DNA of 64,000 nt from a virus (IMGVR_UViG_3300035498_000844:9842-73841), one strand, 5' to 3'. Shown: positions 1 to 64,000, counted from the first letter of the stretch. Numbers and translations: made by a program. Notes: generated by a model not told the origin, from the letters alone.

Positions 1-38
1 TAAAAAATCAAAAGAAAGATATGGTTTTGAGGATTTTC

Positions 39-67
39 TTGACTTTAAGTAAATTTTATGATATAAT
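39..67 (+). promoter_or_regulatory. sigmaA/sigma70-type promoter
   Basis: TTGACT-17 nt-TATAAT upstream of the ORF at 95. Confidence 0.75.
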
Positions 68-94
68 ATTAATATAAAATAAGAGGATAATTAA

Positions 95-280
95 ATGAAT
101 AAAAGTGAGTTAAGTCAAGAGCTAAAAGTATCAGAAAATGAGGTTGTAAGACATTGGTTGCGGCTGGTAGAAAAAATGAAAAGGCGCGGGATTCGGTTAG
201 TGAAGCGTGGAACTAATGATTATGGTATTATAGATTCAAATAAAAGTGCGGCGAGATTTGAACATAATAAAAAAGAATAA
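95..280 (+). CDS. hypothetical protein, possible N-terminal HTH
   Basis: ORF with GAGGA RBS directly after the promoter; start KSELSQELKVSENEV resembles an HTH. Confidence 0.55.
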   Translation: MNKSELSQELKVSENEVVRHWLRLVEKMKRRGIRLVKRGTNDYGIIDSNKSAARFEHNKKE

Positions 281-554
281 TGAGGAAAGTTACCGCATGA
301 CTATTGATGAACCTGGAGTAAAAATTAAAAATATAATATTAAACGGTGAAGATGACGAAGATAGAAAGTGGGTTATATCATTTAATAATGTTAGAAATGT
401 TAATATAAGTTATGGAAATGGAAACATGGAAGAACCATTTTTTAAAATAACTGGAGATTTATATGATTATAAAAAATCTATTTTTGATATTGAATTGAAA
501 ACATTAATTAACAATGATTTTGGATCAATAGAATCATTAGAGAAGGAGAATTAA
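246..554 (+). CDS. hypothetical protein
   Basis: 102-aa ORF in the operon; true start may be the ATG near 298. Confidence 0.55.
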   Translation: MRRDLNIIKKNNEESYRMTIDEPGVKIKNIILNGEDDEDRKWVISFNNVRNVNISYGNGNMEEPFFKITGDLYDYKKSIFDIELKTLINNDFGSIESLEKEN

Positions 555-555
555 T

Positions 556-837
556 ATGGATATTGAAGCATTAAAGATTATTAGTACATTAAGAAAAGAT
601 ATAGATGGATTACAAAAGCAATATAATGAATTATTAGGAAGTTATAGTAGACTTTTGGAAAAATATATTGATATATTAGAAGAACAAGAGAAGAGAAAGA
701 CAGAGAAAGTAAATAATTCTAATTCTAATTCTAAGGAAAATAGTAATATTTTACCAAGAATAGCTTCAAATGAAACTATGCAGAAAATAGATGCTTATTT
801 TGGTGCGAGAGAGAATTGTAATGGTTATCATGACTAG
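556..837 (+). CDS. hypothetical coiled-coil protein
   Basis: Heptad-like N-terminus; ends at TAG, and the frame stays open to TGA 888-890. Confidence 0.6.
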   Translation: MDIEALKIISTLRKDIDGLQKQYNELLGSYSRLLEKYIDILEEQEKRKTEKVNNSNSNSKENSNILPRIASNETMQKIDAYFGARENCNGYHD

Positions 838-900
838 CGGGTTTGCCACTTTAAAGTGGAATGGGATGCAATCAAAGTTACTAGAAAGTGAGGTTCGCGC

Positions 901-1326
901 ATGATTAGTATAATTGCTCAAAGAATTGGAATATTTTATAAAGATTTAGAATGGGTTAGGCGTATTTTTGATGAAATATTAAGTATGATTCCAGAAGATG
1001 CAATAAAAATGGTGAGAAAATCTAAGTTTAATTTAATAGCTGGATTAAAAGATGGAACAACAATTGAATGTATAAAAGTTAGGGATGGAATAAGAGGGAA
1101 AAAATTTGATAAAATTTTAATGCAGCAAGGAATTGAGGCAGTTGATTATAATACTATTATTGCTCCATGTTTTTTAGGAATTTATTCTATGCCAGTGGTA
1201 ATTATGGAAGACGGATCTTTAAGACGTGCATCATATTATTATATAGATTTAATGGGATCTAAAGATACTAAAGATACTAAAGAATGGGCTTTAGTAAGTC
1301 AAATTGTTGAAGGCGCAAAAGAGTGA
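901..1326 (+). CDS. hypothetical protein
   Basis: 141-aa ORF with AGTGAGG RBS. Confidence 0.65.
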   Translation: MISIIAQRIGIFYKDLEWVRRIFDEILSMIPEDAIKMVRKSKFNLIAGLKDGTTIECIKVRDGIRGKKFDKILMQQGIEAVDYNTIIAPCFLGIYSMPVVIMEDGSLRRASYYYIDLMGSKDTKDTKEWALVSQIVEGAKE

Positions 1327-1535
1327 GTTTCCACAGTAGTATATTAAGATGTATAAATTTTTAACATTTTGTCAAACAAGATTTTTGTTGGGATTTTACG
1401 GAAAAAACGGTTTCGATTTTAATTATTTTGTTAAAAACGGTTTTAGCAAGTGTTAAAATTTTTCTAATTAGGACAATAATTGTTAACCCTTAACAAAATA
1501 TTTTTATATATAATATTGAGTTAAGGAGGAAAAAT

Positions 1536-2144
1536 ATGCAGATTCAAAGTAATTCAAGACAGATTCCTAGTATAGAGAGATATACCGCAGATAAGAAGTA
1601 TAATGATTTATTATATGGAATCCTTCAAGAGATGTCTTATTTAGAAGTTTGTGATAATGAAAAGGTGCGTTATGTAAATAAAAAAGATATTAATTATACT
1701 CATTTGGGGGAAAGAATGGGAACTAGTAGACAGACTGCATCTTCTAAATTTAAAAATTTAATATCTTTAGGATTAATAGTTTTTATTAAAGAACAGGATA
1801 GATATAAATTAAATTATCTTGATAAAACTACCTGTTCTTTAGTACCTTTTGAAACATTAAGAATATTAAATAATACTTTAAGCCAAAATTCAATTAGTCT
1901 TTACGTTTATTTATTAAAAAGATATATTGCTAATAAGGAACAAGAATTTACTGTAACTATGAGTCAAATGAAGAAATTTATTGGAATTGCAACTACAACA
2001 ACAAGTAATAATGAAATTATTAATGACATTTTAAATGTGTTAAAACTATTGGGATTAGTAGATTTTAATAAGATCCAGATTGAAAAGGATAAAACTCAGA
2101 TACAAATTAAAAAAGTTAATAATGTTGTTAAAAAATCGTGTTAA
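1536..2144 (+). CDS. putative replication initiator (tandem winged-helix, Rep-like)
   Basis: HTH-like INYTHLGERMGTSRQTASSKFKNLISLGLI and a second wHTH (VTMSQMKKFIG...NDILNVLKLLGLVDF); iteron-like repeats begin at its stop codon. Confidence 0.65.
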   Translation: MQIQSNSRQIPSIERYTADKKYNDLLYGILQEMSYLEVCDNEKVRYVNKKDINYTHLGERMGTSRQTASSKFKNLISLGLIVFIKEQDRYKLNYLDKTTCSLVPFETLRILNNTLSQNSISLYVYLLKRYIANKEQEFTVTMSQMKKFIGIATTTTSNNEIINDILNVLKLLGLVDFNKIQIEKDKTQIQIKKVNNVVKKSC

Positions 2145-2251
2145 AAATTTTCTATAGAAGTGTTAAAAATTTTCTAATGATAGCAAAAAATTTGTTAAAA
2201 ATTTTCTAATGAGTGTTAAAAAATTTCTATAGAAGTGTTAAAAATTTAGAT
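2138..2251 (+). repeat. five 17-bp direct repeats (iteron-like), consensus GTGTTAAAAATTTTCTA
   Basis: Copies start at 2138, 2160, 2192, 2213, 2235; further copies at 1450 and 2463. Confidence 0.85.
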
Positions 2252-2292
2252 ACCATATAAATAGAAATAGAAATAGTTTTTAAATCACACTA

Positions 2293-2351
2293 AGGTGAAT
2301 TTAACAATTCACTCAAGCTCGTTCCTCGCTTTCGGATTGTTAAATTCACCT
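2293..2351. repeat. 16-bp inverted repeat with GC-richer loop
   Basis: AGGTGAATTTAACAAT (2293-2308) / ATTGTTAAATTCACCT (2336-2351). Confidence 0.85.
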
Positions 2352-2742
2352 ATCGGTCCATAATTTTAACAAAACATGCATGAATTTAAGTATTTTGCTT
2401 AATTCAAACAAATTTATTAAAGTTGTTTGAAAATATAAAAGTAATAAATGTGTTAAAAAAATGTGTTAAAAATTTTCTAATAAAATATTAAAAGCAGAAA
2501 TTCTTTGAATTTTTCAATATAAATAGAGGTATTAAATTGCGGGGATGGGATATCCGCATAGAGGTATATATTATTTTTAAAAACTCATTTGAAAATTTTG
2601 GCAAGGGACATCAAAAATTTTGATTTCAAAATTATTAAATTATTTTTAGTAATTATATTAATAATTCTGTTTATTTTACTTTTGATAATATATTTAAGTA
2701 TTAATATATATTATTAATTAACTATTAAGGAAATGCTATTAT

Positions 2743-2964
2743 ATGAGGATTGAAAGGAGAAAGTATCAAATGTGGTTATCAAAATGGAGAAAAGGAAAAC
2801 TTTTATATTATTTTATACCAGATAAAGTCATAGAAGATGAGATGTCTGCTATTGAAAAAAATGAAGAAGAATTAAAGCATATAAATGATAAAGAAATAAA
2901 AGAACATAAAGATGAAGTAAAGGCAATGATTAAAAAAATAAAAGAGAATATAAAAAATATTTAG
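2743..2964 (+). CDS. hypothetical protein
   Basis: 73-aa charged ORF, last gene of the + strand block. Confidence 0.45.
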   Translation: MRIERRKYQMWLSKWRKGKLLYYFIPDKVIEDEMSAIEKNEEELKHINDKEIKEHKDEVKAMIKKIKENIKNI

Positions 2965-3118
2965 TAATTAAATAAAAAGCAAGATTAATGGAATGAAGTA
3001 ATTAAAATAAATTGTGCTATAAGATAATATTTAAAATAAAATGTGGTTATAATAATAAATTATATAAATAAAATAAGTTGAGCGGTTAATAATGAATAGG
3101 AATGAGTTTTGTGGGGGA

Positions 3119-3192
3119 AATAATCTGTATAAGTAAAAAATGATCTGTATTAGTAGATAATAATCTGGCAATGATCTAGTGGTAATGATCTG
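3119..3192 (+). repeat. five short direct repeats AAT(A/G)ATCT
   Basis: Copies at 3119, 3139, 3159, 3170, 3184. Confidence 0.6.
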
Positions 3193-3258
3193 TGTGACGT
3201 GGCACCGGTATCCAGTCCATTTCTTCACCGTCTTCGTCATCGTCTTCCTTTTACCCAA

Positions 3259-3286
3259 TAAAAAAAGACCCTTATGACAGGGTCTT
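3259..3286 (-). terminator. intrinsic terminator
   Basis: AAGACCC/GGGTCTT stem followed by a U-tract on the minus strand; the stop codon of 3272-3676 lies in the loop. Confidence 0.75.
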
Positions 3287-3676
3287 CAAAAACTGCATCA
3301 ATACATCATCAGATGTTTTTGTACCTTTATTCTTTGGTGCTTTTGTTGTGTCTAAATCATAAATAAGTTCCATCATCGGCGAAAGCTTACCAAGCTCATT
3401 TTCTGATTCTTTCAAAGCATCCTTAAACGCTTCAATATCCTCATTAGTGCAGATACCTTTAGGAAACACGCCTAATACAGTCAAATAATCAATTACCGCA
3501 TAGATTAGATCTTCTCTTGCTCCATCCAACTCTTCATTCTTTGCGGCGATTTCCGCAGCTTTTCTTTTCTCTTCCTCAATCTTAGCTTTTTCTTTGTTAA
3601 TTTCTTTCTGAACAGTATCCAGAACTTCTTTCTCAGTAATTCCAGAATTTAACAACTTTCTAATATCAATTTCCAT
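3272..3676 (-). CDS. hypothetical coiled-coil protein
   Basis: 134 aa, AAGGAG RBS, own promoter at 3729-3757. Confidence 0.75.
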   Translation of the reverse strand: MEIDIRKLLNSGITEKEVLDTVQKEINKEKAKIEEEKRKAAEIAAKNEELDGAREDLIYAVIDYLTVLGVFPKGICTNEDIEAFKDALKESENELGKLSPMMELIYDLDTTKAPKNKGTKTSDDVLMQFLKTLS

Positions 3677-4217
3677 AGGTAATTTACTCCTTTTGTTTAT
3701 TATTTATTTCTTACCTCTTTATACATATATTATATCAAAAATTTTTGAAAAATTCAAGCGGCGGGTTTAACTCTGTGCAAAAGCCTGACTAATCCAGTTT
3801 CTAAAAATTTTGCTAGATTTACCTTCTCATGAATATTTTTCCGACACAAAAGAAAAATAAGCTTAAAATGGAAGCGGGATTAAAAATAGCTTTTTTTAAT
3901 ATTATATCATATTTTATTATAAAAGTCAAATAACTGCGCGAACGGCGCATATGAGTCCGCAATTCGGGATTTCGGAGGAAAGAGGAAATAGGTCCAAACA
4001 ACTATAAAAATTGGCCATATGGTAAGTGGGATGGGGTCTCGGCCCTTGCTGGTCGCCAGCGGGCCGCTAATTATAACATACTTTTATGCGCTTGTCAATA
4101 GGCAAAATATATAAATTTTTTATTGAAATTTCGTTAAAAATCACTAAAAAATAATAAAATAACACAAAAAATGGAGCTTTTTAGCTCCATTTCCGCATTT
4201 TTTATGCAATTTGTACA

Positions 4218-4625
4218 TTATTTCTTTGGTTTCCGCTTCTGAATTAGATTTACTTCAAACTTTTCATCCCCAATAGAAAAGGAAATCAACTTACCAACAT
4301 TCAAAATTTCCACATTTTCCGCAAAATTTGGGAGAATTTTTGCAATTTCCGCAATTACCATTTCTTTTGTAGGATTTTCTTTTCTGGTGCGCTCTTTCTG
4401 GGTTTTCTTTTTTGGCTCTGCTGATGTTGCTTGATGAATGGTTGCGGTAATGCGATTTTCTTTAGCTTTCTTTTCAAGCTCTTCCTGTTCCTCATTTTCA
4501 AGATAGCCTTCATCTTCTAACCACATCTGAACAGCTTCTTCTTTTGTAATGCTCCAGTGTTCCATACTCTGTTTGATTTCGCTATCTGGAATTTTGATAT
4601 TCTTACCATCTAAATTATAAGTCAT
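4218..4625 (-). CDS. hypothetical protein, paralog of 8208-8573
   Basis: Similar ITKEEAVQMWLEDE / LTREEAEQLYDED and ISFSIGDEKFEVNL / ITFKIGKNDYSLVL; start taken at MTYNLDG after GAGG. Confidence 0.75.
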   Translation of the reverse strand: MTYNLDGKNIKIPDSEIKQSMEHWSITKEEAVQMWLEDEGYLENEEQEELEKKAKENRITATIHQATSAEPKKKTQKERTRKENPTKEMVIAEIAKILPNFAENVEILNVGKLISFSIGDEKFEVNLIQKRKPKK

Positions 4626-4774
4626 GTTATTAACCTCTCTTTCCATGCTTTCCTTTTGTTTCTAAAAATATTATAACAAAAAATTTTTAAAATGTCAATA
4701 GTTTTTTTAAAAAGTTTTGAGCGGCATTTCAACCGCTCAAAGGAAAGGAGGGAAACAATGTTAGGATAGTAAAA

Positions 4775-4886
4775 TGGAGCTTACAAGATTTGAACTTGTG
4801 ATACTTTGGTTAGAAGTGGTTTGCCTTGTATATTTTTCTTTCAAGTTACCATCTTAAAAGAAAATATATCCATAGCCTAAAGCCCC
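4775..4886 (-). ncRNA. tRNA-like RNA with a greatly extended D arm and unpaired Arg(UCU)-like anticodon arm
   Basis: Acceptor GGGGCTT/AAGCTCC+A; T arm ACAAG-TTCAAAT-CTTGT; long AT-rich hairpin with ATGGTAA loop in the D-arm position; CT-TCT-AA loop with non-pairing stem. Confidence 0.6.
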
Positions 4887-4893
4887 AATTAAA

Positions 4894-4966
4894 TCTGCCT
4901 AATGGGATTCGAACCCATGCTCCCATGATTAAAAGTCATGTGCTTTACCAACTAAGCTACAGGCAG
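4894..4966 (-). tRNA. tRNA-Lys (anticodon UUU), CCA not encoded
   Basis: Full cloverleaf: CTGCCTG/TAGGCAG, GCTT-AGTTGGTA-AAGC, CATGA-CTTTTAA-TCATG, ATGGG-TTCGAAT-CCCAT. Confidence 0.93.
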
Positions 4967-5025
4967 TCAATGGGACTAAAAAGTCCCAAAGGAAAGGAGG
5001 AAAAGCAATATTTAGTTAATAAAAA

Positions 5026-5109
5026 CTGCCTAGTAAGATTTGAACTTACATTAGTCTATCTTCACAAAATTGTATCTTCAAACTGTTTTACCTTTTAAAC
5101 TATAGGCAG
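5026..5109 (-). ncRNA. tRNA-like RNA with expanded anticodon arm
   Basis: Acceptor CTGCCTA/TAGGCAG, D arm GTTT-AAAAGGTA-AAAC, T arm GTAAG-TTCAAAT-CTTAC; 30-nt arm GTTTGAAGATACAATTTTGTGAAGATAGAC in place of the 17-nt anticodon arm. Confidence 0.65.
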
Positions 5110-5133
5110 TGGGGGCTTTCGCCCCCCATCCGC

Positions 5134-5517
5134 TTAGGCGAGAGAGAAGAAAGCTTTCTTCTTCTCATAGGTCTTTACAACCTCACCAGAATCAACCATC
5201 TTTTTAAGGATTGCAGACAACTTCTGATTGGAAATCTTTCTACCATCTTCCAGAGTATAAGTTGCTACACTTTCATTCTCAAGTAATGCAGATACAGTAA
5301 CAGGCTCACCAATTTCAGCGAGAACATCCTTAATGGTAGCAATTACCGCAATATTCTCTTTCTGGGTTTTAGTCAGAGTGGACTTGCTAGACTTTTTGTC
5401 CAGAAGCTCGATTTCATGATCAATAAAAGCCATGATATCATTAATGCGCTCATCTCCAGATTCAGTAACAATGACCTTCAGAACCTCATACCAATCTTTC
5501 TTTGTCATCTTTGTCAT
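5134..5517 (-). CDS. putative winged-helix DNA-binding protein, paralog of 8623-9006
   Basis: Both start MTKMTKKDWY and end KKA(F/Y)FS(L/V)A; wHTH-like C-terminus PVTVSALL...SNQKLSAILKKMVDSGEVVK. Confidence 0.75.
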   Translation of the reverse strand: MTKMTKKDWYEVLKVIVTESGDERINDIMAFIDHEIELLDKKSSKSTLTKTQKENIAVIATIKDVLAEIGEPVTVSALLENESVATYTLEDGRKISNQKLSAILKKMVDSGEVVKTYEKKKAFFSLA

Positions 5518-5961
5518 AGTTCATACATCCTTTCTTTTTTGAAATGTTTTCTTTTCTTTTGATATAATCATTATATCATATTTCTTTTTGTTTGTCAAGA
5601 CTTTTTTTTATTTTTTTAAATTTTTTAAGGAATGCGCGAACCGCCTTGACTTCGGTTTTTTATTTCCTTTCTTTTGATAAGACTATTATAACAAAAATTT
5701 TTGAAAAAAACAAGTCGGAATATTGCACAAAGATCAACGAATTTTGGATGGATTATTTGTTCATTCTGCTATTGTGCAATGTGCATGAAATTCGGGAAGA
5801 GAAAGGCAAAAAAATTGGCTAAAATTGCTCTTGACAAATTTTGCAGGGTGTGGTATAATGGAATTTTCGGCGCTTGACATTTGTCTGCGCGCCGACGAAA
5901 AGTCAATAGATAATTTAAATAAAAAATAAAAGCCAAGTTTATGTGACTTGACTTTTAAATT

Positions 5962-6152
5962 TCAATCTTTAAAATCACTTGAATAAATCTGGTCTTCATA
6001 CCAGTATCCTTCTGTTTCCATTTTTTTTATAGCAAATTTTATTTCATCTTTTTTTTACAAGTTCTGGAGAGATATTCATTAAAACTATTAAAGGCATTTT
6101 CTTTCTTATGGAAAAAAAAAATTTCTCCATCATGATCCCAAATCCAAATCAT
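5962..6152 (-). pseudogene. small ORF broken by a 1-nt deletion in an A8 run (or sequencing error)
   Basis: MIWIWDHDGE...SRTCKK then a shift to DEIKFAIKKMETEGYWYEDQ...; start-to-stop length 191 nt. Confidence 0.5.
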
Positions 6153-6153
6153 T

Positions 6154-6342
6154 TTATTTACCTCTCTTTTCTGCCTTAATTGCGGAAACTCTTTTAGCTC
6201 GATACTCTGCGCTTACAGGTGGATTTTCCGCAACCTGTGTGTATTTTGGAACTGGTTTAACGCCTAACTGATTAGCTCTTGCAATTGCCTCTGGATAAGT
6301 TGTAATCTCTTCTTTTCCTACTAAATAAGTTAATTTTGTCAT
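6154..6342 (-). CDS. hypothetical protein
   Basis: GAGGAG RBS and own promoter (6373-6401). Confidence 0.75.
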   Translation of the reverse strand: MTKLTYLVGKEEITTYPEAIARANQLGVKPVPKYTQVAENPPVSAEYRAKRVSAIKAEKRGK

Positions 6343-6408
6343 TGTTTAAATCTCCTCTCTTTTGATGATTTAATTATAGCACACTCTCTTACTTTTGTCA
6401 ACAGGATT

Positions 6409-6897
6409 TTATAATCTTTTATTGATTTCAGTAATATTATATTTTACCTTATATTCTTTTAAGATATCCCTAATAATTGCACTATCTTTTGTTGTCTTAC
6501 TAAAAATATCAATGTTATAATAAAATTCGTTTCTATACTCAACAGGGTTTGAAGTATAGCTAATTGCAAAAGGTTCGAGCTTTTTAATTATATCTTTATC
6601 TTTTGTAGTAACAGAAATTTTCCATAAGCATTCTTTTTTGCAACTATCTATAATTAATCTGGATAAATAAACGCCAATTAAGTTGGTAGCAATTGTTACT
6701 ATTACTGTAATAGACACGTCAAGACTTGCAAGCTGTTTTACAATAATAGCATTAAAACCATAAGCAATTGCGTTAATAAGTGCGGCAACTCTACGGTCAG
6801 CCCGCAAAGTTAAAATTGATTTCATTGTGGAAAGCATTACGTTTATTAAGCTACAGATAAAGAAAATTATAATTCCAGTTGTTAAGATATTTTTCAT
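6409..6897 (-). CDS. membrane protein (DUF5698/DUF2179-like, three predicted TM helices)
   Basis: Hydrophobic segments and motifs INVMLSTMKSILT, AALINAIAYGF, IATNLIGVYL. Confidence 0.7.
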   Translation of the reverse strand: MKNILTTGIIIFFICSLINVMLSTMKSILTLRADRRVAALINAIAYGFNAIIVKQLASLDVSITVIVTIATNLIGVYLSRLIIDSCKKECLWKISVTTKDKDIIKKLEPFAISYTSNPVEYRNEFYYNIDIFSKTTKDSAIIRDILKEYKVKYNITEINKRL

Positions 6898-7114
6898 TAC
6901 TTATTCCACCTTTCTTTCTATTGTTATTATATCAGGTCTGAATGATTTTGTCAAACTTTTTTTTCTTAAATTTTTTCACCCATTTTTTGTAAATAGGACA
7001 TTTATGCCCTTTTCTACAAGTATAATTACAATAGAGGCAAACTCCAACAGTCCCTTTTTTATATGAATTTCCTTTCATAATAAATAATGCCTACCTTTCA
7101 ATTGGTTTGGACAA

Positions 7115-7417
7115 TTAATGTCCAAATCGAATATAGTGTTTCATCCAATTATCACCAAAATAATCTTTTAATTCTTTTTCATATTCTGGATAATTTTCAA
7201 GAATAGATAATTTATAAACACTATCTAAATCAATAATTGTTAACCAGTCACCATTGACACATTTTGAAAATCTTAAGGTATCCAAAATCCAGTCCATAGT
7301 TTCCTGTTTGAAATCCATTGTAACAAGTTCTTTTAATGTAATAAATTGCCCTTTAAAAATAGGTTTAATTTCAAAATTGCTTACTTTAGTTCCACTAATC
7401 TTAGGTTCAAATGTTAT
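7115..7417 (-). CDS. hypothetical protein; RBS-positioned start is ATA (first ATG at 7318)
   Basis: Frame is open for 33 codons upstream of ATG 7318 to an ATA 8 nt from GAGG, just downstream of promoter 7452-7480. Confidence 0.55.
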   Translation of the reverse strand: MTFEPKISGTKVSNFEIKPIFKGQFITLKELVTMDFKQETMDWILDTLRFSKCVNGDWLTIIDLDSVYKLSILENYPEYEKELKDYFGDNWMKHYIRFGH

Positions 7418-7522
7418 TTTATCTTCCTCTCTTTCTTTACCTTGTAATTATATTATAGCAAATCTTTTTAAACCTGTCAATAGTTTTTAAAAATCGCCTA
7501 GGAATTAACCTAGGCGATTTTA

Positions 7523-7675
7523 CTACATTACATAAGCACCAGCAATCGCCTTTACAGTACCATCAGGATTAAAAAAGATTACATTGTCCTGAATAACCTT
7601 AATGCCCTTAGCTCTCATCTCAGCGCGGAAAACATAGTCATTACGATACTTTCTCAGAAAATCAACTTTGCTCAT
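7523..7675 (-). CDS. hypothetical protein
   Basis: MSKVDFLRKY... after GAGG RBS; own promoter and downstream hairpin. Confidence 0.7.
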   Translation of the reverse strand: MSKVDFLRKYRNDYVFRAEMRAKGIKVIQDNVIFFNPDGTVKAIAGAYVM

Positions 7676-7740
7676 AATTTTTACCTCTTTCTTTCTTTGA
7701 TGGTTTAATTGTATCATAGAAGGACTTGTTTGTCAAGCCC

Positions 7741-7959
7741 TTATTTTCTTTTTGTGCAATAATTAAAAGCATTAATAACATCAAGAAAAAGCTCATTATC
7801 TTCTGCAATCTCAAACAGGTCGTCCATGTCTGACTCATCTGGAACTCCATAAAGAAGCCAGTATTTAATCATGTATTCATTGTCAACATGTTTAAGAACA
7901 TAAAGATCCATCTGTTTTAAAAGCAATACTCTGTCTACTAATAACCCTTTACTTTTCAT
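7741..7959 (-). CDS. hypothetical acidic protein
   Basis: MKSKGLLVDR... after GAGAGG RBS; own promoter. Confidence 0.7.
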   Translation of the reverse strand: MKSKGLLVDRVLLLKQMDLYVLKHVDNEYMIKYWLLYGVPDESDMDDLFEIAEDNELFLDVINAFNYCTKRK

Positions 7960-8207
7960 TTTTATTACCTCTCTTTCCTTTCTGTAATTATATTTTATCA
8001 AAATTTTTATAAAAAATCAATTGGCAGATTGCACAAATTTCGGGAATAATCTTTGTGTAAGATTACTAGTTAACAAAGCGCAAAAAATGTGCTATAATAA
8101 AAGGTTAGGTAAAAACGGGCGCGTCACGACCCACCGCGCGCCGCCAATTATATAACGCTTCTTCTCTGTTGTCAATAGGTAAAATGCACAAAAATACAGG
8201 ATGCATT

Positions 8208-8573
8208 TTATGCACCCTGCTGATTTTTTCGATGTTTGGTTAATACCAGTGAATAGTCATTTTTACCAATTTTGAAAGTAATTTCACGCTGACTATTAGC
8301 AATTTTGACTTCATCAGCGACAAGCATTTTAGCAATAGCACTAATGATTTCTACTTTTTCAGTGTCAACCTTTAAGACTCTTGCGGACTTTTTGCGGTCA
8401 GTAGTTCTATCTGCTTCATACCGCCGCTTCATTGATTTTGCTTTCTGTTCCATCTCCGCAACTTCTGGAAGAGTTTCATTAGAATTATCTTCATCATAAA
8501 GCTGTTCGGCTTCTTCTCTTGTGAGTCCTAAGACTTCCATGTGTTTCTGAATCTCTTTTTCTTTTTCGCTCAT
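8208..8573 (-). CDS. hypothetical protein, paralog of 4218-4625
   Basis: See paralog; AGAGGTG RBS. Confidence 0.75.
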   Translation of the reverse strand: MSEKEKEIQKHMEVLGLTREEAEQLYDEDNSNETLPEVAEMEQKAKSMKRRYEADRTTDRKKSARVLKVDTEKVEIISAIAKMLVADEVKIANSQREITFKIGKNDYSLVLTKHRKNQQGA

Positions 8574-8622
8574 GTAGTCACCTCTTTTTTAAAAAGGGTT
8601 AGTGGGGCTTTCGCCCCACTCT

Positions 8623-9006
8623 TTAAGCTACAGAGAAGTAAGCTTTCTTCTTCTCTACTTTCTTAACCACTCTTTCAGAGTCAACCAGTTTCTTCATTAA
8701 AGCGGAAACTTTCTGGTTGGAAAGGTGGTTGCCATCTTTCAGAGTATAAGTTGCGATAGCTTCATCTTCCATGAGTTCAGTAATAGTTACTGGTTTCGCG
8801 ATTTCTACAAGTGTGTCATAGATCTTTTCGATCACTTCTGTGTTCTCTTTCTGGGTCTTAGTCAGAGTGGACTTACTAGACTTTCTGTCCAGAAGCTCAA
8901 TCTCATGATCGAGGAAAGAAATAATGTCATCCTTGCGGTCAACTTCAGTAGCCTCAACAATACCTCTTAAAACATTGTACCAATCTTTCTTAGTCATCTT
9001 TGTCAT
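8623..9006 (-). CDS. putative winged-helix DNA-binding protein, paralog of 5134-5517
   Basis: High visual identity with 5134-5517; near-identical RBS region (AAAGGATGTATGAA) and downstream GGGGC-TTTC-GCCCC hairpin. Confidence 0.75.
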   Translation of the reverse strand: MTKMTKKDWYNVLRGIVEATEVDRKDDIISFLDHEIELLDRKSSKSTLTKTQKENTEVIEKIYDTLVEIAKPVTITELMEDEAIATYTLKDGNHLSNQKVSALMKKLVDSERVVKKVEKKKAYFSVA

Positions 9007-9172
9007 AATTCATACATCCTTTCTTAAATGAATTTTCTTTTTGTTTACATTGTTATTATAACTCTTTTTCTTTTGTTTGTCAAGGACTTTTTTATTTTTT
9101 TAGAAGTTTTTGTTTCCCCTTGGCTTTGAAAACTCTCTTTTTTGTTTGTATCTTTATTATACAGGATAAAGC

Positions 9173-9367
9173 TTATTTTGTCAAGCACTTTTTTCCAACT
9201 TTCTTTGCAATTCTCTGTCCGAGAAGTTTAATATGCGGATCTGATGAATTACAATATTTGATTGCAAAATATCTAGGATGATTGGCAATTCTCATACAAA
9301 ACCTTGCTTCTTCATTAATTGAAAAATCATATTTGCGCTGACCTCTTAATGCTTTAGGATAACCCAT
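9173..9367 (-). CDS. hypothetical basic protein
   Basis: GGAG RBS, own promoter. Confidence 0.7.
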   Translation of the reverse strand: MGYPKALRGQRKYDFSINEEARFCMRIANHPRYFAIKYCNSSDPHIKLLGQRIAKKVGKKCLTK

Positions 9368-9469
9368 TTTTTAAATCTCCTTTTCTTTTGATAATTCTAT
9401 TATAAATGATAAGTTATATTTTGTCAAGCGTTTTTTTAAAAAATTTTTCACCCGTGGGGAGTGTTCGCA

Positions 9470-10189
9470 CTAGGCGAACACTTTTCTTAAATCCAACTCT
9501 TTTCTTTTTCTCTGTGGCAACCGCCAACAAGCTGTATTAATTTTCTTATCCATCTTTTTATGAGTCGCAAAACATTTTGCCATAATGTCTACTTCAATTT
9601 CCACATCTTCAAGTCCAGTATGCTTTTCACAAAATTCTGGTGAGTCAATAAGAAATCTATAGCAAGCTTCTGCGGATGTCTGGATGTTTCCCGCTTCACT
9701 TTCAAGACCATTCTGTAAAGCAAATTTAATATAACTTGTGCTATTGAGAATTACTTGACAAGCCATAGACCAGATACAAAAATATTCTGTCCCGAATGGG
9801 AAAAACCATCTAACTAATGACTTGCTACAATAGCGAATTACATTGTTTAATGCTCTTTTATCAAAGTTCATATTATAAGCGCCGACTTTTTTAACATTCC
9901 ATGCTTTCATATCTGCTTTAATCTGTTTTCTGATATTAAAGATGGATTTTAAAATGCGGCTTCCGCTTTTAATATCATCCCAGTAGTTAGGAATCTTTTC
10001 CGCAAAGTATGCGGATTTCATCATCTCTGGATGGTCTAAAAAGATCTCTGCTACAACAAAACTTCTTTTAAGAACAATATGCCCTGTGCGGTCTGCAATA
10101 GCATAACCAATATCATAAGGCAAAGGCTGTTCCAAAGTGTTTGCGGTTTCAGTATCAATAACTAAGTAATATTCTTTTTTTCTGCTCAT
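9470..10189 (-). CDS. DEDDh-family 3'-5' exonuclease
   Basis: ExoI VIDTET, ExoII AYNMNFD, ExoIII HTGLED; start taken at MSRKKEYY after GAGG. Confidence 0.85.
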   Translation of the reverse strand: MSRKKEYYLVIDTETANTLEQPLPYDIGYAIADRTGHIVLKRSFVVAEIFLDHPEMMKSAYFAEKIPNYWDDIKSGSRILKSIFNIRKQIKADMKAWNVKKVGAYNMNFDKRALNNVIRYCSKSLVRWFFPFGTEYFCIWSMACQVILNSTSYIKFALQNGLESEAGNIQTSAEACYRFLIDSPEFCEKHTGLEDVEIEVDIMAKCFATHKKMDKKINTACWRLPQRKRKELDLRKVFA

Positions 10190-10238
10190 TTTTAATTTCC
10201 TCTTTCCTTTTGATGTAACTATTATAACTCCATTAGAA

Positions 10239-10466
10239 TTATTTGTCAAGCGTTTTTTCACTTTCTATCATATTTTTAATAAATAAATCAGAAAATGCGT
10301 CTCCATCAGCTTCGCTGACTTTATAGGCGATAAATTCCATAATAGTACCAATACCATACATGAAATGAAAGTCTCCATGACTTGCGTCATGCTTACCAAT
10401 AAACATATCGCATCCACTGTTGAGTATATCATTTAATACAATTCTATAAGCGTCTTGAGTTGTCAT
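10239..10466 (-). CDS. hypothetical protein
   Basis: 75-aa ORF with RBS and own promoter. Confidence 0.7.
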   Translation of the reverse strand: MTTQDAYRIVLNDILNSGCDMFIGKHDASHGDFHFMYGIGTIMEFIAYKVSEADGDAFSDLFIKNMIESEKTLDK

Positions 10467-10680
10467 TTTTCTTGCTTCCTTTCCTTACCTTGTAAATACA
10501 TTATAGCACCACAGCCGCAGAAAGTCAAGTAGTCAAATTGCACAAATTTCGGGATCCAAAAAATAAAATATTTGTGCAATTTTTCTCTTGACAAAAACTG
10601 ATACATATGATATAATTAAATTTTGGGTCGCGCAAGGACCCTGCGCGACCCGTCAATAATAAAATAAAAAAGCGATATTT

Positions 10681-10830
10681 CTATCGCTTCATAAGCCATT
10701 CATATCTAGCTTTCACTCTGTCAAATTCAAGACTACCATTTTCGCATGCTTCAACTAATGCGCAAAAACCAATTGTTTGTCTAGCTTCAGGACCAAATTT
10801 TCTAATTATATCAATAATCATTTTATCCAT
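10681..10830 (-). CDS. small hypothetical protein, paralog of 16091-16243
   Basis: IIRKFGPEARQTIGFC...VKARYEWLMKR. Confidence 0.7.
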   Translation of the reverse strand: MDKMIIDIIRKFGPEARQTIGFCALVEACENGSLEFDRVKARYEWLMKR

Positions 10831-10890
10831 TTTCAATTCCTCTCTTTCTTTTGATAGCTCTATTATAACATGCTTTTTTCTTTTTGTCAA

Positions 10891-11310
10891 TTAGTTATAT
10901 TCAATTTTTTGAATTATTTCTGTTCCATCGTCTTGTTTTTTATAGGTAATAGTTTTTGTAACTATAATTGTATCACCAATATTATAATTATCATAAATAC
11001 TTTTAGATACTTCTGTTTTTTCATCATCCCAAATTACATAATAATCATAAACAAAATGTCCACCTTTTCCGGGTATTCCTACAAAATGACGATCTTCTTT
11101 TTTATCTTCAATTTGAATAACAATTTCTGTTTTTTCAGTCCTAAAGATTTGTTTGGAAAGTTTATCATCTTTAAAAAGTCCAATTAAGAAAAATAATCCA
11201 CCAACAAGAATTAAAAAATATCGCATTTTATAATTTTTATTATCATCTAATATCATACCTAAGAAAAAAATAATACATCCAACAATAGTTAACCATATCC
11301 AATTTATCAT
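10891..11310 (-). CDS. membrane protein with two N-terminal TM helices
   Basis: WIWLTIVGCIIFFLGMIL and YFLILVGGLFFLIGLF; small beta-rich C-terminal domain. Confidence 0.7.
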   Translation of the reverse strand: MINWIWLTIVGCIIFFLGMILDDNKNYKMRYFLILVGGLFFLIGLFKDDKLSKQIFRTEKTEIVIQIEDKKEDRHFVGIPGKGGHFVYDYYVIWDDEKTEVSKSIYDNYNIGDTIIVTKTITYKKQDDGTEIIQKIEYN

Positions 11311-11398
11311 TTTCAAGTCCTCTTTTTCTTTTGATAAATTAATTATAAGGGATAAAATGCTTTTTATCAAGTGCTTTTTTGAAATTTTAAAGAGATTT

Positions 11399-11854
11399 TT
11401 ATAATCTCTTTAAAATTTCAATAATATTATTCGTAGCATCAACTGTAATTCCTAAATCCCAGTCATCACGATTTTTCTTTTCATCATCAATTAAGATTCC
11501 ATAACCATATTTTCTACAAGTATCTGCTTTTTTAATTCCATAGGCTGTAATTAAAATTTTGTCAAGAATGATATCAAAACCATAATTTTCTAACCAGTTC
11601 ATTTTTGCTTTAATGACTCTTTTATTAAATTCTTCCGTAGGAACTTTACTTAACCAACTAATAATTCCAATATTATATCCCTTTTCTTTTAAATCAACCA
11701 GAGTAGCTAAAAGATCTAAGGTGTTATAAAGCGGTTTTGCTTCTCTGTAAGGTCTTTCGTTGTAGCTTCTTAAATCTTCAAGCCATCCATCTACGCCGTA
11801 GAAATCACAAATGCTTCCATCCATATCTAACCAAATCCATTTATCTTTTTTCAT
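11399..11854 (-). CDS. HAD-superfamily 5'(3')-deoxyribonucleotidase-like phosphatase
   Basis: Motif I WLDMDG, motif II IISW, motif III K, motif IV ILIDD. Confidence 0.8.
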   Translation of the reverse strand: MKKDKWIWLDMDGSICDFYGVDGWLEDLRSYNERPYREAKPLYNTLDLLATLVDLKEKGYNIGIISWLSKVPTEEFNKRVIKAKMNWLENYGFDIILDKILITAYGIKKADTCRKYGYGILIDDEKKNRDDWDLGITVDATNNIIEILKRL

Positions 11855-11911
11855 TTTTCTTACTTCCTTTCCTTTTCTGTATCTTTATTATAGGACAAAA
11901 GACTTATTTTG

Positions 11912-12370
11912 TCAAGCCTTTTTTCGTTTTTTCTTTTTTAAATTTTCAAGTGTACGGGATGTTACAATTTGTGCTCCATTAAATTTAATTTGAATTTCTT
12001 TTCCATTTACATTTAAATCACCTTCTATATAAAAGGGAATATTGTCTTTTCCTCTGAAAGGTTTGTCATGCAATTCTGAAATAACTCTTTCAAATTCTAC
12101 GCCTTTATTATATTTGCCAATTAAAATATTTTCTGAACCAATAATAAATGCGCCTTTTCTAATTAATTGTTCTTGATAATGTTTTGGAAGTCTTAATTGA
12201 AGTTTTTCACAACCCCCACGTTTAGAACTTTCATGTTCAACTTTTAGGTATCTAGGCATAATTTCTGCAACCTCTATCATATAAACTTCATGTTTATAAA
12301 TAAAGCCTAAAATGTAAGAATCCGCAGCACTGTATTTTCTATAATTACGAATCATTGTTTCTTTTGTCAT
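11912..12370 (-). CDS. hypothetical protein
   Basis: MTKETMIRNY... after GAGG; C-terminal GDLNVNGKEIQIKF faintly resembles a PD-(D/E)XK core. Confidence 0.7.
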   Translation of the reverse strand: MTKETMIRNYRKYSAADSYILGFIYKHEVYMIEVAEIMPRYLKVEHESSKRGGCEKLQLRLPKHYQEQLIRKGAFIIGSENILIGKYNKGVEFERVISELHDKPFRGKDNIPFYIEGDLNVNGKEIQIKFNGAQIVTSRTLENLKKKKRKKA

Positions 12371-12372
12371 TT

Positions 12373-12624
12373 TTATAACACCTCTCTTTCTTCTACTTTG
12401 TAAGAAGCAAAAATACCTTTGTAATACCAATTTAAAATTTCTTTAGTATTTAAAAATTTATTTTCATCATATTCATGTTTGTTTTCCAAACCAAATTTTC
12501 CATTGTAGCAATGAAAAATTTTTGTATCCTTAATACAACTTTTAATATAATCAACAGCTTTCTTTTTAGAAGATACGATTGCAATTATTTTTTCTGCTTC
12601 ATAAATTAAATATACTTTCTTCAT
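12373..12624 (-). CDS. hypothetical protein
   Basis: MKKVYLIYE... after GAGG; own promoter. Confidence 0.65.
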   Translation of the reverse strand: MKKVYLIYEAEKIIAIVSSKKKAVDYIKSCIKDTKIFHCYNGKFGLENKHEYDENKFLNTKEILNWYYKGIFASYKVEEREVL

Positions 12625-12673
12625 TTTTCTTTTCCTCTTTCCTTTTGATAAGCTTATTATAGCATATATGTTG

Positions 12674-12823
12674 TTATTTGTCAATCACTTTTACAAAAAA
12701 GCAATTAACAGGATGAACAAGTGCTAAATAAGAATTTTTTGCTCTAGTTACTTCTTTTTCAGCCTCTTCTTTTGTTTCATAAGTTCCAAGTACGTGTCCA
12801 CTAACGATTGCCTGATATTTCAT
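12674..12823 (-). CDS. 49-aa hypothetical protein (absent from ORF track)
   Basis: MKYQAIVSGHVLGTYETKEEAEKEVTRAKNSYLALVHPVNCFFVKVIDK; GGGAG RBS; promoter 12854-12882. Confidence 0.7.
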   Translation of the reverse strand: MKYQAIVSGHVLGTYETKEEAEKEVTRAKNSYLALVHPVNCFFVKVIDK

Positions 12824-12889
12824 TTTTTGATCTCCCTTCCTTTTGATGATTTAATTATAGCACGCTAATCTCTATTTGTCAATTACTTT

Positions 12890-13114
12890 TTAAAAATATT
12901 TTTCTTGATCTTCCCAGTATTCTTTTTTATAGCAATTATAAAAGATTTTCATAAACCAATATTTAAAACCAGAAATGACAGTTGCTTTAGTAGAAATATT
13001 TCCTTTGCTATACCAGTATTGATTAGCTTCTTCCATATTTTTTACAACAAAAATATATTGTCTTTTATGATTTTTATTTAACTGAACCCATTTTTCAATT
13101 TTATAGTGTACCAT
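12890..13114 (-). CDS. hypothetical aromatic-rich protein
   Basis: MVHYKIEKW... after AAGGAG RBS, preceded by a ~100-nt structured leader. Confidence 0.65.
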   Translation of the reverse strand: MVHYKIEKWVQLNKNHKRQYIFVVKNMEEANQYWYSKGNISTKATVISGFKYWFMKIFYNCYKKEYWEDQEKYF

Positions 13115-13507
13115 ATTTTTCTCCTTTCGGTGGGACTGTAGCCACCTTAGACTAACCACCTAAAATTCATTAACTGACTAGTCCAAGCTGTGTGGCATCC
13201 GCAATCCCTTTCCTTGATTATAGTATAACACAACTGAACGAGATTACAATAGGTAATTTGCACAAAATTTGAGGTGCGGTTTTGTGCAAAATTTTTGTGG
13301 CATTTCGGGATAAAATATATAAAAATTTTGTGCAAATTGTCTATTGACAAAATGAGCGATTCATGATATAATTGAAATTTCGCCGGCGTGAGGACCGTAC
13401 GCCGCCCGTCAAAAAGTCAAGTGGAAAATTGCACAAAATTTCATTTTTATTTTGTGCATTTTTATTTAAAAATTTAAAAAAAATGGAGAAAAATTTACTC
13501 TTCTCCA

Positions 13508-13641
13508 CTACATCACCTTTTCTCCACTCTGAAATCTTCTTTCTAATTCATTTAATCTGTTGTACTCTTCTTTGGTGATTTTTTACCAGTCATCATCTTG
13601 CCAATTAATTTTACTCTTTCTTTATCTTCTTTCTTAGTCAT
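13508..13641 (-). pseudogene. small ORF broken at an A6 run (or sequencing error)
   Basis: MTKKEDKERVKLIGKMMTGK / ITKEEYNRLNELERRFQSGEKVM*; 134 nt; followed by a terminator hairpin. Confidence 0.5.
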
Positions 13642-13726
13642 TTTTTTAATCTCCCTTTCTTTTGATGATTTAATTATACATCAGACATGCTTATTTGTCA
13701 ATACTTTTTTAATAAAAATAAAAGAC

Positions 13727-13915
13727 CTAGATTGATCTAGGTCTTAAGTTGATAGTAGCGGTAACTTTAAATCTTCCATCTTTTAAGCTTGATGTTTCGA
13801 TTGAAAGAACTTGATTTTCGCAATCTTTCATAACTTTTTTAATGATTTCTAATCCTTCCTCTGCGTTTCTTGCGAATCCTTTTACTTTAAATTCATTCAT
13901 AGTTGTTGCAGTCAT
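13727..13915 (-). CDS. hypothetical protein
   Basis: MTATTMNEFK... after GAGG; own promoter and terminator. Confidence 0.7.
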   Translation of the reverse strand: MTATTMNEFKVKGFARNAEEGLEIIKKVMKDCENQVLSIETSSLKDGRFKVTATINLRPRSI

Positions 13916-13982
13916 TTTTATTTTCCTCTCTTTCTTTTGATACACTTATTATACTATATAATGATTAGTTTGTCAATACTTT

Positions 13983-14105
13983 TTATTCTTTAATTTTAAA
14001 AATCCATCCTTCGCGCAACTTTTCTACAGTAAATAAATACTGATTATTAGTAAGATATTTTATCAGTCTATCATAAGATTCTTTTTTGCTAACTAACATT
14101 GCCAT
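13983..14105 (-). CDS. 40-aa hypothetical protein (absent from ORF track)
   Basis: MAMLVSKKESYDRLIKYLTNNQYLFTVEKLREGWIFKIKE; GAGGGGG RBS; promoter 14140-14168. Confidence 0.7.
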   Translation of the reverse strand: MAMLVSKKESYDRLIKYLTNNQYLFTVEKLREGWIFKIKE

Positions 14106-14168
14106 GTTTGTTACCCCCTCTTTATTTGATTATGTATTTATTATAACATGAAAGTAATTATTTGTCAA

Positions 14169-14453
14169 CTACTTTTTTAATCTTACTTTTACGACTTCAT
14201 CATCATAAATATTTGAATCAGTACCATTATTATTCATCTGTAATACTACTTTATCACCAATAGAAAAGCCACTTCCTTCAAATTCCCATAGATTTCCAGT
14301 TTCATCTTCTGCCAGATAAAGAGTTGCGGTTTCTTGATCAATAATTGTTGCATTGCGACTATAATGGCTTTCAATATAACTTGCAAAAAAAATACCAAAT
14401 GAAATTAAAACAGCCAAACCCGCAAGTTCAATATTTTCAATAATTTTTCTCAT
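14169..14453 (-). CDS. membrane-anchored OB-fold-like protein
   Basis: N-terminal TM LAGLAVLISFGIFFASYI then EDETGNLWEF...GDKVVLQM. Confidence 0.65.
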   Translation of the reverse strand: MRKIIENIELAGLAVLISFGIFFASYIESHYSRNATIIDQETATLYLAEDETGNLWEFEGSGFSIGDKVVLQMNNNGTDSNIYDDEVVKVRLKK

Positions 14454-14582
14454 TTTCTCTTTCCTCTTTTCTTTTGATGTATTTATTATAACAAATTTAA
14501 TTAAAATTGTCAAGTGTTTTTTTAATAATAAAGAAAGCTTTTTATCAAGCCTTCTTTATTATTAAATTATTGAGTCCTTTTG

Positions 14583-14804
14583 TCAAGAGAAAAGAAAAAA
14601 GCTTTTATCGACGTACATCCAGTAAGATTCTACACATACTGACTTAGTTTTATCATCCATGTATACTAAATAATGGTCATCATTTTTAACACCAACTAAA
14701 AAACAACCATTATCATACTCAAAGTCTACATCTAATTCAATCAATTGAGCTTTGATTTCTTCATAAGACATACCTATAAACATACCATTTTCTAAATCCA
14801 TCAT
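14583..14804 (-). CDS. small acidic hypothetical protein
   Basis: GAGG RBS, own promoter. Confidence 0.65.
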   Translation of the reverse strand: MMDLENGMFIGMSYEEIKAQLIELDVDFEYDNGCFLVGVKNDDHYLVYMDDKTKSVCVESYWMYVDKSFFLFS

Positions 14805-15051
14805 TTTTTGTTTCCTCTCTTTCTTTCCTTCATCTTATGTCTTTATTATATCACGTTTGCTGTAAAAGTCAAGTAGTTTTTCAATTTTTTTATTTTTTCT
14901 ATAGACCTTAAATTGCGTTAAGGTCTATAGAATTTGCAAGAATTTTTGTAAAGAATGGAACGTACGCGCTGCTCAAAATTTGTCAATAGTAAAAATATAC
15001 AAAAATTAGCAGGTCGTTTTGGTGCAACCTGCTGAATTTTTATTTTAGCTT

Positions 15052-15291
15052 TCATTTTCTGTTTTTTCTAGCTATTTCTCTGCCGCATTCAATTTTTCCG
15101 ATTCTTTCTTCTTTTTCTGTAATTTTTCCATTAAATACCATTGTAACTTTATACATTGTAAAATTTACATTCCATGTATCCTTAATAGCATCTTCTCTTG
15201 CGTCTTTTTCTGTCTCAAATTTTCTTTCTTGAAAATCTCTTCCTTCCATTCCACCGTAGCTTGTAGTTTTGTAATAAGTAATTTCTGTCAT
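15052..15291 (-). CDS. hypothetical protein
   Basis: 79-aa ORF with RBS and own promoter. Confidence 0.7.
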   Translation of the reverse strand: MTEITYYKTTSYGGMEGRDFQERKFETEKDAREDAIKDTWNVNFTMYKVTMVFNGKITEKEERIGKIECGREIARKNRK

Positions 15292-15408
15292 TTCTTTTTA
15301 CCTTAATCCTTTTTGGATTTCCTTTCCTTTTGATGGTTTAATTATAACTCCTTAGTAGCTTTTTGTCAAGCACTTTTTAAAATTTTTTTTATTTTTTGAA
15401 GAGACTTT

Positions 15409-15501
15409 TTACTTAGCCTCTTCAAACATCTCTTCATCAGAAATTTCAAGTTCTTTCATAAGATCTTCTAAAGTTGCTCCGTACATCATCATCTCTGTCA
15501 T
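15409..15501 (-). CDS. 30-aa highly acidic peptide (absent from ORF track)
   Basis: MTEMMMYGATLEDLMKELEISDEEMFEEAK; GGGAG RBS; promoter 15532-15560. Confidence 0.65.
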   Translation of the reverse strand: MTEMMMYGATLEDLMKELEISDEEMFEEAK

Positions 15502-15579
15502 TGTTTTGTTCTCCCTTCTTTTGATGGTTTAAGTATACCATACGTTACAATAAATGTCAACAGTTTTTTAAAAAATTTT

Positions 15580-15642
15580 TAAAAATAAAAAATTGCAGGC
15601 TGAGTGTCTGCGTCCTATCTGGTGTCCACTCCTTCTCCCACT
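15580..15642 (-). ncRNA. candidate ~60-nt GGA-rich small RNA
   Basis: Promoter 15646-15674, no start codon, GCAG/CTGC hairpin plus U-tract. Confidence 0.4.
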
Positions 15643-15835
15643 ATTATAATATCATGTTTATGCGGAAAAGTCAAGCAGTTTTTATTGTTAATTTTTTAAC
15701 AATCTTCGCCCTTTGGATTGCGGGATTCAGCTTTAAAATGCGAAAACCTAGCTTTTCTGCGGAAAAAGCTAGGTCTATGTTACTATGGAGTGAACCGAGC
15801 TACCTACGATTGTTCGCGGTAACCCTTGAAGTGTA

Positions 15836-16006
15836 TTACTTCAAAAATGTGCTAATAGCTTCAAAGCAAACGTTTGCATTGTCCTTTGACTTTGTGTCTT
15901 CTTGTTCAGCAAAATTGTTCATTGCTGATGAGATAAGATCTTTGACACTCACAAAGTTAAGTACAAGCCTTAAAGCTGCTAGTTCGTCTAAGCTAACCTT
16001 GCCCAT
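15836..16006 (-). CDS. 56-aa hypothetical protein (absent from ORF track)
   Basis: MGKVSLDELAALRLVLNFVSVKDLISSAMNNFAEQEDTKSKDNANVCFEAISTFLK; AGGAG RBS; promoter 16049-16077. Confidence 0.7.
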   Translation of the reverse strand: MGKVSLDELAALRLVLNFVSVKDLISSAMNNFAEQEDTKSKDNANVCFEAISTFLK

Positions 16007-16090
16007 TCGGTTCGACTCCTTTCTATATTCTATTTTCTTTATATTATTATTATACCATAAAATTTTTTAAAAGTCAAAATGAAGCGGTTT

Positions 16091-16243
16091 TCACCGCTCC
16101 ATTAGTTCATTATACCTAGCTTTAATCTGCTTCATAGTCGGATTCCCGCCTAACTGAATACAAAATAAACAAAAGTCAAGTGTTTCATCTGCCTCAAACC
16201 CAAATTTTCTAATTACTTTATCCATCATCTGTTCTTTTGTCAT
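16091..16243 (-). CDS. 50-aa hypothetical protein, paralog of 10681-10830 (absent from ORF track)
   Basis: MTKEQMMDKVIRKFGFEADETLDFC...IKARYNELMER. Confidence 0.75.
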   Translation of the reverse strand: MTKEQMMDKVIRKFGFEADETLDFCLFCIQLGGNPTMKQIKARYNELMER

Positions 16244-16347
16244 ATCTTATTCCTTCTTTCTTTTGATACCACTATTATAACGTAGTAGCTAGTTAATGTC
16301 AAGCGGTTTTCGTATCTTTACCGCTCTTTTTATCCCGCCCAAAGTCA

Positions 16348-16659
16348 CTATGAAGTGACCCAGCCGCGTTTCTTTTTTATAGCTTCATACTTTTCCGCTT
16401 TTTCTTTTTCAATTTTTTCTTTATTATACTCTCTGACCTTAATCTTAAGATAATTATATCTTTTTAAATCAGCTTTTGTCCAATAACGCTTGACACAGAT
16501 CTTTTCAATGCCTTTGATCCTCAATGTTTTAACAAAGTTCTCTTTACCTATTGTTCTGATAAGCTCATTGTCTTGCTTTATAATACAACTCACTGGTTTG
16601 TATTCTCCTGTTGTGCAAAACAGTGTGACTTGATACTCTTTCAACATAATTATCATCAT
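16348..16659 (-). CDS. basic hypothetical protein
   Basis: 103-aa ORF with AAGGA RBS. Confidence 0.7.
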   Translation of the reverse strand: MMIIMLKEYQVTLFCTTGEYKPVSCIIKQDNELIRTIGKENFVKTLRIKGIEKICVKRYWTKADLKRYNYLKIKVREYNKEKIEKEKAEKYEAIKKKRGWVTS

Positions 16660-16712
16660 CCTTTTTTTATTATAATATCCTTGTTATTCATGTTATTCAT
16701 TGAGTATGAAGC

Positions 16713-16925
16713 TTAACAAGCTTCATACTCTTCATCATCGGAATACTCACGATAATCCCAAGGAATTTTACATTCTGAACCATTATCATAGCAACGATAG
16801 ACTTCTATTGAGCCGCATTGTGACATTGCAAATTGAGAAGCTTTATGTTTTGAAGAGAACCAGAACTCTTTATCAGACTCCATCATGCTATATGCTTTCT
16901 TTACCACTTTATATCCCTTTACCAT
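16713..16925 (-). CDS. hypothetical protein
   Basis: GGAAGGA RBS, own promoter. Confidence 0.65.
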   Translation of the reverse strand: MVKGYKVVKKAYSMMESDKEFWFSSKHKASQFAMSQCGSIEVYRCYDNGSECKIPWDYREYSDDEEYEAC

Positions 16926-17363
16926 TTTTATTTCCTTCCTTTCTTGTCTGTTTCCTTACCTTGTAAATACATTATAGCATTGTCGTTTAAGAAAAGCAAT
17001 AGGCAAATTGCACAAAGATTCAATTATAACTTTGTGCAACTTTTTCTTAATTTATGTTTTCATGATAATGCACTTTAGGGAAAATTTTAATTGGCAAAAT
17101 GAACAAAACAACTGCGAAAAAATTGTGCATTATTACTATTGACAAGGCAAGTCGGCTCGCATTGACTGTGCGCGAGCCGAGCAATTGAGGGTAGCTGCTA
17201 GAAAGCAAAGAGAAAAATCGTGTAAAGAACCTGACGTACTCGCGCAATAAAGGGGGCGTATATTTCGGGAAAATAAAAATTTCGATCGTTAGATTGGGTT
17301 TTGCCTGAACAAAAAAATCTCCAAAAGTATTTTCAAAATCAAAACACGAATCTTAAATAATTT

Positions 17364-17471
17364 TTAATCCTTAACTTTAGCTTCTTTTAATAGCTCTTCC
17401 GCATTTCTTTCATATATTCAGACATTTTAATATATCTATTTGTGTTTGTTGTCTTTGAAAAATTCTATCAT
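17364..17471 (-). pseudogene. small ORF with two apparent repeat-contraction frameshifts
   Basis: MIEFF / QRQQTQIDILKCLNI / YERNAEELLKEAKVKD*; breaks fall at a T5 run and an (AT)n tract. Confidence 0.35.
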
Positions 17472-17474
17472 ATT

Positions 17475-17636
17475 TTATTCCTCTTCCATTGCCACTTTAG
17501 CAATTGTTCCAATAATCTGAATTAATAAATCTTCTTGTTTTACATTTTTTCCAATTAATAAACTTTTTCTATTAGCCATATCTGTAAATTTTTCAATAAG
17601 ATATTTTACATTAATTTCTTTTTCATATAAGAGCAT
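17475..17636 (-). CDS. 53-aa hypothetical protein (absent from ORF track)
   Basis: MLLYEKEINVKYLIEKFTDM...AKVAMEEE; overlaps the stop of the upstream gene. Confidence 0.6.
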   Translation of the reverse strand: MLLYEKEINVKYLIEKFTDMANRKSLLIGKNVKQEDLLIQIIGTIAKVAMEEE

Positions 17637-17865
17637 CCTTTATTTTCTTTTTCCAAGGTCTTCTTTTTCTCTCTAATTCCCATCTCATTTCCATTAATTG
17701 AGCTTCCGCAACATCAAAGCAATTACCAGTGTCAGTCCAATAAGGCATTTCAGGGTATAAACTATCTGCAGCCTGTTCCAATTCAGTAGCAAGTAATTCA
17801 AAATATTTTGCTTTCCCGCGATACTCATTATATTCATCTTCATTTACAAAAATCATCTGTCCCAT
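17623..17865 (-). CDS. hypothetical protein
   Basis: MGQMIFVNEDEY... after GAGG RBS. Confidence 0.6.
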   Translation of the reverse strand: MGQMIFVNEDEYNEYRGKAKYFELLATELEQAADSLYPEMPYWTDTGNCFDVAEAQLMEMRWELERKRRPWKKKIKDALI

Positions 17866-17985
17866 TTTTATTTTAACCTCTTCCCATAATCGCGCGGTTT
17901 TGTTCCCCACATCAATTCATATAATCCTCTAGTGGCGATTTTCTTTGGCGAAGGTAGTCCCTTCTTATATAAATTAACTCCTTTT

Positions 17986-18315
17986 TTATTGTATGATAGT
18001 GCCATGTTTTCCCTCCATTCTAAATTGCATAATTAATCTTTTTAATATTTGATTATTTCCATCATTATAAGCTACAATATAATCTGCGGTTTGGACAATT
18101 TTTCTTAATAACTTCTCAACATTCGCTTCAAATAAAAATTCAACTGGTGCGCCATTTTGAATTGCCCATTGATAACTAATACTTTGTTTCACAGAATCTT
18201 GATCTTGTCCGCCGCATACCACAGTAAAAAGAAAGCATTGGCTATCTTCAATTAATTTATTCATAGTTACGGAGAGCTAATCAAAGCCCCATGGGCCTAG
18301 AATTACAATCTTCAT
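17986..18315 (-). pseudogene. SLOG-like (YspA/DUF2493-like) protein with in-frame TAG at codon 13
   Basis: ATG at 18315 overlaps the upstream TGA; MKIVILGPWGFD*LSVTMNKLIEDSQCFLFTVVCGG... continues in frame. Confidence 0.5.
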
Positions 18316-18761
18316 AACAGCTCCCGCGGTATATAAATAATTAGTTTATTTTGTTTCTTTGCATATTCAATAGTATCGTATGTTCCACCATACGGCTGCC
18401 CATCCCAAACTGCAAATAAAATATCACAATTATCTACCATGTAGCAATCTCTTTTATAAAAACAATCCTGTGAATATTTATCTTGAAGAGTAATTAAACT
18501 GATTGCTTGTTTCATAATATAAAGTTCATCTTGATGGTATCTTTTTCTTTTATAAGGAAAAACACAATAAACAGGCATATTTAATTTTAGACATTGTAAA
18601 GCAAAGATTTGATCAGCTCCCATTGCCATTCCATTATATGCGGCTGTTATTTTTTCTTCTTGCTCTTGTAATTTATTTAATTGGTCATATAACCATTGAC
18701 CAATAATGGCTTCTTGTCCCTTAAGTCTTTCTGGTCTATGACCTGTAACTGCAATTTTCAT
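18312..18761 (-). CDS. SLOG-superfamily protein (YspA/DUF1273-like)
   Basis: MKIAVTGHRP, GMAMGADQIFA, RDCYMVDNCDILFAVWDG..GGTYDTIEYAK. Confidence 0.85.
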   Translation of the reverse strand: MKIAVTGHRPERLKGQEAIIGQWLYDQLNKLQEQEEKITAAYNGMAMGADQIFALQCLKLNMPVYCVFPYKRKRYHQDELYIMKQAISLITLQDKYSQDCFYKRDCYMVDNCDILFAVWDGQPYGGTYDTIEYAKKQNKLIIYIPRELL

Positions 18762-18901
18762 TCTTCTAACTCCTTATACATTTTTAACTCAGAAAGCCAA
18801 TCTCTCAACTGCAAATGCTCTAAAGCGCATTCTTCACAACCTTTTTCTTTTTGCTCATTATATTTTTCTTCGCAATGTTTAATTGCTTCATCTAATGTCA
18901 T
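18758..18901 (-). CDS. 47-aa phage protein (absent from ORF track)
   Basis: MTLDEAIKHCEE...CEECALEHLQLRDWLSELK; GGAGG RBS; ATGA overlap with the next gene. Confidence 0.7.
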   Translation of the reverse strand: MTLDEAIKHCEEKYNEQKEKGCEECALEHLQLRDWLSELKMYKELEE

Positions 18902-18928
18902 TTTGCGGAAACCTCCCTTCGTGGCGCC

Positions 18929-19219
18929 TTACACCTCGCTTCCCGCATCTTCTAATATATGCCAAATATATCCATTATCATTAACCATTCCAATATAAAT
19001 AAAAATTTTATTTTCTGGGATCGCCCATCCGGTTCCTAAAATATAAAATTTTCTTTCTTCTTCCTCTTCTTCCTCACTATCTATATAAGCCCAAAGACAA
19101 ATATTATAATTCATATCTAAACCACAATTTACTAGATCAGCATTTTTAGGCATATTAATTTTTATTAAGTTATCTGAAGGATTTCTTCTTTTTAATGGAT
19201 ATTTATAAATTGTTTTCAT
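18929..19219 (-). CDS. hypothetical protein
   Basis: MKTIYKYPL...CLWAYID...FYILGTG; GGAGAG RBS. Confidence 0.7.
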   Translation of the reverse strand: MKTIYKYPLKRRNPSDNLIKINMPKNADLVNCGLDMNYNICLWAYIDSEEEEEEERKFYILGTGWAIPENKIFIYIGMVNDNGYIWHILEDAGSEV

Positions 19220-19252
19220 TTCATCATCTCTCCTTTTGTTTTTTCTAATTAT

Positions 19253-19330
19253 ATTATATAAAAAATTTTTAATAAAATCAATCAATTTTCTTAAATCGAG
19301 TTTGACAAAGAAAAAATTTTATGATATACT
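19253..19330. promoter_or_regulatory. back-to-back divergent sigmaA promoters (early block vs morphogenesis block)
   Basis: Minus: TTGATT-17-TATAAT (19253-19281); plus: TTGACA-17-TATACT (19302-19330). Confidence 0.75.
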
Positions 19331-19359
19331 ATAATTAAGACGTAGAAAGGAGAGCTTTT

Positions 19360-20535
19360 ATGGCAAATTTAGAAGAAGATGCGCTCTATGAAGAGGAAGA
19401 AAATGATATAGAAAATGCGGATTTGGATAAATCAATAGAAGAAAAAATTGTTGAAGAAAATATTAAACCAACAAGGAAATTAGATTATACACTCGCAACC
19501 CCGCAAGAGCGCAATGAATTAGTCAAAAAGATTATAGATGAAACTCCTCCTGAACAGCTTACTAATAGATACTTAGAAATTTTAACCGATTATATAATTT
19601 TCGCTATGGATAAAGAAGAGCGAAAACAGAAAAAAATCTTAACTGATAATAGAATGGTAACTGTTAACAAAAGAGAGACATCTTTCCAAGGCTTAGCAAG
19701 TAAACTTGAAAATGGAGAAGACGGCATCTATAATATGATTGCAAATGATAAAAATATCATTTTTACACCTAAAGTATCAATTACACAAGAAGATATTGCG
19801 GCGATCCCTGCTTTAAAGCGCCTCAGAACTGCTATCGAAGAGGTAGAGGAACAGGAAAAAGCGGCAACGGGCAAGCGCAAGTTTTTATTAAAAAAACAAT
19901 TAATTGAAATGCGCCAAGACCAATATGTTATAAAAAATTCTTATCATCAACCTATCTATTGCATGAATGCAATTAAAAGTTTTTCAAAATTACAACTTGA
20001 TGAAACTATTAAAATAGTAGATAATGAGCCAGTTAGTAATGGATTAATTTCATTATTTAATCCAAAACATATTTCTGCGCTTTTGTGTAATTATTCAAAA
20101 TTAAAAGAAGATTCTTGGGGAAAGTTTTGGAGTGATTCATATTTTTTAATGGAAGATTTAGATAATTTAATTGAAGAAACTTTAAAAGATAAATATCCAT
20201 TATATTATGATTTACTTATCTATAAAATTGATGGTAAACAAAATATAGAAATTCAAGAACTTTTAAATGAAAAGCATGGAATTAAGCATTCAGTTGAATA
20301 TATTTCATCTTTATGGAGAAATAAAATTCCTAAGCTATTGGCGGAACAAGCACAAAAAGATTATTTAGTTTGGTATTATACTACTCAAGAATATGGTAAA
20401 TGGAAAAAATGTTCAAGATGTGGGAAAATTAAATTAGCTCATAATAAGTTTTTTTCAAAAAATAAGACCGCAAAAGATGGCTACTACAGTATATGCAAGG
20501 TATGTCGCAACAAGAAGTCTGGATCAAAAAAATAG
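19360..20535 (+). CDS. putative DNA-binding protein with HTH/sigma-region-4-like segment and C-terminal Zn ribbon
   Basis: LLIYKIDGKQNIEIQELLNEKHGIKHSVEYISSLWRNKIPKLL; CSRC...CKVC. Confidence 0.55.
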   Translation: MANLEEDALYEEEENDIENADLDKSIEEKIVEENIKPTRKLDYTLATPQERNELVKKIIDETPPEQLTNRYLEILTDYIIFAMDKEERKQKKILTDNRMVTVNKRETSFQGLASKLENGEDGIYNMIANDKNIIFTPKVSITQEDIAAIPALKRLRTAIEEVEEQEKAATGKRKFLLKKQLIEMRQDQYVIKNSYHQPIYCMNAIKSFSKLQLDETIKIVDNEPVSNGLISLFNPKHISALLCNYSKLKEDSWGKFWSDSYFLMEDLDNLIEETLKDKYPLYYDLLIYKIDGKQNIEIQELLNEKHGIKHSVEYISSLWRNKIPKLLAEQAQKDYLVWYYTTQEYGKWKKCSRCGKIKLAHNKFFSKNKTAKDGYYSICKVCRNKKSGSKK

Positions 20536-20597
20536 TACTCTTTATGTAAAAAATGTTGCAAATAAATTCATAAAAATATTATAAAGGAGGAATTTTT

Positions 20598-21794
20598 ATG
20601 CCAAGTTGTGTATGTTCAAAATGCGGCAAATCAATGGATGAAAAAAATTTTTATACCTATAAAGATGGTAGAAAAACTGAACTTTGTAAAAAATGTTTGA
20701 CTATGCATATTGATAACTTTGACCCAGATACCTATCTTTGGATATTAGAAGACATGGATGTTCCTTATGTCCCAGAAGAATGGAATGTATTAAGAGATAA
20801 GGCTTATGCCAAAGATCCTTATGGAATGAATGGAATGTCCGTTATTGGAAAATATCTTTCCAAAATGAAATTAAAGCAATGGAAAGAATATGGATGGGCG
20901 GATGGCGAAAAACTTCGCGCGCAGAATGAGCAAAAAGCTAAATTAGCTATTGAAACTCAAAAACAATTTGAAGAAGAAGTAAAAGAGCAGTATGAAAAAG
21001 GAGAAATATCAGAGGCTCAATATAAAACATTAGTTAGTACCGAAACTCAGCATGCGGAAATGCCGCATATGGCGCCACAGAATCCGATTGGAGAAAATAA
21101 CTTTTATAATGAAAATAATTTTATGAAAGAAGAAGATCTAGTAGACCCTGCCGCAGAATTAACTGCAGATGATAAGATTTATCTTGCGATGAAATGGGGA
21201 AGACTATATAAGCCTAACGAATGGGTTGATCTTGAAAAAAAATATAATGAAATGATGAACTCTTTTGATATTCAAGATTCTGATACTATTGGAACCCTGA
21301 TTCTTATCTGTAAAACTTATTTAAAAATGAACCAGGCAATCGATTGTGGCGATATGGATGGATATCAAAAACTTTCAAGAGTGTATGATTCTTTACGCAA
21401 ATCCGCAAAATTTACCGCAGTTCAAAATAAAGAACAAAAGAACGAATTTGTTGATTCTGTTGGTGAGATGGTTGCCTATTGTGAAAAATATGGTGGACAA
21501 ATTCCAAAATATGAAATTAAAGTTAATTATGATATAGTTGATAAAGTAATCAATGATTTAAAAGGATATACTCGTTCTTTAATTTATGAAGATACTGCGC
21601 TTGCTAGACAAATTGAGGACTATATCAAAAAGCGTGAAAATGCGGAGAGCATGAAAAAAGATAAAGAATTAGCAAAAGAGCAAGGATTAGATGAAGTTCA
21701 AATTAATGATGAAGATATACAGCTTCATAAAGAAATGATTCATCAAGAAAAGCTTGCGGATGAAGCTAGTTATTATGAGGAGGATAATTCATGA
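20598..21794 (+). CDS. probable terminase small subunit (N-terminal Zn finger)
   Basis: CSKC...CKKC; ATGA overlap with TerL; assigned by position. Confidence 0.5.
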   Translation: MPSCVCSKCGKSMDEKNFYTYKDGRKTELCKKCLTMHIDNFDPDTYLWILEDMDVPYVPEEWNVLRDKAYAKDPYGMNGMSVIGKYLSKMKLKQWKEYGWADGEKLRAQNEQKAKLAIETQKQFEEEVKEQYEKGEISEAQYKTLVSTETQHAEMPHMAPQNPIGENNFYNENNFMKEEDLVDPAAELTADDKIYLAMKWGRLYKPNEWVDLEKKYNEMMNSFDIQDSDTIGTLILICKTYLKMNQAIDCGDMDGYQKLSRVYDSLRKSAKFTAVQNKEQKNEFVDSVGEMVAYCEKYGGQIPKYEIKVNYDIVDKVINDLKGYTRSLIYEDTALARQIEDYIKKRENAESMKKDKELAKEQGLDEVQINDEDIQLHKEMIHQEKLADEASYYEEDNS

Positions 21795-23533
21795 GTCTAC
21801 AAAATCTAATGGAACTATCCATTTCATATAATCAAAAAGTAGGCTTATCTGAAGAGCGCTTAAAAGCTCAAATTGGGAATTTAAGAATTCAAATATCTTT
21901 TTATAGAGAATATCCGGACCTTTTAGTAGATTTTATGAAAGGCCCGGATAGTACTTTTAATTTTTATTTTTATCAGCGGGTTTTTATTAGAATTGTTATG
22001 CGTCATAGATATGTATATGCGACCTTCCCGCGAGCATATTCTAAATCTTTTTTATCTATGATGGTATTAATGCTTAGATGTATATTGTATCCAGGAGCTA
22101 ATCTTTTTGTAACCACTGGCGGAAAAGAGCAGGCTGCATCTATTACTATTGCAAAGATTGAAGAAATATGTCGATTGATACCAGCACTTAATAATGAAAT
22201 TAACTGGGATCGCGGCGTTTCAACAAAATCAAAAGACAATGTAAAATATGTATTTAAAAATGGTTCTTCTATTGATATTCTTGCAGCAAAAGAATCGTCA
22301 AGAGGTCAGCGTAGAACAGGCGGATTAATGGAGGAGTGCGTTCTTATTGATCAAACTGCATTAAATGAAATTATTATTCCTACGACCAATGTAAATAGAC
22401 TTTTACCAGATGGAACTAGACATAATGAAGAAAATGTAAATAAGTCTCAAATTTACATTACAACTGCGGGTTGGAAAAATTCATTTGCATATGATAAATT
22501 AATTGAATTATTAATACAATCTATTATTGATCCAGATATGGTTATGGTTATGGGTGGAACTTATGAGACTCCTGTAACAGAAGGATTATTAGATGAAGAT
22601 TTTGTAGATCAATTAAAATTACAAGGCACTTTTAATGAAGACTCATTTGATCGAGAATATAGAAGTATTTGGTCTGGAGATGCAGAAAATGCATTTTTCT
22701 CTGCTGAAAAATTTGATAAACATAGAGTTTTATTACAGCCAGAGTATGAATATAGTGGAAGAAGTAGTAAGAGCGCTTATTATATATTAGGTGTCGATGT
22801 TGGACGTTTTAAGTGTACCACAGAGGTATCTCCTATCAAAGTAACTCCGCAAGTTCAAGGATCCGCATTAAAAACCGTAGTTAATTTTTATACTTATGAT
22901 GCAGAAGATTTTGAAGTTCAAGCTATAAATATTAAAAAATTATATTATAAATATAAAGCTAGACAAGTTGTTATTGATGCCAATGGTCTTGGTGCTGGTC
23001 TTATTGATTTCATGACAAAAGCGCAAATAGATCCGGAAACTGGTGAAACTCTCCCTCCATTTGGAGTGTCTGGCGGAACTGCAGAAGATGCAACAGAACC
23101 ATATAAAAAGATTAAAGGCACTGATGTTGAAAATGATGCAATGTTTTTAATAAAAGCAAATGCCGCGATTAATACTGAAGCGCATACATATGTTCAAACG
23201 CAAATGTATAGTGGAAAGATAAAATTCTTAATAGATGAAAGCCAAGCAAAAACAAAATTAATGTCAACTAAAGTTGGTCAGAATATGAGTGTTGACCAAA
23301 GAAATGATTATTTGAGACCTTTTGTTTTAACAACAGCTTTAAGAGAGCAACTTTTAAATCTAGTAGAAGAAAACGAAGGAATTAATATTATTTTAAAACA
23401 ATCAACAAGAAGTATTAAGAAGGACAAGTTCTCTGCTTTTGAATATGGATTATATTATATTAAACAAGAAGAAGATAGGAAGAAAAAGAAGAGAAAAAGA
23501 AATATTGCTGATTTTATGTTTTTTAATGGGTAA
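21791..23533 (+). CDS. terL: terminase large subunit
   Basis: Walker A-like FPRAYSKS, SRGQRR/GLMEE Walker B region, ITTAG motif III, RNase H-like nuclease ILGVDVGR, VIDANGLG and KDKFSA. Confidence 0.93.
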   Translation: MSLQNLMELSISYNQKVGLSEERLKAQIGNLRIQISFYREYPDLLVDFMKGPDSTFNFYFYQRVFIRIVMRHRYVYATFPRAYSKSFLSMMVLMLRCILYPGANLFVTTGGKEQAASITIAKIEEICRLIPALNNEINWDRGVSTKSKDNVKYVFKNGSSIDILAAKESSRGQRRTGGLMEECVLIDQTALNEIIIPTTNVNRLLPDGTRHNEENVNKSQIYITTAGWKNSFAYDKLIELLIQSIIDPDMVMVMGGTYETPVTEGLLDEDFVDQLKLQGTFNEDSFDREYRSIWSGDAENAFFSAEKFDKHRVLLQPEYEYSGRSSKSAYYILGVDVGRFKCTTEVSPIKVTPQVQGSALKTVVNFYTYDAEDFEVQAINIKKLYYKYKARQVVIDANGLGAGLIDFMTKAQIDPETGETLPPFGVSGGTAEDATEPYKKIKGTDVENDAMFLIKANAAINTEAHTYVQTQMYSGKIKFLIDESQAKTKLMSTKVGQNMSVDQRNDYLRPFVLTTALREQLLNLVEENEGINIILKQSTRSIKKDKFSAFEYGLYYIKQEEDRKKKKRKRNIADFMFFNG

Positions 23534-23609
23534 AAATAAAGGACAGAAGTTAATAAAGAATATAAAAATTTTTTTAAAATATATAGTGACTTAGAAAGGA
23601 AACTTTTCT

Positions 23610-23761
23610 ATGGACAGATACATTATTTATTTGCATAAAAATAAAATTAATAATAAAGTTTATGTAGGACAATGTTGTCTCGGAAAAAGAAAACCTCTGG
23701 AAGGCATCCTGTAACAGGTGAAAAACTTCATTGGAGGTACGAAGGAGGTGAGTTTCGTTGA
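23610..23761 (+). pseudogene. internally deleted GIY-YIG homing endonuclease remnant
   Basis: YIIYLHKNKINNKVYVGQ joined to CCLGKRK / TSGRHPVTGEKLHWRYE with one frameshift. Confidence 0.7.
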
Positions 23762-24114
23762 GGGCAAGTAGAGGAGAAATAAAAATTGAGGAAATTTTAA
23801 ATGATTCAGGATTAAATTTTAAAGAAGAGTATAGTTTTCCAGATTTAGTCAGTACAAGCGGTCGCCCTCTTCGATTTGACTTCGCTGTTTTTGACGATAA
23901 TGATGAATTAGATTTTTTAATAGAATATCAAGGGATACAACATTATGAAGCTAAGAGTAAATTTGGCGGAATTTCTGGATTAAGAAAACAACAGTATAAT
24001 GATATGCAGAAGCGCGAATACTGTATGAAACATAATATTACTCTTATAATTATTCCTTATTGGGATGAAGGTCGCGTAGATTATGATTATATAATGACTG
24101 CGGCAGGATACTAA
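23758..24114 (+). CDS. Vsr/DUF559-like PD-(D/E)XK endonuclease
   Basis: SRGE, LRFDFAVF, LIEYQGIQHY, NDMQKREYC..HNITLIIIPY. Confidence 0.75.
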   Translation: MRASRGEIKIEEILNDSGLNFKEEYSFPDLVSTSGRPLRFDFAVFDDNDELDFLIEYQGIQHYEAKSKFGGISGLRKQQYNDMQKREYCMKHNITLIIIPYWDEGRVDYDYIMTAAGY

Positions 24115-24134
24115 AAAATTTATTTTAGATCAAT

Positions 24135-24163
24135 TTGACAAGAACAGAAAATTATGGTATACT
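24135..24163 (+). promoter_or_regulatory. sigmaA-type promoter for the portal operon
   Basis: TTGACA-17-TATACT with extended TG. Confidence 0.75.
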
Positions 24164-24181
24164 ATAATTAGAAAGGTTAAG

Positions 24182-25783
24182 GTGTCTATCTTGATTAATA
24201 GAAAAGAAGAAATAAAGAAAAAAGGCTTTAACATGAGTCTTGCTCAAGACACCCCAGATATGTATGTTCCTAAGAATATTCCTAGTCCAGACTTTTCTAA
24301 AATAAAAGTAGGAATTAAATCTCTTGATGATGCAGTTTATCATTTAGGAGATTATAAAAAAATTAATCCTAGATTAGCAGATAAACAAACTGTTTTAAAA
24401 GCTATGCATATGGGGGATCTCCAAACTATGAAAGAAGTTTCTAATTTCTTTTATAAGACTAGCGGTATTTATTCTCGCTTATGTCGATATATGGCATATC
24501 TATATAGATATGATTGGATGATTACTCCATATGTAAATAGCGAAAGTGTTAAAGATGATAAAGTTTTAGATGGTTTTAATAAAGCTTTATTATATTTAGA
24601 TAATTTTGAAGTAAAACGCTTTTTTGGTGAAGTAGCTTTAAAAGTTTTACGAAATGGTTGCTATTATGGATATTTAATTTCACAAAATAATAGAATGGTA
24701 GTACAGGAATTGCCAACAGAATATTGTCGTTCGAGATTTTCTGTGAATCAGCGGCCTGCAGTTGAATTTAATATGAGATTTTTTGATGATACTTTTAGAG
24801 ATTCTATTCAAAGAATGAAAATGTTAAATTTATTTCCCGCAGAATTTAAAAAAGGATATATCGCTTATAAGGAAGGTCGTTTAATTCCAGATTTTCCTGG
24901 AGATACATCTGGTTGGTACTTATTAGAAACAAAAAATGTTATTAAATTTAATATCAATGGAGAAGATTATCCAGCTTTTATTTCTGTTATTCCAGCTATT
25001 ATAGACCTGGATGCCGCACAAGACTTAGACAGAAAAAAGATGGCGCAAAAACTGTTAAAAATTATTATTCAAAAAATGCCAATGGATAAAAATGGAGATC
25101 TAATCTTTGATGTTGATGAAGCTCAAGCTTTACATAATAATGCCGTTAAAATGTTGGGGAAAGCAATTGGTATTGATGTCTTAACTACGTTCGCAGATGT
25201 AGAAGTTGCGGATATGGCGGATAAAAATACTACAACTACCGTAGATGAATTAACTAAGGTAGAACGTACGGTTTATAATGAATCTGGTACTGCGCAGAAC
25301 TTATTTAATACTGATGGTAATATTGCTCTTGAAAAATCAATTATGAATGATGAAGCCGCAATGTATAATTTAATTGTTCAATTTGAATCGTTTTTAAACG
25401 ATTTATTAGCTCCTTTTAATAAAAATCCAAAAAAGGTTTTTTATAGAGCGCAAATATTAACTACAACAATATATAATTATAAAGATATGGCTAAATTATA
25501 TAAAGAACAAACTCAATTAGGTTACTCAAAGATGCTTCCGCAAATTGCACTTGGACAGTCTCAAAGCTCTATTTTAGCTAATGCTTATTTTGAAAATGAT
25601 ATTCTTGATTTAGTTAATGTATTTATTCCACCTTTAATGTCTAGCACAATGAATGCAGATATGTTAAATAGAAAGTCTAACTCAAATAATTCTTCAAATG
25701 GTAATGGGGAAGTGGGCAGAAATGAAAAAGAAGATTCAGAAAAATCTGATAAAACTATAGCTAATCGAGAAAGTATGAATTAA
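24182..25783 (+). CDS. portal protein
   Basis: 533 aa, between TerL and protease; helical content. Confidence 0.8.
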   Translation: MSILINRKEEIKKKGFNMSLAQDTPDMYVPKNIPSPDFSKIKVGIKSLDDAVYHLGDYKKINPRLADKQTVLKAMHMGDLQTMKEVSNFFYKTSGIYSRLCRYMAYLYRYDWMITPYVNSESVKDDKVLDGFNKALLYLDNFEVKRFFGEVALKVLRNGCYYGYLISQNNRMVVQELPTEYCRSRFSVNQRPAVEFNMRFFDDTFRDSIQRMKMLNLFPAEFKKGYIAYKEGRLIPDFPGDTSGWYLLETKNVIKFNINGEDYPAFISVIPAIIDLDAAQDLDRKKMAQKLLKIIIQKMPMDKNGDLIFDVDEAQALHNNAVKMLGKAIGIDVLTTFADVEVADMADKNTTTTVDELTKVERTVYNESGTAQNLFNTDGNIALEKSIMNDEAAMYNLIVQFESFLNDLLAPFNKNPKKVFYRAQILTTTIYNYKDMAKLYKEQTQLGYSKMLPQIALGQSQSSILANAYFENDILDLVNVFIPPLMSSTMNADMLNRKSNSNNSSNGNGEVGRNEKEDSEKSDKTIANRESMN

Positions 25784-25799
25784 TTGAAAGGAGAAGCAA

Positions 25800-27200
25800 A
25801 TGCACCAGTCAATTTCGACTCTTGATTCTCCAGAATTTATTAATTTACAACCTTTAGATATTAATCCCTTAATGTCTAGTTGTGAAATTAAAGTTTTATA
25901 TCTTGGAGAAAATCGTAACCATAGTTACATTTCAAAAGAAGTAGCTACTGATATGGCAAAATCGCTTAGAGGTGCGCCTATTGTTGGTTATTATAAAGAA
26001 GAGAAACAAGATTTTACAGATCATGGAGAAAAAATCATTTTTGATGATGAAGGTATCAAATTTGAATGTATGACAATTCCTTATGGTTTTGTAGCTCCAG
26101 ATGCGAAAGTTTGGTTTCAAAAATTTGAAGATAAAGATGATTTTGGAAATTCTGTCGTAAGAGAATATTTAATGACTACGGGTTATCTTTGGACAGGTCA
26201 GTTTGAAGAATGTAAATCTGCTGTTGAGGGCGAAGGAAAACCGCAGTCAATGGAATTAGATGATGAAACAATTCAGGGGCAATGGTCAAAAAATTATAAG
26301 ACAGGTATGGATTTTTTCATTATAAATGACGCGATATTTTCAAAATTATGTATTTTAGGCGAAGATGTTGAGCCTTGTTTTGAAGGTTCTGCAGTTACCG
26401 CACCAAAAGTTAGTTCAACATTTACTAAGGTAGATGATAACTTTAAGAAAACTTTATATACTATGATGCAAGAGTTACGTTTTGCGTTAGAAGGAGGACA
26501 AAGCATGGAAGAAAAGAATGTTGTTGATAACACTCCTGTAACTGAAGAAAATTTAACTGTTGAGGACAAATTTAATTTAGAGGATACAGTGAAAAATCAA
26601 ATTGATACAGAAGGAACAACTTCTACTACTGAATATACAGTTGAAACTCCTGCTGAAGCAGAAGTTGTAGAGGCTGAGACTGAATTCGTTAAAAAAGACG
26701 AAAAAAAGGATGAAGAATCTGATGATAAAGAAGATTCTAGTTCCGAAGAAGATTCAGAAGAAGATAAGAAAAAGAAAAAAGAAGAATACAGTTGCGGCGA
26801 AAGTGATGATAAAGATAAAAAGAAATATGAATTACTTCAAGCTGAATATGATGACTTAAATACAAAATATACCGCAATGTTAGAAGATTATCAAGTTTTA
26901 AAGAAATTTAAAGCTGAAATCGAAGACAAAGAAAAAGATGCTTTAATTGGTCAGTTTTATATGTTAGATGATGAAGATAAGAAAGATGTTGTAGCTAATA
27001 AATCTAAATATTCTTTAGATGATATCGAAGCTAAACTTTCAATTATTTATACAAAGAAAAAACTCGCCGCAGAGCAGGCTCAAACAAAAGTATCTTCTGA
27101 GAATGATAATATTACTACTTATACTTTAACTGATGAAACAAGCGGACTTCCAGACTGGGTTAAAGCAGTTCGTGAAGTTGAAGAAAACTCAAAATTTTAA
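25800..27200 (+). CDS. prohead protease/scaffold protein
   Basis: Protease-like N-domain (NRNHSYIS, APIVG, LCILGEDVEPCF) plus acidic coiled-coil scaffold C-terminus. Confidence 0.75.
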   Translation: MHQSISTLDSPEFINLQPLDINPLMSSCEIKVLYLGENRNHSYISKEVATDMAKSLRGAPIVGYYKEEKQDFTDHGEKIIFDDEGIKFECMTIPYGFVAPDAKVWFQKFEDKDDFGNSVVREYLMTTGYLWTGQFEECKSAVEGEGKPQSMELDDETIQGQWSKNYKTGMDFFIINDAIFSKLCILGEDVEPCFEGSAVTAPKVSSTFTKVDDNFKKTLYTMMQELRFALEGGQSMEEKNVVDNTPVTEENLTVEDKFNLEDTVKNQIDTEGTTSTTEYTVETPAEAEVVEAETEFVKKDEKKDEESDDKEDSSSEEDSEEDKKKKKEEYSCGESDDKDKKKYELLQAEYDDLNTKYTAMLEDYQVLKKFKAEIEDKEKDALIGQFYMLDDEDKKDVVANKSKYSLDDIEAKLSIIYTKKKLAAEQAQTKVSSENDNITTYTLTDETSGLPDWVKAVREVEENSKF

Positions 27201-27225
27201 TAAATATACAGGAGGAATATGAAAT

Positions 27226-27756
27226 ATGGCTACAATTAGTAGAAAAGGTTTCGCGCAGGTTGAACCTAACCATCTTTCAGGCATCGTAACAGGACAGATT
27301 TTAGCACAGTTACCAGTTGATACCACCACAATGGGTACTATTATTGAAAATGGTAGATTTGCTAAATATGACTATGTTACTGGTAAAGTAAATCTTACTG
27401 GCGATGGCGAATGGATGCTTATTTATAATGAAGAAAAACTTTATGATGAGAGAAAACAATCTCATAAAGATTTTGCTATGATTGCTACTGATTATACAGA
27501 TGGAGAGATTGTTCCTAGATTAATCTCTACTGTATTAGGTGATATTTATACAACGAATGCTTTTGGCGGAGCTGCAAAGCATGATATGGATGAAGTTGAA
27601 GGAATTGAGGCTAGTGAAGGAACTAAACTTTATGTTGATCCAGCTACTGGTTATCTAGCTCTTTCTGGAGATGAAAAAGGTCCAGTATTTCAGGTAGTTA
27701 AGGTTTATACAATGGCTGACGGTCAACCGGGCGTTAAGCTTATGAGAATTGCGTAA
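27226..27756 (+). CDS. capsid decoration/cement protein
   Basis: 176-aa beta-rich ORF between scaffold and MCP. Confidence 0.6.
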   Translation: MATISRKGFAQVEPNHLSGIVTGQILAQLPVDTTTMGTIIENGRFAKYDYVTGKVNLTGDGEWMLIYNEEKLYDERKQSHKDFAMIATDYTDGEIVPRLISTVLGDIYTTNAFGGAAKHDMDEVEGIEASEGTKLYVDPATGYLALSGDEKGPVFQVVKVYTMADGQPGVKLMRIA

Positions 27757-27771
27757 TAGGAGGAAATAGAA

Positions 27772-28809
27772 ATGGCATTAGATAGAAATAGTTTAATCGA
27801 ATTGGCTAGAGCCAATGCTAAAGCTTCTTTAAATCCTTCAGCTACTTATTCTTTTGGAGATCAGAAGCTTTCTGCGGAAGCACTTAATAAAACATTTATT
27901 AATGAATTAAATGAGCTTGGAAAAACTCCACAGCTTTTCCGCGAAAACCAAAATTTAATTTATACTTTACTTGAAGTTGGTCTTACTGAAGTACTTCCAG
28001 TTAAAGTTATGCAGAGCTATGGTCAGTTTGCTGATGTTAAGACTTATGCTCAGGGTACAAGACCAGTATTTAAAGTAAATATTAGCGAAGCTTCTAAGAA
28101 ACGTGCTAAACAGTTTGTTACTAAAGTAGGTTTAGCTGGTAGATATGAAACTTTCAAATTAGACGGTTATTCACTCGAAGTTCCTACTAGCGCATACGGC
28201 GGAGCTGCTAGAGTTGAGTGGGAAGAAATGCTTGATAATAGATTCACACTTAACGATTATTATAATTTAGTTCTTGAAGGTTTAGATGAATCTGTATATC
28301 GCGAGATTGCAAAATCTTTAGAGGCTACTGTAGATACTATTAAACCTGTAAACAAGACTACTCAAGGCGCATTTAATCAGCATGAGATGGATAGATTGCT
28401 TGCTACTGCAGATGCTTATGGCAAATCTACTATTTATTGTACTTTTGAATTTGCTGCTACTATGATTCCAGATGAAAAATGGACATCTGATGCAATGAAA
28501 GATCAGATTTGGAATAATGGTTATTTTACTTCTTATAAAGGACATAATGTAATTATCTTACCTCAATCTTTTGAAGATGAAACAAATGAAAAGAAAGTAA
28601 TTGATCCTTCGATTGCTTATATTATTCCAACTGGTGCAGAAAAGCCTGTAAAAGTTGCTTTTGAGGGTCAAGCCCAGGTTAAATCTTTTGAGAATAGAGA
28701 TTGGTCTACTGAGATTCAGACTTATCAGAAACTTGGTGTAGCTACTTATCTTGTAAATCCAGGTATTTGTGTATACAAGAACACCTCTTTAACAAAAGAT
28801 AATAAGTAA
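27772..28809 (+). CDS. major capsid protein
   Basis: 345 aa, strong RBS, biased codon use, position, followed by a terminator. Confidence 0.85.
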   Translation: MALDRNSLIELARANAKASLNPSATYSFGDQKLSAEALNKTFINELNELGKTPQLFRENQNLIYTLLEVGLTEVLPVKVMQSYGQFADVKTYAQGTRPVFKVNISEASKKRAKQFVTKVGLAGRYETFKLDGYSLEVPTSAYGGAARVEWEEMLDNRFTLNDYYNLVLEGLDESVYREIAKSLEATVDTIKPVNKTTQGAFNQHEMDRLLATADAYGKSTIYCTFEFAATMIPDEKWTSDAMKDQIWNNGYFTSYKGHNVIILPQSFEDETNEKKVIDPSIAYIIPTGAEKPVKVAFEGQAQVKSFENRDWSTEIQTYQKLGVATYLVNPGICVYKNTSLTKDNK

Positions 28810-28823
28810 CAAATGATATTTTT

Positions 28824-28866
28824 GGGAGAATTGAATAATGTAAATTATTAATTCTCCCATTTTTTT
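28824..28866 (+). terminator. intrinsic terminator
   Basis: GGGAGAATT/AATTCTCCC plus T-tract. Confidence 0.75.
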
Positions 28867-28885
28867 AGAGATAAAAGGAGAATAA

Positions 28886-29476
28886 TTGAATATGGAAAAA
28901 AATACATTAATTAAAGTTGCAAATAGAGATAGCGGAAGAGTTGGCTATGAAGTTCCGGAAATGGGAGTTAATCGTCAGTTCGCCTCAAGAGAGACAAAAG
29001 AGATTCCGTTTGCAGAATTGCAAAGTTTATATTTCTTACCTGGCGGAGAAGATTTATTAAAAAATTACTTAGTAATTAAAAGTCCAGAAGCTTTAAAAGA
29101 ACTTGGTATTGATGTGGAGCCAGAATATTTTTATTCAGAAGAAGATATTAAAAAATTATTAACTCAAGGAAGTTTAGATGAATTTCTTGATTGCTTAGAT
29201 TTTGCTCCAGATGGAGTATTAAATATGGTTAAAGATTTATCAGTATCCTTGCCATTAGATAATATGTCTAAAAGAAATGCAATTCTTGAAAAACTTAATT
29301 TTAATGTTACGAGAGCAATTGAAATTCAAAATACTAAATTTGACAGTGGCGATGAAGACACCTCTAATCAAAAGAAAAAGGTTGAAAGAAGGGTTTCAAC
29401 CCCAACAGCCGCCACAAGTACGGGACGCCGCACAACTATACCAAAATATGAAGTTGTGACTTCAGAATCAAAATAA
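28886..29476 (+). CDS. hypothetical head-associated protein
   Basis: Position after MCP. Confidence 0.6.
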   Translation: MNMEKNTLIKVANRDSGRVGYEVPEMGVNRQFASRETKEIPFAELQSLYFLPGGEDLLKNYLVIKSPEALKELGIDVEPEYFYSEEDIKKLLTQGSLDEFLDCLDFAPDGVLNMVKDLSVSLPLDNMSKRNAILEKLNFNVTRAIEIQNTKFDSGDEDTSNQKKKVERRVSTPTAATSTGRRTTIPKYEVVTSESK

Positions 29477-29501
29477 TAAATAGATGAAAGGGTGAATTTT
29501 A

Positions 29502-30023
29502 ATGCAAACATTATTTAGTAAAATTTATGACTCCTTTCTTTCTAAAACAACAGATGATATGTATATGGAATTAACTAGGGGAGATACTGAAAAATTATTA
29601 AAAGAATTATTATTAAATTCATTGCATTATTTTGAGTTCCCTAGAAAAGATATTTATGATTATAATGAAGATTTAGAAGAATATAATATAGAACTCTCTA
29701 ATGAAGAGATTAATATTATTTCAACATATATGGTTGTAGAATGGATAGGTCAGCAATTGGCTAGTGTTGAAAATACTAGAATGAAATATAGCGGATCTGA
29801 TTTTAAATTTACATCTCAAGCAAATCATATGCAAAAACTTTTATCTTTGAAAAAAGATTATGAAAGATTAGGTTTTCATTTACAAAGATTGTATAAAAGA
29901 AGAAAAGCAGACGAAGATGGAGTTATGCGTTCTACTTTTGGAAGTATAATGGAACCTATTAAAAAATCTAGTAGTAAAATTTCTTATATTAATATAGCTA
30001 CTGATGAAAACGGAGGTAGCTAA
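29502..30023 (+). CDS. putative head-tail adaptor
   Basis: Helical 173 aa in the neck-gene position. Confidence 0.5.
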   Translation: MQTLFSKIYDSFLSKTTDDMYMELTRGDTEKLLKELLLNSLHYFEFPRKDIYDYNEDLEEYNIELSNEEINIISTYMVVEWIGQQLASVENTRMKYSGSDFKFTSQANHMQKLLSLKKDYERLGFHLQRLYKRRKADEDGVMRSTFGSIMEPIKKSSSKISYINIATDENGGS

Positions 30024-30342
30024 TATGATAATAAAGTATAATGCTGAAATTAATGATGCGGCAATTAATAATAATTTAAAAAGACTCACTAATCAGATTT
30101 ATAAACTTTTACCAAGTAGAGAAGAAAATATTGATTGGGAAAAACCTTTAGAAACTATTATTGAAGAGTTTGCAGGAATGAATAGATTGCTTATCGACCA
30201 GCATGATTCATTATTTTCACTTTTATGTAAATTAGAAGGGCTATTTACATTAACTAAAGAAGATGATTTTTTTCTTTTTAGAAGAACTATCTTTGAATGT
30301 CTTGGTCTGTGTAATAGTTTGAAACAAAAATGCCAGGATTAG
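30004..30342 (+). CDS. hypothetical protein (neck module)
   Basis: Overlapping neighbours in the operon. Confidence 0.6.
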   Translation: MKTEVANMIIKYNAEINDAAINNNLKRLTNQIYKLLPSREENIDWEKPLETIIEEFAGMNRLLIDQHDSLFSLLCKLEGLFTLTKEDDFFLFRRTIFECLGLCNSLKQKCQD

Positions 30343-31298
30343 AAAATTTAAAAACCAGATTAAGCTATCAAGGCGGAAACGCGGAAGGTCGATTCCAGAA
30401 AGATAAGTTACAATCTCTGCGGAAGGCGTTATTATACTCTTATCAGGCGGAAACCGCAATATTTCCAGATGGCAGAAAATTTAGATGTTTAATTAATAGC
30501 GATAAACTAAATACTGACTATGATAATAAAATTTTATCAATTCCTTATGAAGATATAGACTTAAATAATGAAAAGAATGAAATGACTGCAGAAGGAATTA
30601 CACCAACTGATATAAAAGTTGGAGATGTTTTTGAATGGGAAAGAACTGGAACTTTTTGGATAATCTATTTACAATATTTAGAAGAAGATTCTTACTTTAG
30701 AGCTGAAATTAGACGATGCAAAGGCGAAATAGAAGTAAATGGAAAAACTTATAAGGTTTATTTAAGAGGTCCCGCAGAAACTGAGATTCAATGGAATCAA
30801 AAACATAATACCTCTTGGAATGATCTTAATTATTCATTAGTTGCTTTTGTGCCTAAAAATGAAGATACAATAGATTATTTTCATAGATTTACAAAGATAA
30901 AAATCGCTGAAGATGAAACTGGAAAAGTTAATACTTGGGAAGTTGCTACTGTAAATCCATATTATGGAGATGGAATTATAAAAATTTGTTTGAATGAATC
31001 TTATAATAATGAGATGGCAGATGTTATTAAACAAGAGTCGACAGTATCAAATATAGAGAATAATTCAGACATTGAGGGTAAAAAAGAAGTTTATCCATAT
31101 GATATTGTGTCTTATGAAATAAAAAATAACAGTGGCGGCAATTGGTATATTAGTGATAATAAAAAAGCTAATATTATAAAAAAAGACGACACATCTGTTA
31201 CTATTGAAATTACCACTGGAAGAAGTGGCAATTTTGATTTAATTTATAGAAAAGAAAATAAGGAAATTATATTTCCAATTATTATAAAATCCTTATAG
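30330..31298 (+). CDS. putative head-closure/neck protein with C-terminal Ig-like domain
   Basis: Beta-rich (IKVGDVFEW); position. Confidence 0.5.
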   Translation: MPGLENLKTRLSYQGGNAEGRFQKDKLQSLRKALLYSYQAETAIFPDGRKFRCLINSDKLNTDYDNKILSIPYEDIDLNNEKNEMTAEGITPTDIKVGDVFEWERTGTFWIIYLQYLEEDSYFRAEIRRCKGEIEVNGKTYKVYLRGPAETEIQWNQKHNTSWNDLNYSLVAFVPKNEDTIDYFHRFTKIKIAEDETGKVNTWEVATVNPYYGDGIIKICLNESYNNEMADVIKQESTVSNIENNSDIEGKKEVYPYDIVSYEIKNNSGGNWYISDNKKANIIKKDDTSVTIEITTGRSGNFDLIYRKENKEIIFPIIIKSL

Positions 31299-31316
31299 AG
31301 ATAAAAGGAGAAAAAA

Positions 31317-31910
31317 GTGAATAGAGATTTAGTAATGATAGATAAGTTAAATTCATCTTTCTTATCTTGTGAAAAAGATATTGAAACTATTTTAAAAAAG
31401 CTTTTTGTTGATAGTAAACAATATAGTAAAGAATTAAAACGATTATTAGTAATAAATACTAAAGATTGTTTAGATAATAAAAGTAATCAAGCTTATATTG
31501 ATAAAATTGAATCAATGTCTTTAGGAAAATTGCGAGAAGATGGATATATTAAATTAGAACCAAAGATTAGAATGCCTGAACATGAAGAGGTAAAATCTTA
31601 TATAATTATTAGTTTTGATAATTTTACTCCTAACGCAAAAAATCCTCAATTCCGCGATTGTACGGTATCTTTTGATGTAATTTGTCATACAGACTGTTGG
31701 GATATTGGAAATTATAAATTAAGACCTTTAAAAATTTGCGGTTATATTGATGGAATTTTAAATAATACTAAATTATCTGGAATAGGAACTTTTCAACTCG
31801 CGGGTTGTAATGAACTTATTTTAAATGAAAGTTTATCTGGCTATTGTTTAACTTATAAGGCAATTCATGGTGGAGAAGATATTGAGACAAGAGATATAAA
31901 TAATGATTAA
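31317..31910 (+). CDS. putative tail terminator/completion protein
   Basis: ISFDNF...VSFDVICH, ICGYIDGILN; position before the tail tube. Confidence 0.5.
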   Translation: MNRDLVMIDKLNSSFLSCEKDIETILKKLFVDSKQYSKELKRLLVINTKDCLDNKSNQAYIDKIESMSLGKLREDGYIKLEPKIRMPEHEEVKSYIIISFDNFTPNAKNPQFRDCTVSFDVICHTDCWDIGNYKLRPLKICGYIDGILNNTKLSGIGTFQLAGCNELILNESLSGYCLTYKAIHGGEDIETRDINND

Positions 31911-32643
31911 TGATTTACTTCTATTGTCTGGGAATGATATTCCATTCCAAGAAGCTCAAGTTAATATTCATCAGCCAACCATAAAAGAAATTGCTTATAT
32001 AGGTGAAGAGGCGTTTTTTATAGGATGCGAATTATTAAATTTTTCTAAAGAAGTTTTGAGTACAGAGGACAAAATTAATTTAGAAGATAAAACTAATTTT
32101 GAAGTATTTATGTCAATAATGAAAGACAAAAAAACATTAGCCCTTCAAAGGAATAATACATGCGCAAAGATGGTTTTAACTATTATTTTTCCTAATTATA
32201 ATATAATGGTTGAAGAAAATCAAATATCATTAAAAAATGAAAATGAAGCGCATTTTATTAATAATAATAATTTTGAAAATTTTAAAGAAATTTTGGTTGC
32301 TATGTTTTGTTTAAAACCAAAAAAGAATGATTCTCAAAGTTTTAATCCTGTTGGAGAACAAGCTAAAAAGATTGCTGAAAAGTTGAATAAAGGTAGAGCG
32401 AAGGCCGCAGAGGCTAAAGGAGAGAAACAAAAAATTTCCATACTTGGTAGATATCTTTCAATTTTGGCGGTTGGACAATCTAAAAATTATAATGATTTAT
32501 TACAATATACTGTCTATCAATTATTTGATGAATTTGAACGCTTTGAGTTAAAAGAATCTTATGATATTTATCTTAAAGCAAAATTAGCGGGAGCTAAGGA
32601 TTTAGAAGAAGTGGATAATTGGATGAAAGATATTCATTCATAA
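31903..32643 (+). CDS. tail-assembly-associated protein
   Basis: C-terminal YTVYQLFDEFERF resembles tail chaperone segments. Confidence 0.45.
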   Translation: MINDLLLLSGNDIPFQEAQVNIHQPTIKEIAYIGEEAFFIGCELLNFSKEVLSTEDKINLEDKTNFEVFMSIMKDKKTLALQRNNTCAKMVLTIIFPNYNIMVEENQISLKNENEAHFINNNNFENFKEILVAMFCLKPKKNDSQSFNPVGEQAKKIAEKLNKGRAKAAEAKGEKQKISILGRYLSILAVGQSKNYNDLLQYTVYQLFDEFERFELKESYDIYLKAKLAGAKDLEEVDNWMKDIHS

Positions 32644-32681
32644 TCAAAAATAACTTAAAAATTTTTAAGGAGGATATATAG

Positions 32682-33620
32682 ATGAAGTTTGGTGTACGCG
32701 AGATTTGTAATGTCGTATTTAAACCGAAATCAGATGTTGTAATTGGAAAAAAGACCTTTAAAAAAGGTCAGCCAGTTCTTTATATTGATTCTGCAAAAAC
32801 TTCAACAGTAGAAGGTGCAGCAACAACTGTATATGCTAATGGTGGTAGAGGTAATACTAGATTAATTGCTTGGGAAGGTGAAAAAACTTTAACTTTCACT
32901 GTTGAAGACGCTTTACTTTCTCCTATTGGTTTCTCTATTTTATCTGGCGCAGGATTATTTGGAACAGGAAAGACAGATAACAAAGTACATGTTCATACTA
33001 CTTCAATGACAACTATTAGTAATACTGCTACTGGAGATGCAACTCCTGTTCTTGTAGTAGATTTAACAGATGCTTTAGGTGAGGATGAAGAAATTTGCGG
33101 TCCTGACTATACTTTTGTTGCTCTTGCAGAAGATGATGGTGATTTAACTGGTGATCTTGTTGAGATTAAGAGTATCGAAGGTAAGGTAATTACTTTGACA
33201 TCAACTGAAAAAGATCTTGTTGGCAAGATGGTATTTGTTGATTACTATGTAGTAAAAGATGAAGCTAAAGTTGATGAAATGCAGATTGATGCAGAGCATT
33301 TTGCTGGTTACTATTATGTTGAAGCAGATACTCTGTTCAGACGTCAGAAAGATGGTGTAGATTTACCTGCAAACTTAACATTCCCTAATGTTAAAATTCA
33401 GTCTAATTTCACATTTACTATGGCTTCTACTGGTGATCCATCTACATTTACATTTACCATGGATGCATTCCCAGGATATACTTACTTTGATAAGACAAAG
33501 AAAGTTTTATGTGTAATGCAAGTAATTGATCCAGATGAAGATGAAGATTTAAAAGCTGGAACTACAGTAATGGATAGTCATACTGCTCATGCGGCTGCCG
33601 CAGTAGTAGCAGAGGGCTAA
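32682..33620 (+). CDS. major tail tube protein
   Basis: Beta-rich (DSAKTSTVE, LTFTVEDAL, FTFTMASTGDPSTFTFTMDA); followed by a terminator. Confidence 0.8.
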   Translation: MKFGVREICNVVFKPKSDVVIGKKTFKKGQPVLYIDSAKTSTVEGAATTVYANGGRGNTRLIAWEGEKTLTFTVEDALLSPIGFSILSGAGLFGTGKTDNKVHVHTTSMTTISNTATGDATPVLVVDLTDALGEDEEICGPDYTFVALAEDDGDLTGDLVEIKSIEGKVITLTSTEKDLVGKMVFVDYYVVKDEAKVDEMQIDAEHFAGYYYVEADTLFRRQKDGVDLPANLTFPNVKIQSNFTFTMASTGDPSTFTFTMDAFPGYTYFDKTKKVLCVMQVIDPDEDEDLKAGTTVMDSHTAHAAAAVVAEG

Positions 33621-33628
33621 TGATTTAA

Positions 33629-33655
33629 GGAGGCGGGAAACCGCCTCCATTTTTT
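33629..33655 (+). terminator. intrinsic terminator
   Basis: GGAGGCGG-GAAA-CCGCCTCC plus T-tract. Confidence 0.85.
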
Positions 33656-33665
33656 GTTTATGTAG

Positions 33666-35006
33666 GTGATAGATATGGATGCATGGGAAAGTTATATATA
33701 TTATAAAAATGCAGATTGGCAATCTAATAGAGCATTTTTATATAATCAATTAGGATCTTTAGATATTGTTCAAGCTTATAATGATAATGCTAAAAAACTT
33801 GAAGCAACTTTAGCAAATGGACAAAATATTCCAGAAGATTTCGTAAAAAATGTGCAATCTGTGTTAGAAGTTAGATCTTCTAAAAAAGATTTAGAAACGT
33901 CATCTGATGTTGAAAAAATATTTAATGAATTAGTTAATTTTGTAAAGACTGATTTGAATAAAACTATATTATATGGAAATTTAACTGTTGGTAGAGTCGG
34001 TGGTGGATATGACACCTCTATTATTAAAGATATGCAAAGTTTAAATAAAGTTATTGATAGCTTTAAAAAAATTAAAAATACTTTTGATAATTTTGATTCT
34101 AGTTTTCAAGAAAATGGATATAGTGATGTTAGCATAGTCTCCGCAGAAGGAATGAATAAAACTAAAATTGCTTACGATCAATTAGATAATTTTATTAAAA
34201 ATTATGGTGGAATATCTAACATTGACGTAGGATGGGATAAAATTCAAAAAGATATAAAAACAGTTTGCGGTTCTTTAGTTGGAGACTTTAAAGGCGGCCT
34301 TCTTGAATTTGGAGACTATATTCATTCTAAAGCTTTAATAGGAATTGAACAAGCTGTTGGAGATGCAATAATAAAAATAAATTCAGCTTCTTTAAGTGGA
34401 ACTAAAGCTACTTTAATATTAGATAAAGAATTTGCAGATGCTAAACTTGGTGGACAACGAAAATTTGTTAATAAAAGTGATAATGTTGTTAACTTAACTT
34501 ATACAGAAAATGATATGTCAATAACTGTAGATTTAGGTATTTCAGATAAATCTTATATTAAATCAAGAGGCAGAGGCAAAACTCTTGCAGATCAAATATC
34601 TTGGCAGCCTTTAATGACTGAAGGAGGATTAACAAATAGTAGTTTTGAATATTATTATGCTAATGCATATTTACATGGTATATCAGAAAAAGAACAAAAT
34701 GATTTAGATAGATATTTAGCTGCAAAAGCCTCTGCATTTATTATCTCTGGAATTTCTGGAGGAGATCAAACTCAAGCATATTTTATTCGTTATGCAGATA
34801 CTCTAGTGTATGTACCAACATTTTTAAGACAGATAGCAACTAACATAAAAGGTTCTTTGATTGTTAAACCTAATAAGGCATTAAAAGAAAAAGATAATGT
34901 TTTTATTCAAACTAAAGCTTCAGAAGTAGAAGATGCTTACATTAGAACAAAAAATACATTATCTAAATTACGTCAAAATGTTAAATTTACAGGGGCAAGA
35001 AAATAA
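33666..35006 (+). CDS. hypothetical 446-aa protein in the tail module
   Basis: Long intact ORF; no motif recognised. Confidence 0.7.
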   Translation: MIDMDAWESYIYYKNADWQSNRAFLYNQLGSLDIVQAYNDNAKKLEATLANGQNIPEDFVKNVQSVLEVRSSKKDLETSSDVEKIFNELVNFVKTDLNKTILYGNLTVGRVGGGYDTSIIKDMQSLNKVIDSFKKIKNTFDNFDSSFQENGYSDVSIVSAEGMNKTKIAYDQLDNFIKNYGGISNIDVGWDKIQKDIKTVCGSLVGDFKGGLLEFGDYIHSKALIGIEQAVGDAIIKINSASLSGTKATLILDKEFADAKLGGQRKFVNKSDNVVNLTYTENDMSITVDLGISDKSYIKSRGRGKTLADQISWQPLMTEGGLTNSSFEYYYANAYLHGISEKEQNDLDRYLAAKASAFIISGISGGDQTQAYFIRYADTLVYVPTFLRQIATNIKGSLIVKPNKALKEKDNVFIQTKASEVEDAYIRTKNTLSKLRQNVKFTGARK

Positions 35007-35011
35007 AAAAC

Positions 35012-35040
35012 TTGACAAAAGAAAAATTTTATAGTATAAT
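35012..35040 (+). promoter_or_regulatory. sigmaA-type promoter
   Basis: TTGACA-17-TATAAT. Confidence 0.8.
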
Positions 35041-35072
35041 TATAATAGAAATGAGATAAAAGGAGAATAAAA

Positions 35073-35648
35073 ATGGCAAATAAAGTGAGCTATGCAAATC
35101 TAAAATTAAAAACAGATACAAGTGTTTCTACTTTTGATTTTAATGGACAGACTATTGAAGTATTAAATTATTTACCTATTGAAGATAAATATGATCTTAT
35201 AATGATTACATTACAAAAAGCATATGAAAATGGAGTCTATAACTCTTTAAAATTAGATATGTTTTTTAATCTTCATCTAGTATATATGTATACTAATTTA
35301 TCTTTTACAGATAAACAGAAAGAAAATGAAAGTAAATTATATGATACTTTAAAGAGTAATGGATTTATTGATAAAATGTTAGATGTTTTAAATGAAGATG
35401 AATATAACGATCTTATTGAATTTATGGAAGATATTATTGCAGATACTTTAAATTATAAGAACACTGCGGCTGCTGTTATTCAGAGTTTAATTAATGATCT
35501 TCCTGGAAATGCAAAAGCAGCAATGGAGATTGTAGATTCATTTGATCCAGAAAAATATCAAGCGGTTATTGATTTTGCAACTGCGGCAAATGGTGGACGC
35601 CCAATTAATGATATTGGAAAAGTTATTCCTTTATCTGATAAAAAGTAA
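35073..35648 (+). CDS. putative tail assembly chaperone
   Basis: Immediately precedes the tape measure gene. Confidence 0.5.
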   Translation: MANKVSYANLKLKTDTSVSTFDFNGQTIEVLNYLPIEDKYDLIMITLQKAYENGVYNSLKLDMFFNLHLVYMYTNLSFTDKQKENESKLYDTLKSNGFIDKMLDVLNEDEYNDLIEFMEDIIADTLNYKNTAAAVIQSLINDLPGNAKAAMEIVDSFDPEKYQAVIDFATAANGGRPINDIGKVIPLSDKK

Positions 35649-35745
35649 TTAGGTCAAAATAGATTAAAAGTCAAGCCTTTACTATCATTATATGATAGTA
35701 AAGGCAATTTTTTTATATTGTTTTCAGAGGAGGCAAAAGGATTAT

Positions 35746-38700
35746 ATGGCTAATAATAATATCAATTTTGGTATTCGTTATACTGTTGATAAAGCTAGTT
35801 TAAATGAAATTAAGTCTTCATTACAATCATTACAAAAGTTAACCACAAGTGATTTAATGAATTTAAACAAAAGCATGGACTTACCTTCAGCAAAGGCACA
35901 ATTAGCTCAAATTAAACAAACTGCTAAAGAAGTAGGAGATGCTTTAGATCGTTCATTTAATACTAATTTAGGAACTCTTAATATATCTAAATTTAACCAA
36001 GAATTAAAAAGTTTAGATATTAATAGAATATATAATGATTTTAATTCTGCGGGAGCCGCAGGTCAAAGTGCATTTAGAAATATAACATCTCAAATCTTAA
36101 CTACTAATATGCAATTAAAGCAGACACATAGTTTATTAGATAATATGGCTACGACAATGGCTAATACTATTAAATGGGGCGTTGCTTCTGGGGCAATGAA
36201 TAAGTTATCTGGATCTGTACAGGAAGCATATTATTATATTAAAGATTTAGATAGTTCATTAAATGATATTAGAATCGTAACAAATAAGTCTTCTGATGAT
36301 ATGGCGGAATTTGCAGCTCAAGCAAATAAAGCTGCGAAAGCATTAGGGCAGTCTACTACTAATTATACAGACGCTTCATTGATTTATTATCAGCAAGGTT
36401 TAAGTGATGAAGAAGTTGCAGCTAGAACAGAAGTAACATTAAAGACAGCTAACGTTACTAAGCAAAGCACAGATGACGTTTCAGAAGAATTAACCGCAGT
36501 ATGGAACGGTTATAAAGTTAATGCACAAGAAGCGGAATTATATGTAGATAAATTAGCAGCAGTTGCTGCAAGTACAGCATCTAACCTAGAAGAATTATCT
36601 AAAGGTATGAGTAAAGTAGCATCTGCGGCAGCCGCAATGGGCGTTGGAGAAGATCAATTAGCAGCGCAGCTATCTACAATTATTGCTGTTACAAGACAGG
36701 CTCCAGAATCTGTTGGTACTGCATTAAAGACTATTTATGCTCGTATGACAGATATTCAAGCAGGTGTAGATGAAGAGGGAGCTACATTAGGCACTTATTC
36801 TGGGCAAATGGCGAAAATGGGTGTTAATGTACTTGATGCTACAGGCAGTCTTCGTGATATGGGCGATGTTATTGAAGAAATTGGTGAAAAATGGTCTACT
36901 TATAGTCGTGAGCAACAAGTATACTTAGCAAGAACTATGGCTGGCACGCGCCAATATAATAATTTAATTGCATTATTTGATAACTGGGATCAATATACAG
37001 ATACATTGAAAGTTGCGCAAGATGCAACAGGAACTCTCCAAGAACAACAGGATATATATATGGAGAGTACGGAAGCTCATTTAAAAAGAACTAAGGCAGA
37101 ATGGGAAGATTTAGTTGATTCTTTTGCAAATGCTGATACTGTGAATGTATTTTCTGATCTAAGTTCAGAAGTTTTGCATTTAACTACTTCTTTAGTAGAT
37201 GGAATAGGCGGCGGCGGAAACGCACTTTTAGCTCTTGGATCTATTGCTACTCAAGTATTTAGTAAGCAAATCGCTCAAGGACTTGCTACTACTATTCAAA
37301 ATTTTCAAAAGGTAAGAAGTAATGCAGAACAATTGAATGCTCAATTTGAATTATTGCAGCAATTTAAAGGAATTAAAATTAATGATGAAGCTACAAATAA
37401 ATTAATTAATATGAAGCAGCAAATTATTAATTTAAGTTCAATTGCAACCACAGAACAACAGAATGAAGCTAATGAAATGATTAAGGCTACAAACGAGCTG
37501 TATAATCAAAGAGATGCGTGGGAAGAAAAAAAGCGATCTACAGAAGAGTACATTGGTTTAATTCGCGTTGAAAAAGATATAAATATTGATCTTTTTGACC
37601 AAGAAAATCAACCAACTGAGACTACTATTGATCAATTAAAAATATATAATGAACAGATAGAACGAGAAATTGAAGTAAATAAAAAACATAAAGAAGAAAT
37701 TAAAGCTGTATCAAATGCTATGAAAAATTTATCAAGTGCAAATCAAGAATTAATTAATATAAAAAAAGATTCTCAAAGCACTGATGAACAACAAACACAA
37801 GCTATAGAAAATCAGAAAAAAGCTTTAAATGAATTGACGCTTTCAATAGAAGATATAGAAGTAAATTATGATGAGTTAAATAGCATTGGAAGAATTTCTT
37901 CTGAAGAGGCTCTTAAAATTGCGAAAAGATATCATGAAGCAATGCAAAAATATAAAGAGGCTCTTGTAGCTGGTAATGAAAATGAAATAAGAAATTCTGC
38001 ACAAAATGTAGCAAATATTTATTCTAAATTGATTGATCAATTAATTTCTGAGGGTATCATTGCTAGTAATACTATAAAAGGTCAAATAAATGGTAATACA
38101 GAAACATTTGAAAATGCAATAATAAATGCTGAAAATGAATATCGAAAATTTATAAATAATATCGCTTTAATTCAACAGATTCAACAAACAATTCAATTAA
38201 TTAGTTCAATAGGAATGCTTTCTTCTAATATTTTATCTTTAAAGAATATTTGGAAGACTTGGAATGATGAATCTTTATCAGGTAGTGAAAAATTATTGCA
38301 AACATTAAGCTCTCTTGGAATGGCTCTTCCAATGATAGTTGCTAATTTTGGTAATTTAAGCACAGGAGTGATTAAATTGGCTACGGCTATGGGAATGGTA
38401 ACTACTGGAACGGTAGAATTAAAAACTGCTTTAACATTCTTAGGAACAAGTACTGTCTTAGGTCCTTTAGCTCTTATTACTGCAGCTATAGTAGGAATTA
38501 CTGCGGCATATAATTATTTTACTGTTACAGAAAAAGAAGCTAAAAAAGCTCAGGAAGATTTAACAAAATCTATACAAGAAAGTAATTCTGCATTACAAGA
38601 ATATAATAAAAATTTATCTTTATTATCAAATAATGGTGTCAATGCAAACAGTGAATTATCAAAAGAATTTGAAAGATTATCTGAAGGTGTTTCTAAATAT

Positions 38701-41700
38701 GGCGAAAATATTAGTCTATCTGCGGATGAATATAAACGTTATCAAGAAATCGTTAATCAACTTGTTGGCATCTCTGATTCTATTGTGATAGGATATAATA
38801 ATGAAGGACAGGCTATTATTGATAAAACAACTGCATTAAAAGATCTTATAAAATATGAGCAAGAAGAAAGACTTCAATCAATGCAATTTTCTGGAGAAAA
38901 AGGAGATACGGAAAAAGAACTTCTTAAAAGTGCTAATGCCGTTTCCAAAAAGAAAAAAGAATCTCAAGAAATAGATGTTGATGCAGCTATTACAGCAAGA
39001 AAACAAATTAATAAGCCAGAAAATTTAGTTAATCAAAATATTGAAGAATATGCTAATTCATTAAAAAATTTAACTGATTTATTTCATGGTGCAGTGTCTA
39101 GTGCAGATAAATTTTCAAATGAATTAAATATTATTAATACTATTGTTGGAAGTAATAAACTAGAAGATATTAAAGAAATTAATTATCAAGATTTTAAAAA
39201 TAGTCTTGATAAAATAGAAAAAGACTTTAAATATCAATTACGAAAAGGTTTAATTAGTCAAGATACTTATGATGAATATATAGATAATATAACAAAAATT
39301 AATGAATCTTATTCAGAAGAAGCTTTTAATAATATGCAAGAAAGCATTTCTTTATCCTTAGAGGATAATATAAAAGAAATGCAACTTGTTTATAAAAACT
39401 ATGCAAATATATTAGAAAGATCTTTTGCTACAGAGAGTGGAGCTGCCTGGACAAAAATTCAAAATATGGGTTTTGGTTCACAATTTAAGCAATATTTAAA
39501 CAATTTAAAAATAGATTCAGAAGAGGGCTACAAGAAAGCCTATGAGGATATAGAAAGTAATTATACTAAATTTATTGATGGATTACAAAGTTTAGAGTTA
39601 GCAAAAGCAGGCGGAATATTTGATGAAAGTCAATATGATAGCTATGCAGAGTATATCCAAGGAATAACTAAATATCTTAGTGACCATCCAGAAGTTACTA
39701 GCCAAGTTCTTGATATTGCTTTTGGACTAACATTTGAAATTAAAGATGATAATATTAAAATCGCTGATAAAGAAATTGAAGATATAAAAGAAAGAATACA
39801 AAAACAAATAAATACTTCTGGTGAAGATATAAATTTTGATGAAGTTTGGGAATATTTATCTAATAATTTTTCAAGTGATGAAATTAATAAAATTCTTGAA
39901 AAGGGAATTAATATTAATTGGAAGGATATTCTTGCAAGTGAGACTTCTAAAAATCAGGCTACTGCAGTTATTAAAGAAATTTTAAGTCAAGCTGTAGGAA
40001 CTACTGTTGATGAAACAGAGATAACTGATGCTGATTTAGAGGGTTTGGGCGCTACAACTAAAAAGAAAATAACAGAACTCAAAGAAGAAATTTCTGATTA
40101 TGCTAAATATTTACAAGAAGCTGCAAAAGAATCTGATAAAATTGATGATAGCTTAGAAAATAATGCAACTGCCGCAAAAAAAGTTGCAATTGCCAATACT
40201 CGTTTAAATAAAGGTCTTGAAGATTTACAAAAGAATTTTGAAGGGTATAAAGATAGCTTACAAAACAGTGAAAAGGGAACCGCTGAGTACGCAAAAGCAT
40301 TAAATGAACTAAAAGATGACATGGCTAATGTTTTAAATCTTAGTAGTGGAGACGTTCTTTCAAATGATTTTTTTGAGGGTGAACAAGGCGTACAAAATTT
40401 AAAAGATATTGAAGCTGCGGCTAATGGTGATATTGAAGCTATTGAAAGATTAAGAAAAGCGGCTTCGGAAGATATAGTTCAACAGATTATTGTAAATTTA
40501 AACGATCAAAATGCTATTGATGACTTAAAATCTTTAACTAATACATTAGAAAATTATGCTGCTAATAATAATCTTGAGATAGGAGCAAGACTTGATAATG
40601 CTAGTTTTATAGACTCTTTAAATGATATAATCAACGCTACGAAAATGACAGCTGAGCAAGCAGGAAATTACTTGAAAGCTATGGGTTATGACGCAGAGGT
40701 TTCCTATGATGAAACTAGAGTTCCTTCAACTATGCAAATGCCTAGTGTAAGATTTGCAGTTAAAGCTGATGAAAATGGGACATCTATTATTGCTGAACCA
40801 GATTTTACAGAAGTTGAATATGAACAGGTAGTTAGAACTCCAGTTGTTAAAGCATTAACCTATACAGGTTCTGCAGGTGGTACTGTAAATTATAAAAATA
40901 CCGCAGCTGGCGGCGCTACTACAAATAAGAGCAAAAAAAGTGGCGGAGGTAGTGGAAGCAAGACTAAAGAGCCTAAAAAAGAAAAAAATGTTAAAGATGA
41001 AATTGACAGATATCATGATATTAATCTTGAATTAAAAGATACTTCAGAATCTTTAAATAGAATACAAAAAGCAGAAAAGAATTTAATTGGAGAAGAACTA
41101 ATCGACAATCTAAATAAACAATTAGATATATTAGAAAAGCAAAAAAAGATTTATGAAGAAAAACTTAAATTAGAAAAAGAAGAAGCTAAGGAAATTCAAG
41201 AAGCTCTTAAAACTCAAGGAGTTCTTTTTGCAGATGGCGATTTAGGTTATATTACTAATTACACTGCTGTACTTCAAGCTAAATTAGATTATGTAAATGA
41301 TATCATTGCTCAATATAATGCAATGTCCGCAGAAGAGCAAGAAGGTTTTAAAGATACTGTAGATCAAGCTAAAGAAGATTATGAAGATTTTAAGAAGCAG
41401 ATCGAATCATATGATACTTTAATTTCAGATACTATTCCTGGACTTGAAGACGATATTCAAGATGCGGTTGATAAGCAAGTTGAAATACAAATTAAGCAAT
41501 TTACTATGGAAGTTGATGTCAGACTTGATATGGCAGAGGCTGAGAGAGATTTCAATAAGTTTAGAAAAAAAGTTATTGATAAAATTGAAGATGACGATAT
41601 TTTAGGTAACGCAAAAGCGGACTTAGATGACTTATTAACTTACTTTGATACTAATGATACTGGTATCGGACCAATCCAAAAATTAACAGATCAAGTTAAC

Positions 41701-44100
41701 GATACTTTGGACCAGTTAGAACAACTTGAAGATGGCGGAACTGCAGATGTTTATGGAAAAAATCGCGCGCAAGCATTAGAAGATTTAAAGAAATATTATG
41801 AAGAGCTAATGAATCAGTTAGAAGATGTTCAAGATTTAGTAGATCAAATTGAAGATTCATATCTTGACATGATTGATGAAGCTATTGAAAAATTTGATGA
41901 ACAAGTAGATCAATATGAATATATTAATGATTTATTAAATCATAATTTAAACGTAATTGGTTTATTATATGGCGATGATGCTTATTCAAAAATGACTCAA
42001 TATTATCAGCAGATTGAAGCTAATAATAATAAAGAATTAGATTTCTTAAAGAAACGTGTTCAATATGCTTATGATATGATGCAGGCGGAAACTGATCCAG
42101 ACGCTAAAGAAAAATGGCAAGAAGAGTGGGAAGATGCACTATCTACATTAAATAAAAAAGTTGAAGATTCTTTGCAAAATATTATTGATAAATATGTTAA
42201 TAGTATTAATGAAGTATTTGATGAATTAAATAAAAAGATTACAGATGGATTAGATTTAGACTATGTAAAAGATGAATGGGATTTAATTAATAAAAATGCA
42301 GAACAATATTTAGATACTATTAATGGAGCATATGAAATTCAAAAATTAGAGAATAAATATATAGATGCTCTTAATGACACTGATAGCTTATCTGCTCAAA
42401 AGAAATTAAATGATTTAATGACCGAACAGTTAGCAATGTTGCAAGATAAGGAAAAATTAACTCAATATGATGTTGATCGTGCAAATCAGCTTTACGAAAT
42501 TGCATTAAAAGAAATCGCGCTAGAAGAAGCACAACAAAATAAATCTACAATGAGATTGAGACGTGATTCTCAAGGTAATTATACTTATCAATATGTTGCG
42601 GATGAAGATAGCATAGCTCAAGCGCAACAAGAGCTATTAGATGCACAAAATTCTTTGTATAACCTAGACAAAGATCAGTATAAGCAAAATCTTGATGATA
42701 TTTATAGTATATATTCTGAGTTTCAACAGAAATTATTAGCCTTATATCAGGATCAGACTTTAAGTGCGGAAGATCGCGCACAAAAAGAAGCTATGTATGT
42801 TGAGCAATATGGGGAACTAATTAATGGATTAGTTGAACAAAATGAAGATATTAGAACTAATCTTCATGGCTCTGCTTTTGATTCTCTTGCAGAAATGTAT
42901 GATGTTGATGTTAAGAATTTTACTCAAATGACTGATGAAGAACAAGATACTCTTATGAATAGCTTAATTCCTCAATGGGATTCTGGAATTCAACATATGA
43001 CTGATACTTTTGCGGGAGAAGGAGGCTTTATTCCAACTTGTTCTGATGCCTTTGATCAATTAAAAGAGGTTACTGAGGATTATCAAACTTCATTAGACGA
43101 TTTAGAGCAGGCGGCAGGTGTTGATTTTGAGTCTATGGCTAATGGATATGATGAAAATATTCAAAAAGCTCAAGAATTATTATCCGCAAATGATGACTTA
43201 ATTAATAAATATAGTGAAGAGATTGATGCAATTAAAGCAGTAATTTCTCAATTAGATGATTTAATTATTCAGTATGCGGCCGCGCAAAGAGCTGCTGAAA
43301 AAGCAACTGAAGCTGCTTATGCTTACTGGCAAGCTGCGCAAGATATTGATTATGATGGAGAAGAAGAATTAGAAAGTGGATATTCTAATAGAGTATATAC
43401 TACTACTGTTGGTAGCATAAATAAAACAGTTTCTGCATCATCTTCCTCTAATTATAGTTCTAGTTCAGGTAGTAGTGATGTTAGTAAAAAAACTAAAAAT
43501 AGTAAAAAAAATAGCGATAACGATAATAATGATAATAATTGGAAAACAATTACATTATATAGCAGTTCAACAACAGATATAGGACATCCTTTGATAACAA
43601 TGGATACTAGTCAATATAATTTTACTATTCTTAATAATAGAGAAGGAAAAAATCATAGATATAGAATTGAATCTAATGATGGAGAAATTACTGGATATAC
43701 AGATACTCTTAAATGGGAAGAATATAAAAAATATGATACTGGTGGATATACCGGAGAATGGGGAGATTCAAGTGGCAAACTTGCAGTATTACACCAAAAA
43801 GAATTAGTATTAAATGACACTGATACTGAAAACTTTTTATCTGCAATTAAGATTATTAGAAATATGGATAGCTTATTAAGTTCATTAAATCAATCTGTAT
43901 TAGATAGAGCTTTTAGTTTATCATCTAATATTGGAACTGGTTTCAATGGAATTGAAAGTAATAGTTCCAATGATACTGTTGAACAGAATGTTCATATTGA
44001 AGCTTCATTCCCAAATGTAAGCGATTCTAAAGAGATTGAAAATGCATTTAATAATCTTGTTAATCGCGCAAGTCAATATGCTTATAATACACAAAGATAA
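35746..44100 (+). CDS. tail tape measure protein (~2,780 aa)
   Basis: TMP core (ASAAAAMGVGEDQLAAQLSTI..VTRQAPESVGTALKTIYARM), hydrophobic mid-region, long coiled coils, C-terminal YDTGGYTG; start at MANNN after GGAGG. Confidence 0.9.
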   Translation: MANNNINFGIRYTVDKASLNEIKSSLQSLQKLTTSDLMNLNKSMDLPSAKAQLAQIKQTAKEVGDALDRSFNTNLGTLNISKFNQELKSLDINRIYNDFNSAGAAGQSAFRNITSQILTTNMQLKQTHSLLDNMATTMANTIKWGVASGAMNKLSGSVQEAYYYIKDLDSSLNDIRIVTNKSSDDMAEFAAQANKAAKALGQSTTNYTDASLIYYQQGLSDEEVAARTEVTLKTANVTKQSTDDVSEELTAVWNGYKVNAQEAELYVDKLAAVAASTASNLEELSKGMSKVASAAAAMGVGEDQLAAQLSTIIAVTRQAPESVGTALKTIYARMTDIQAGVDEEGATLGTYSGQMAKMGVNVLDATGSLRDMGDVIEEIGEKWSTYSREQQVYLARTMAGTRQYNNLIALFDNWDQYTDTLKVAQDATGTLQEQQDIYMESTEAHLKRTKAEWEDLVDSFANADTVNVFSDLSSEVLHLTTSLVDGIGGGGNALLALGSIATQVFSKQIAQGLATTIQNFQKVRSNAEQLNAQFELLQQFKGIKINDEATNKLINMKQQIINLSSIATTEQQNEANEMIKATNELYNQRDAWEEKKRSTEEYIGLIRVEKDINIDLFDQENQPTETTIDQLKIYNEQIEREIEVNKKHKEEIKAVSNAMKNLSSANQELINIKKDSQSTDEQQTQAIENQKKALNELTLSIEDIEVNYDELNSIGRISSEEALKIAKRYHEAMQKYKEALVAGNENEIRNSAQNVANIYSKLIDQLISEGIIASNTIKGQINGNTETFENAIINAENEYRKFINNIALIQQIQQTIQLISSIGMLSSNILSLKNIWKTWNDESLSGSEKLLQTLSSLGMALPMIVANFGNLSTGVIKLATAMGMVTTGTVELKTALTFLGTSTVLGPLALITAAIVGITAAYNYFTVTEKEAKKAQEDLTKSIQESNSALQEYNKNLSLLSNNGVNANSELSKEFERLSEGVSKYGENISLSADEYKRYQEIVNQLVGISDSIVIGYNNEGQAIIDKTTALKDLIKYEQEERLQSMQFSGEKGDTEKELLKSANAVSKKKKESQEIDVDAAITARKQINKPENLVNQNIEEYANSLKNLTDLFHGAVSSADKFSNELNIINTIVGSNKLEDIKEINYQDFKNSLDKIEKDFKYQLRKGLISQDTYDEYIDNITKINESYSEEAFNNMQESISLSLEDNIKEMQLVYKNYANILERSFATESGAAWTKIQNMGFGSQFKQYLNNLKIDSEEGYKKAYEDIESNYTKFIDGLQSLELAKAGGIFDESQYDSYAEYIQGITKYLSDHPEVTSQVLDIAFGLTFEIKDDNIKIADKEIEDIKERIQKQINTSGEDINFDEVWEYLSNNFSSDEINKILEKGININWKDILASETSKNQATAVIKEILSQAVGTTVDETEITDADLEGLGATTKKKITELKEEISDYAKYLQEAAKESDKIDDSLENNATAAKKVAIANTRLNKGLEDLQKNFEGYKDSLQNSEKGTAEYAKALNELKDDMANVLNLSSGDVLSNDFFEGEQGVQNLKDIEAAANGDIEAIERLRKAASEDIVQQIIVNLNDQNAIDDLKSLTNTLENYAANNNLEIGARLDNASFIDSLNDIINATKMTAEQAGNYLKAMGYDAEVSYDETRVPSTMQMPSVRFAVKADENGTSIIAEPDFTEVEYEQVVRTPVVKALTYTGSAGGTVNYKNTAAGGATTNKSKKSGGGSGSKTKEPKKEKNVKDEIDRYHDINLELKDTSESLNRIQKAEKNLIGEELIDNLNKQLDILEKQKKIYEEKLKLEKEEAKEIQEALKTQGVLFADGDLGYITNYTAVLQAKLDYVNDIIAQYNAMSAEEQEGFKDTVDQAKEDYEDFKKQIESYDTLISDTIPGLEDDIQDAVDKQVEIQIKQFTMEVDVRLDMAEAERDFNKFRKKVIDKIEDDDILGNAKADLDDLLTYFDTNDTGIGPIQKLTDQVNDTLDQLEQLEDGGTADVYGKNRAQALEDLKKYYEELMNQLEDVQDLVDQIEDSYLDMIDEAIEKFDEQVDQYEYINDLLNHNLNVIGLLYGDDAYSKMTQYYQQIEANNNKELDFLKKRVQYAYDMMQAETDPDAKEKWQEEWEDALSTLNKKVEDSLQNIIDKYVNSINEVFDELNKKITDGLDLDYVKDEWDLINKNAEQYLDTINGAYEIQKLENKYIDALNDTDSLSAQKKLNDLMTEQLAMLQDKEKLTQYDVDRANQLYEIALKEIALEEAQQNKSTMRLRRDSQGNYTYQYVADEDSIAQAQQELLDAQNSLYNLDKDQYKQNLDDIYSIYSEFQQKLLALYQDQTLSAEDRAQKEAMYVEQYGELINGLVEQNEDIRTNLHGSAFDSLAEMYDVDVKNFTQMTDEEQDTLMNSLIPQWDSGIQHMTDTFAGEGGFIPTCSDAFDQLKEVTEDYQTSLDDLEQAAGVDFESMANGYDENIQKAQELLSANDDLINKYSEEIDAIKAVISQLDDLIIQYAAAQRAAEKATEAAYAYWQAAQDIDYDGEEELESGYSNRVYTTTVGSINKTVSASSSSNYSSSSGSSDVSKKTKNSKKNSDNDNNDNNWKTITLYSSSTTDIGHPLITMDTSQYNFTILNNREGKNHRYRIESNDGEITGYTDTLKWEEYKKYDTGGYTGEWGDSSGKLAVLHQKELVLNDTDTENFLSAIKIIRNMDSLLSSLNQSVLDRAFSLSSNIGTGFNGIESNSSNDTVEQNVHIEASFPNVSDSKEIENAFNNLVNRASQYAYNTQR

Positions 44101-44105
44101 TTTTT

Positions 44106-44136
44106 AAGGGAGAGTGTTTAACTCTCCCTTATTTTT
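44106..44136 (+). terminator. intrinsic terminator
   Basis: AAGGGAGAGT/ACTCTCCCTT plus T-tract. Confidence 0.8.
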
Positions 44137-44157
44137 GGGTGTTTATAATTAAAAAAC

Positions 44158-44186
44158 TTGACAAATATTTCATATTATGTTAGAAT
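44158..44186 (+). promoter_or_regulatory. sigmaA-type promoter
   Basis: TTGACA-17-TAGAAT; the ORF-track TTG start is actually the -35 box. Confidence 0.7.
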
Positions 44187-44214
44187 AAAGAGAGAAAAGG
44201 AGAAAAAAGAGTCT

Positions 44215-47200
44215 ATGAATACAATAGAAAACAATATATGTCAAGCTATTGATATAATAGTTCAAAAAGCAATATCTGAAGCGGAATACGATAAGACTAT
44301 CCAGGCTACTATTGTAAGCTGTGTAGATGCTACTATTGGAAAATATAAAATGAAATATCAAGATAGTACATTTTATGCGTATTCAGGTAGTTCAGAAATT
44401 ACTTACACAGAAGACTCAATTGTATATGTATTAATTCCTGGAAATAACATGAGCAAAGATAAAACTATTCTTGGGGCAGTTAAAAAACTAGGAATAAATT
44501 ATGTAACAACAACAGAAGGAGACGAGGCGTACGAAGTGGTTGGAAAAAATTGTCTTTCTTCTTCTGAAAGTTTTGGATTAAGTTCTTATAGAGAAGGAAC
44601 TTACGCAAAGATATTGTATCATAAAGATTATAGTGATGAACAAAATTTAATAACTTTAAATAAGACTGCGGTAAATGAATATATAAAAAATTCTAGTACT
44701 ATTATTTGCGGGGCAAAAATAAGAACGTCATTATCAGGAGAACAGCAGTATCGCGGTAATTATGGTATTATTTTTGCGTTAGATTTTATAGATAATACTA
44801 ATAATGAAATTGTGACAAGATATTATACTATAGATGTTGATAAAATGACAGGAAATCCATATAAATTAATCTATGAAACTAGACAATATGGAATCTTTGA
44901 AATTGATAATTCTAATTTTAAAGAAGTTAATTATATTAGCATTTTTACAAATGATTTTCCTACGAATAAACCAGAAGAAGAATGCATTGATGATATCTTT
45001 ATAAAGGATATTGAACTTTGCGGAGCGGAGCGCTTAAGCGATGATGACATTAGTAATTATAGTTTAAGTTTTGTTACTCCACAAGGGACCTATTTTGATA
45101 ATAATTCTTTAGATTCAGATATTTGCACCTTACAAGCGCAAGTCCGCGTAAAAGGAAAAGTAATAGATAATGATTCTCAATCTTTACCTTACTATTGGTT
45201 TATTGAACACGCGGGTATTACTTCTCAAAGTCAATATTATAATAAATATGGTGGACAAGGGTGGAAATGTTTAAATAATTTTAATGTGATTCAAAAAGAA
45301 ACAGACTCAGATCCTACGGTCGTAGAGTGGGTTCCCGCATCCTATGAATGGAAAATTAAAAAAAGTGATATAGGTGCAAAAGAAGTTAAGTATAAATGTG
45401 CAGTTGTATATGATGGCACCGTAATTACAAAAACTATTATTATAAAAAATTTATCTTCTGAATATGATATTATTATTGAATCTGATGGCGGAACTCAATT
45501 TTATTTTGACATAGGCTTACCAACTTTAACTTGTTTAGTTAGTGGAGAGAAAAATTCTAATTATACATATTCTTGGGGAGTTACCGATAATACGGGAACT
45601 TTTCAAAGCTTAGAAAGTAATAGCAATCAAATAAAAATAAATGTAAATACAATTACTAATTTTAGTACATATCAATGTACAGTTTATAATAAACAACTAT
45701 ATATTGGTACTGCTTCTATTGTTTTAACCAATAGTCTGGAAGCTGAAGGTGTTTATAATTTAGTTATTAATGATGGCACGTATGTTTATAAATATAATGA
45801 AAATGGAATTAGTCCAGCGAGTCAAGCGCAAGATTCTCCTATTGAAATAAAAGCATTAACTTTTAACATTTATGATAACTTAGGTAATAAAATAGATGAT
45901 GGTATTACAAGACATTGTGATATTAAATGGATCGTTCCATCTGAAAATACTTTAATTGAAATACCTAGTAGTTATCAAGCTTCCGCAGTTGATTTAATTA
46001 ATGGAACGAAAACTTATAGTAATATAATGTCTTTAAGTTATAAAATTGCGGATAGATATAATATTACCAAAACAAAAAATAATATTCAATTAATAGTAAA
46101 ATATAAAGGAATGAATTTAGTTGCTAAGACTGACTTTACTTTCGTAAAAGAAGGAGAATCTGGTACTAATGGCACTGAATTTATATGTAGAATAGTACCA
46201 AATGTCGCTAGTGGAGAAGTCGCTCCATTATATCCTACAATTACTCAATTAAGTGGCGGAACTTGGTCAATTAATTATACTCCAGTAAATAGCAATAGAT
46301 TTTTTAGAGCGCAATTATGGCATAATGAAAATAAAATATTAGATAGCGTAACTTCTACTAATTCAACAGAAGGTAAGAGTGCCAGTATAACTTGGAGTAT
46401 ATTAAAAAATAAATATACTTCATCAGTTTCAGATACAAGTGCATTAACAGTGAATGCCGCAACTGGAGTATTTGGATTTAGTAGTTTTACAAGCGAGCAT
46501 CCAGCCCATATAGTTAAAGTTATTATTGTTTATGATGATGTAACTTACTATGCAACAATGCCATTAATTACAGTTAAATTAACTAATAATAATTATAAAG
46601 TTAATTTAAAAGAAAATACTGGTTTTAGATATGCAGTTTATACATCAGATGGACAGAGTCCTAAATATGATAATAATAATCCTTTTGAATTAACAATTAC
46701 TCAAAATAATACAAATGTGAGTACTGGTGTTAGTTATACATGGAGCTATTTAGGTCGTCTCTATGAAGGCGGTAATTGGATTAATAGTATTAATATAGGA
46801 GATAGAGTTCTTAGCGGATTGGCTTCTAATCAAAAAGCAGTTAAACCATTAGATAGTTTTGATGGACAATGTGTAACTAATGCATTGCTATGTGTTATTT
46901 CTAAAGACAATACGGAGATTGCAAGAATCCACATTCCAATTCATCTTTTATTAAATAGGTATGGAAACTCTGCTATTAATGGATGGGATGGAAATAGTAT
47001 AAATATTGATGCTAATGGCGGTTTTATCTTAGCTCCGCAAGTTGGCGCAGGTATTAAAGAAACAGACAATAGTTTTACTGGCGTCGTAATGGGTAAAGTT
47101 AAAGAGAGTGGTCAATCTAAAGAAGATATAGGTTTAATTGGTTATTCTAAGGGAACTAGAAGTATCTTTTTAGATGCAGAAACTGGAAAAGCTACTTTTG

Positions 47201-48024
47201 GAGCCAATGGAAAAGGTCAAATTATTATAGATCCAAGCAATAATAAAGCTCAATTATATTCTGGCAACTATAGTACTAGTAATAAGACTGGAATGATGAT
47301 TGATTTAACAACTCCAGAAATTAAATTTGGTAGTGGAACTTTTTCTGTTGATAAAGATGGTAAGATAAAATCTACAAGTGGAACAATTGGTGGATGGACT
47401 ATTACAGAGAACAGCTTATATACAGGAAGCAAACAAACATTTGATAATACTACCAATGGAATTTTCTTAGGATCAGGCGGTACTGTTAATATAGGAAATT
47501 CATCAAAATATTTAAAATATTCTAATGGGACTTTATCAATAAAAGGAACTGTAAATGCTGATGAGGGCTATATAGGTGGATGGACTATTAAAGATGGAAA
47601 TCTTGAAGGTAGTGACACTTCAAAGATAGTAGCTGGAACAATTGAAGGCTCTACCATTTCTGGTGGTTCAATTTCTGGTACTACTATTTCCGGAGGAAAG
47701 AATATTCCTTTTTATGCAGGAAAAGGAGAAGTTCAAATTGGAGATTTTTATGTAAGTGACGATTATGGACGACATATATTTCAGAGCGATGATGAATGTA
47801 CAGGAATGTCTACCGGAGATATCGGAGACAGGGAATGGTTTTTTTGGGCAGGATACGGATATGGAAGCGGATCTGCAGATACTGTTTTTATAGTTGGTCC
47901 AGGACAGGTTAGAATTGAAGGCACATTGTTTTTAAATGATAGAAATATTTTAGATATTATAAAAGAATATGCAGAAACATATGGTGGCGGTGGAGATGAT
48001 GATAAAGAAGAAGAAGACTTTTAA
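44215..48024 (+). CDS. large tail tip/spike protein
   Basis: Ig-like beta repeats and C-terminal GTIGGWTI / GYIGGWTI and GxxISG beta-helix-like repeats. Confidence 0.7.
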   Translation: MNTIENNICQAIDIIVQKAISEAEYDKTIQATIVSCVDATIGKYKMKYQDSTFYAYSGSSEITYTEDSIVYVLIPGNNMSKDKTILGAVKKLGINYVTTTEGDEAYEVVGKNCLSSSESFGLSSYREGTYAKILYHKDYSDEQNLITLNKTAVNEYIKNSSTIICGAKIRTSLSGEQQYRGNYGIIFALDFIDNTNNEIVTRYYTIDVDKMTGNPYKLIYETRQYGIFEIDNSNFKEVNYISIFTNDFPTNKPEEECIDDIFIKDIELCGAERLSDDDISNYSLSFVTPQGTYFDNNSLDSDICTLQAQVRVKGKVIDNDSQSLPYYWFIEHAGITSQSQYYNKYGGQGWKCLNNFNVIQKETDSDPTVVEWVPASYEWKIKKSDIGAKEVKYKCAVVYDGTVITKTIIIKNLSSEYDIIIESDGGTQFYFDIGLPTLTCLVSGEKNSNYTYSWGVTDNTGTFQSLESNSNQIKINVNTITNFSTYQCTVYNKQLYIGTASIVLTNSLEAEGVYNLVINDGTYVYKYNENGISPASQAQDSPIEIKALTFNIYDNLGNKIDDGITRHCDIKWIVPSENTLIEIPSSYQASAVDLINGTKTYSNIMSLSYKIADRYNITKTKNNIQLIVKYKGMNLVAKTDFTFVKEGESGTNGTEFICRIVPNVASGEVAPLYPTITQLSGGTWSINYTPVNSNRFFRAQLWHNENKILDSVTSTNSTEGKSASITWSILKNKYTSSVSDTSALTVNAATGVFGFSSFTSEHPAHIVKVIIVYDDVTYYATMPLITVKLTNNNYKVNLKENTGFRYAVYTSDGQSPKYDNNNPFELTITQNNTNVSTGVSYTWSYLGRLYEGGNWINSINIGDRVLSGLASNQKAVKPLDSFDGQCVTNALLCVISKDNTEIARIHIPIHLLLNRYGNSAINGWDGNSINIDANGGFILAPQVGAGIKETDNSFTGVVMGKVKESGQSKEDIGLIGYSKGTRSIFLDAETGKATFGANGKGQIIIDPSNNKAQLYSGNYSTSNKTGMMIDLTTPEIKFGSGTFSVDKDGKIKSTSGTIGGWTITENSLYTGSKQTFDNTTNGIFLGSGGTVNIGNSSKYLKYSNGTLSIKGTVNADEGYIGGWTIKDGNLEGSDTSKIVAGTIEGSTISGGSISGTTISGGKNIPFYAGKGEVQIGDFYVSDDYGRHIFQSDDECTGMSTGDIGDREWFFWAGYGYGSGSADTVFIVGPGQVRIEGTLFLNDRNILDIIKEYAETYGGGGDDDKEEEDF

Positions 48025-48054
48025 TTTAATAAAAGATAAATCATATAAATTAAT

Positions 48055-48483
48055 ATGAAAGAGGTAAGTAATATGAAAATAACTTTAAGAGAAAATAATT
48101 TATTATATGAAAATTTTTTAATATTGTCTAAGCAAGAATACCCACTTATTATTAGCTTTTGGATTATAAAAAATATGAAAAATCTAAGAGACAATTATAT
48201 TTTCTATGAACAGAAAAAAAATGAAATTTTAAATAAATATTTAGAAAAAGATGAAAAAGGTAATTTTATTTTTCAAGATAATGAAGATGGCACAAAATCA
48301 GCTCAAATAAAAGATGGATATGCAGATCAATTAGGTAAAGAATTAAATGAATTAGATTCTTTTGAAATTGAAATTAACCCATATTTATTAACTTTAGATC
48401 AAGATTTTTTAAATAAAAATCTTAATTTAGAATTGAAAGCTGAATTGTTTAGTAATTTATTAAATTTTATTAATTGTGATTAA
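48055..48483 (+). CDS. hypothetical protein (tail-tip associated)
   Basis: 142-aa ORF with GAGG RBS. Confidence 0.6.
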   Translation: MKEVSNMKITLRENNLLYENFLILSKQEYPLIISFWIIKNMKNLRDNYIFYEQKKNEILNKYLEKDEKGNFIFQDNEDGTKSAQIKDGYADQLGKELNELDSFEIEINPYLLTLDQDFLNKNLNLELKAELFSNLLNFINCD

Positions 48484-48563
48484 TTGGACAACTTTCTTCT
48501 ATTGTTTTTATTGGAATTTTATATATTTTAGTAAAAATAATAGAAGAATAGGAGAGAAAAACA

Positions 48564-49070
48564 ATGATCGAATTATTAAAATCATACTCCTTATCGGAAA
48601 TAATAATATTTTTTATTATTTTTTGTTTAGCTGTTAAAGAAAGTATTTCTTTTTATGATTGGTATAAAAATCGTATTCAGCAGAGTTACAATAAAAACTT
48701 AAAAGAAAAAGAAGATAAAGATAATGTTCAAAAAGAGCTTGATGATATGAAAAAAATGCTCGCAGAAAAAGAAAAAATTTTTTCTGAAAAAAAAGAAGAA
48801 ATTAGTATAGGTTTTAAGCAAATTAATAATAATATTGATTATCTTATGAATAGAATCAATATATTAATTGATTCTGATAAAGATGATATAAAAGCTTTTA
48901 TTACAAGAGAGCATCATTATTTCTGTTATCAAAAAGGATGGATAGATGATTATAGTTTAGATTGCATCGAAAAAAGATTTGAACATTATAGACAAGAAAA
49001 GGGAAATTCTTTTGCAGAAACCTTAATGAATGAATTAAGAGCTTTACCAAAACAGCCTCCACAAAAATAA
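48564..49070 (+). CDS. membrane-anchored coiled-coil protein (holin-like candidate)
   Basis: N-terminal TM IIIFFIIFCLAV, coiled coil, C-terminal WIDDYSLDCIEKRF..Y..EKGNSF. Confidence 0.5.
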   Translation: MIELLKSYSLSEIIIFFIIFCLAVKESISFYDWYKNRIQQSYNKNLKEKEDKDNVQKELDDMKKMLAEKEKIFSEKKEEISIGFKQINNNIDYLMNRINILIDSDKDDIKAFITREHHYFCYQKGWIDDYSLDCIEKRFEHYRQEKGNSFAETLMNELRALPKQPPQK

Positions 49071-49096
49071 AAAGAGAGAGAGAAAAGGAGTCGAAT

Positions 49097-51688
49097 ATGC
49101 CAGGAATAGGAAATAATTTATATCCGCCTATTGTAGAAACCTGGATGCCAGCTTTTGTAAGAACTAACTCATGCAGAGTTTATTTTTCTTTATCTACATA
49201 CAATAGTATTGAAGATATAAAAAATGTTCAAGTTATTGTTAGCAATCAAAATAGTAATATGTCTGTACTAAATAAAGAATTATATCCTGCGGAAATTAAA
49301 ATTACAAATTTAAGTGTTGATAATAGTATAAAAAGTGATAGTAAATATTTTATAACTATTGATCCTAAAGATTTAGAAGATGGAATCTTTGAATTAAATC
49401 AATTTTATAAAGTTCAAATTCGCTTTACTGGGATCGGAGCATCTGCATTAACAGACACTAAAAAAATCGCATCTTGGTTAACTAATAATCAAAATTTTTT
49501 TTCTGAATGGTCAACAGTATGTTTAATAAAAGGTATTCAGCAACCAAAAATATATATTAAAGGTTTTGAAAATAACGATTCAGATCTTGAAACTATTTTT
49601 ACTTCTGAAGTAGTTGATTTTATTGGACAAATGTATTTTGATGAAAACAATGAAATTGAAAAAGAATATCTAAAATCATATGAAGTTAAAATATATAACA
49701 ATAATTCAAACGTATTATTATTTAGCAGCGGAGTTATATATACAAATGAGTATAATCCTAATGAAATTAATTATACTTTAAAATATAAATTAGAAGATGG
49801 AATCAATTATAAAGCTGTTATTTTTTATACAACAAATAATGAGTATACTAATAGTATTAATTATACATTTGCAATTATTCAAAAAGGGATTGATGCTTTA
49901 AATGCTACTATAAAATCAGAAGCAGATGAAGAAAATGGACGAATAAAAATTAATATAGAATCTACAACTTCGTTAATTTTTTTAGGAAATATAACTATAA
50001 GAAGAAGTTCAAGTGAAACTAATTTTACTATTTGGGAAGATATAAACACAGTAACTTTAAAAGAAGGAACCGCTTTAAATTACACTTGGTACGATTATAC
50101 AGTAAAAAGTGGAGTTTGGTATAAATATTGTGCGCAAAAAAGAGATAGTAATGGTAATCGCGGTTCTATTATTAATACAAAATATCCAGTTATGATTGTC
50201 TTTGAAGATATTTTCTTAACAAGAGATCAAATGCAATTAAGAATAAAATATAATCCAAATATATCTTCTTTTAAAAGAACTATTTCTGAATCTAAAACTG
50301 AAACCATTGGCTCTAAATATCCTTTTATTAGGAGAAATGGTAATATTGAATATAAACAATTTCCTATCTCTGGTTTAATTACAGCCTTTTGTGATGAAGA
50401 GGGAATCTTTATTAATAAAAATAATGTGTATGGAGAAATGGAACAGTATTATGAAGAATACAATGAAGAGAATCAAATAAATGAATACAATGATTTTGTT
50501 TATGAGCGTGAATTTAGAGATAAAGTTATGGATTTTCTTTATGATAATACTGTTAAATTATTTAGATCAACTACAGAAGGAAATTTCTTAATTAAATTAA
50601 TGGATATTTCATTTACACCTAATCAAACTTTAGGAAGAATGCTATATTCATTTTCAGCAACCGCATATGAAGTTGATGAATGTTCTATAGAAAATTATAG
50701 CAAGTATGGAATTCAATCAGTTGGGGAATATAGTTCTTATATTGAATATACCTATGATAAGACTGGACAAATAAAAGAAACTATTAAAGCAAAACAAAAT
50801 ATTTTAACTTTATTACAAAATAAATATGAATCAAGTGCTTTAGAAGGTTTTATAAATACTGTAAATTATATAAAATGGCTAAGACTAGAATTTAATTCAG
50901 ATCCATACTTTATTAAGACTGCGGAAGATGGATCCTTAGAGCCGCTGTCCGCAAATGAAGTACCTAATGAAAGCACAGTATATGGATATATTGTTTATAT
51001 AAATGAAAATCCTATTCTTGTAGGTTCAAGAAGATATTATGAATTAAATGATGAAGATACTTTAATTAATTCAATTTGGTTTCCAATAAAAACTGATATA
51101 TTGTTAGATTATATTGTTGAAATAGATGAAGCTGAAAATACATCAATATCTGCAAAAAGACTTTATTATTATACTAAAGCTGGTCAACTTTATGGGACTT
51201 TTAATGTAAATGAATCAATTTCTAATCAGATATATTTAAAATATTTATTAGATTATAAAGCATATTATCAAAAACTTGTTGCTATTGATAAAATTACTAT
51301 TGAAGCCATCCCAGGAACAGTTGTTTATTTAAAAGATTCTTTTGACAATGATTATTATAAACACATTATTGGTGAAACAGGAATATTAGAATTTTATGAT
51401 GACGAAACCACAATATCTGGTTTATATTTTGGAGGAGTCCATTTAAACAAAATTACTAATTTAGATAAAAATGAAGTGGGAGATACTGAATTTATTGAAA
51501 TTGCTGAATCTATTAATTCTTTTGATGAAATTAAAGATCCTATAAAAAATGGTGTTTATACAAAGAATAATAATAGATATATTTACTATAATAATAATTG
51601 GTATGAATTTACTAAAGACAATGATGTTTTATGCCCTGTTAATGGAATTATTGATTATATCTATGAATTAATAAAAGGAGAATATTAA
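49097..51688 (+). CDS. tail/baseplate protein (distal-tail-like domain plus Fn3-like repeats)
   Basis: 863 aa beta-rich; TIGSKYPFIRRNG..YKQFPISGLI. Confidence 0.6.
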   Translation: MPGIGNNLYPPIVETWMPAFVRTNSCRVYFSLSTYNSIEDIKNVQVIVSNQNSNMSVLNKELYPAEIKITNLSVDNSIKSDSKYFITIDPKDLEDGIFELNQFYKVQIRFTGIGASALTDTKKIASWLTNNQNFFSEWSTVCLIKGIQQPKIYIKGFENNDSDLETIFTSEVVDFIGQMYFDENNEIEKEYLKSYEVKIYNNNSNVLLFSSGVIYTNEYNPNEINYTLKYKLEDGINYKAVIFYTTNNEYTNSINYTFAIIQKGIDALNATIKSEADEENGRIKINIESTTSLIFLGNITIRRSSSETNFTIWEDINTVTLKEGTALNYTWYDYTVKSGVWYKYCAQKRDSNGNRGSIINTKYPVMIVFEDIFLTRDQMQLRIKYNPNISSFKRTISESKTETIGSKYPFIRRNGNIEYKQFPISGLITAFCDEEGIFINKNNVYGEMEQYYEEYNEENQINEYNDFVYEREFRDKVMDFLYDNTVKLFRSTTEGNFLIKLMDISFTPNQTLGRMLYSFSATAYEVDECSIENYSKYGIQSVGEYSSYIEYTYDKTGQIKETIKAKQNILTLLQNKYESSALEGFINTVNYIKWLRLEFNSDPYFIKTAEDGSLEPLSANEVPNESTVYGYIVYINENPILVGSRRYYELNDEDTLINSIWFPIKTDILLDYIVEIDEAENTSISAKRLYYYTKAGQLYGTFNVNESISNQIYLKYLLDYKAYYQKLVAIDKITIEAIPGTVVYLKDSFDNDYYKHIIGETGILEFYDDETTISGLYFGGVHLNKITNLDKNEVGDTEFIEIAESINSFDEIKDPIKNGVYTKNNNRYIYYNNNWYEFTKDNDVLCPVNGIIDYIYELIKGEY

Positions 51689-51689
51689 A

Positions 51690-53705
51690 ATGAAAAAAAA
51701 TTATTCTTATTTAAAAGACTCTTCTTTTTTAAAAAAAATTGATTTTCAGAAAATAAAAGAGCAGTATGTAAAAATTACTGTTCTTGATTTTTCTGAAAAA
51801 CCTATTCAATCAATTCAAGGAAGAGTTACTGGAGGAAGCTTAAATCTTGATGGTAATTCAAGTATTAGAAGAACTTGTAATTTGAATATGGTTGCTACAG
51901 AATATGAGAATGATTTAACTAATATTAATAATTTATTATCAATTAATAAAAAAGTTGATTTAGAAATTGGCTGTTTAAACACAACAGATAATTATTTAAA
52001 CTATGATATTATTTGGTTCCCTCTTGGTATTTATGTAATTACAAATCCATCATTATCCCATAGTATCGATGGCGTTAATATTTCATTACAATTAAAAGAT
52101 AAAATGTGTTTATTAAATGGAGAGTGCGGAGGGACGCTTCCCGCTTCAGTAACCTTTCATGAATATGAAACTGTTGATGAAAATGGACAATATGTTATAT
52201 TACATCCAACTGTTTTTCAAATAATACAAGAATTAGTTAATCACTTTGGCGGTGAACAGTTGAGCAAAATCATTATTAGTGATTTAGATACTAGAATTAA
52301 AAAAGTAATGAAATGGGTAGGAAGTTCTCCATTGTATATTATAAAACAGACAAAAGATGGGGTAACTCAATATATTGCAACTACAGATACTAATGAGATT
52401 AATTCCCGCAATTACACTATGTATGAATATGGAAGTGATATTGGATACATATACACTGATTTTGTATATCCTGATGAATTAATTGGGGATGCTGGGTCTT
52501 CTGTTTGTGATATATTGGATAAAATAAAAAGTACACTTGGAAATTATGAATATTTTTATGATATAGAAGGAAATTTTGTTTTTCAAGAGATTAAAAATTA
52601 TCTTAATACTAGTCAATCTACTGTTGAATTGGATAAAATGACTAAAGATGATTATGTAATTGATATGAGTAAAGGAAAAGCTGTATATGTATTTGATGAT
52701 AGTACTTTAATCACTTCGTATTCTAATACTCCACAATTTAGTATGATAAAAAATGATTTTATTGTATGGGGAATCAGAGAAGATGTTAGCGGAAGAACTT
52801 ATTCTATTAGATATCATTTAGCTATTGATAAAAAACCGACCGTAGGAAATGAATATCAATGTTTTTTTTACACAGATCCAACGGATAATTTAACAAAAGC
52901 TAAATGTCCTATAGAATACCCGACAAAAGCGGATTTTCCAAAAACTGGCACACAAGAAGTTTTTTATATGGCTCTTGATACTAATACTGTTTATGAATGG
53001 GACACTACGAATAAAACATATAATGATATTGTAGTAGGATTACAAAAAATAAAAACTACCGATTGGCGAAGTGAATTATACTTATCTGGTAGTGTAAGTG
53101 AACCATTTGGAAAAGATTCAAACTATTATTATACTGAATTGGCAAGTGAATGGCCTAAACTTTATGATATTCAAAATGGAAAATTTTATGATGAAACTTT
53201 AAAATATCCAAATGATATAGATTTTTATTTAGATTTTATAGATTCTAGCGCAGCTATATCTGAAATAAGCGTTTCTAATATAGGAAGAAGAACAAAAGTT
53301 ATTAATGATGATAGTATAAATTGTATATTTGAACCAGAAATTCCAGATTTAGTTTTATTAGATACTTCAGATGAAAATCTTTCAGATCTAAGAGAAGAAT
53401 GTGAAAATAAAGGTCAAGATTATATTCAAATGGATTCTAACATATTTAGTATGACAGCTAGTGGAGGAACTTCTAATTCTGCATATAATCTAGTTAGAGA
53501 GTTATTATATCAATATACAAGTTATAATGAAAGTATTAGCATTTCCGCACTTCCAATCTATCATTTGGAGCCTAATACAAGAATTACAGTAAGAGATACT
53601 CAAAGTGGTATTTATGGAGACTATATGATTAATAGCATTAGTATTCCTTTAGATATCAATAGTACAATGACATTATCTTGTACTAGAGCTTTAGAGAGAA
53701 TATAG
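51690..53705 (+). CDS. baseplate hub-like tail protein
   Basis: IQGRVTGGSLNLDGNSSIRRTC; C-terminal LPIYHLEPNTRITV..GDYMINSISIPL typical of hub proteins. Confidence 0.65.
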   Translation: MKKNYSYLKDSSFLKKIDFQKIKEQYVKITVLDFSEKPIQSIQGRVTGGSLNLDGNSSIRRTCNLNMVATEYENDLTNINNLLSINKKVDLEIGCLNTTDNYLNYDIIWFPLGIYVITNPSLSHSIDGVNISLQLKDKMCLLNGECGGTLPASVTFHEYETVDENGQYVILHPTVFQIIQELVNHFGGEQLSKIIISDLDTRIKKVMKWVGSSPLYIIKQTKDGVTQYIATTDTNEINSRNYTMYEYGSDIGYIYTDFVYPDELIGDAGSSVCDILDKIKSTLGNYEYFYDIEGNFVFQEIKNYLNTSQSTVELDKMTKDDYVIDMSKGKAVYVFDDSTLITSYSNTPQFSMIKNDFIVWGIREDVSGRTYSIRYHLAIDKKPTVGNEYQCFFYTDPTDNLTKAKCPIEYPTKADFPKTGTQEVFYMALDTNTVYEWDTTNKTYNDIVVGLQKIKTTDWRSELYLSGSVSEPFGKDSNYYYTELASEWPKLYDIQNGKFYDETLKYPNDIDFYLDFIDSSAAISEISVSNIGRRTKVINDDSINCIFEPEIPDLVLLDTSDENLSDLREECENKGQDYIQMDSNIFSMTASGGTSNSAYNLVRELLYQYTSYNESISISALPIYHLEPNTRITVRDTQSGIYGDYMINSISIPLDINSTMTLSCTRALERI

Positions 53706-53722
53706 AAAGGAGATAAAAGGAT

Positions 53723-54394
53723 ATGTATCATATTGGTCAATTAAGAAGAAATCAAATTACATCTTATTCAACTCCCATTAATTATACAATTGATTTATTA
53801 AAAAATGAAAATGATATAATAACATTTTATGATCCATGTATTTTTTTAACTGGAACAAACACTATTTCTTCTTTATATAGTTATTATTTAAGATTTGAAG
53901 TAACTCAATTAACAAATTCAGTTCAAGATTTTACAATTAAACTAAAGAATAGTGAATTAGAAGTTGATAGTACTCAGACTATAAGAAGTTTTAGCGTTAA
54001 ACAAGGGGTTGGAACAAGTGTTTTTGAACTCATTTTTAATTCAAATACAAGTTATAATGAAATTATTTTTGAATTAAGTAGACTAGATTTAGATTTTGGA
54101 ATTAATAGTCGTATTATGGATATAAAAATTTTAGATTTTTATATTGTAAATAATGTTATTAGTAATTATTTATCCACTAATTTTTCTGACTTAACTAAAT
54201 TAAAGAAAATAGGTATTCAAGGTCCTCCAGGGCTATTATTTGTAATAGATGGAGAAGAATTTAGAATCGGAAGAACTGGAATATATGAATTATATAATGA
54301 AAATATAACAATATCTTATATAGGTTTTGTAATTAAAGATTCATCATTTACTCAAGATGGCAAAGATTTCTTTGTTATGGATTTTAAATATTAA
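53723..54394 (+). CDS. tail tip accessory protein
   Basis: Beta-rich; C-terminal KKIGIQGPPG...IGRTGIYEL domain. Confidence 0.6.
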   Translation: MYHIGQLRRNQITSYSTPINYTIDLLKNENDIITFYDPCIFLTGTNTISSLYSYYLRFEVTQLTNSVQDFTIKLKNSELEVDSTQTIRSFSVKQGVGTSVFELIFNSNTSYNEIIFELSRLDLDFGINSRIMDIKILDFYIVNNVISNYLSTNFSDLTKLKKIGIQGPPGLLFVIDGEEFRIGRTGIYELYNENITISYIGFVIKDSSFTQDGKDFFVMDFKY

Positions 54395-54411
54395 AAGAAG
54401 GGAGAGAAAAA

Positions 54412-55884
54412 ATGGGTCAAGAAAGTTTTTACGGAGGGAAACCAGGCTTCTCTTTTATCATAGTTAAAAATTTTTCTTCTGTTGAAGAAATGATAAATGA
54501 TTTTAAACAAGGTCCAAATTACAATACAGTTCATTTCGATGAACATGTTTTAATTAATACTAAAAATAAAAACGATCCAGATAATGGTAAAATATATAGA
54601 CGTGGATATAATTACACTGAAAAAGATAGTAATGGTAAAGATACTGGCGGAGCTATTTATGTTGGTACTATTGTAGGTCCTTCAGGTCGAGCACCTATAT
54701 TAAAATTTGATACAGTAGATAATGTTGATAATTATAAAAATGAACCTAATGTTAGTTATGGTAATAGCGAAGATGTTGTTGGAGAAGAATGGAAAGGATA
54801 TATGCTTCCTGGAAGAACTTATACTGAATATGGAGAAGAAATATACAATGATAAGGTTGAATGGTCTTATGCTAGTTTTAGAGATGAAAATAATGAAGAT
54901 GCTATTGCATATATAGGTTTTAAAATTCCTTATCCTGTGATTGATTTTTCTGCTGAATCTGTTAATCCTTATTATGAAAAGGCTATTACTAATGAAGAAA
55001 CAGGGGAGTTTGTTAATACAAATTTAGCAGTTAGAACAGATGATGAGAGTCATCCTTTTTATGAAAAATGGCACTTTAATATTCCTAGAGGAATTAAAGG
55101 AGATGCTTTTAAGAATCTTAGAGTAATGACTGCAGATTCGAGCATTGAAGATTATGTAGGAAAAGAAGACGATATAAAAAATAAAAGAAAAGTATTAGTA
55201 TATGATTATTATAAATATAATAAAGAAGAAGAGGGCGAATTTGTAACAATTTATGCTGGTGATTATAATATGATTACTGATATTAATGTTACAAAAGATG
55301 GTGTAGTTACAATTAATTATGACCATGATGATTCTTTTATTAGTGCTTTAACTTTAGTTAATAATGCTTTTATTCAAACTAGAAAAAATAATGATTCTAA
55401 TGAAGAACTGGGGACTGGGGATCAAAGACTTTATATTCAATATAGTGATGGAACCAGCAAAGCTATTGGTGAACCTATTAACTATATTATGGAAAGTACT
55501 ATTTCTAAAAATGGGCAGCTTCTGATATATTATAGTGATCCAAACAAGAGGGGTTCTATTGAATATAATGGAAAAAATGGATGGATAAATGTCGGAGCTG
55601 TAAAAAGCGACAGTGGAGTATTGATTGGTTTAAATATTTCTAAAGCAGATTATCCAGATGTAGATTTTGAATATCAAAGTAATGTAATTGATTTATTAAA
55701 CACAGAATATCCTAATGGATTAGAGGGTATAGATCTTCAAGGAAAAATTATTAGTATTGGAGAAACTAGTGGAAATAAAGAATTATATGCTTTTGACTAT
55801 TCTATTTCTGATGATAAATATAAAGGTTGGTATTTTTTAGGAAAAATTGAAGTTCAATATGATTTAGAATGGACTTCAGTATAG
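54412..55884 (+). CDS. putative tail fibre/receptor-binding protein
   Basis: Last large tail gene; IVGPSG and IPRGIKGD fibre-like motifs. Confidence 0.5.
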   Translation: MGQESFYGGKPGFSFIIVKNFSSVEEMINDFKQGPNYNTVHFDEHVLINTKNKNDPDNGKIYRRGYNYTEKDSNGKDTGGAIYVGTIVGPSGRAPILKFDTVDNVDNYKNEPNVSYGNSEDVVGEEWKGYMLPGRTYTEYGEEIYNDKVEWSYASFRDENNEDAIAYIGFKIPYPVIDFSAESVNPYYEKAITNEETGEFVNTNLAVRTDDESHPFYEKWHFNIPRGIKGDAFKNLRVMTADSSIEDYVGKEDDIKNKRKVLVYDYYKYNKEEEGEFVTIYAGDYNMITDINVTKDGVVTINYDHDDSFISALTLVNNAFIQTRKNNDSNEELGTGDQRLYIQYSDGTSKAIGEPINYIMESTISKNGQLLIYYSDPNKRGSIEYNGKNGWINVGAVKSDSGVLIGLNISKADYPDVDFEYQSNVIDLLNTEYPNGLEGIDLQGKIISIGETSGNKELYAFDYSISDDKYKGWYFLGKIEVQYDLEWTSV

Positions 55885-55895
55885 GAGGAATATGA

Positions 55896-56162
55896 ATGAA
55901 TTATAGTTTTATTCAAATTCAGGGTCCTTTTAAAAAAAATCAAGATATAGTTTCTTATATTAAAAAAACTATTAATAATGATTTTAAATATATAAAAAAA
56001 ATAGGAATACAAACAGAAACAAAAAATTATGTAAGTATTAATAATAAAATATTTGAAATAGGAAAAACAGGAATTTTAGAATTTGATAATGTTCAAATTA
56101 ATTCTTTATTTTTTATGCAAGATGAACAGTCTACAACTTTAATAGATTGTGTTTTAGAATGA
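55896..56162 (+). CDS. small tail accessory protein, similar to the C-terminus of 53723-54394
   Basis: KKIGIQ...FEIGKTGILEF. Confidence 0.6.
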   Translation: MNYSFIQIQGPFKKNQDIVSYIKKTINNDFKYIKKIGIQTETKNYVSINNKIFEIGKTGILEFDNVQINSLFFMQDEQSTTLIDCVLE

Positions 56163-56193
56163 GAGAAGATATATAATCTTCTCTCATTTTTTT
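56160..56193 (+). terminator. intrinsic terminator
   Basis: TGAGAGAAGAT/ATCTTCTCTCA plus T-tract. Confidence 0.8.
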
Positions 56194-56413
56194 ATGCATT
56201 TTTTTAAATTTGTTAAGTAATTTTAAATTGTAATTAAGTTAATTAATTTAAATAATATTCTTATGATAATTTTACTGTTCTTTATAAATAAAATTAACTA
56301 CCTGCTAAATTTTTGCGCGTTAATAAATTTTAATAAAAATTTAGGGCAAGTTATAAAATTTATTACAATATAATTTTTACATAATAGTGCAAGGGAAAGG
56401 AGTGAAAAGTAAA

Positions 56414-56884
56414 ATGTATCAACCAATGACACAATTACAAAATAGTCCTTATTACCAATACCCTTATAATCAACAGTATCAACGTTTAACTCAAATGGAA
56501 CAACAGGCGCAAATGGCTCCACAATATGGAATGCAGTCTACTGTAGGCCAGCCACAAAATTATATAAAAGGTAGACCTGTAGTTTCTATAGAGGAAGCCC
56601 GCGCATCTCAAATTGATTTAGACGGATCACTGTTTGTTTTTACTGACATAGGTAATAAAAAGATTTATACTAAACAAATAAATCTTGATGGAACCGCTAC
56701 TTTAAACACTTATTCTCTTGTAGAAAATGTAGCGCCCACAGAAAGTTATGTCACTAAAACAGAATTTGATAGCGCAATTGCCGCTATTAGAGAAGAAATG
56801 GTAAAAGGAATTGAAGAAAGGAAAAATGATAATGATACCACAGGAACTATTAAAAAGCCAATTAATAAACAATCCTCTTTTTAG
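56414..56884 (+). CDS. cassette gene 1: Gln/Tyr/Pro-rich N-terminus plus small beta domain
   Basis: YQYPYNQQYQ...; GRPVVSIEEARAS...KKIYTKQIN.DGTA. Confidence 0.75.
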   Translation: MYQPMTQLQNSPYYQYPYNQQYQRLTQMEQQAQMAPQYGMQSTVGQPQNYIKGRPVVSIEEARASQIDLDGSLFVFTDIGNKKIYTKQINLDGTATLNTYSLVENVAPTESYVTKTEFDSAIAAIREEMVKGIEERKNDNDTTGTIKKPINKQSSF

Positions 56885-57014
56885 TCGAGCAAAAGAAATG
56901 GCAGAAGGTAAGTCACCTGATGAATTAGAAAAAATTGCAAGAAACTTATGTCAACAGAGAGGGATTAATTTTGATGAAGCTTGGAAAATGTTTCAACAAC
57001 AATTCAAATTTTAA
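56826..57014 (+). CDS. cassette gene 2: small helical protein
   Basis: NNPLFSRAKEMAEGKSPDELEKIARNLCQQRGI. Confidence 0.7.
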   Translation: MIMIPQELLKSQLINNPLFSRAKEMAEGKSPDELEKIARNLCQQRGINFDEAWKMFQQQFKF

Positions 57015-57069
57015 TGACGTAAACTTTTAGGAAAGGGAAAATGAATTTTTTTAGGAAAAGGAGATTATT

Positions 57070-57852
57070 ATGGGAATGATGAATGATGGTGGATTAAGTA
57101 TCGCCGATGCTATGGCATTAGCAAATGGGAGAGAAGGTAATGAATACGGTGGATTCGGAGGCGCTGGAGGCACCTGGATTTGGGTATTTTTCTTATTCTT
57201 CTTACTTGCATGGGGCGGAAATGGATTCGGATTCGGTGGAAATGGAGCTGCTACGGCTGCGGCAAATCTAAATGGTGCCTTAACAAGAGCAGATTTATGT
57301 CAAGACATGAATTTCCAACAGTTACAGAATGACACAAGATCTCTTCAAAATGGACTTTGTGATGGATTCTATGCAGTTAATACAACATTATTAAATGGAT
57401 TTAATGCTGCTCAAGCAACTACTAATGCAGGATTTAATGGTATGCAGAGAGATCTTTGCACTGGATTTAATGGCGTAAATCAAAACATTAACCAGTCAAG
57501 ATTTGATATGCAACAGTGTTGCTGCGAAACAAATCGTAATTTAGATGCAACTCGTTATGAAAATGCTCAAAATACATGTAGTATTGTAGATGCCATTCGT
57601 CAAGACGGTGAAGCAACAAGAGCATTAATTAATGCTAATACAATGCAAGATTTAAGAGATAGACTTGCTGACAAAGATAGAGATCTTATGACTGCACAAT
57701 TCCAAATCAGTCAACAGGCTCAAACTACTAGTATTGTAAATCAAGTAGTACCTAAAGCAGTTCCTGCTTATATTACTTGCTCACCTTATGAAGCTAATCT
57801 TTTAGCTTCTGGTTTACTTGCTAATCAATATGGCGGCGGATGTTGCGCGTAA
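57070..57852 (+). CDS. cassette gene 3: membrane-anchored Gly/Asn/Cys-rich coiled-coil protein
   Basis: TM WIWVFFLFFLLAW, Gly-rich linker, NGF repeats, QQCCCET, PAYITCSP. Confidence 0.8.
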   Translation: MGMMNDGGLSIADAMALANGREGNEYGGFGGAGGTWIWVFFLFFLLAWGGNGFGFGGNGAATAAANLNGALTRADLCQDMNFQQLQNDTRSLQNGLCDGFYAVNTTLLNGFNAAQATTNAGFNGMQRDLCTGFNGVNQNINQSRFDMQQCCCETNRNLDATRYENAQNTCSIVDAIRQDGEATRALINANTMQDLRDRLADKDRDLMTAQFQISQQAQTTSIVNQVVPKAVPAYITCSPYEANLLASGLLANQYGGGCCA

Positions 57853-57939
57853 TTTAATTATTTAATTTATTCTTAATAGAAGGAAAGGAGATGCGGGAAC
57901 TCGGTTAAAGGCGCATAGACCGATTCCCGCGCATTTTAT

Positions 57940-58380
57940 ATGAGCTGTGTAAATAAACAATATCAAAAAAGCTTATTAAGCGCTTCTTCTGGGAGCCAAA
58001 CAATATTAACTAATGCAACTGTTCCATTTACAACTACTAATCTTTTAGATGGATGTTCTATTCAGTTTTCAGGAGGCTCAACTATTTCTCTTGTAAAACC
58101 AGGGGTTTATTTAATTAGCGTAGATGCCAATGTTGCTGAGGCAGGAACTGCAGGTATTATTTCTATGCAGATTCAGAAAAATGGAGTAAATATTAATGGA
58201 GCTAAAGCTAGTGTAGATTCTTCTGCAACTGGAGATGCAGAAAATATTCATGTAACAACCTTAGTAAAAGTATTACCATCATGTTGCATGATTAATAATA
58301 ATGCTAATGTCACTATTTTAAATAGTGGGGTTGGAGCAATTTATTCAAATGCTAATATAACTGTAGTAAAATTATGTTAA
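57940..58380 (+). CDS. cassette gene 4: C1q/TNF-like (BclA C-terminal-like) beta-sandwich protein
   Basis: QTI..NATVPF, GSTISL.KPGVYLISV, KNGVNI.GA pattern. Confidence 0.6.
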   Translation: MSCVNKQYQKSLLSASSGSQTILTNATVPFTTTNLLDGCSIQFSGGSTISLVKPGVYLISVDANVAEAGTAGIISMQIQKNGVNINGAKASVDSSATGDAENIHVTTLVKVLPSCCMINNNANVTILNSGVGAIYSNANITVVKLC

Positions 58381-58388
58381 GGAGGTAA

Positions 58389-59003
58389 ATGAAAATGGCT
58401 GATACAAGCACAACAATTCCTCCAACAGAGACTGAACATATAAATGAAGAAGTTGTATTAACTGAAACTACTGAAGAAGAAGATAGTATGACAAAAGAAG
58501 AAAAAGTGTGGATAAAATTAATGGAGCAAAATTTAGAAGGCGTCATGTTCCATGCTTTTGAAGCAGATTTGCATTGTCTACTTGATTTAAAAGGTTTCAA
58601 AAAAATGCATGAATATCAATATGCAGATGAGATGGAAAATCTTGGACATTTAAAACATAAATATATTGAACATTATAAAAAACTCCCAATATTAAAATCT
58701 GAAGGTCCAGATAGATGGGGAGAATATGCAGAATTAGATAAAAGTACAATTACACATGAAAAAATTTCTAAACTAGTGAAAAAATCAATGGAAAACTATG
58801 CCAGTTGGGAAACTGAAGTTTTAGAGCATTTATTAAAATGGAAAAGAAATGCTCAAGATAGAGAGTTGATTCACACTATGATAGAAGATGTCGTTCATGA
58901 AATTAAACAGGTTGAAACTATGATGAATATACTTGAACAACATAGTTATAATTATGATTGTATTTGTGAAATGTCTGATTATTTATGTAAAATGTATAAA
59001 TAA
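58389..59003 (+). CDS. cassette gene 5: ferritin-like four-helix-bundle protein with acidic N-terminal tail
   Basis: EGVMFH...LDLKGF..MHEYQYADEMENLGH parallels ferritin helices A/B; WETEV, EDVVHEIKQVE. Confidence 0.6.
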   Translation: MKMADTSTTIPPTETEHINEEVVLTETTEEEDSMTKEEKVWIKLMEQNLEGVMFHAFEADLHCLLDLKGFKKMHEYQYADEMENLGHLKHKYIEHYKKLPILKSEGPDRWGEYAELDKSTITHEKISKLVKKSMENYASWETEVLEHLLKWKRNAQDRELIHTMIEDVVHEIKQVETMMNILEQHSYNYDCICEMSDYLCKMYK

Positions 59004-59031
59004 TGGGGAACTATAAGTTCCCCATTTTTTT
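59002..59031. terminator. bidirectional terminator
   Basis: AATGGGGAAC/GTTCCCCATT between convergent genes. Confidence 0.8.
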
Positions 59032-59527
59032 ATTCCCAATTTATTTCATTATCTAATTTATTTACATAAGCATGACCAATCCCAATGGCATCTGCGATAT
59101 CATCATTTACTTTAATATCATAAGTGTCTTCTACAAATTTAATATCTGCAGATTTTAGTGAATCGCGACGAACACCCCGTCCAGTATGGATACCACATGC
59201 CGCCCGCCATGAACTAGGATATACATATTCTATTTCTACTTTTGGGTAATTATCATGTACCATAAAAGCGATTGCAGCTTGTAACCACATTAATGCTCTG
59301 TGCGTTTGAATATTTTGAAGACCATTTTCTGGTCTGACTTCTTCTAAAATAATTTTTTCTACTTCATGTTCATTAAGAAATTCATTAAGCAAATTTGTTA
59401 TCTTTTGTATTCTTTTTATTAAATCTATTGAAGATGCAGTAAAACAATCATATGCTTCTAATTTTTGCCCGTTAAAATAGGCAATTCCGCTGCTTTTAGT
59501 GGATGCATCTATGGCAAGTATTTTCAT
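59030..59527 (-). CDS. ruvC: RuvC-like Holliday junction resolvase
   Basis: ILAIDAST..SG, IILEE, DDIADAIGIG. Confidence 0.85.
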   Translation of the reverse strand: MKILAIDASTKSSGIAYFNGQKLEAYDCFTASSIDLIKRIQKITNLLNEFLNEHEVEKIILEEVRPENGLQNIQTHRALMWLQAAIAFMVHDNYPKVEIEYVYPSSWRAACGIHTGRGVRRDSLKSADIKFVEDTYDIKVNDDIADAIGIGHAYVNKLDNEINWE

Positions 59528-59554
59528 TTATATTCCTCCTTAACCTATACCTAG

Positions 59555-59583
59555 ATTATAACATAAAATTTTAGACTTGTCAA
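59555..59583 (-). promoter_or_regulatory. sigmaA-type promoter
   Basis: TTGACA-17-TATAAT. Confidence 0.8.
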
Positions 59584-59596
59584 ATTTTATTTAAAC

Positions 59597-59638
59597 AAAA
59601 AAAATAAGAGTGACTTTATTAGTCACTCTTATTTTTTT
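59597..59638. terminator. bidirectional terminator
   Basis: A-tract-AAGAGTGACT/AGTCACTCTT-T-tract. Confidence 0.8.
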
Positions 59639-59719
59639 GTTTTTTTACATTTATTTTTATGTTTTTGCATTGATAAATCAATTGCATCATCAATAGGTTT
59701 AATTAAAGCTCTGAGGCCT

Positions 59720-60175
59720 CTAATTGGTTCCTGTACTTCCGAATCCACCATCTCCGCGCTTTGTTTCATTTAGTTCCTCCACGACAGTAAAATTAACTGG
59801 AATGAAAGGCATTACTACTAATTGTGCAATTCTTTCATTTGGTTCTATTGACATTATTTCATTAGTATCATTATGTAAAGCTATAATTATTTCTCCTCGA
59901 TAATCTGCATCAATTACTCCAACACAATTTGCAGGTCTTAATCCTCTTCTAGTTGCAAGTCCACTTCGTGCAAATATAGCACCAAATGTATTTTCTGATA
60001 ACTCAATAGAAATTCCAGTTCCAACTTTTATAGTAGAATGGGGAGCGATAACTATAATCCCAGTTGTATTAGCATAAAGATCATATCCAGCCGCATACTC
60101 ACTTCCTTTTGTTGGAACTTTTGCATTTTTACTTAATAATTTAATATTTATATTTTCTAATTTTTTAATGTCCAT
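59720..60175 (-). CDS. dut: trimeric dUTPase
   Basis: AAGYDL, FARSGLA, GVIDADYRGEI, ERIAQLV, RGDGGFGSTG. Confidence 0.97.
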   Translation of the reverse strand: MDIKKLENINIKLLSKNAKVPTKGSEYAAGYDLYANTTGIIVIAPHSTIKVGTGISIELSENTFGAIFARSGLATRRGLRPANCVGVIDADYRGEIIIALHNDTNEIMSIEPNERIAQLVVMPFIPVNFTVVEELNETKRGDGGFGSTGTN

Positions 60176-60189
60176 CTATTTTAACCTCT

Positions 60190-60447
60190 TTAAAATGCGC
60201 TTCCACTTGTATTATAACTTACTGTTGTAGACCCAATAGGATCCTTTTCTTCATCATGGACACGAGTAATAACTACTCTATACCATTCTTGACATATTTC
60301 TCCCTTTTGTTTTTGACATTTATATTCAGATGAGCTTTTTGTAATTTGTCCTGCCCCACTTTTTCTAGCTTCTTCAATTAAATTTTTTGCTTCTATTTCA
60401 GTATCAACTCTGTACGTCTCTGAGGTCGAGATAAGATATTTTGCCAT
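60190..60447 (-). CDS. hypothetical protein
   Basis: 85-aa ORF in the operon. Confidence 0.7.
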   Translation of the reverse strand: MAKYLISTSETYRVDTEIEAKNLIEEARKSGAGQITKSSSEYKCQKQKGEICQEWYRVVITRVHDEEKDPIGSTTVSYNTSGSAF

Positions 60448-61201
60448 TCCTTTTTTCTCCTTTTATATCTTTTATTATATATTGTAAAATAATTAATAAT
60501 CTTTCATTTAATTCATTATGGAAATTACCTTCATTACTAATTATATAAAGGTTAATTTTATTTTCTAAACAAAAATTTTGTTTTAATTTATCATATTCTT
60601 GTCTCTTTTTTAATCCAGTGTCATGTTGAAAATAACTATTTTCTTTATAATGTTGGGTTCCATTAAATTCAATTAGACATTTTAAATCATGATTTTTATT
60701 AAATATAGCAAAATCAAATCTCAAAGGTTTAGAATCCCCTTTTAGTTTATTAAATTTATATTCTTTTTCATAAAAATAATCATTATTTTCAGAAAAGAAC
60801 TTTGCTATATATTGTTCACCTATTGATTTGCTACATCCACAACTTTGAGCATCGCCATTTCTTAAATTTCTTCCGCTTATAGATACAATAGAACCACATA
60901 ATTGACACTCACAAATCCAATGAATACATCTATCTGGAAAATCTTTTGCAGGAGTTTCATCTTGTTTAATAACTTTTAAAAAACCATAAGTCTTGTTAGA
61001 TTCATCTTTATAATTATTGCAATGTTTTCCACAAGAAGTTCGTTTGCCAGCGCGAAGTTCGCTTCCATTAAAAATTTTTTGTTCCCCACATGAACATTGA
61101 CATAACCACATAGTTTTTCTCATTCCTGGTTCTCGTACTGGTTTTAAGACTTTTAAGGCTCCATAAATATTTCCAGTTTCATCAATTAATCTTCTGCTCA
61201 T
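60404..61201 (-). CDS. free-standing homing endonuclease (repeated Cys-rich DNA-binding units plus Vsr/DUF559-like nuclease)
   Basis: Two units G..YG.L.V...W.C.C..CG....G..LR.G...SCG; C-terminal SIGE...LRFDFAIF...LIEFNGTQHY. Confidence 0.8.
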   Translation of the reverse strand: MSRRLIDETGNIYGALKVLKPVREPGMRKTMWLCQCSCGEQKIFNGSELRAGKRTSCGKHCNNYKDESNKTYGFLKVIKQDETPAKDFPDRCIHWICECQLCGSIVSISGRNLRNGDAQSCGCSKSIGEQYIAKFFSENNDYFYEKEYKFNKLKGDSKPLRFDFAIFNKNHDLKCLIEFNGTQHYKENSYFQHDTGLKKRQEYDKLKQNFCLENKINLYIISNEGNFHNELNERLLIILQYIIKDIKGEKRNGKISYLDLRDVQS

Positions 61202-61202
61202 A

Positions 61203-61466
61203 TTAAATAATATTTATTTCAATTGTATTTTTATTATATTTTGCGATTTCAGCCTCTTTAAATCTTTTAGTTAATCCGCGAATATATTGTTTTGGACCTA
61301 CTAAATCAACTTGTTTAATATCATATTCTTCTGCAAGAGAAAAAATAGTTTCATTTATCTTATCTAATGTAGGCGCAGTAACCGCTAATTTATTACCATC
61401 TTCATAAACATAAAAATTTTGTTTCATATCAAACGGTCTTAAAACTCCAACAATTTTTCTAGCCAT
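61203..61466 (-). CDS. hypothetical protein
   Basis: 87-aa ORF in the operon. Confidence 0.7.
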   Translation of the reverse strand: MARKIVGVLRPFDMKQNFYVYEDGNKLAVTAPTLDKINETIFSLAEEYDIKQVDLVGPKQYIRGLTKRFKEAEIAKYNKNTIEINII

Positions 61467-61844
61467 TTATTTCACCTCTATAACACCAAGATCATATGGA
61501 AAGAGGTAATAGACAAAGGCTTCATTGTCAATATTTAACCAAATTTCATAAGCATCTTCTTGTTCTGTTAAATCAATAGAAATAATAGACCCTCGGTTTT
61601 CTAAACACTCTTGTAAATCTGTAACACTATTCATTAGAGAGAGGTCATTTTTATTTAAAAAATTAAATAAAGTAAAATCATACTTTTCTCTACATAAAAG
61701 CATAAAATATTTATTTGTGCTATCCTTAAAAAAATTTTTAACTTTTTTCATTTTATCTTTAATTTCAAATTTTTTTAAGGACCCTTCAGATAACATAACA
61801 CTTTTATTTATATCATAAATTGTACCTAAAGACATTTCACTCAT
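61467..61844 (-). CDS. hypothetical protein
   Basis: 125-aa ORF in the operon. Confidence 0.7.
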   Translation of the reverse strand: MSEMSLGTIYDINKSVMLSEGSLKKFEIKDKMKKVKNFFKDSTNKYFMLLCREKYDFTLFNFLNKNDLSLMNSVTDLQECLENRGSIISIDLTEQEDAYEIWLNIDNEAFVYYLFPYDLGVIEVK

Positions 61845-61847
61845 TTA

Positions 61848-62126
61848 TTAAATCTCCTCATACTTCTTTTCAAAAACATCTGGTTTACAAGGATAAAATT
61901 CACCTCTTAAACCTTTAATAATATAGTCTCCAATTATAGCTTCCATATTTCCTTCAAGAGTATGAATAAAAAAGGTAGAAGGAATCCAATTTTTATCCCA
62001 TTTTGTATTCGTTAACATATCATATCTTAAAGTTTTTCCTACAAAATCTCTTATCTCTTCAAAATTTTGTCCCGTCCACTGAATCGCTTCAATTTCGCAA
62101 GGCTTAGTTTTATATCTCTTTATCAT
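61848..62126 (-). CDS. conserved phage hypothetical protein
   Basis: IEAIQWTG...IHTLEG...GDYIIKG..GEFYPCKPDVFEKKYE pattern. Confidence 0.75.
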   Translation of the reverse strand: MIKRYKTKPCEIEAIQWTGQNFEEIRDFVGKTLRYDMLTNTKWDKNWIPSTFFIHTLEGNMEAIIGDYIIKGLRGEFYPCKPDVFEKKYEEI

Positions 62127-62148
62127 TAATTCTATTTCCCTTCTTTGA

Positions 62149-62370
62149 TTAGCTGATTTTCTGTTTTTCTCCGTCTATTTCAAAAATAAGATTAATTTCT
62201 TTTTTACACTCTGGACATATAATATACTGTCTAAAAATATGATGCCAAGTAAAAAGAACTTCTTCTGAACAGTCAGTCTCTTTGACATCATTGTCAGTGT
62301 AAGCTAATAAAGCTTTGCAATTAGGACATTCAGTTTCTTTATATGCATTTCCATGTTTAAGAATTTTCAT
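62149..62370 (-). CDS. Zn-ribbon protein
   Basis: CPNC...CPEC. Confidence 0.7.
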   Translation of the reverse strand: MKILKHGNAYKETECPNCKALLAYTDNDVKETDCSEEVLFTWHHIFRQYIICPECKKEINLIFEIDGEKQKIS

Positions 62371-62387
62371 ATTTTGATTATTCCTTT

Positions 62388-62903
62388 TTATTTTTCATTA
62401 TAATCTATTTTAACATATTTTTTATCTTCTGTCAATTTATAAACATTTTGATTGCGGCTTCCGCGAAGCCATAAAGAAAAATCCCTTTCTTTTAAAATAA
62501 AACGTCCATCAATAAGATAATTAATATTAGATAAAATATATTTTAAATCTTCATCGTTTTTCTTTTGTAATTCAGATAATTCATACCCAGTCCATACAAA
62601 GATTTTAATATTTGGATAAGACTTTCTAACTGCGGAAATTATTTCTTTAACTAATTTTCTATTCTCTGGGCAGAGAGGCTCTCCACCCAGTATAGAAAAA
62701 TTACGTTGTATTTCATTATCACTAATAGCTTTAATAATAGTTTCTTTTAAGTTATTTATATTTATCTTATATCCACCATTAAAGTCCCAAGTTTCAGAGT
62801 TAAAACAATCTTTACAATGATGAGGACAACCTTGAGTAAATAGTGATGTGCAAACTCCAATTCCATTTACAACATCATTTTTAATAATACCTGCTATTCT
62901 CAT
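62388..62903 (-). CDS. nrdG: anaerobic ribonucleotide reductase activase (radical SAM)
   Basis: NDVVNG, QGCPHHCKDCFNSETWDF (CxxxCxxC), ILGGEP, LRGSRNQ. Confidence 0.95.
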   Translation of the reverse strand: MRIAGIIKNDVVNGIGVCTSLFTQGCPHHCKDCFNSETWDFNGGYKININNLKETIIKAISDNEIQRNFSILGGEPLCPENRKLVKEIISAVRKSYPNIKIFVWTGYELSELQKKNDEDLKYILSNINYLIDGRFILKERDFSLWLRGSRNQNVYKLTEDKKYVKIDYNEK

Positions 62904-62911
62904 ATTGCCTC

Positions 62912-63910
62912 CTATTGATGTTTAACTCTTGCTTCTACTTCTTTTTGCTTGCCTGGATTGAATGCGGTTGTATAATTACCAGTTAAATAGCCAGTCACTC
63001 TACGTAAGCGTTGAATATGATTACTTCCGCATATTGGACAACTTTCATTAAATTCCCCAGTAAAACCACACTCAAGACAAGTGTCATTAGGTACGTTAAC
63101 TGCAAAATAAGGAATATCATGATCCATTGCATAATTTACAATCGTTTCTAATGCATCTATATTTTTGCGGATGCCACCTTCAAGTTCCACATAGGTAATA
63201 CATCCCGCACTTGAGTATCCAGTTAATTGAGATTCAATATCAATTTTTTCAAAAGGACTCATTGATTTCCATACTGGGACGTGCATTGAATTAGTAAAGA
63301 AATCTCTGTCTGAAACATTTGGGATAACTCCATATTTTTCTTTAAATTTCTTCATTGCAGTATAACAGAGATTTTCAGCTGGAGTGTAATATACACCAAA
63401 GTTGAGCTTATATTCTTCTTTAAATTCAGCACATTTATCTTTAAACAGTTGTTCAATTCTTTTTGCCAACTCCATGCCCTTTTCTGTTGTATGATCAGTG
63501 CCAATAAGAATTTGAAGTGTTTCTGCTAAACCAATCTGTCCAATAGCCAAAGTCCCATGTTTAAGTGCGGAACGAATACCTTCTTCTGGAACGTATCCTT
63601 CCATAGTTCCATTCTCATACATAAATTTTGCAGATTCTGGAGGTTGAGAGCAAATCCAATCAAATCTTTCAATCAACATATCTTTAGCTTCATGAATCTT
63701 TTTGTCAAGAATTAAAAAGAAACGTCTTTCGATTTCTTTTCTTTTTTCTTCATTGTCATCATCTAATACTTTATAAGCTGGTAATTGATTACATTGGTCT
63801 TCTGCTATTTTTGCTAATGTTGGCATAATAATAGTTACAGGGCAGATATTTCCGCGTCCATCTTTCAACTGTCCGAATCCGTTAATGTCCCATCCATTCG
63901 CGGTTCTACA
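62912..63910 (-). CDS. nrdD: class III ribonucleotide reductase, 3' exon
   Basis: CRT at exon start, YYTPAENL, FTNSMH, Zn site CLEC..CPIC, glycyl-radical loop RRVTGYL. Confidence 0.93.
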   Translation of the reverse strand, partial: CRTANGWDINGFGQLKDGRGNICPVTIIMPTLAKIAEDQCNQLPAYKVLDDDNEEKRKEIERRFFLILDKKIHEAKDMLIERFDWICSQPPESAKFMYENGTMEGYVPEEGIRSALKHGTLAIGQIGLAETLQILIGTDHTTEKGMELAKRIEQLFKDKCAEFKEEYKLNFGVYYTPAENLCYTAMKKFKEKYGVIPNVSDRDFFTNSMHVPVWKSMSPFEKIDIESQLTGYSSAGCITYVELEGGIRKNIDALETIVNYAMDHDIPYFAVNVPNDTCLECGFTGEFNESCPICGSNHIQRLRRVTGYLTGNYTTAFNPGKQKEVEARVKHQ

Positions 63911-64000
63911 CATGTTTATCCAATGTTACCATTGGCACTGACTATATCTTCATTCTATTTATTTTATAAATAGAGTTGTCTTCCGCTTCGGTTTTCAAGT
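63911..64000 (-). mobile_element. group I intron, 3' end (truncated by the window edge)
   Basis: Minus strand: P8-like hairpin TCTATTTAT/ATAAATAGA, S element GAAGATATAGTC, P9 CCAATG-GTAA-CATTGG, terminal G before TGT (Cys); nrdD frame closed by TAG upstream. Confidence 0.85.

Follow-up and report, generated by a model that had tools for sequence, protein, structure and literature searches.

The OOP RNA of phage lambda and the sar RNA of P22 are cis-antisense RNAs made from convergent promoters; both are single-copy, discrete RNAs of ~70–77 nt with their own terminators. In the phage switches of 186 (pR/pL) and phi29 (A2c/A3 with p4), divergent or convergent promoters lie a few tens of bp apart and are controlled by a phage protein that occupies one helix face upstream of the −35. 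Each of these developmental switches is present in a single copy, and their proteins are known. The promoter-early stem-loop (PeSL) cassettes are found in T4-type phages (PMC2839356, PMC4122927). There, the stem-loop precedes the promoter and terminates the gene before it, while the promoter is co-directional and is followed by a Shine-Dalgarno sequence and a start codon (PMC4122927). When a one-way terminator is combined with a constitutive antisense promoter, repression of the gene upstream rises in proportion to the strength of that promoter, and for this synthetic part Brophy and Voigt (2016) told apart what antisense RNA and polymerase collision each contribute (PMC4731013). Finally, 5' stem-loops stabilise mRNAs, the 5'-terminal stem-loop or polypurine stabilisers including ompA, papA, the aprE leader and the SP82 polypurine stretch, and B. 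subtilis RppH requires at least two unpaired 5' nucleotides (PMC3997798).

The window analysed here is a stretch of 64,000 nucleotides of viral DNA, in which the initial annotation had noticed about seven related intergenic elements. The repeated module proved to be real and far above chance, the motif counts, promoters and hairpins all being confirmed in the window. Five of the elements are good copies (M1–M5), while the one near 14960 is a remnant (M6) and that at 17152–17180 is atypical (M7); M1, M6 and M7 deviate from the canonical plan. The TTTGTGCA box is enriched, with 15 copies in the 73.8-kb record against ~2.6 expected, 13 of them at 5.7–17.0 kb. All six TTCGGGA coordinates were exact (6 on the plus strand against 1.6 expected), but as a shared core the motif held only in part: it directly follows the box at 8039 and 10548, and is degenerate or displaced in the other four. 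The features are as follows.

4040–4066, unstranded: GC hairpin of M1, outer CGGCCC/GGGCCG arms and an inner helix
4070–4098, minus: "right-type" perfect promoter of M1, its −10 3 nt from the hairpin
5685–5731, minus: gene-side promoter of M2, weak −35, with box (TGCACAAA on the plus strand, 5724–5731)
5831–5859, plus: backward promoter of M2, 12/12 consensus with TG
5867–5895, plus: hairpin of M2, where the backward transcript is predicted to begin (−15.9 kcal/mol, z −2.7)
5927–5957, minus: terminator-like site adjoining M2, after the preceding minus-strand unit
8030–8059, unstranded: putative operator of M3, 22-bp class (box 8030–8037, TTCGGGA 8039–8045, degenerate second box 8052–8059)
8070–8098, plus: backward promoter of M3, 11/12
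8117–8142, unstranded: hairpin of M3, common to two face-to-face promoters
8147–8192, minus: right-type perfect promoter of M3 (8147–8175) and its own box (8185–8192), with terminator 8196–8220 immediately ahead
10500–10528, minus: gene-side promoter of M4, TTGACT −35, for gene 10239–10466
10539–10578, unstranded: putative operator of M4, 32-bp class (box 10539–10546, TTCGGGA 10548–10554, box 10571–10578)
10588–10616, plus: backward promoter of M4, 12/12
10625–10651, plus: hairpin of M4, 10-bp perfect stem and 7-nt loop (−20.9 kcal/mol, z −4.9)
10669–10690, minus: one-way terminator of gene 10681–10890, abutting the M4 hairpin
13259–13334, unstranded: putative operator region of M5, boxes 13259–13266 and 13281–13288 (22-bp class), TTCGGGA 13304–13310, third box 13327–13334
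13344–13372, plus: backward promoter of M5, 12/12
13383–13405, plus: hairpin of M5, imperfect in this copy
13430–13509, unstranded: extra back-to-back box pair (13430–13437, 13451–13458), then a minus-strand terminator (13482–13509)
14940–15033, minus: M6 remnant, with terminator 15008–15033, a box-like motif, TTGACA and half a GC tract; it lacks a −10 and does not fold
17009–17038, unstranded: putative operator of M7, 22-bp class (boxes 17009–17016 and 17031–17038), with the gene-side promoter for 16713–16925 to its left
17123–17180, plus: box-like motif, TTGACA (17140) and 9-bp-stem hairpin (17152–17180) of M7, with no −10; kept in a relative (L007)

The plus-strand promoters at 5831, 8070, 10588 and 13344 are the only perfect or near-perfect ones on that strand inside the minus-strand early region, and each is followed 8–19 nt later by its GC-rich hairpin. 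Consensus promoters on the minus strand lead into hairpins too, that at 4098 into the one of M1 and that at 8175 into the one of M3. As had been noticed at the outset, the promoters at 8070 and 8175 face each other across the M3 hairpin; M1 has the minus-strand promoter only, with no plus-strand partner.

The box-promoter pattern was found in 85 stretches on ~75 large uncultivated phage contigs, which come from many samples and range from 31 to 46% GC. An 18-mer spanning the box and TTCGGGA lay in a whole cassette in 16 of 16 IMG/VR matches. The prokaryote assemblies (596 Gb) gave 14 matches, close to the ~17 that we estimate arithmetically for chance, and 13 of these had no cassette. The sole carrier was one rumen MAG contig; therefore, no host-genome copy was seen across these assemblies. 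Genomes carry 5–12 copies. In G001, a complete relative of 142 kb, the units are confined to 26.9–38 kb and all lie on the strand opposite to the early genes. Judged by sequence, the elements repeat a conserved regulatory cassette that is specific to phages and lies at gene-block boundaries of the early region, and the carriers are a group of large uncultivated phages of the rumen or gut type.

Back-to-back TTTGTGCA boxes are exactly 22 or 32 bp apart in 75 of 104 pairs, with 15 further pairs at 21 or 33 bp, while no preferred spacing was found for direct or face-to-face pairs. At either of the two divergent promoters, the boxes lie 9 or 19–20 bp upstream of the −35. This helical phasing, seen in both spacing and offset, points to a bound protein, for which the boxes would be putative operator half-sites. 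Positions at whole helical turns upstream of the −35, together with a weak gene-side −35, are what is found at promoters with class I type upstream activators. Winged-helix proteins had been named for binding tests; their multi-copy family is a candidate, but it has no special link to the boxes.

Both divergent promoters appear to be host-type (sigma-A-like), and they are of two kinds. The gene-side promoter, upstream of the next gene block, is tagged by (G)ATCCCGAAA next to the box and has a poor −35, with 1.5–2.0 mismatches on average against 0.2–0.4 for hairpin-side promoters. The backward promoter matches the consensus perfectly, is oriented against the genes and has no ORF; a TG extension, and GG following the −10, are found in most hairpin-side promoters. 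Downstream of the backward promoter the sense strand is pyrimidine-rich in 92% of units, indicating that the genes are on the other strand and that the orientation is antisense. The hairpin abuts the U-tract of the one-way terminator of the preceding block, and this position is strictly kept. The layout is thus a cis-antisense one, with a convergent promoter beyond the 3' end of the unit and across a one-way terminator. In copies of the M1/M3 type, the hairpin lies between the backward promoter and a second perfect one directed towards it, the −10 hexamers being ~37 bp apart. Altogether 31 facing pairs share one hairpin, of which 28 combine a left-type and a right-type promoter and none has two promoters of the same type; the distance from −10 to −10 is 36–38 nt in 25 of the 31.

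The hairpin is a very stable stem of 6–17 bp, almost purely G/C, whose sequence differs between copies. Strong single-sequence fold z-scores were obtained for only two copies, M4 (z −4.9) and M2 (z −2.7), so the case for the hairpin rests on comparative data. Among 235 distinct units collected, the 152 left-type ones carry 122 distinct 5' arms, and the stems are 98.6% Watson-Crick, compared with 39.6% (maximum 43.9%) in 1000 arm shuffles. In homologous modules with 74–76% identical flanks (M4 and L008, M3 and L009), the stems differ yet still pair. The lead from the −10 to the hairpin peaks at 8 nt (range 6–10), and the RNA 5' end, as predicted from sequence geometry, falls 0–3 nt from the hairpin.

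Between relatives, gene blocks come and go at the cassettes. The single module of L011 is a chimera of two tandem modules of L003, between which a 1.13-kb block of four genes is present or absent, and the only sequence shared by L001 and L009 is a 194-bp module of 94% identity; in these relatives, the cassette is the only sequence common to otherwise unrelated blocks. Homologous recombination between cassettes, as read from the relatives' sequences, is shown to add and remove gene blocks.

Most likely, the cassette would time gene blocks and fence them off by means of backward (antisense) transcripts. We favour, with a probability of roughly 0.55, a regulator-gated divergent promoter unit in which the backward transcript, capped by the hairpin, would silence the preceding block or insulate it, and which serves, in addition, as a PeSL-like substrate of homologous recombination. 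A putative DNA-binding protein, probably phage-encoded, would use the phased boxes as its operator, contact RNA polymerase from one helix face and set the timing of both promoters. The gene-side promoter would drive the next gene block, while the backward transcript would run antisense into the preceding one, which would be turned down or insulated through polymerase collision and RNA pairing. The hairpin could act as a 5'-terminal nuclease shield, and transcripts from either of two facing promoters would begin within it. The initial annotation had offered a protein-controlled switch making short structured antisense RNAs, and its main part fits the phased boxes, the co-varying arms, the strand-biased loops and the 92% anti-coding orientation. 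The RNAs are probably not short, as 24 of 32 copies have no sense-strand terminator within 130 nt. Some observations speak against such a switch. The backward promoters are of perfect consensus already, which leaves their need for a box unexplained, and interference by collision alone would require no hairpin. The stems give no wobble signal, the loops vary, and M1, M6 and M7 depart from the plan.

An unlikely alternative, though the least unlikely of them, is a pure polymerase roadblock or insulator, in which read-through would be stopped by a polymerase that stays on a perfect promoter just beyond the terminator; neither the RNA nor its hairpin would have a role of its own, and all that the GC tract would do is delay promoter escape. 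The hairpin-side promoters, whose −35 and −10 hexamers show 0.2–0.4 mismatches on average and most of which have TG and GG, may hold polymerase tightly, and the unit directly follows the terminator U-tract. Repression also scales with the strength of an antisense promoter, and collisions have been quantified alongside antisense RNA (PMC4731013). However, a roadblock leaves unexplained the 98.6% complementarity across 122 stems, the strand-biased loops and the fixed 7–9-nt lead, and a GC-rich non-palindrome would do equally well.

Only slightly less probable is that the GC palindrome acts as DNA, forming a cruciform or a single-strand hairpin at which recombination, priming or the start of replication would take place (attC-like, REP-like or origin-like), with the strong promoters serving to open or supercoil the DNA. 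In 1368 stem pairs, G:T plus T:G occur 4 times against 8 for A:C plus C:A; the stems are almost perfectly Watson-Crick, with G:T not in excess of A:C and no RNA-type wobble signal on the transcribed strand, which fits a DNA palindrome or selection on both strands as well. With its −10 no more than 1–5 nt away from the stem, the right-type promoter would form an open complex that extends into the palindrome. Gene blocks also differ at the cassettes between relatives. Yet the crossover between L003 and L011 maps to the −10/initial transcribed segment, outside the hairpin, in agreement with homologous recombination in a conserved promoter segment. No match to a tyrosine recombinase (PF00589) or a Y1 transposase (PF01797) was found in genomes G000–G004, including the 100% complete G001. 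The suggestion of a recombination site delimiting exchangeable blocks is thus borne out in part, as blocks come and go in relatives, whereas its attC-like part is unsupported. Integron attC sites are imperfect palindromes with conserved core sites and extrahelical bases, which does not agree with the near-perfect stems, the 122 different arms without a conserved core site and the lack of a tyrosine recombinase in these genomes. REP/BIME elements with a RAYT repeat one conserved palindrome and go with a Y1 transposase; here the stems differ between copies and these genomes gave no PF01797 match, so this reading is unsupported as well. Furthermore, the strand-biased loops and the fixed −10 distance are expected of a transcript feature, and 8–12 co-oriented copies in ~12 kb are unlike origins.

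We also consider it rather improbable, somewhat more so than the DNA palindrome, that a short, very stable hairpin RNA is a trans-acting decoy whose antisense position is incidental. Through its AGG/GGA loop, which is rich in purines, the RNA would capture 30S subunits, proteins of the CsrA type, a host nuclease or a defence sensor. The loops are indeed purine-rich on the transcribed strand, where AGG (42 against 12 on the opposite strand) and GGA (37 against 9) are 3.5–4 times commoner, the perfect promoters suggest high output, and there are many copies per genome. Against this, the loops are heterogeneous, roughly three quarters of the left-type units having neither GGA nor AGG, most copies have no terminator to delimit a short RNA, and the placement beside a one-way terminator is strictly kept. 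Rfam gave no family match either; only tRNAs reached the gathering score, with nothing credible at E up to 5. That the modules are neutral or selfish leftovers, functionless promoter fragments duplicated and spread by recombination, is very improbable, for although M6, M7 and the partnerless M1 are degenerate, the cassette is conserved in ~75 contigs of differing origin and GC content, the 10-bp spacing steps are exact and arm changes are compensated.

In sum, the observation made from the window was confirmed and its interpretation partly supported; new here are the putative operator, the two promoter kinds and the gain and loss of gene blocks. With the 186 and phi29 switches the cassette shares paired promoters and phased upstream sites, a putative operator here; it differs in being repeated at many block boundaries and in having only a putative binder. 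It resembles OOP and sar in that a promoter located past or within a transcription unit is directed back into it, predicting an RNA complementary to the mRNA end, but it mostly has no terminator, occurs in 5–12 copies per genome and has a hairpin at each predicted start. As in the 5' stabilisers, a stable hairpin would lie 0–3 nt from the predicted 5' end, and some of the loops are rich in purines and resemble SD sequences. The known stabilisers act on mRNAs, whereas here the main bearer would be an antisense transcript that is non-coding, and a single palindrome may be used by both of two facing promoters. The order of gene, one-way terminator and strong backward promoter is that of the synthetic part of Brophy and Voigt (2016, PMC4731013). 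The phage version, a natural one, has in addition a 5' GC hairpin and a putative operator and is linked to a divergent promoter for genes, and while repression was measured in the synthetic part, the phage unit is known here from sequence. The comparison with PeSL cassettes, already drawn in the initial annotation, holds for the evolutionary role but not for the anatomy. The phage hairpin lies downstream of a promoter that is aimed against the genes and has no ORF, the phased two-box operator belongs to this cassette, and its carriers are not T4-like myoviruses. What the two have in common is a repeated composite motif of promoter and stem-loop within a hyperplastic region populated by small ORFan genes, a near-consensus sigma-70-type early promoter within that repeated intergenic motif, and indels or replacements between related phages that map to the motif, apparently via recombination of tandem copies, as in the two pairs of relatives described above.

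The window (bases 9842-73841 of a 73,841-bp virus record with a completeness rating of 56%) has a GC content of about 30%. From 19.3 kb onwards, its plus strand encodes a portal protein, the large terminase, a 2802-aa tape measure protein and a phage sigma factor. The minus strand between 3.9 and 16.5 kb carries about 33 promoters of the type TTGACA-N17-TATAAT, perfect or with one deviation, approximately one per small gene, and this is the early region. Megablast of the window against the INPHARED phages gave no match, and Rfam returned only tRNAs, whether the gathering or the E-value threshold was applied. The idea of N4-type hairpin promoters was dropped, as the 2802-aa ORF is the tape measure and not a virion RNA polymerase.

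The early region is punctuated by a repeated promoter/hairpin module, which the initial annotation had interpreted either as an antisense-RNA switch or as a recombination site. The module is real: the record contains 15 copies of TTTGTGCA where about 2.6 would be expected, 13 of them located at 5.7-17.0 kb, and plus-strand promoters precede four of the hairpins. Six plus-strand copies of the TTCGGGA core were found, all where they had been placed, and the degraded copy reported near 14960 is a remnant. The hairpin at 17152-17180 has a box and a -35, but the -10 is absent. The features of the window, including those of the five good copies M1-M5 of this cassette, are as follows.

Features of the window
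4040-4066: GC hairpin, into which the perfect minus-strand promoter at 4098 points
4218-5517 and 8208-9006: duplicated block in which a winged-helix gene is followed by a 121/142-aa paralogue, a terminator and a cassette of the face-to-face type (M1, M3); tRNA-Lys and tRNA-like genes are additionally present in the first copy
5600-5690, minus strand: SD-like stretch and small hairpin after the gene-side promoter of M2; no ORF until the next promoter (5598), that of the winged-helix gene
5831, 8070, 10588 and 13344, plus strand: the only strong promoters on this strand within the early region, each directly followed by a GC hairpin
8117-8142: GC hairpin, into which the perfect minus-strand promoter at 8175 points
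13160-13215, minus strand: long leader of gene 12890-13159, fed by the box-dependent promoter of M5; contains a GC helix (GGTGGGAC...GCCACC) with no Rfam match and may be a regulatory 5' UTR
15590-15680, minus strand: promoter-like site (15674-15646), then an ORF-less stretch of about 55 nt, rich in GGAG/GGGAG, with a short 3' hairpin and a T-run; candidate small RNA gene
17000-17470: gene-free region of 470 bp conserved with the related locus L007 (7625-8260, with about 170 extra internal bases); within it lie the hairpin 17152-17180, which lacks a promoter, and a conserved block surrounding the TTCGGGA at 17264
19360-20535, plus strand: phage sigma factor (phrog_5767); its last segment, of about 45 aa, also matches zinc-ribbon-like parts of the endonuclease VII and Lar families

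An 18-mer comprising the box and TTCGGGA matched 16 IMG/VR contigs, and all 16 showed the complete layout in the order gene, SD, promoter, box, spacer, box, perfect promoter and hairpin. In 596 Gb of prokaryote assemblies the same 18-mer gave 14 matches, close to the approximately 17 expected by chance according to our own arithmetic; 13 were in unrelated taxa without a cassette, and the only real match was one rumen MAG contig. The initial genome-wide pattern was too strict and yielded few matches. A box-promoter pattern looser than the 18-mer identified 85 stretches on about 75 contigs, which come from many samples and measure 5-402 kb. As contigs as long as 402 kb (L074, L096; IMGVR_UViG_3300032167_000002, 402,311 bp) also carry the signature, the cassette spans phages from about 130 kb to megaphages. 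The sigma factor and several early genes are common to the window and its relatives. The complete relative G001 (142 kb) has its promoter-hairpin units at 26.9-38 kb only, all opposite the early-gene strand. Thus, as far as the searches show, the cassette is conserved and confined to phage sequence. No paper describing it was found in the literature search, and searching with the box sequence returned unrelated primers only.

Among 104 back-to-back box pairs at most 75 bp apart in 0.9 Mb of related loci, 75 were spaced by exactly 22 or 32 bp and a further 15 by 21 or 33 bp, and direct or face-to-face pairs in the same loci had no preferred spacing. In the 32-bp class the hairpin-side box was 9 bp from the -35, as against 19-20 bp for most of the 22-bp class, so the promoters are fixed and the box shifts by one helical turn. 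On the gene side, the offsets were 9-10 or 19-20 bp. We regard the boxes as a putative operator, because a protein that works from a single face of the helix needs spacing in 10-bp steps. The two promoter classes also differ in strength of consensus: promoters with (G)ATCCCGAAA beside the box lead to an SD and a gene and have on average 1.5-2.0 mismatches in the -35, while in the class with a hairpin behind the promoter the average is 0.2-0.4. The TTCGGGA core therefore marks the operator's gene side. The winged-helix paralogues (5134-5517, 8623-9006) were considered as the box binder but are at most a candidate, as they lie downstream of box promoters no oftener than other families. This family has 639 homologues, belongs to no Pfam family and is multi-copy in relatives; its AlphaFold model is confident (pLDDT 87) but that of a generic winged helix. 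As a separate observation, GATC is strongly avoided in G001 (L031-L038; 109 copies vs 403 expected) and yet retained in the operator tag GATCCCGAAA of several cassettes (G001; operators in L016). Its retention despite the genome-wide avoidance hints that the site matters, possibly via methylation sensitivity.

For the hairpin statistics, 235 distinct promoter-hairpin units were gathered. The -10 was separated from the stem by 6-10 nt in 152 units (long-lead; mode 8) and by 1-5 nt in 64 (short-lead). A covariance model was dropped, since MAFFT alignments shifted register where loop lengths differed and RNAalifold recovered only 6 pairs, and arm complementarity was measured directly instead. The 152 long-lead units had 122 different 5' arms and stems that were 98.6% Watson-Crick, against 39.6% (maximum 43.9%) in 1000 shuffles of the arms among units. 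Homologous modules with flanks 74-76% identical likewise had stems that differ in sequence and still pair. This pattern indicates selection for pairing. A CRISPR-repeat mimic (Racr-like) was set aside, as stem sequences vary from copy to copy and there is no known host repeat. Among 1368 stem pairs only 18 were mismatched (four G:T or T:G, eight A:C or C:A), giving no wobble signature of an RNA role. Such strictness would be explained by a palindrome serving both strands. In all, 31 hairpins sit between two convergent promoters, 28 of them between one long-lead and one short-lead promoter; the remaining three combine a promoter with a longer leader and a short-lead one, and no pair is of the same type. 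In 25 of the 31 pairs, 36-38 nt separate the facing -10 hexamers. If transcription starts about 7 nt past each -10, the two RNAs would both start within the hairpin. The loops are purine-rich on the sense strand of the promoter (AGG 42 vs 12 on the opposite strand, GGA 37 vs 9), in contrast to the otherwise pyrimidine-rich sequence of this strand. In B. subtilis, RppH acts only where two or more 5' nucleotides are unpaired, and stem-loops at the 5' end are known to stabilise mRNAs (PMC3997798). We infer that the hairpin would serve as a 5' shield of the transcript.

Gene blocks have been exchanged at the cassettes. The single module of locus L011 equals the first module of L003 up to the -10/initial transcribed segment and the second module of L003 from the hairpin on; in L003 these two are 1.13 kb and four small genes apart. 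Between L001 and L009 the only shared sequence is a 194-bp module (94% identity), flanked by unrelated genes, that starts at the left gene's SD and ends shortly after the hairpin, and the homology of L010 and L011 stops at a module. The suggested site-specific, attC-like exchange was not borne out, as PF00589 and PF01797 had no match in the genomes G000-G004. Together with the chimeric module and the shared island, this makes the exchange look homologous.

Purine skew was used to assign the coding strand, because the longest-ORF test is uninformative in AT-rich DNA. Downstream of the promoter-hairpin, the sense strand was pyrimidine-rich in 92% of the units, placing the genes on the other strand, so that the unit would fire backwards. 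In single-promoter units the hairpin lies 5-17 nt from the terminator stem of the neighbouring gene, and 24 of 32 units had no sense-strand terminator within 130 nt. A tentative reading, to which we give about one chance in five, is that the cassettes are a relay timing the early programme. One phage regulator, acting on the phased boxes at every boundary, would activate the next block and simultaneously start a nuclease-resistant, hairpin-capped antisense RNA that would silence the previous block; both facing promoters would have their transcripts capped by a single palindrome.

To our knowledge, there is no genetics for large uncultivated gut and rumen phages, whose early regions are packed with unknown small genes. 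The cassette is recognisable from sequence alone, marks the boundaries of transcription units and gene blocks, and shows the sites of gene-block exchange. It also separates box-dependent from plain early promoters, which defines a regulon and hence a temporal class that can be tested. If the antisense/insulator role is true, the perfect promoter, the 5' hairpin shield and the phased operator would be compact parts usable in Gram-positive hosts, and the cassette would be a natural, widespread counterpart of a design made independently by synthetic biologists. The synthetic part that combines a one-way terminator with an antisense promoter has the same layout as the phage unit, and in it the upstream gene is repressed in proportion to antisense promoter strength (PMC4731013). 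Homologous exchange has likewise been proposed for the PeSLs, to which the initial annotation had likened the module, and the relay, if correct, would amount to repeats of an excludon-like device throughout the early region.
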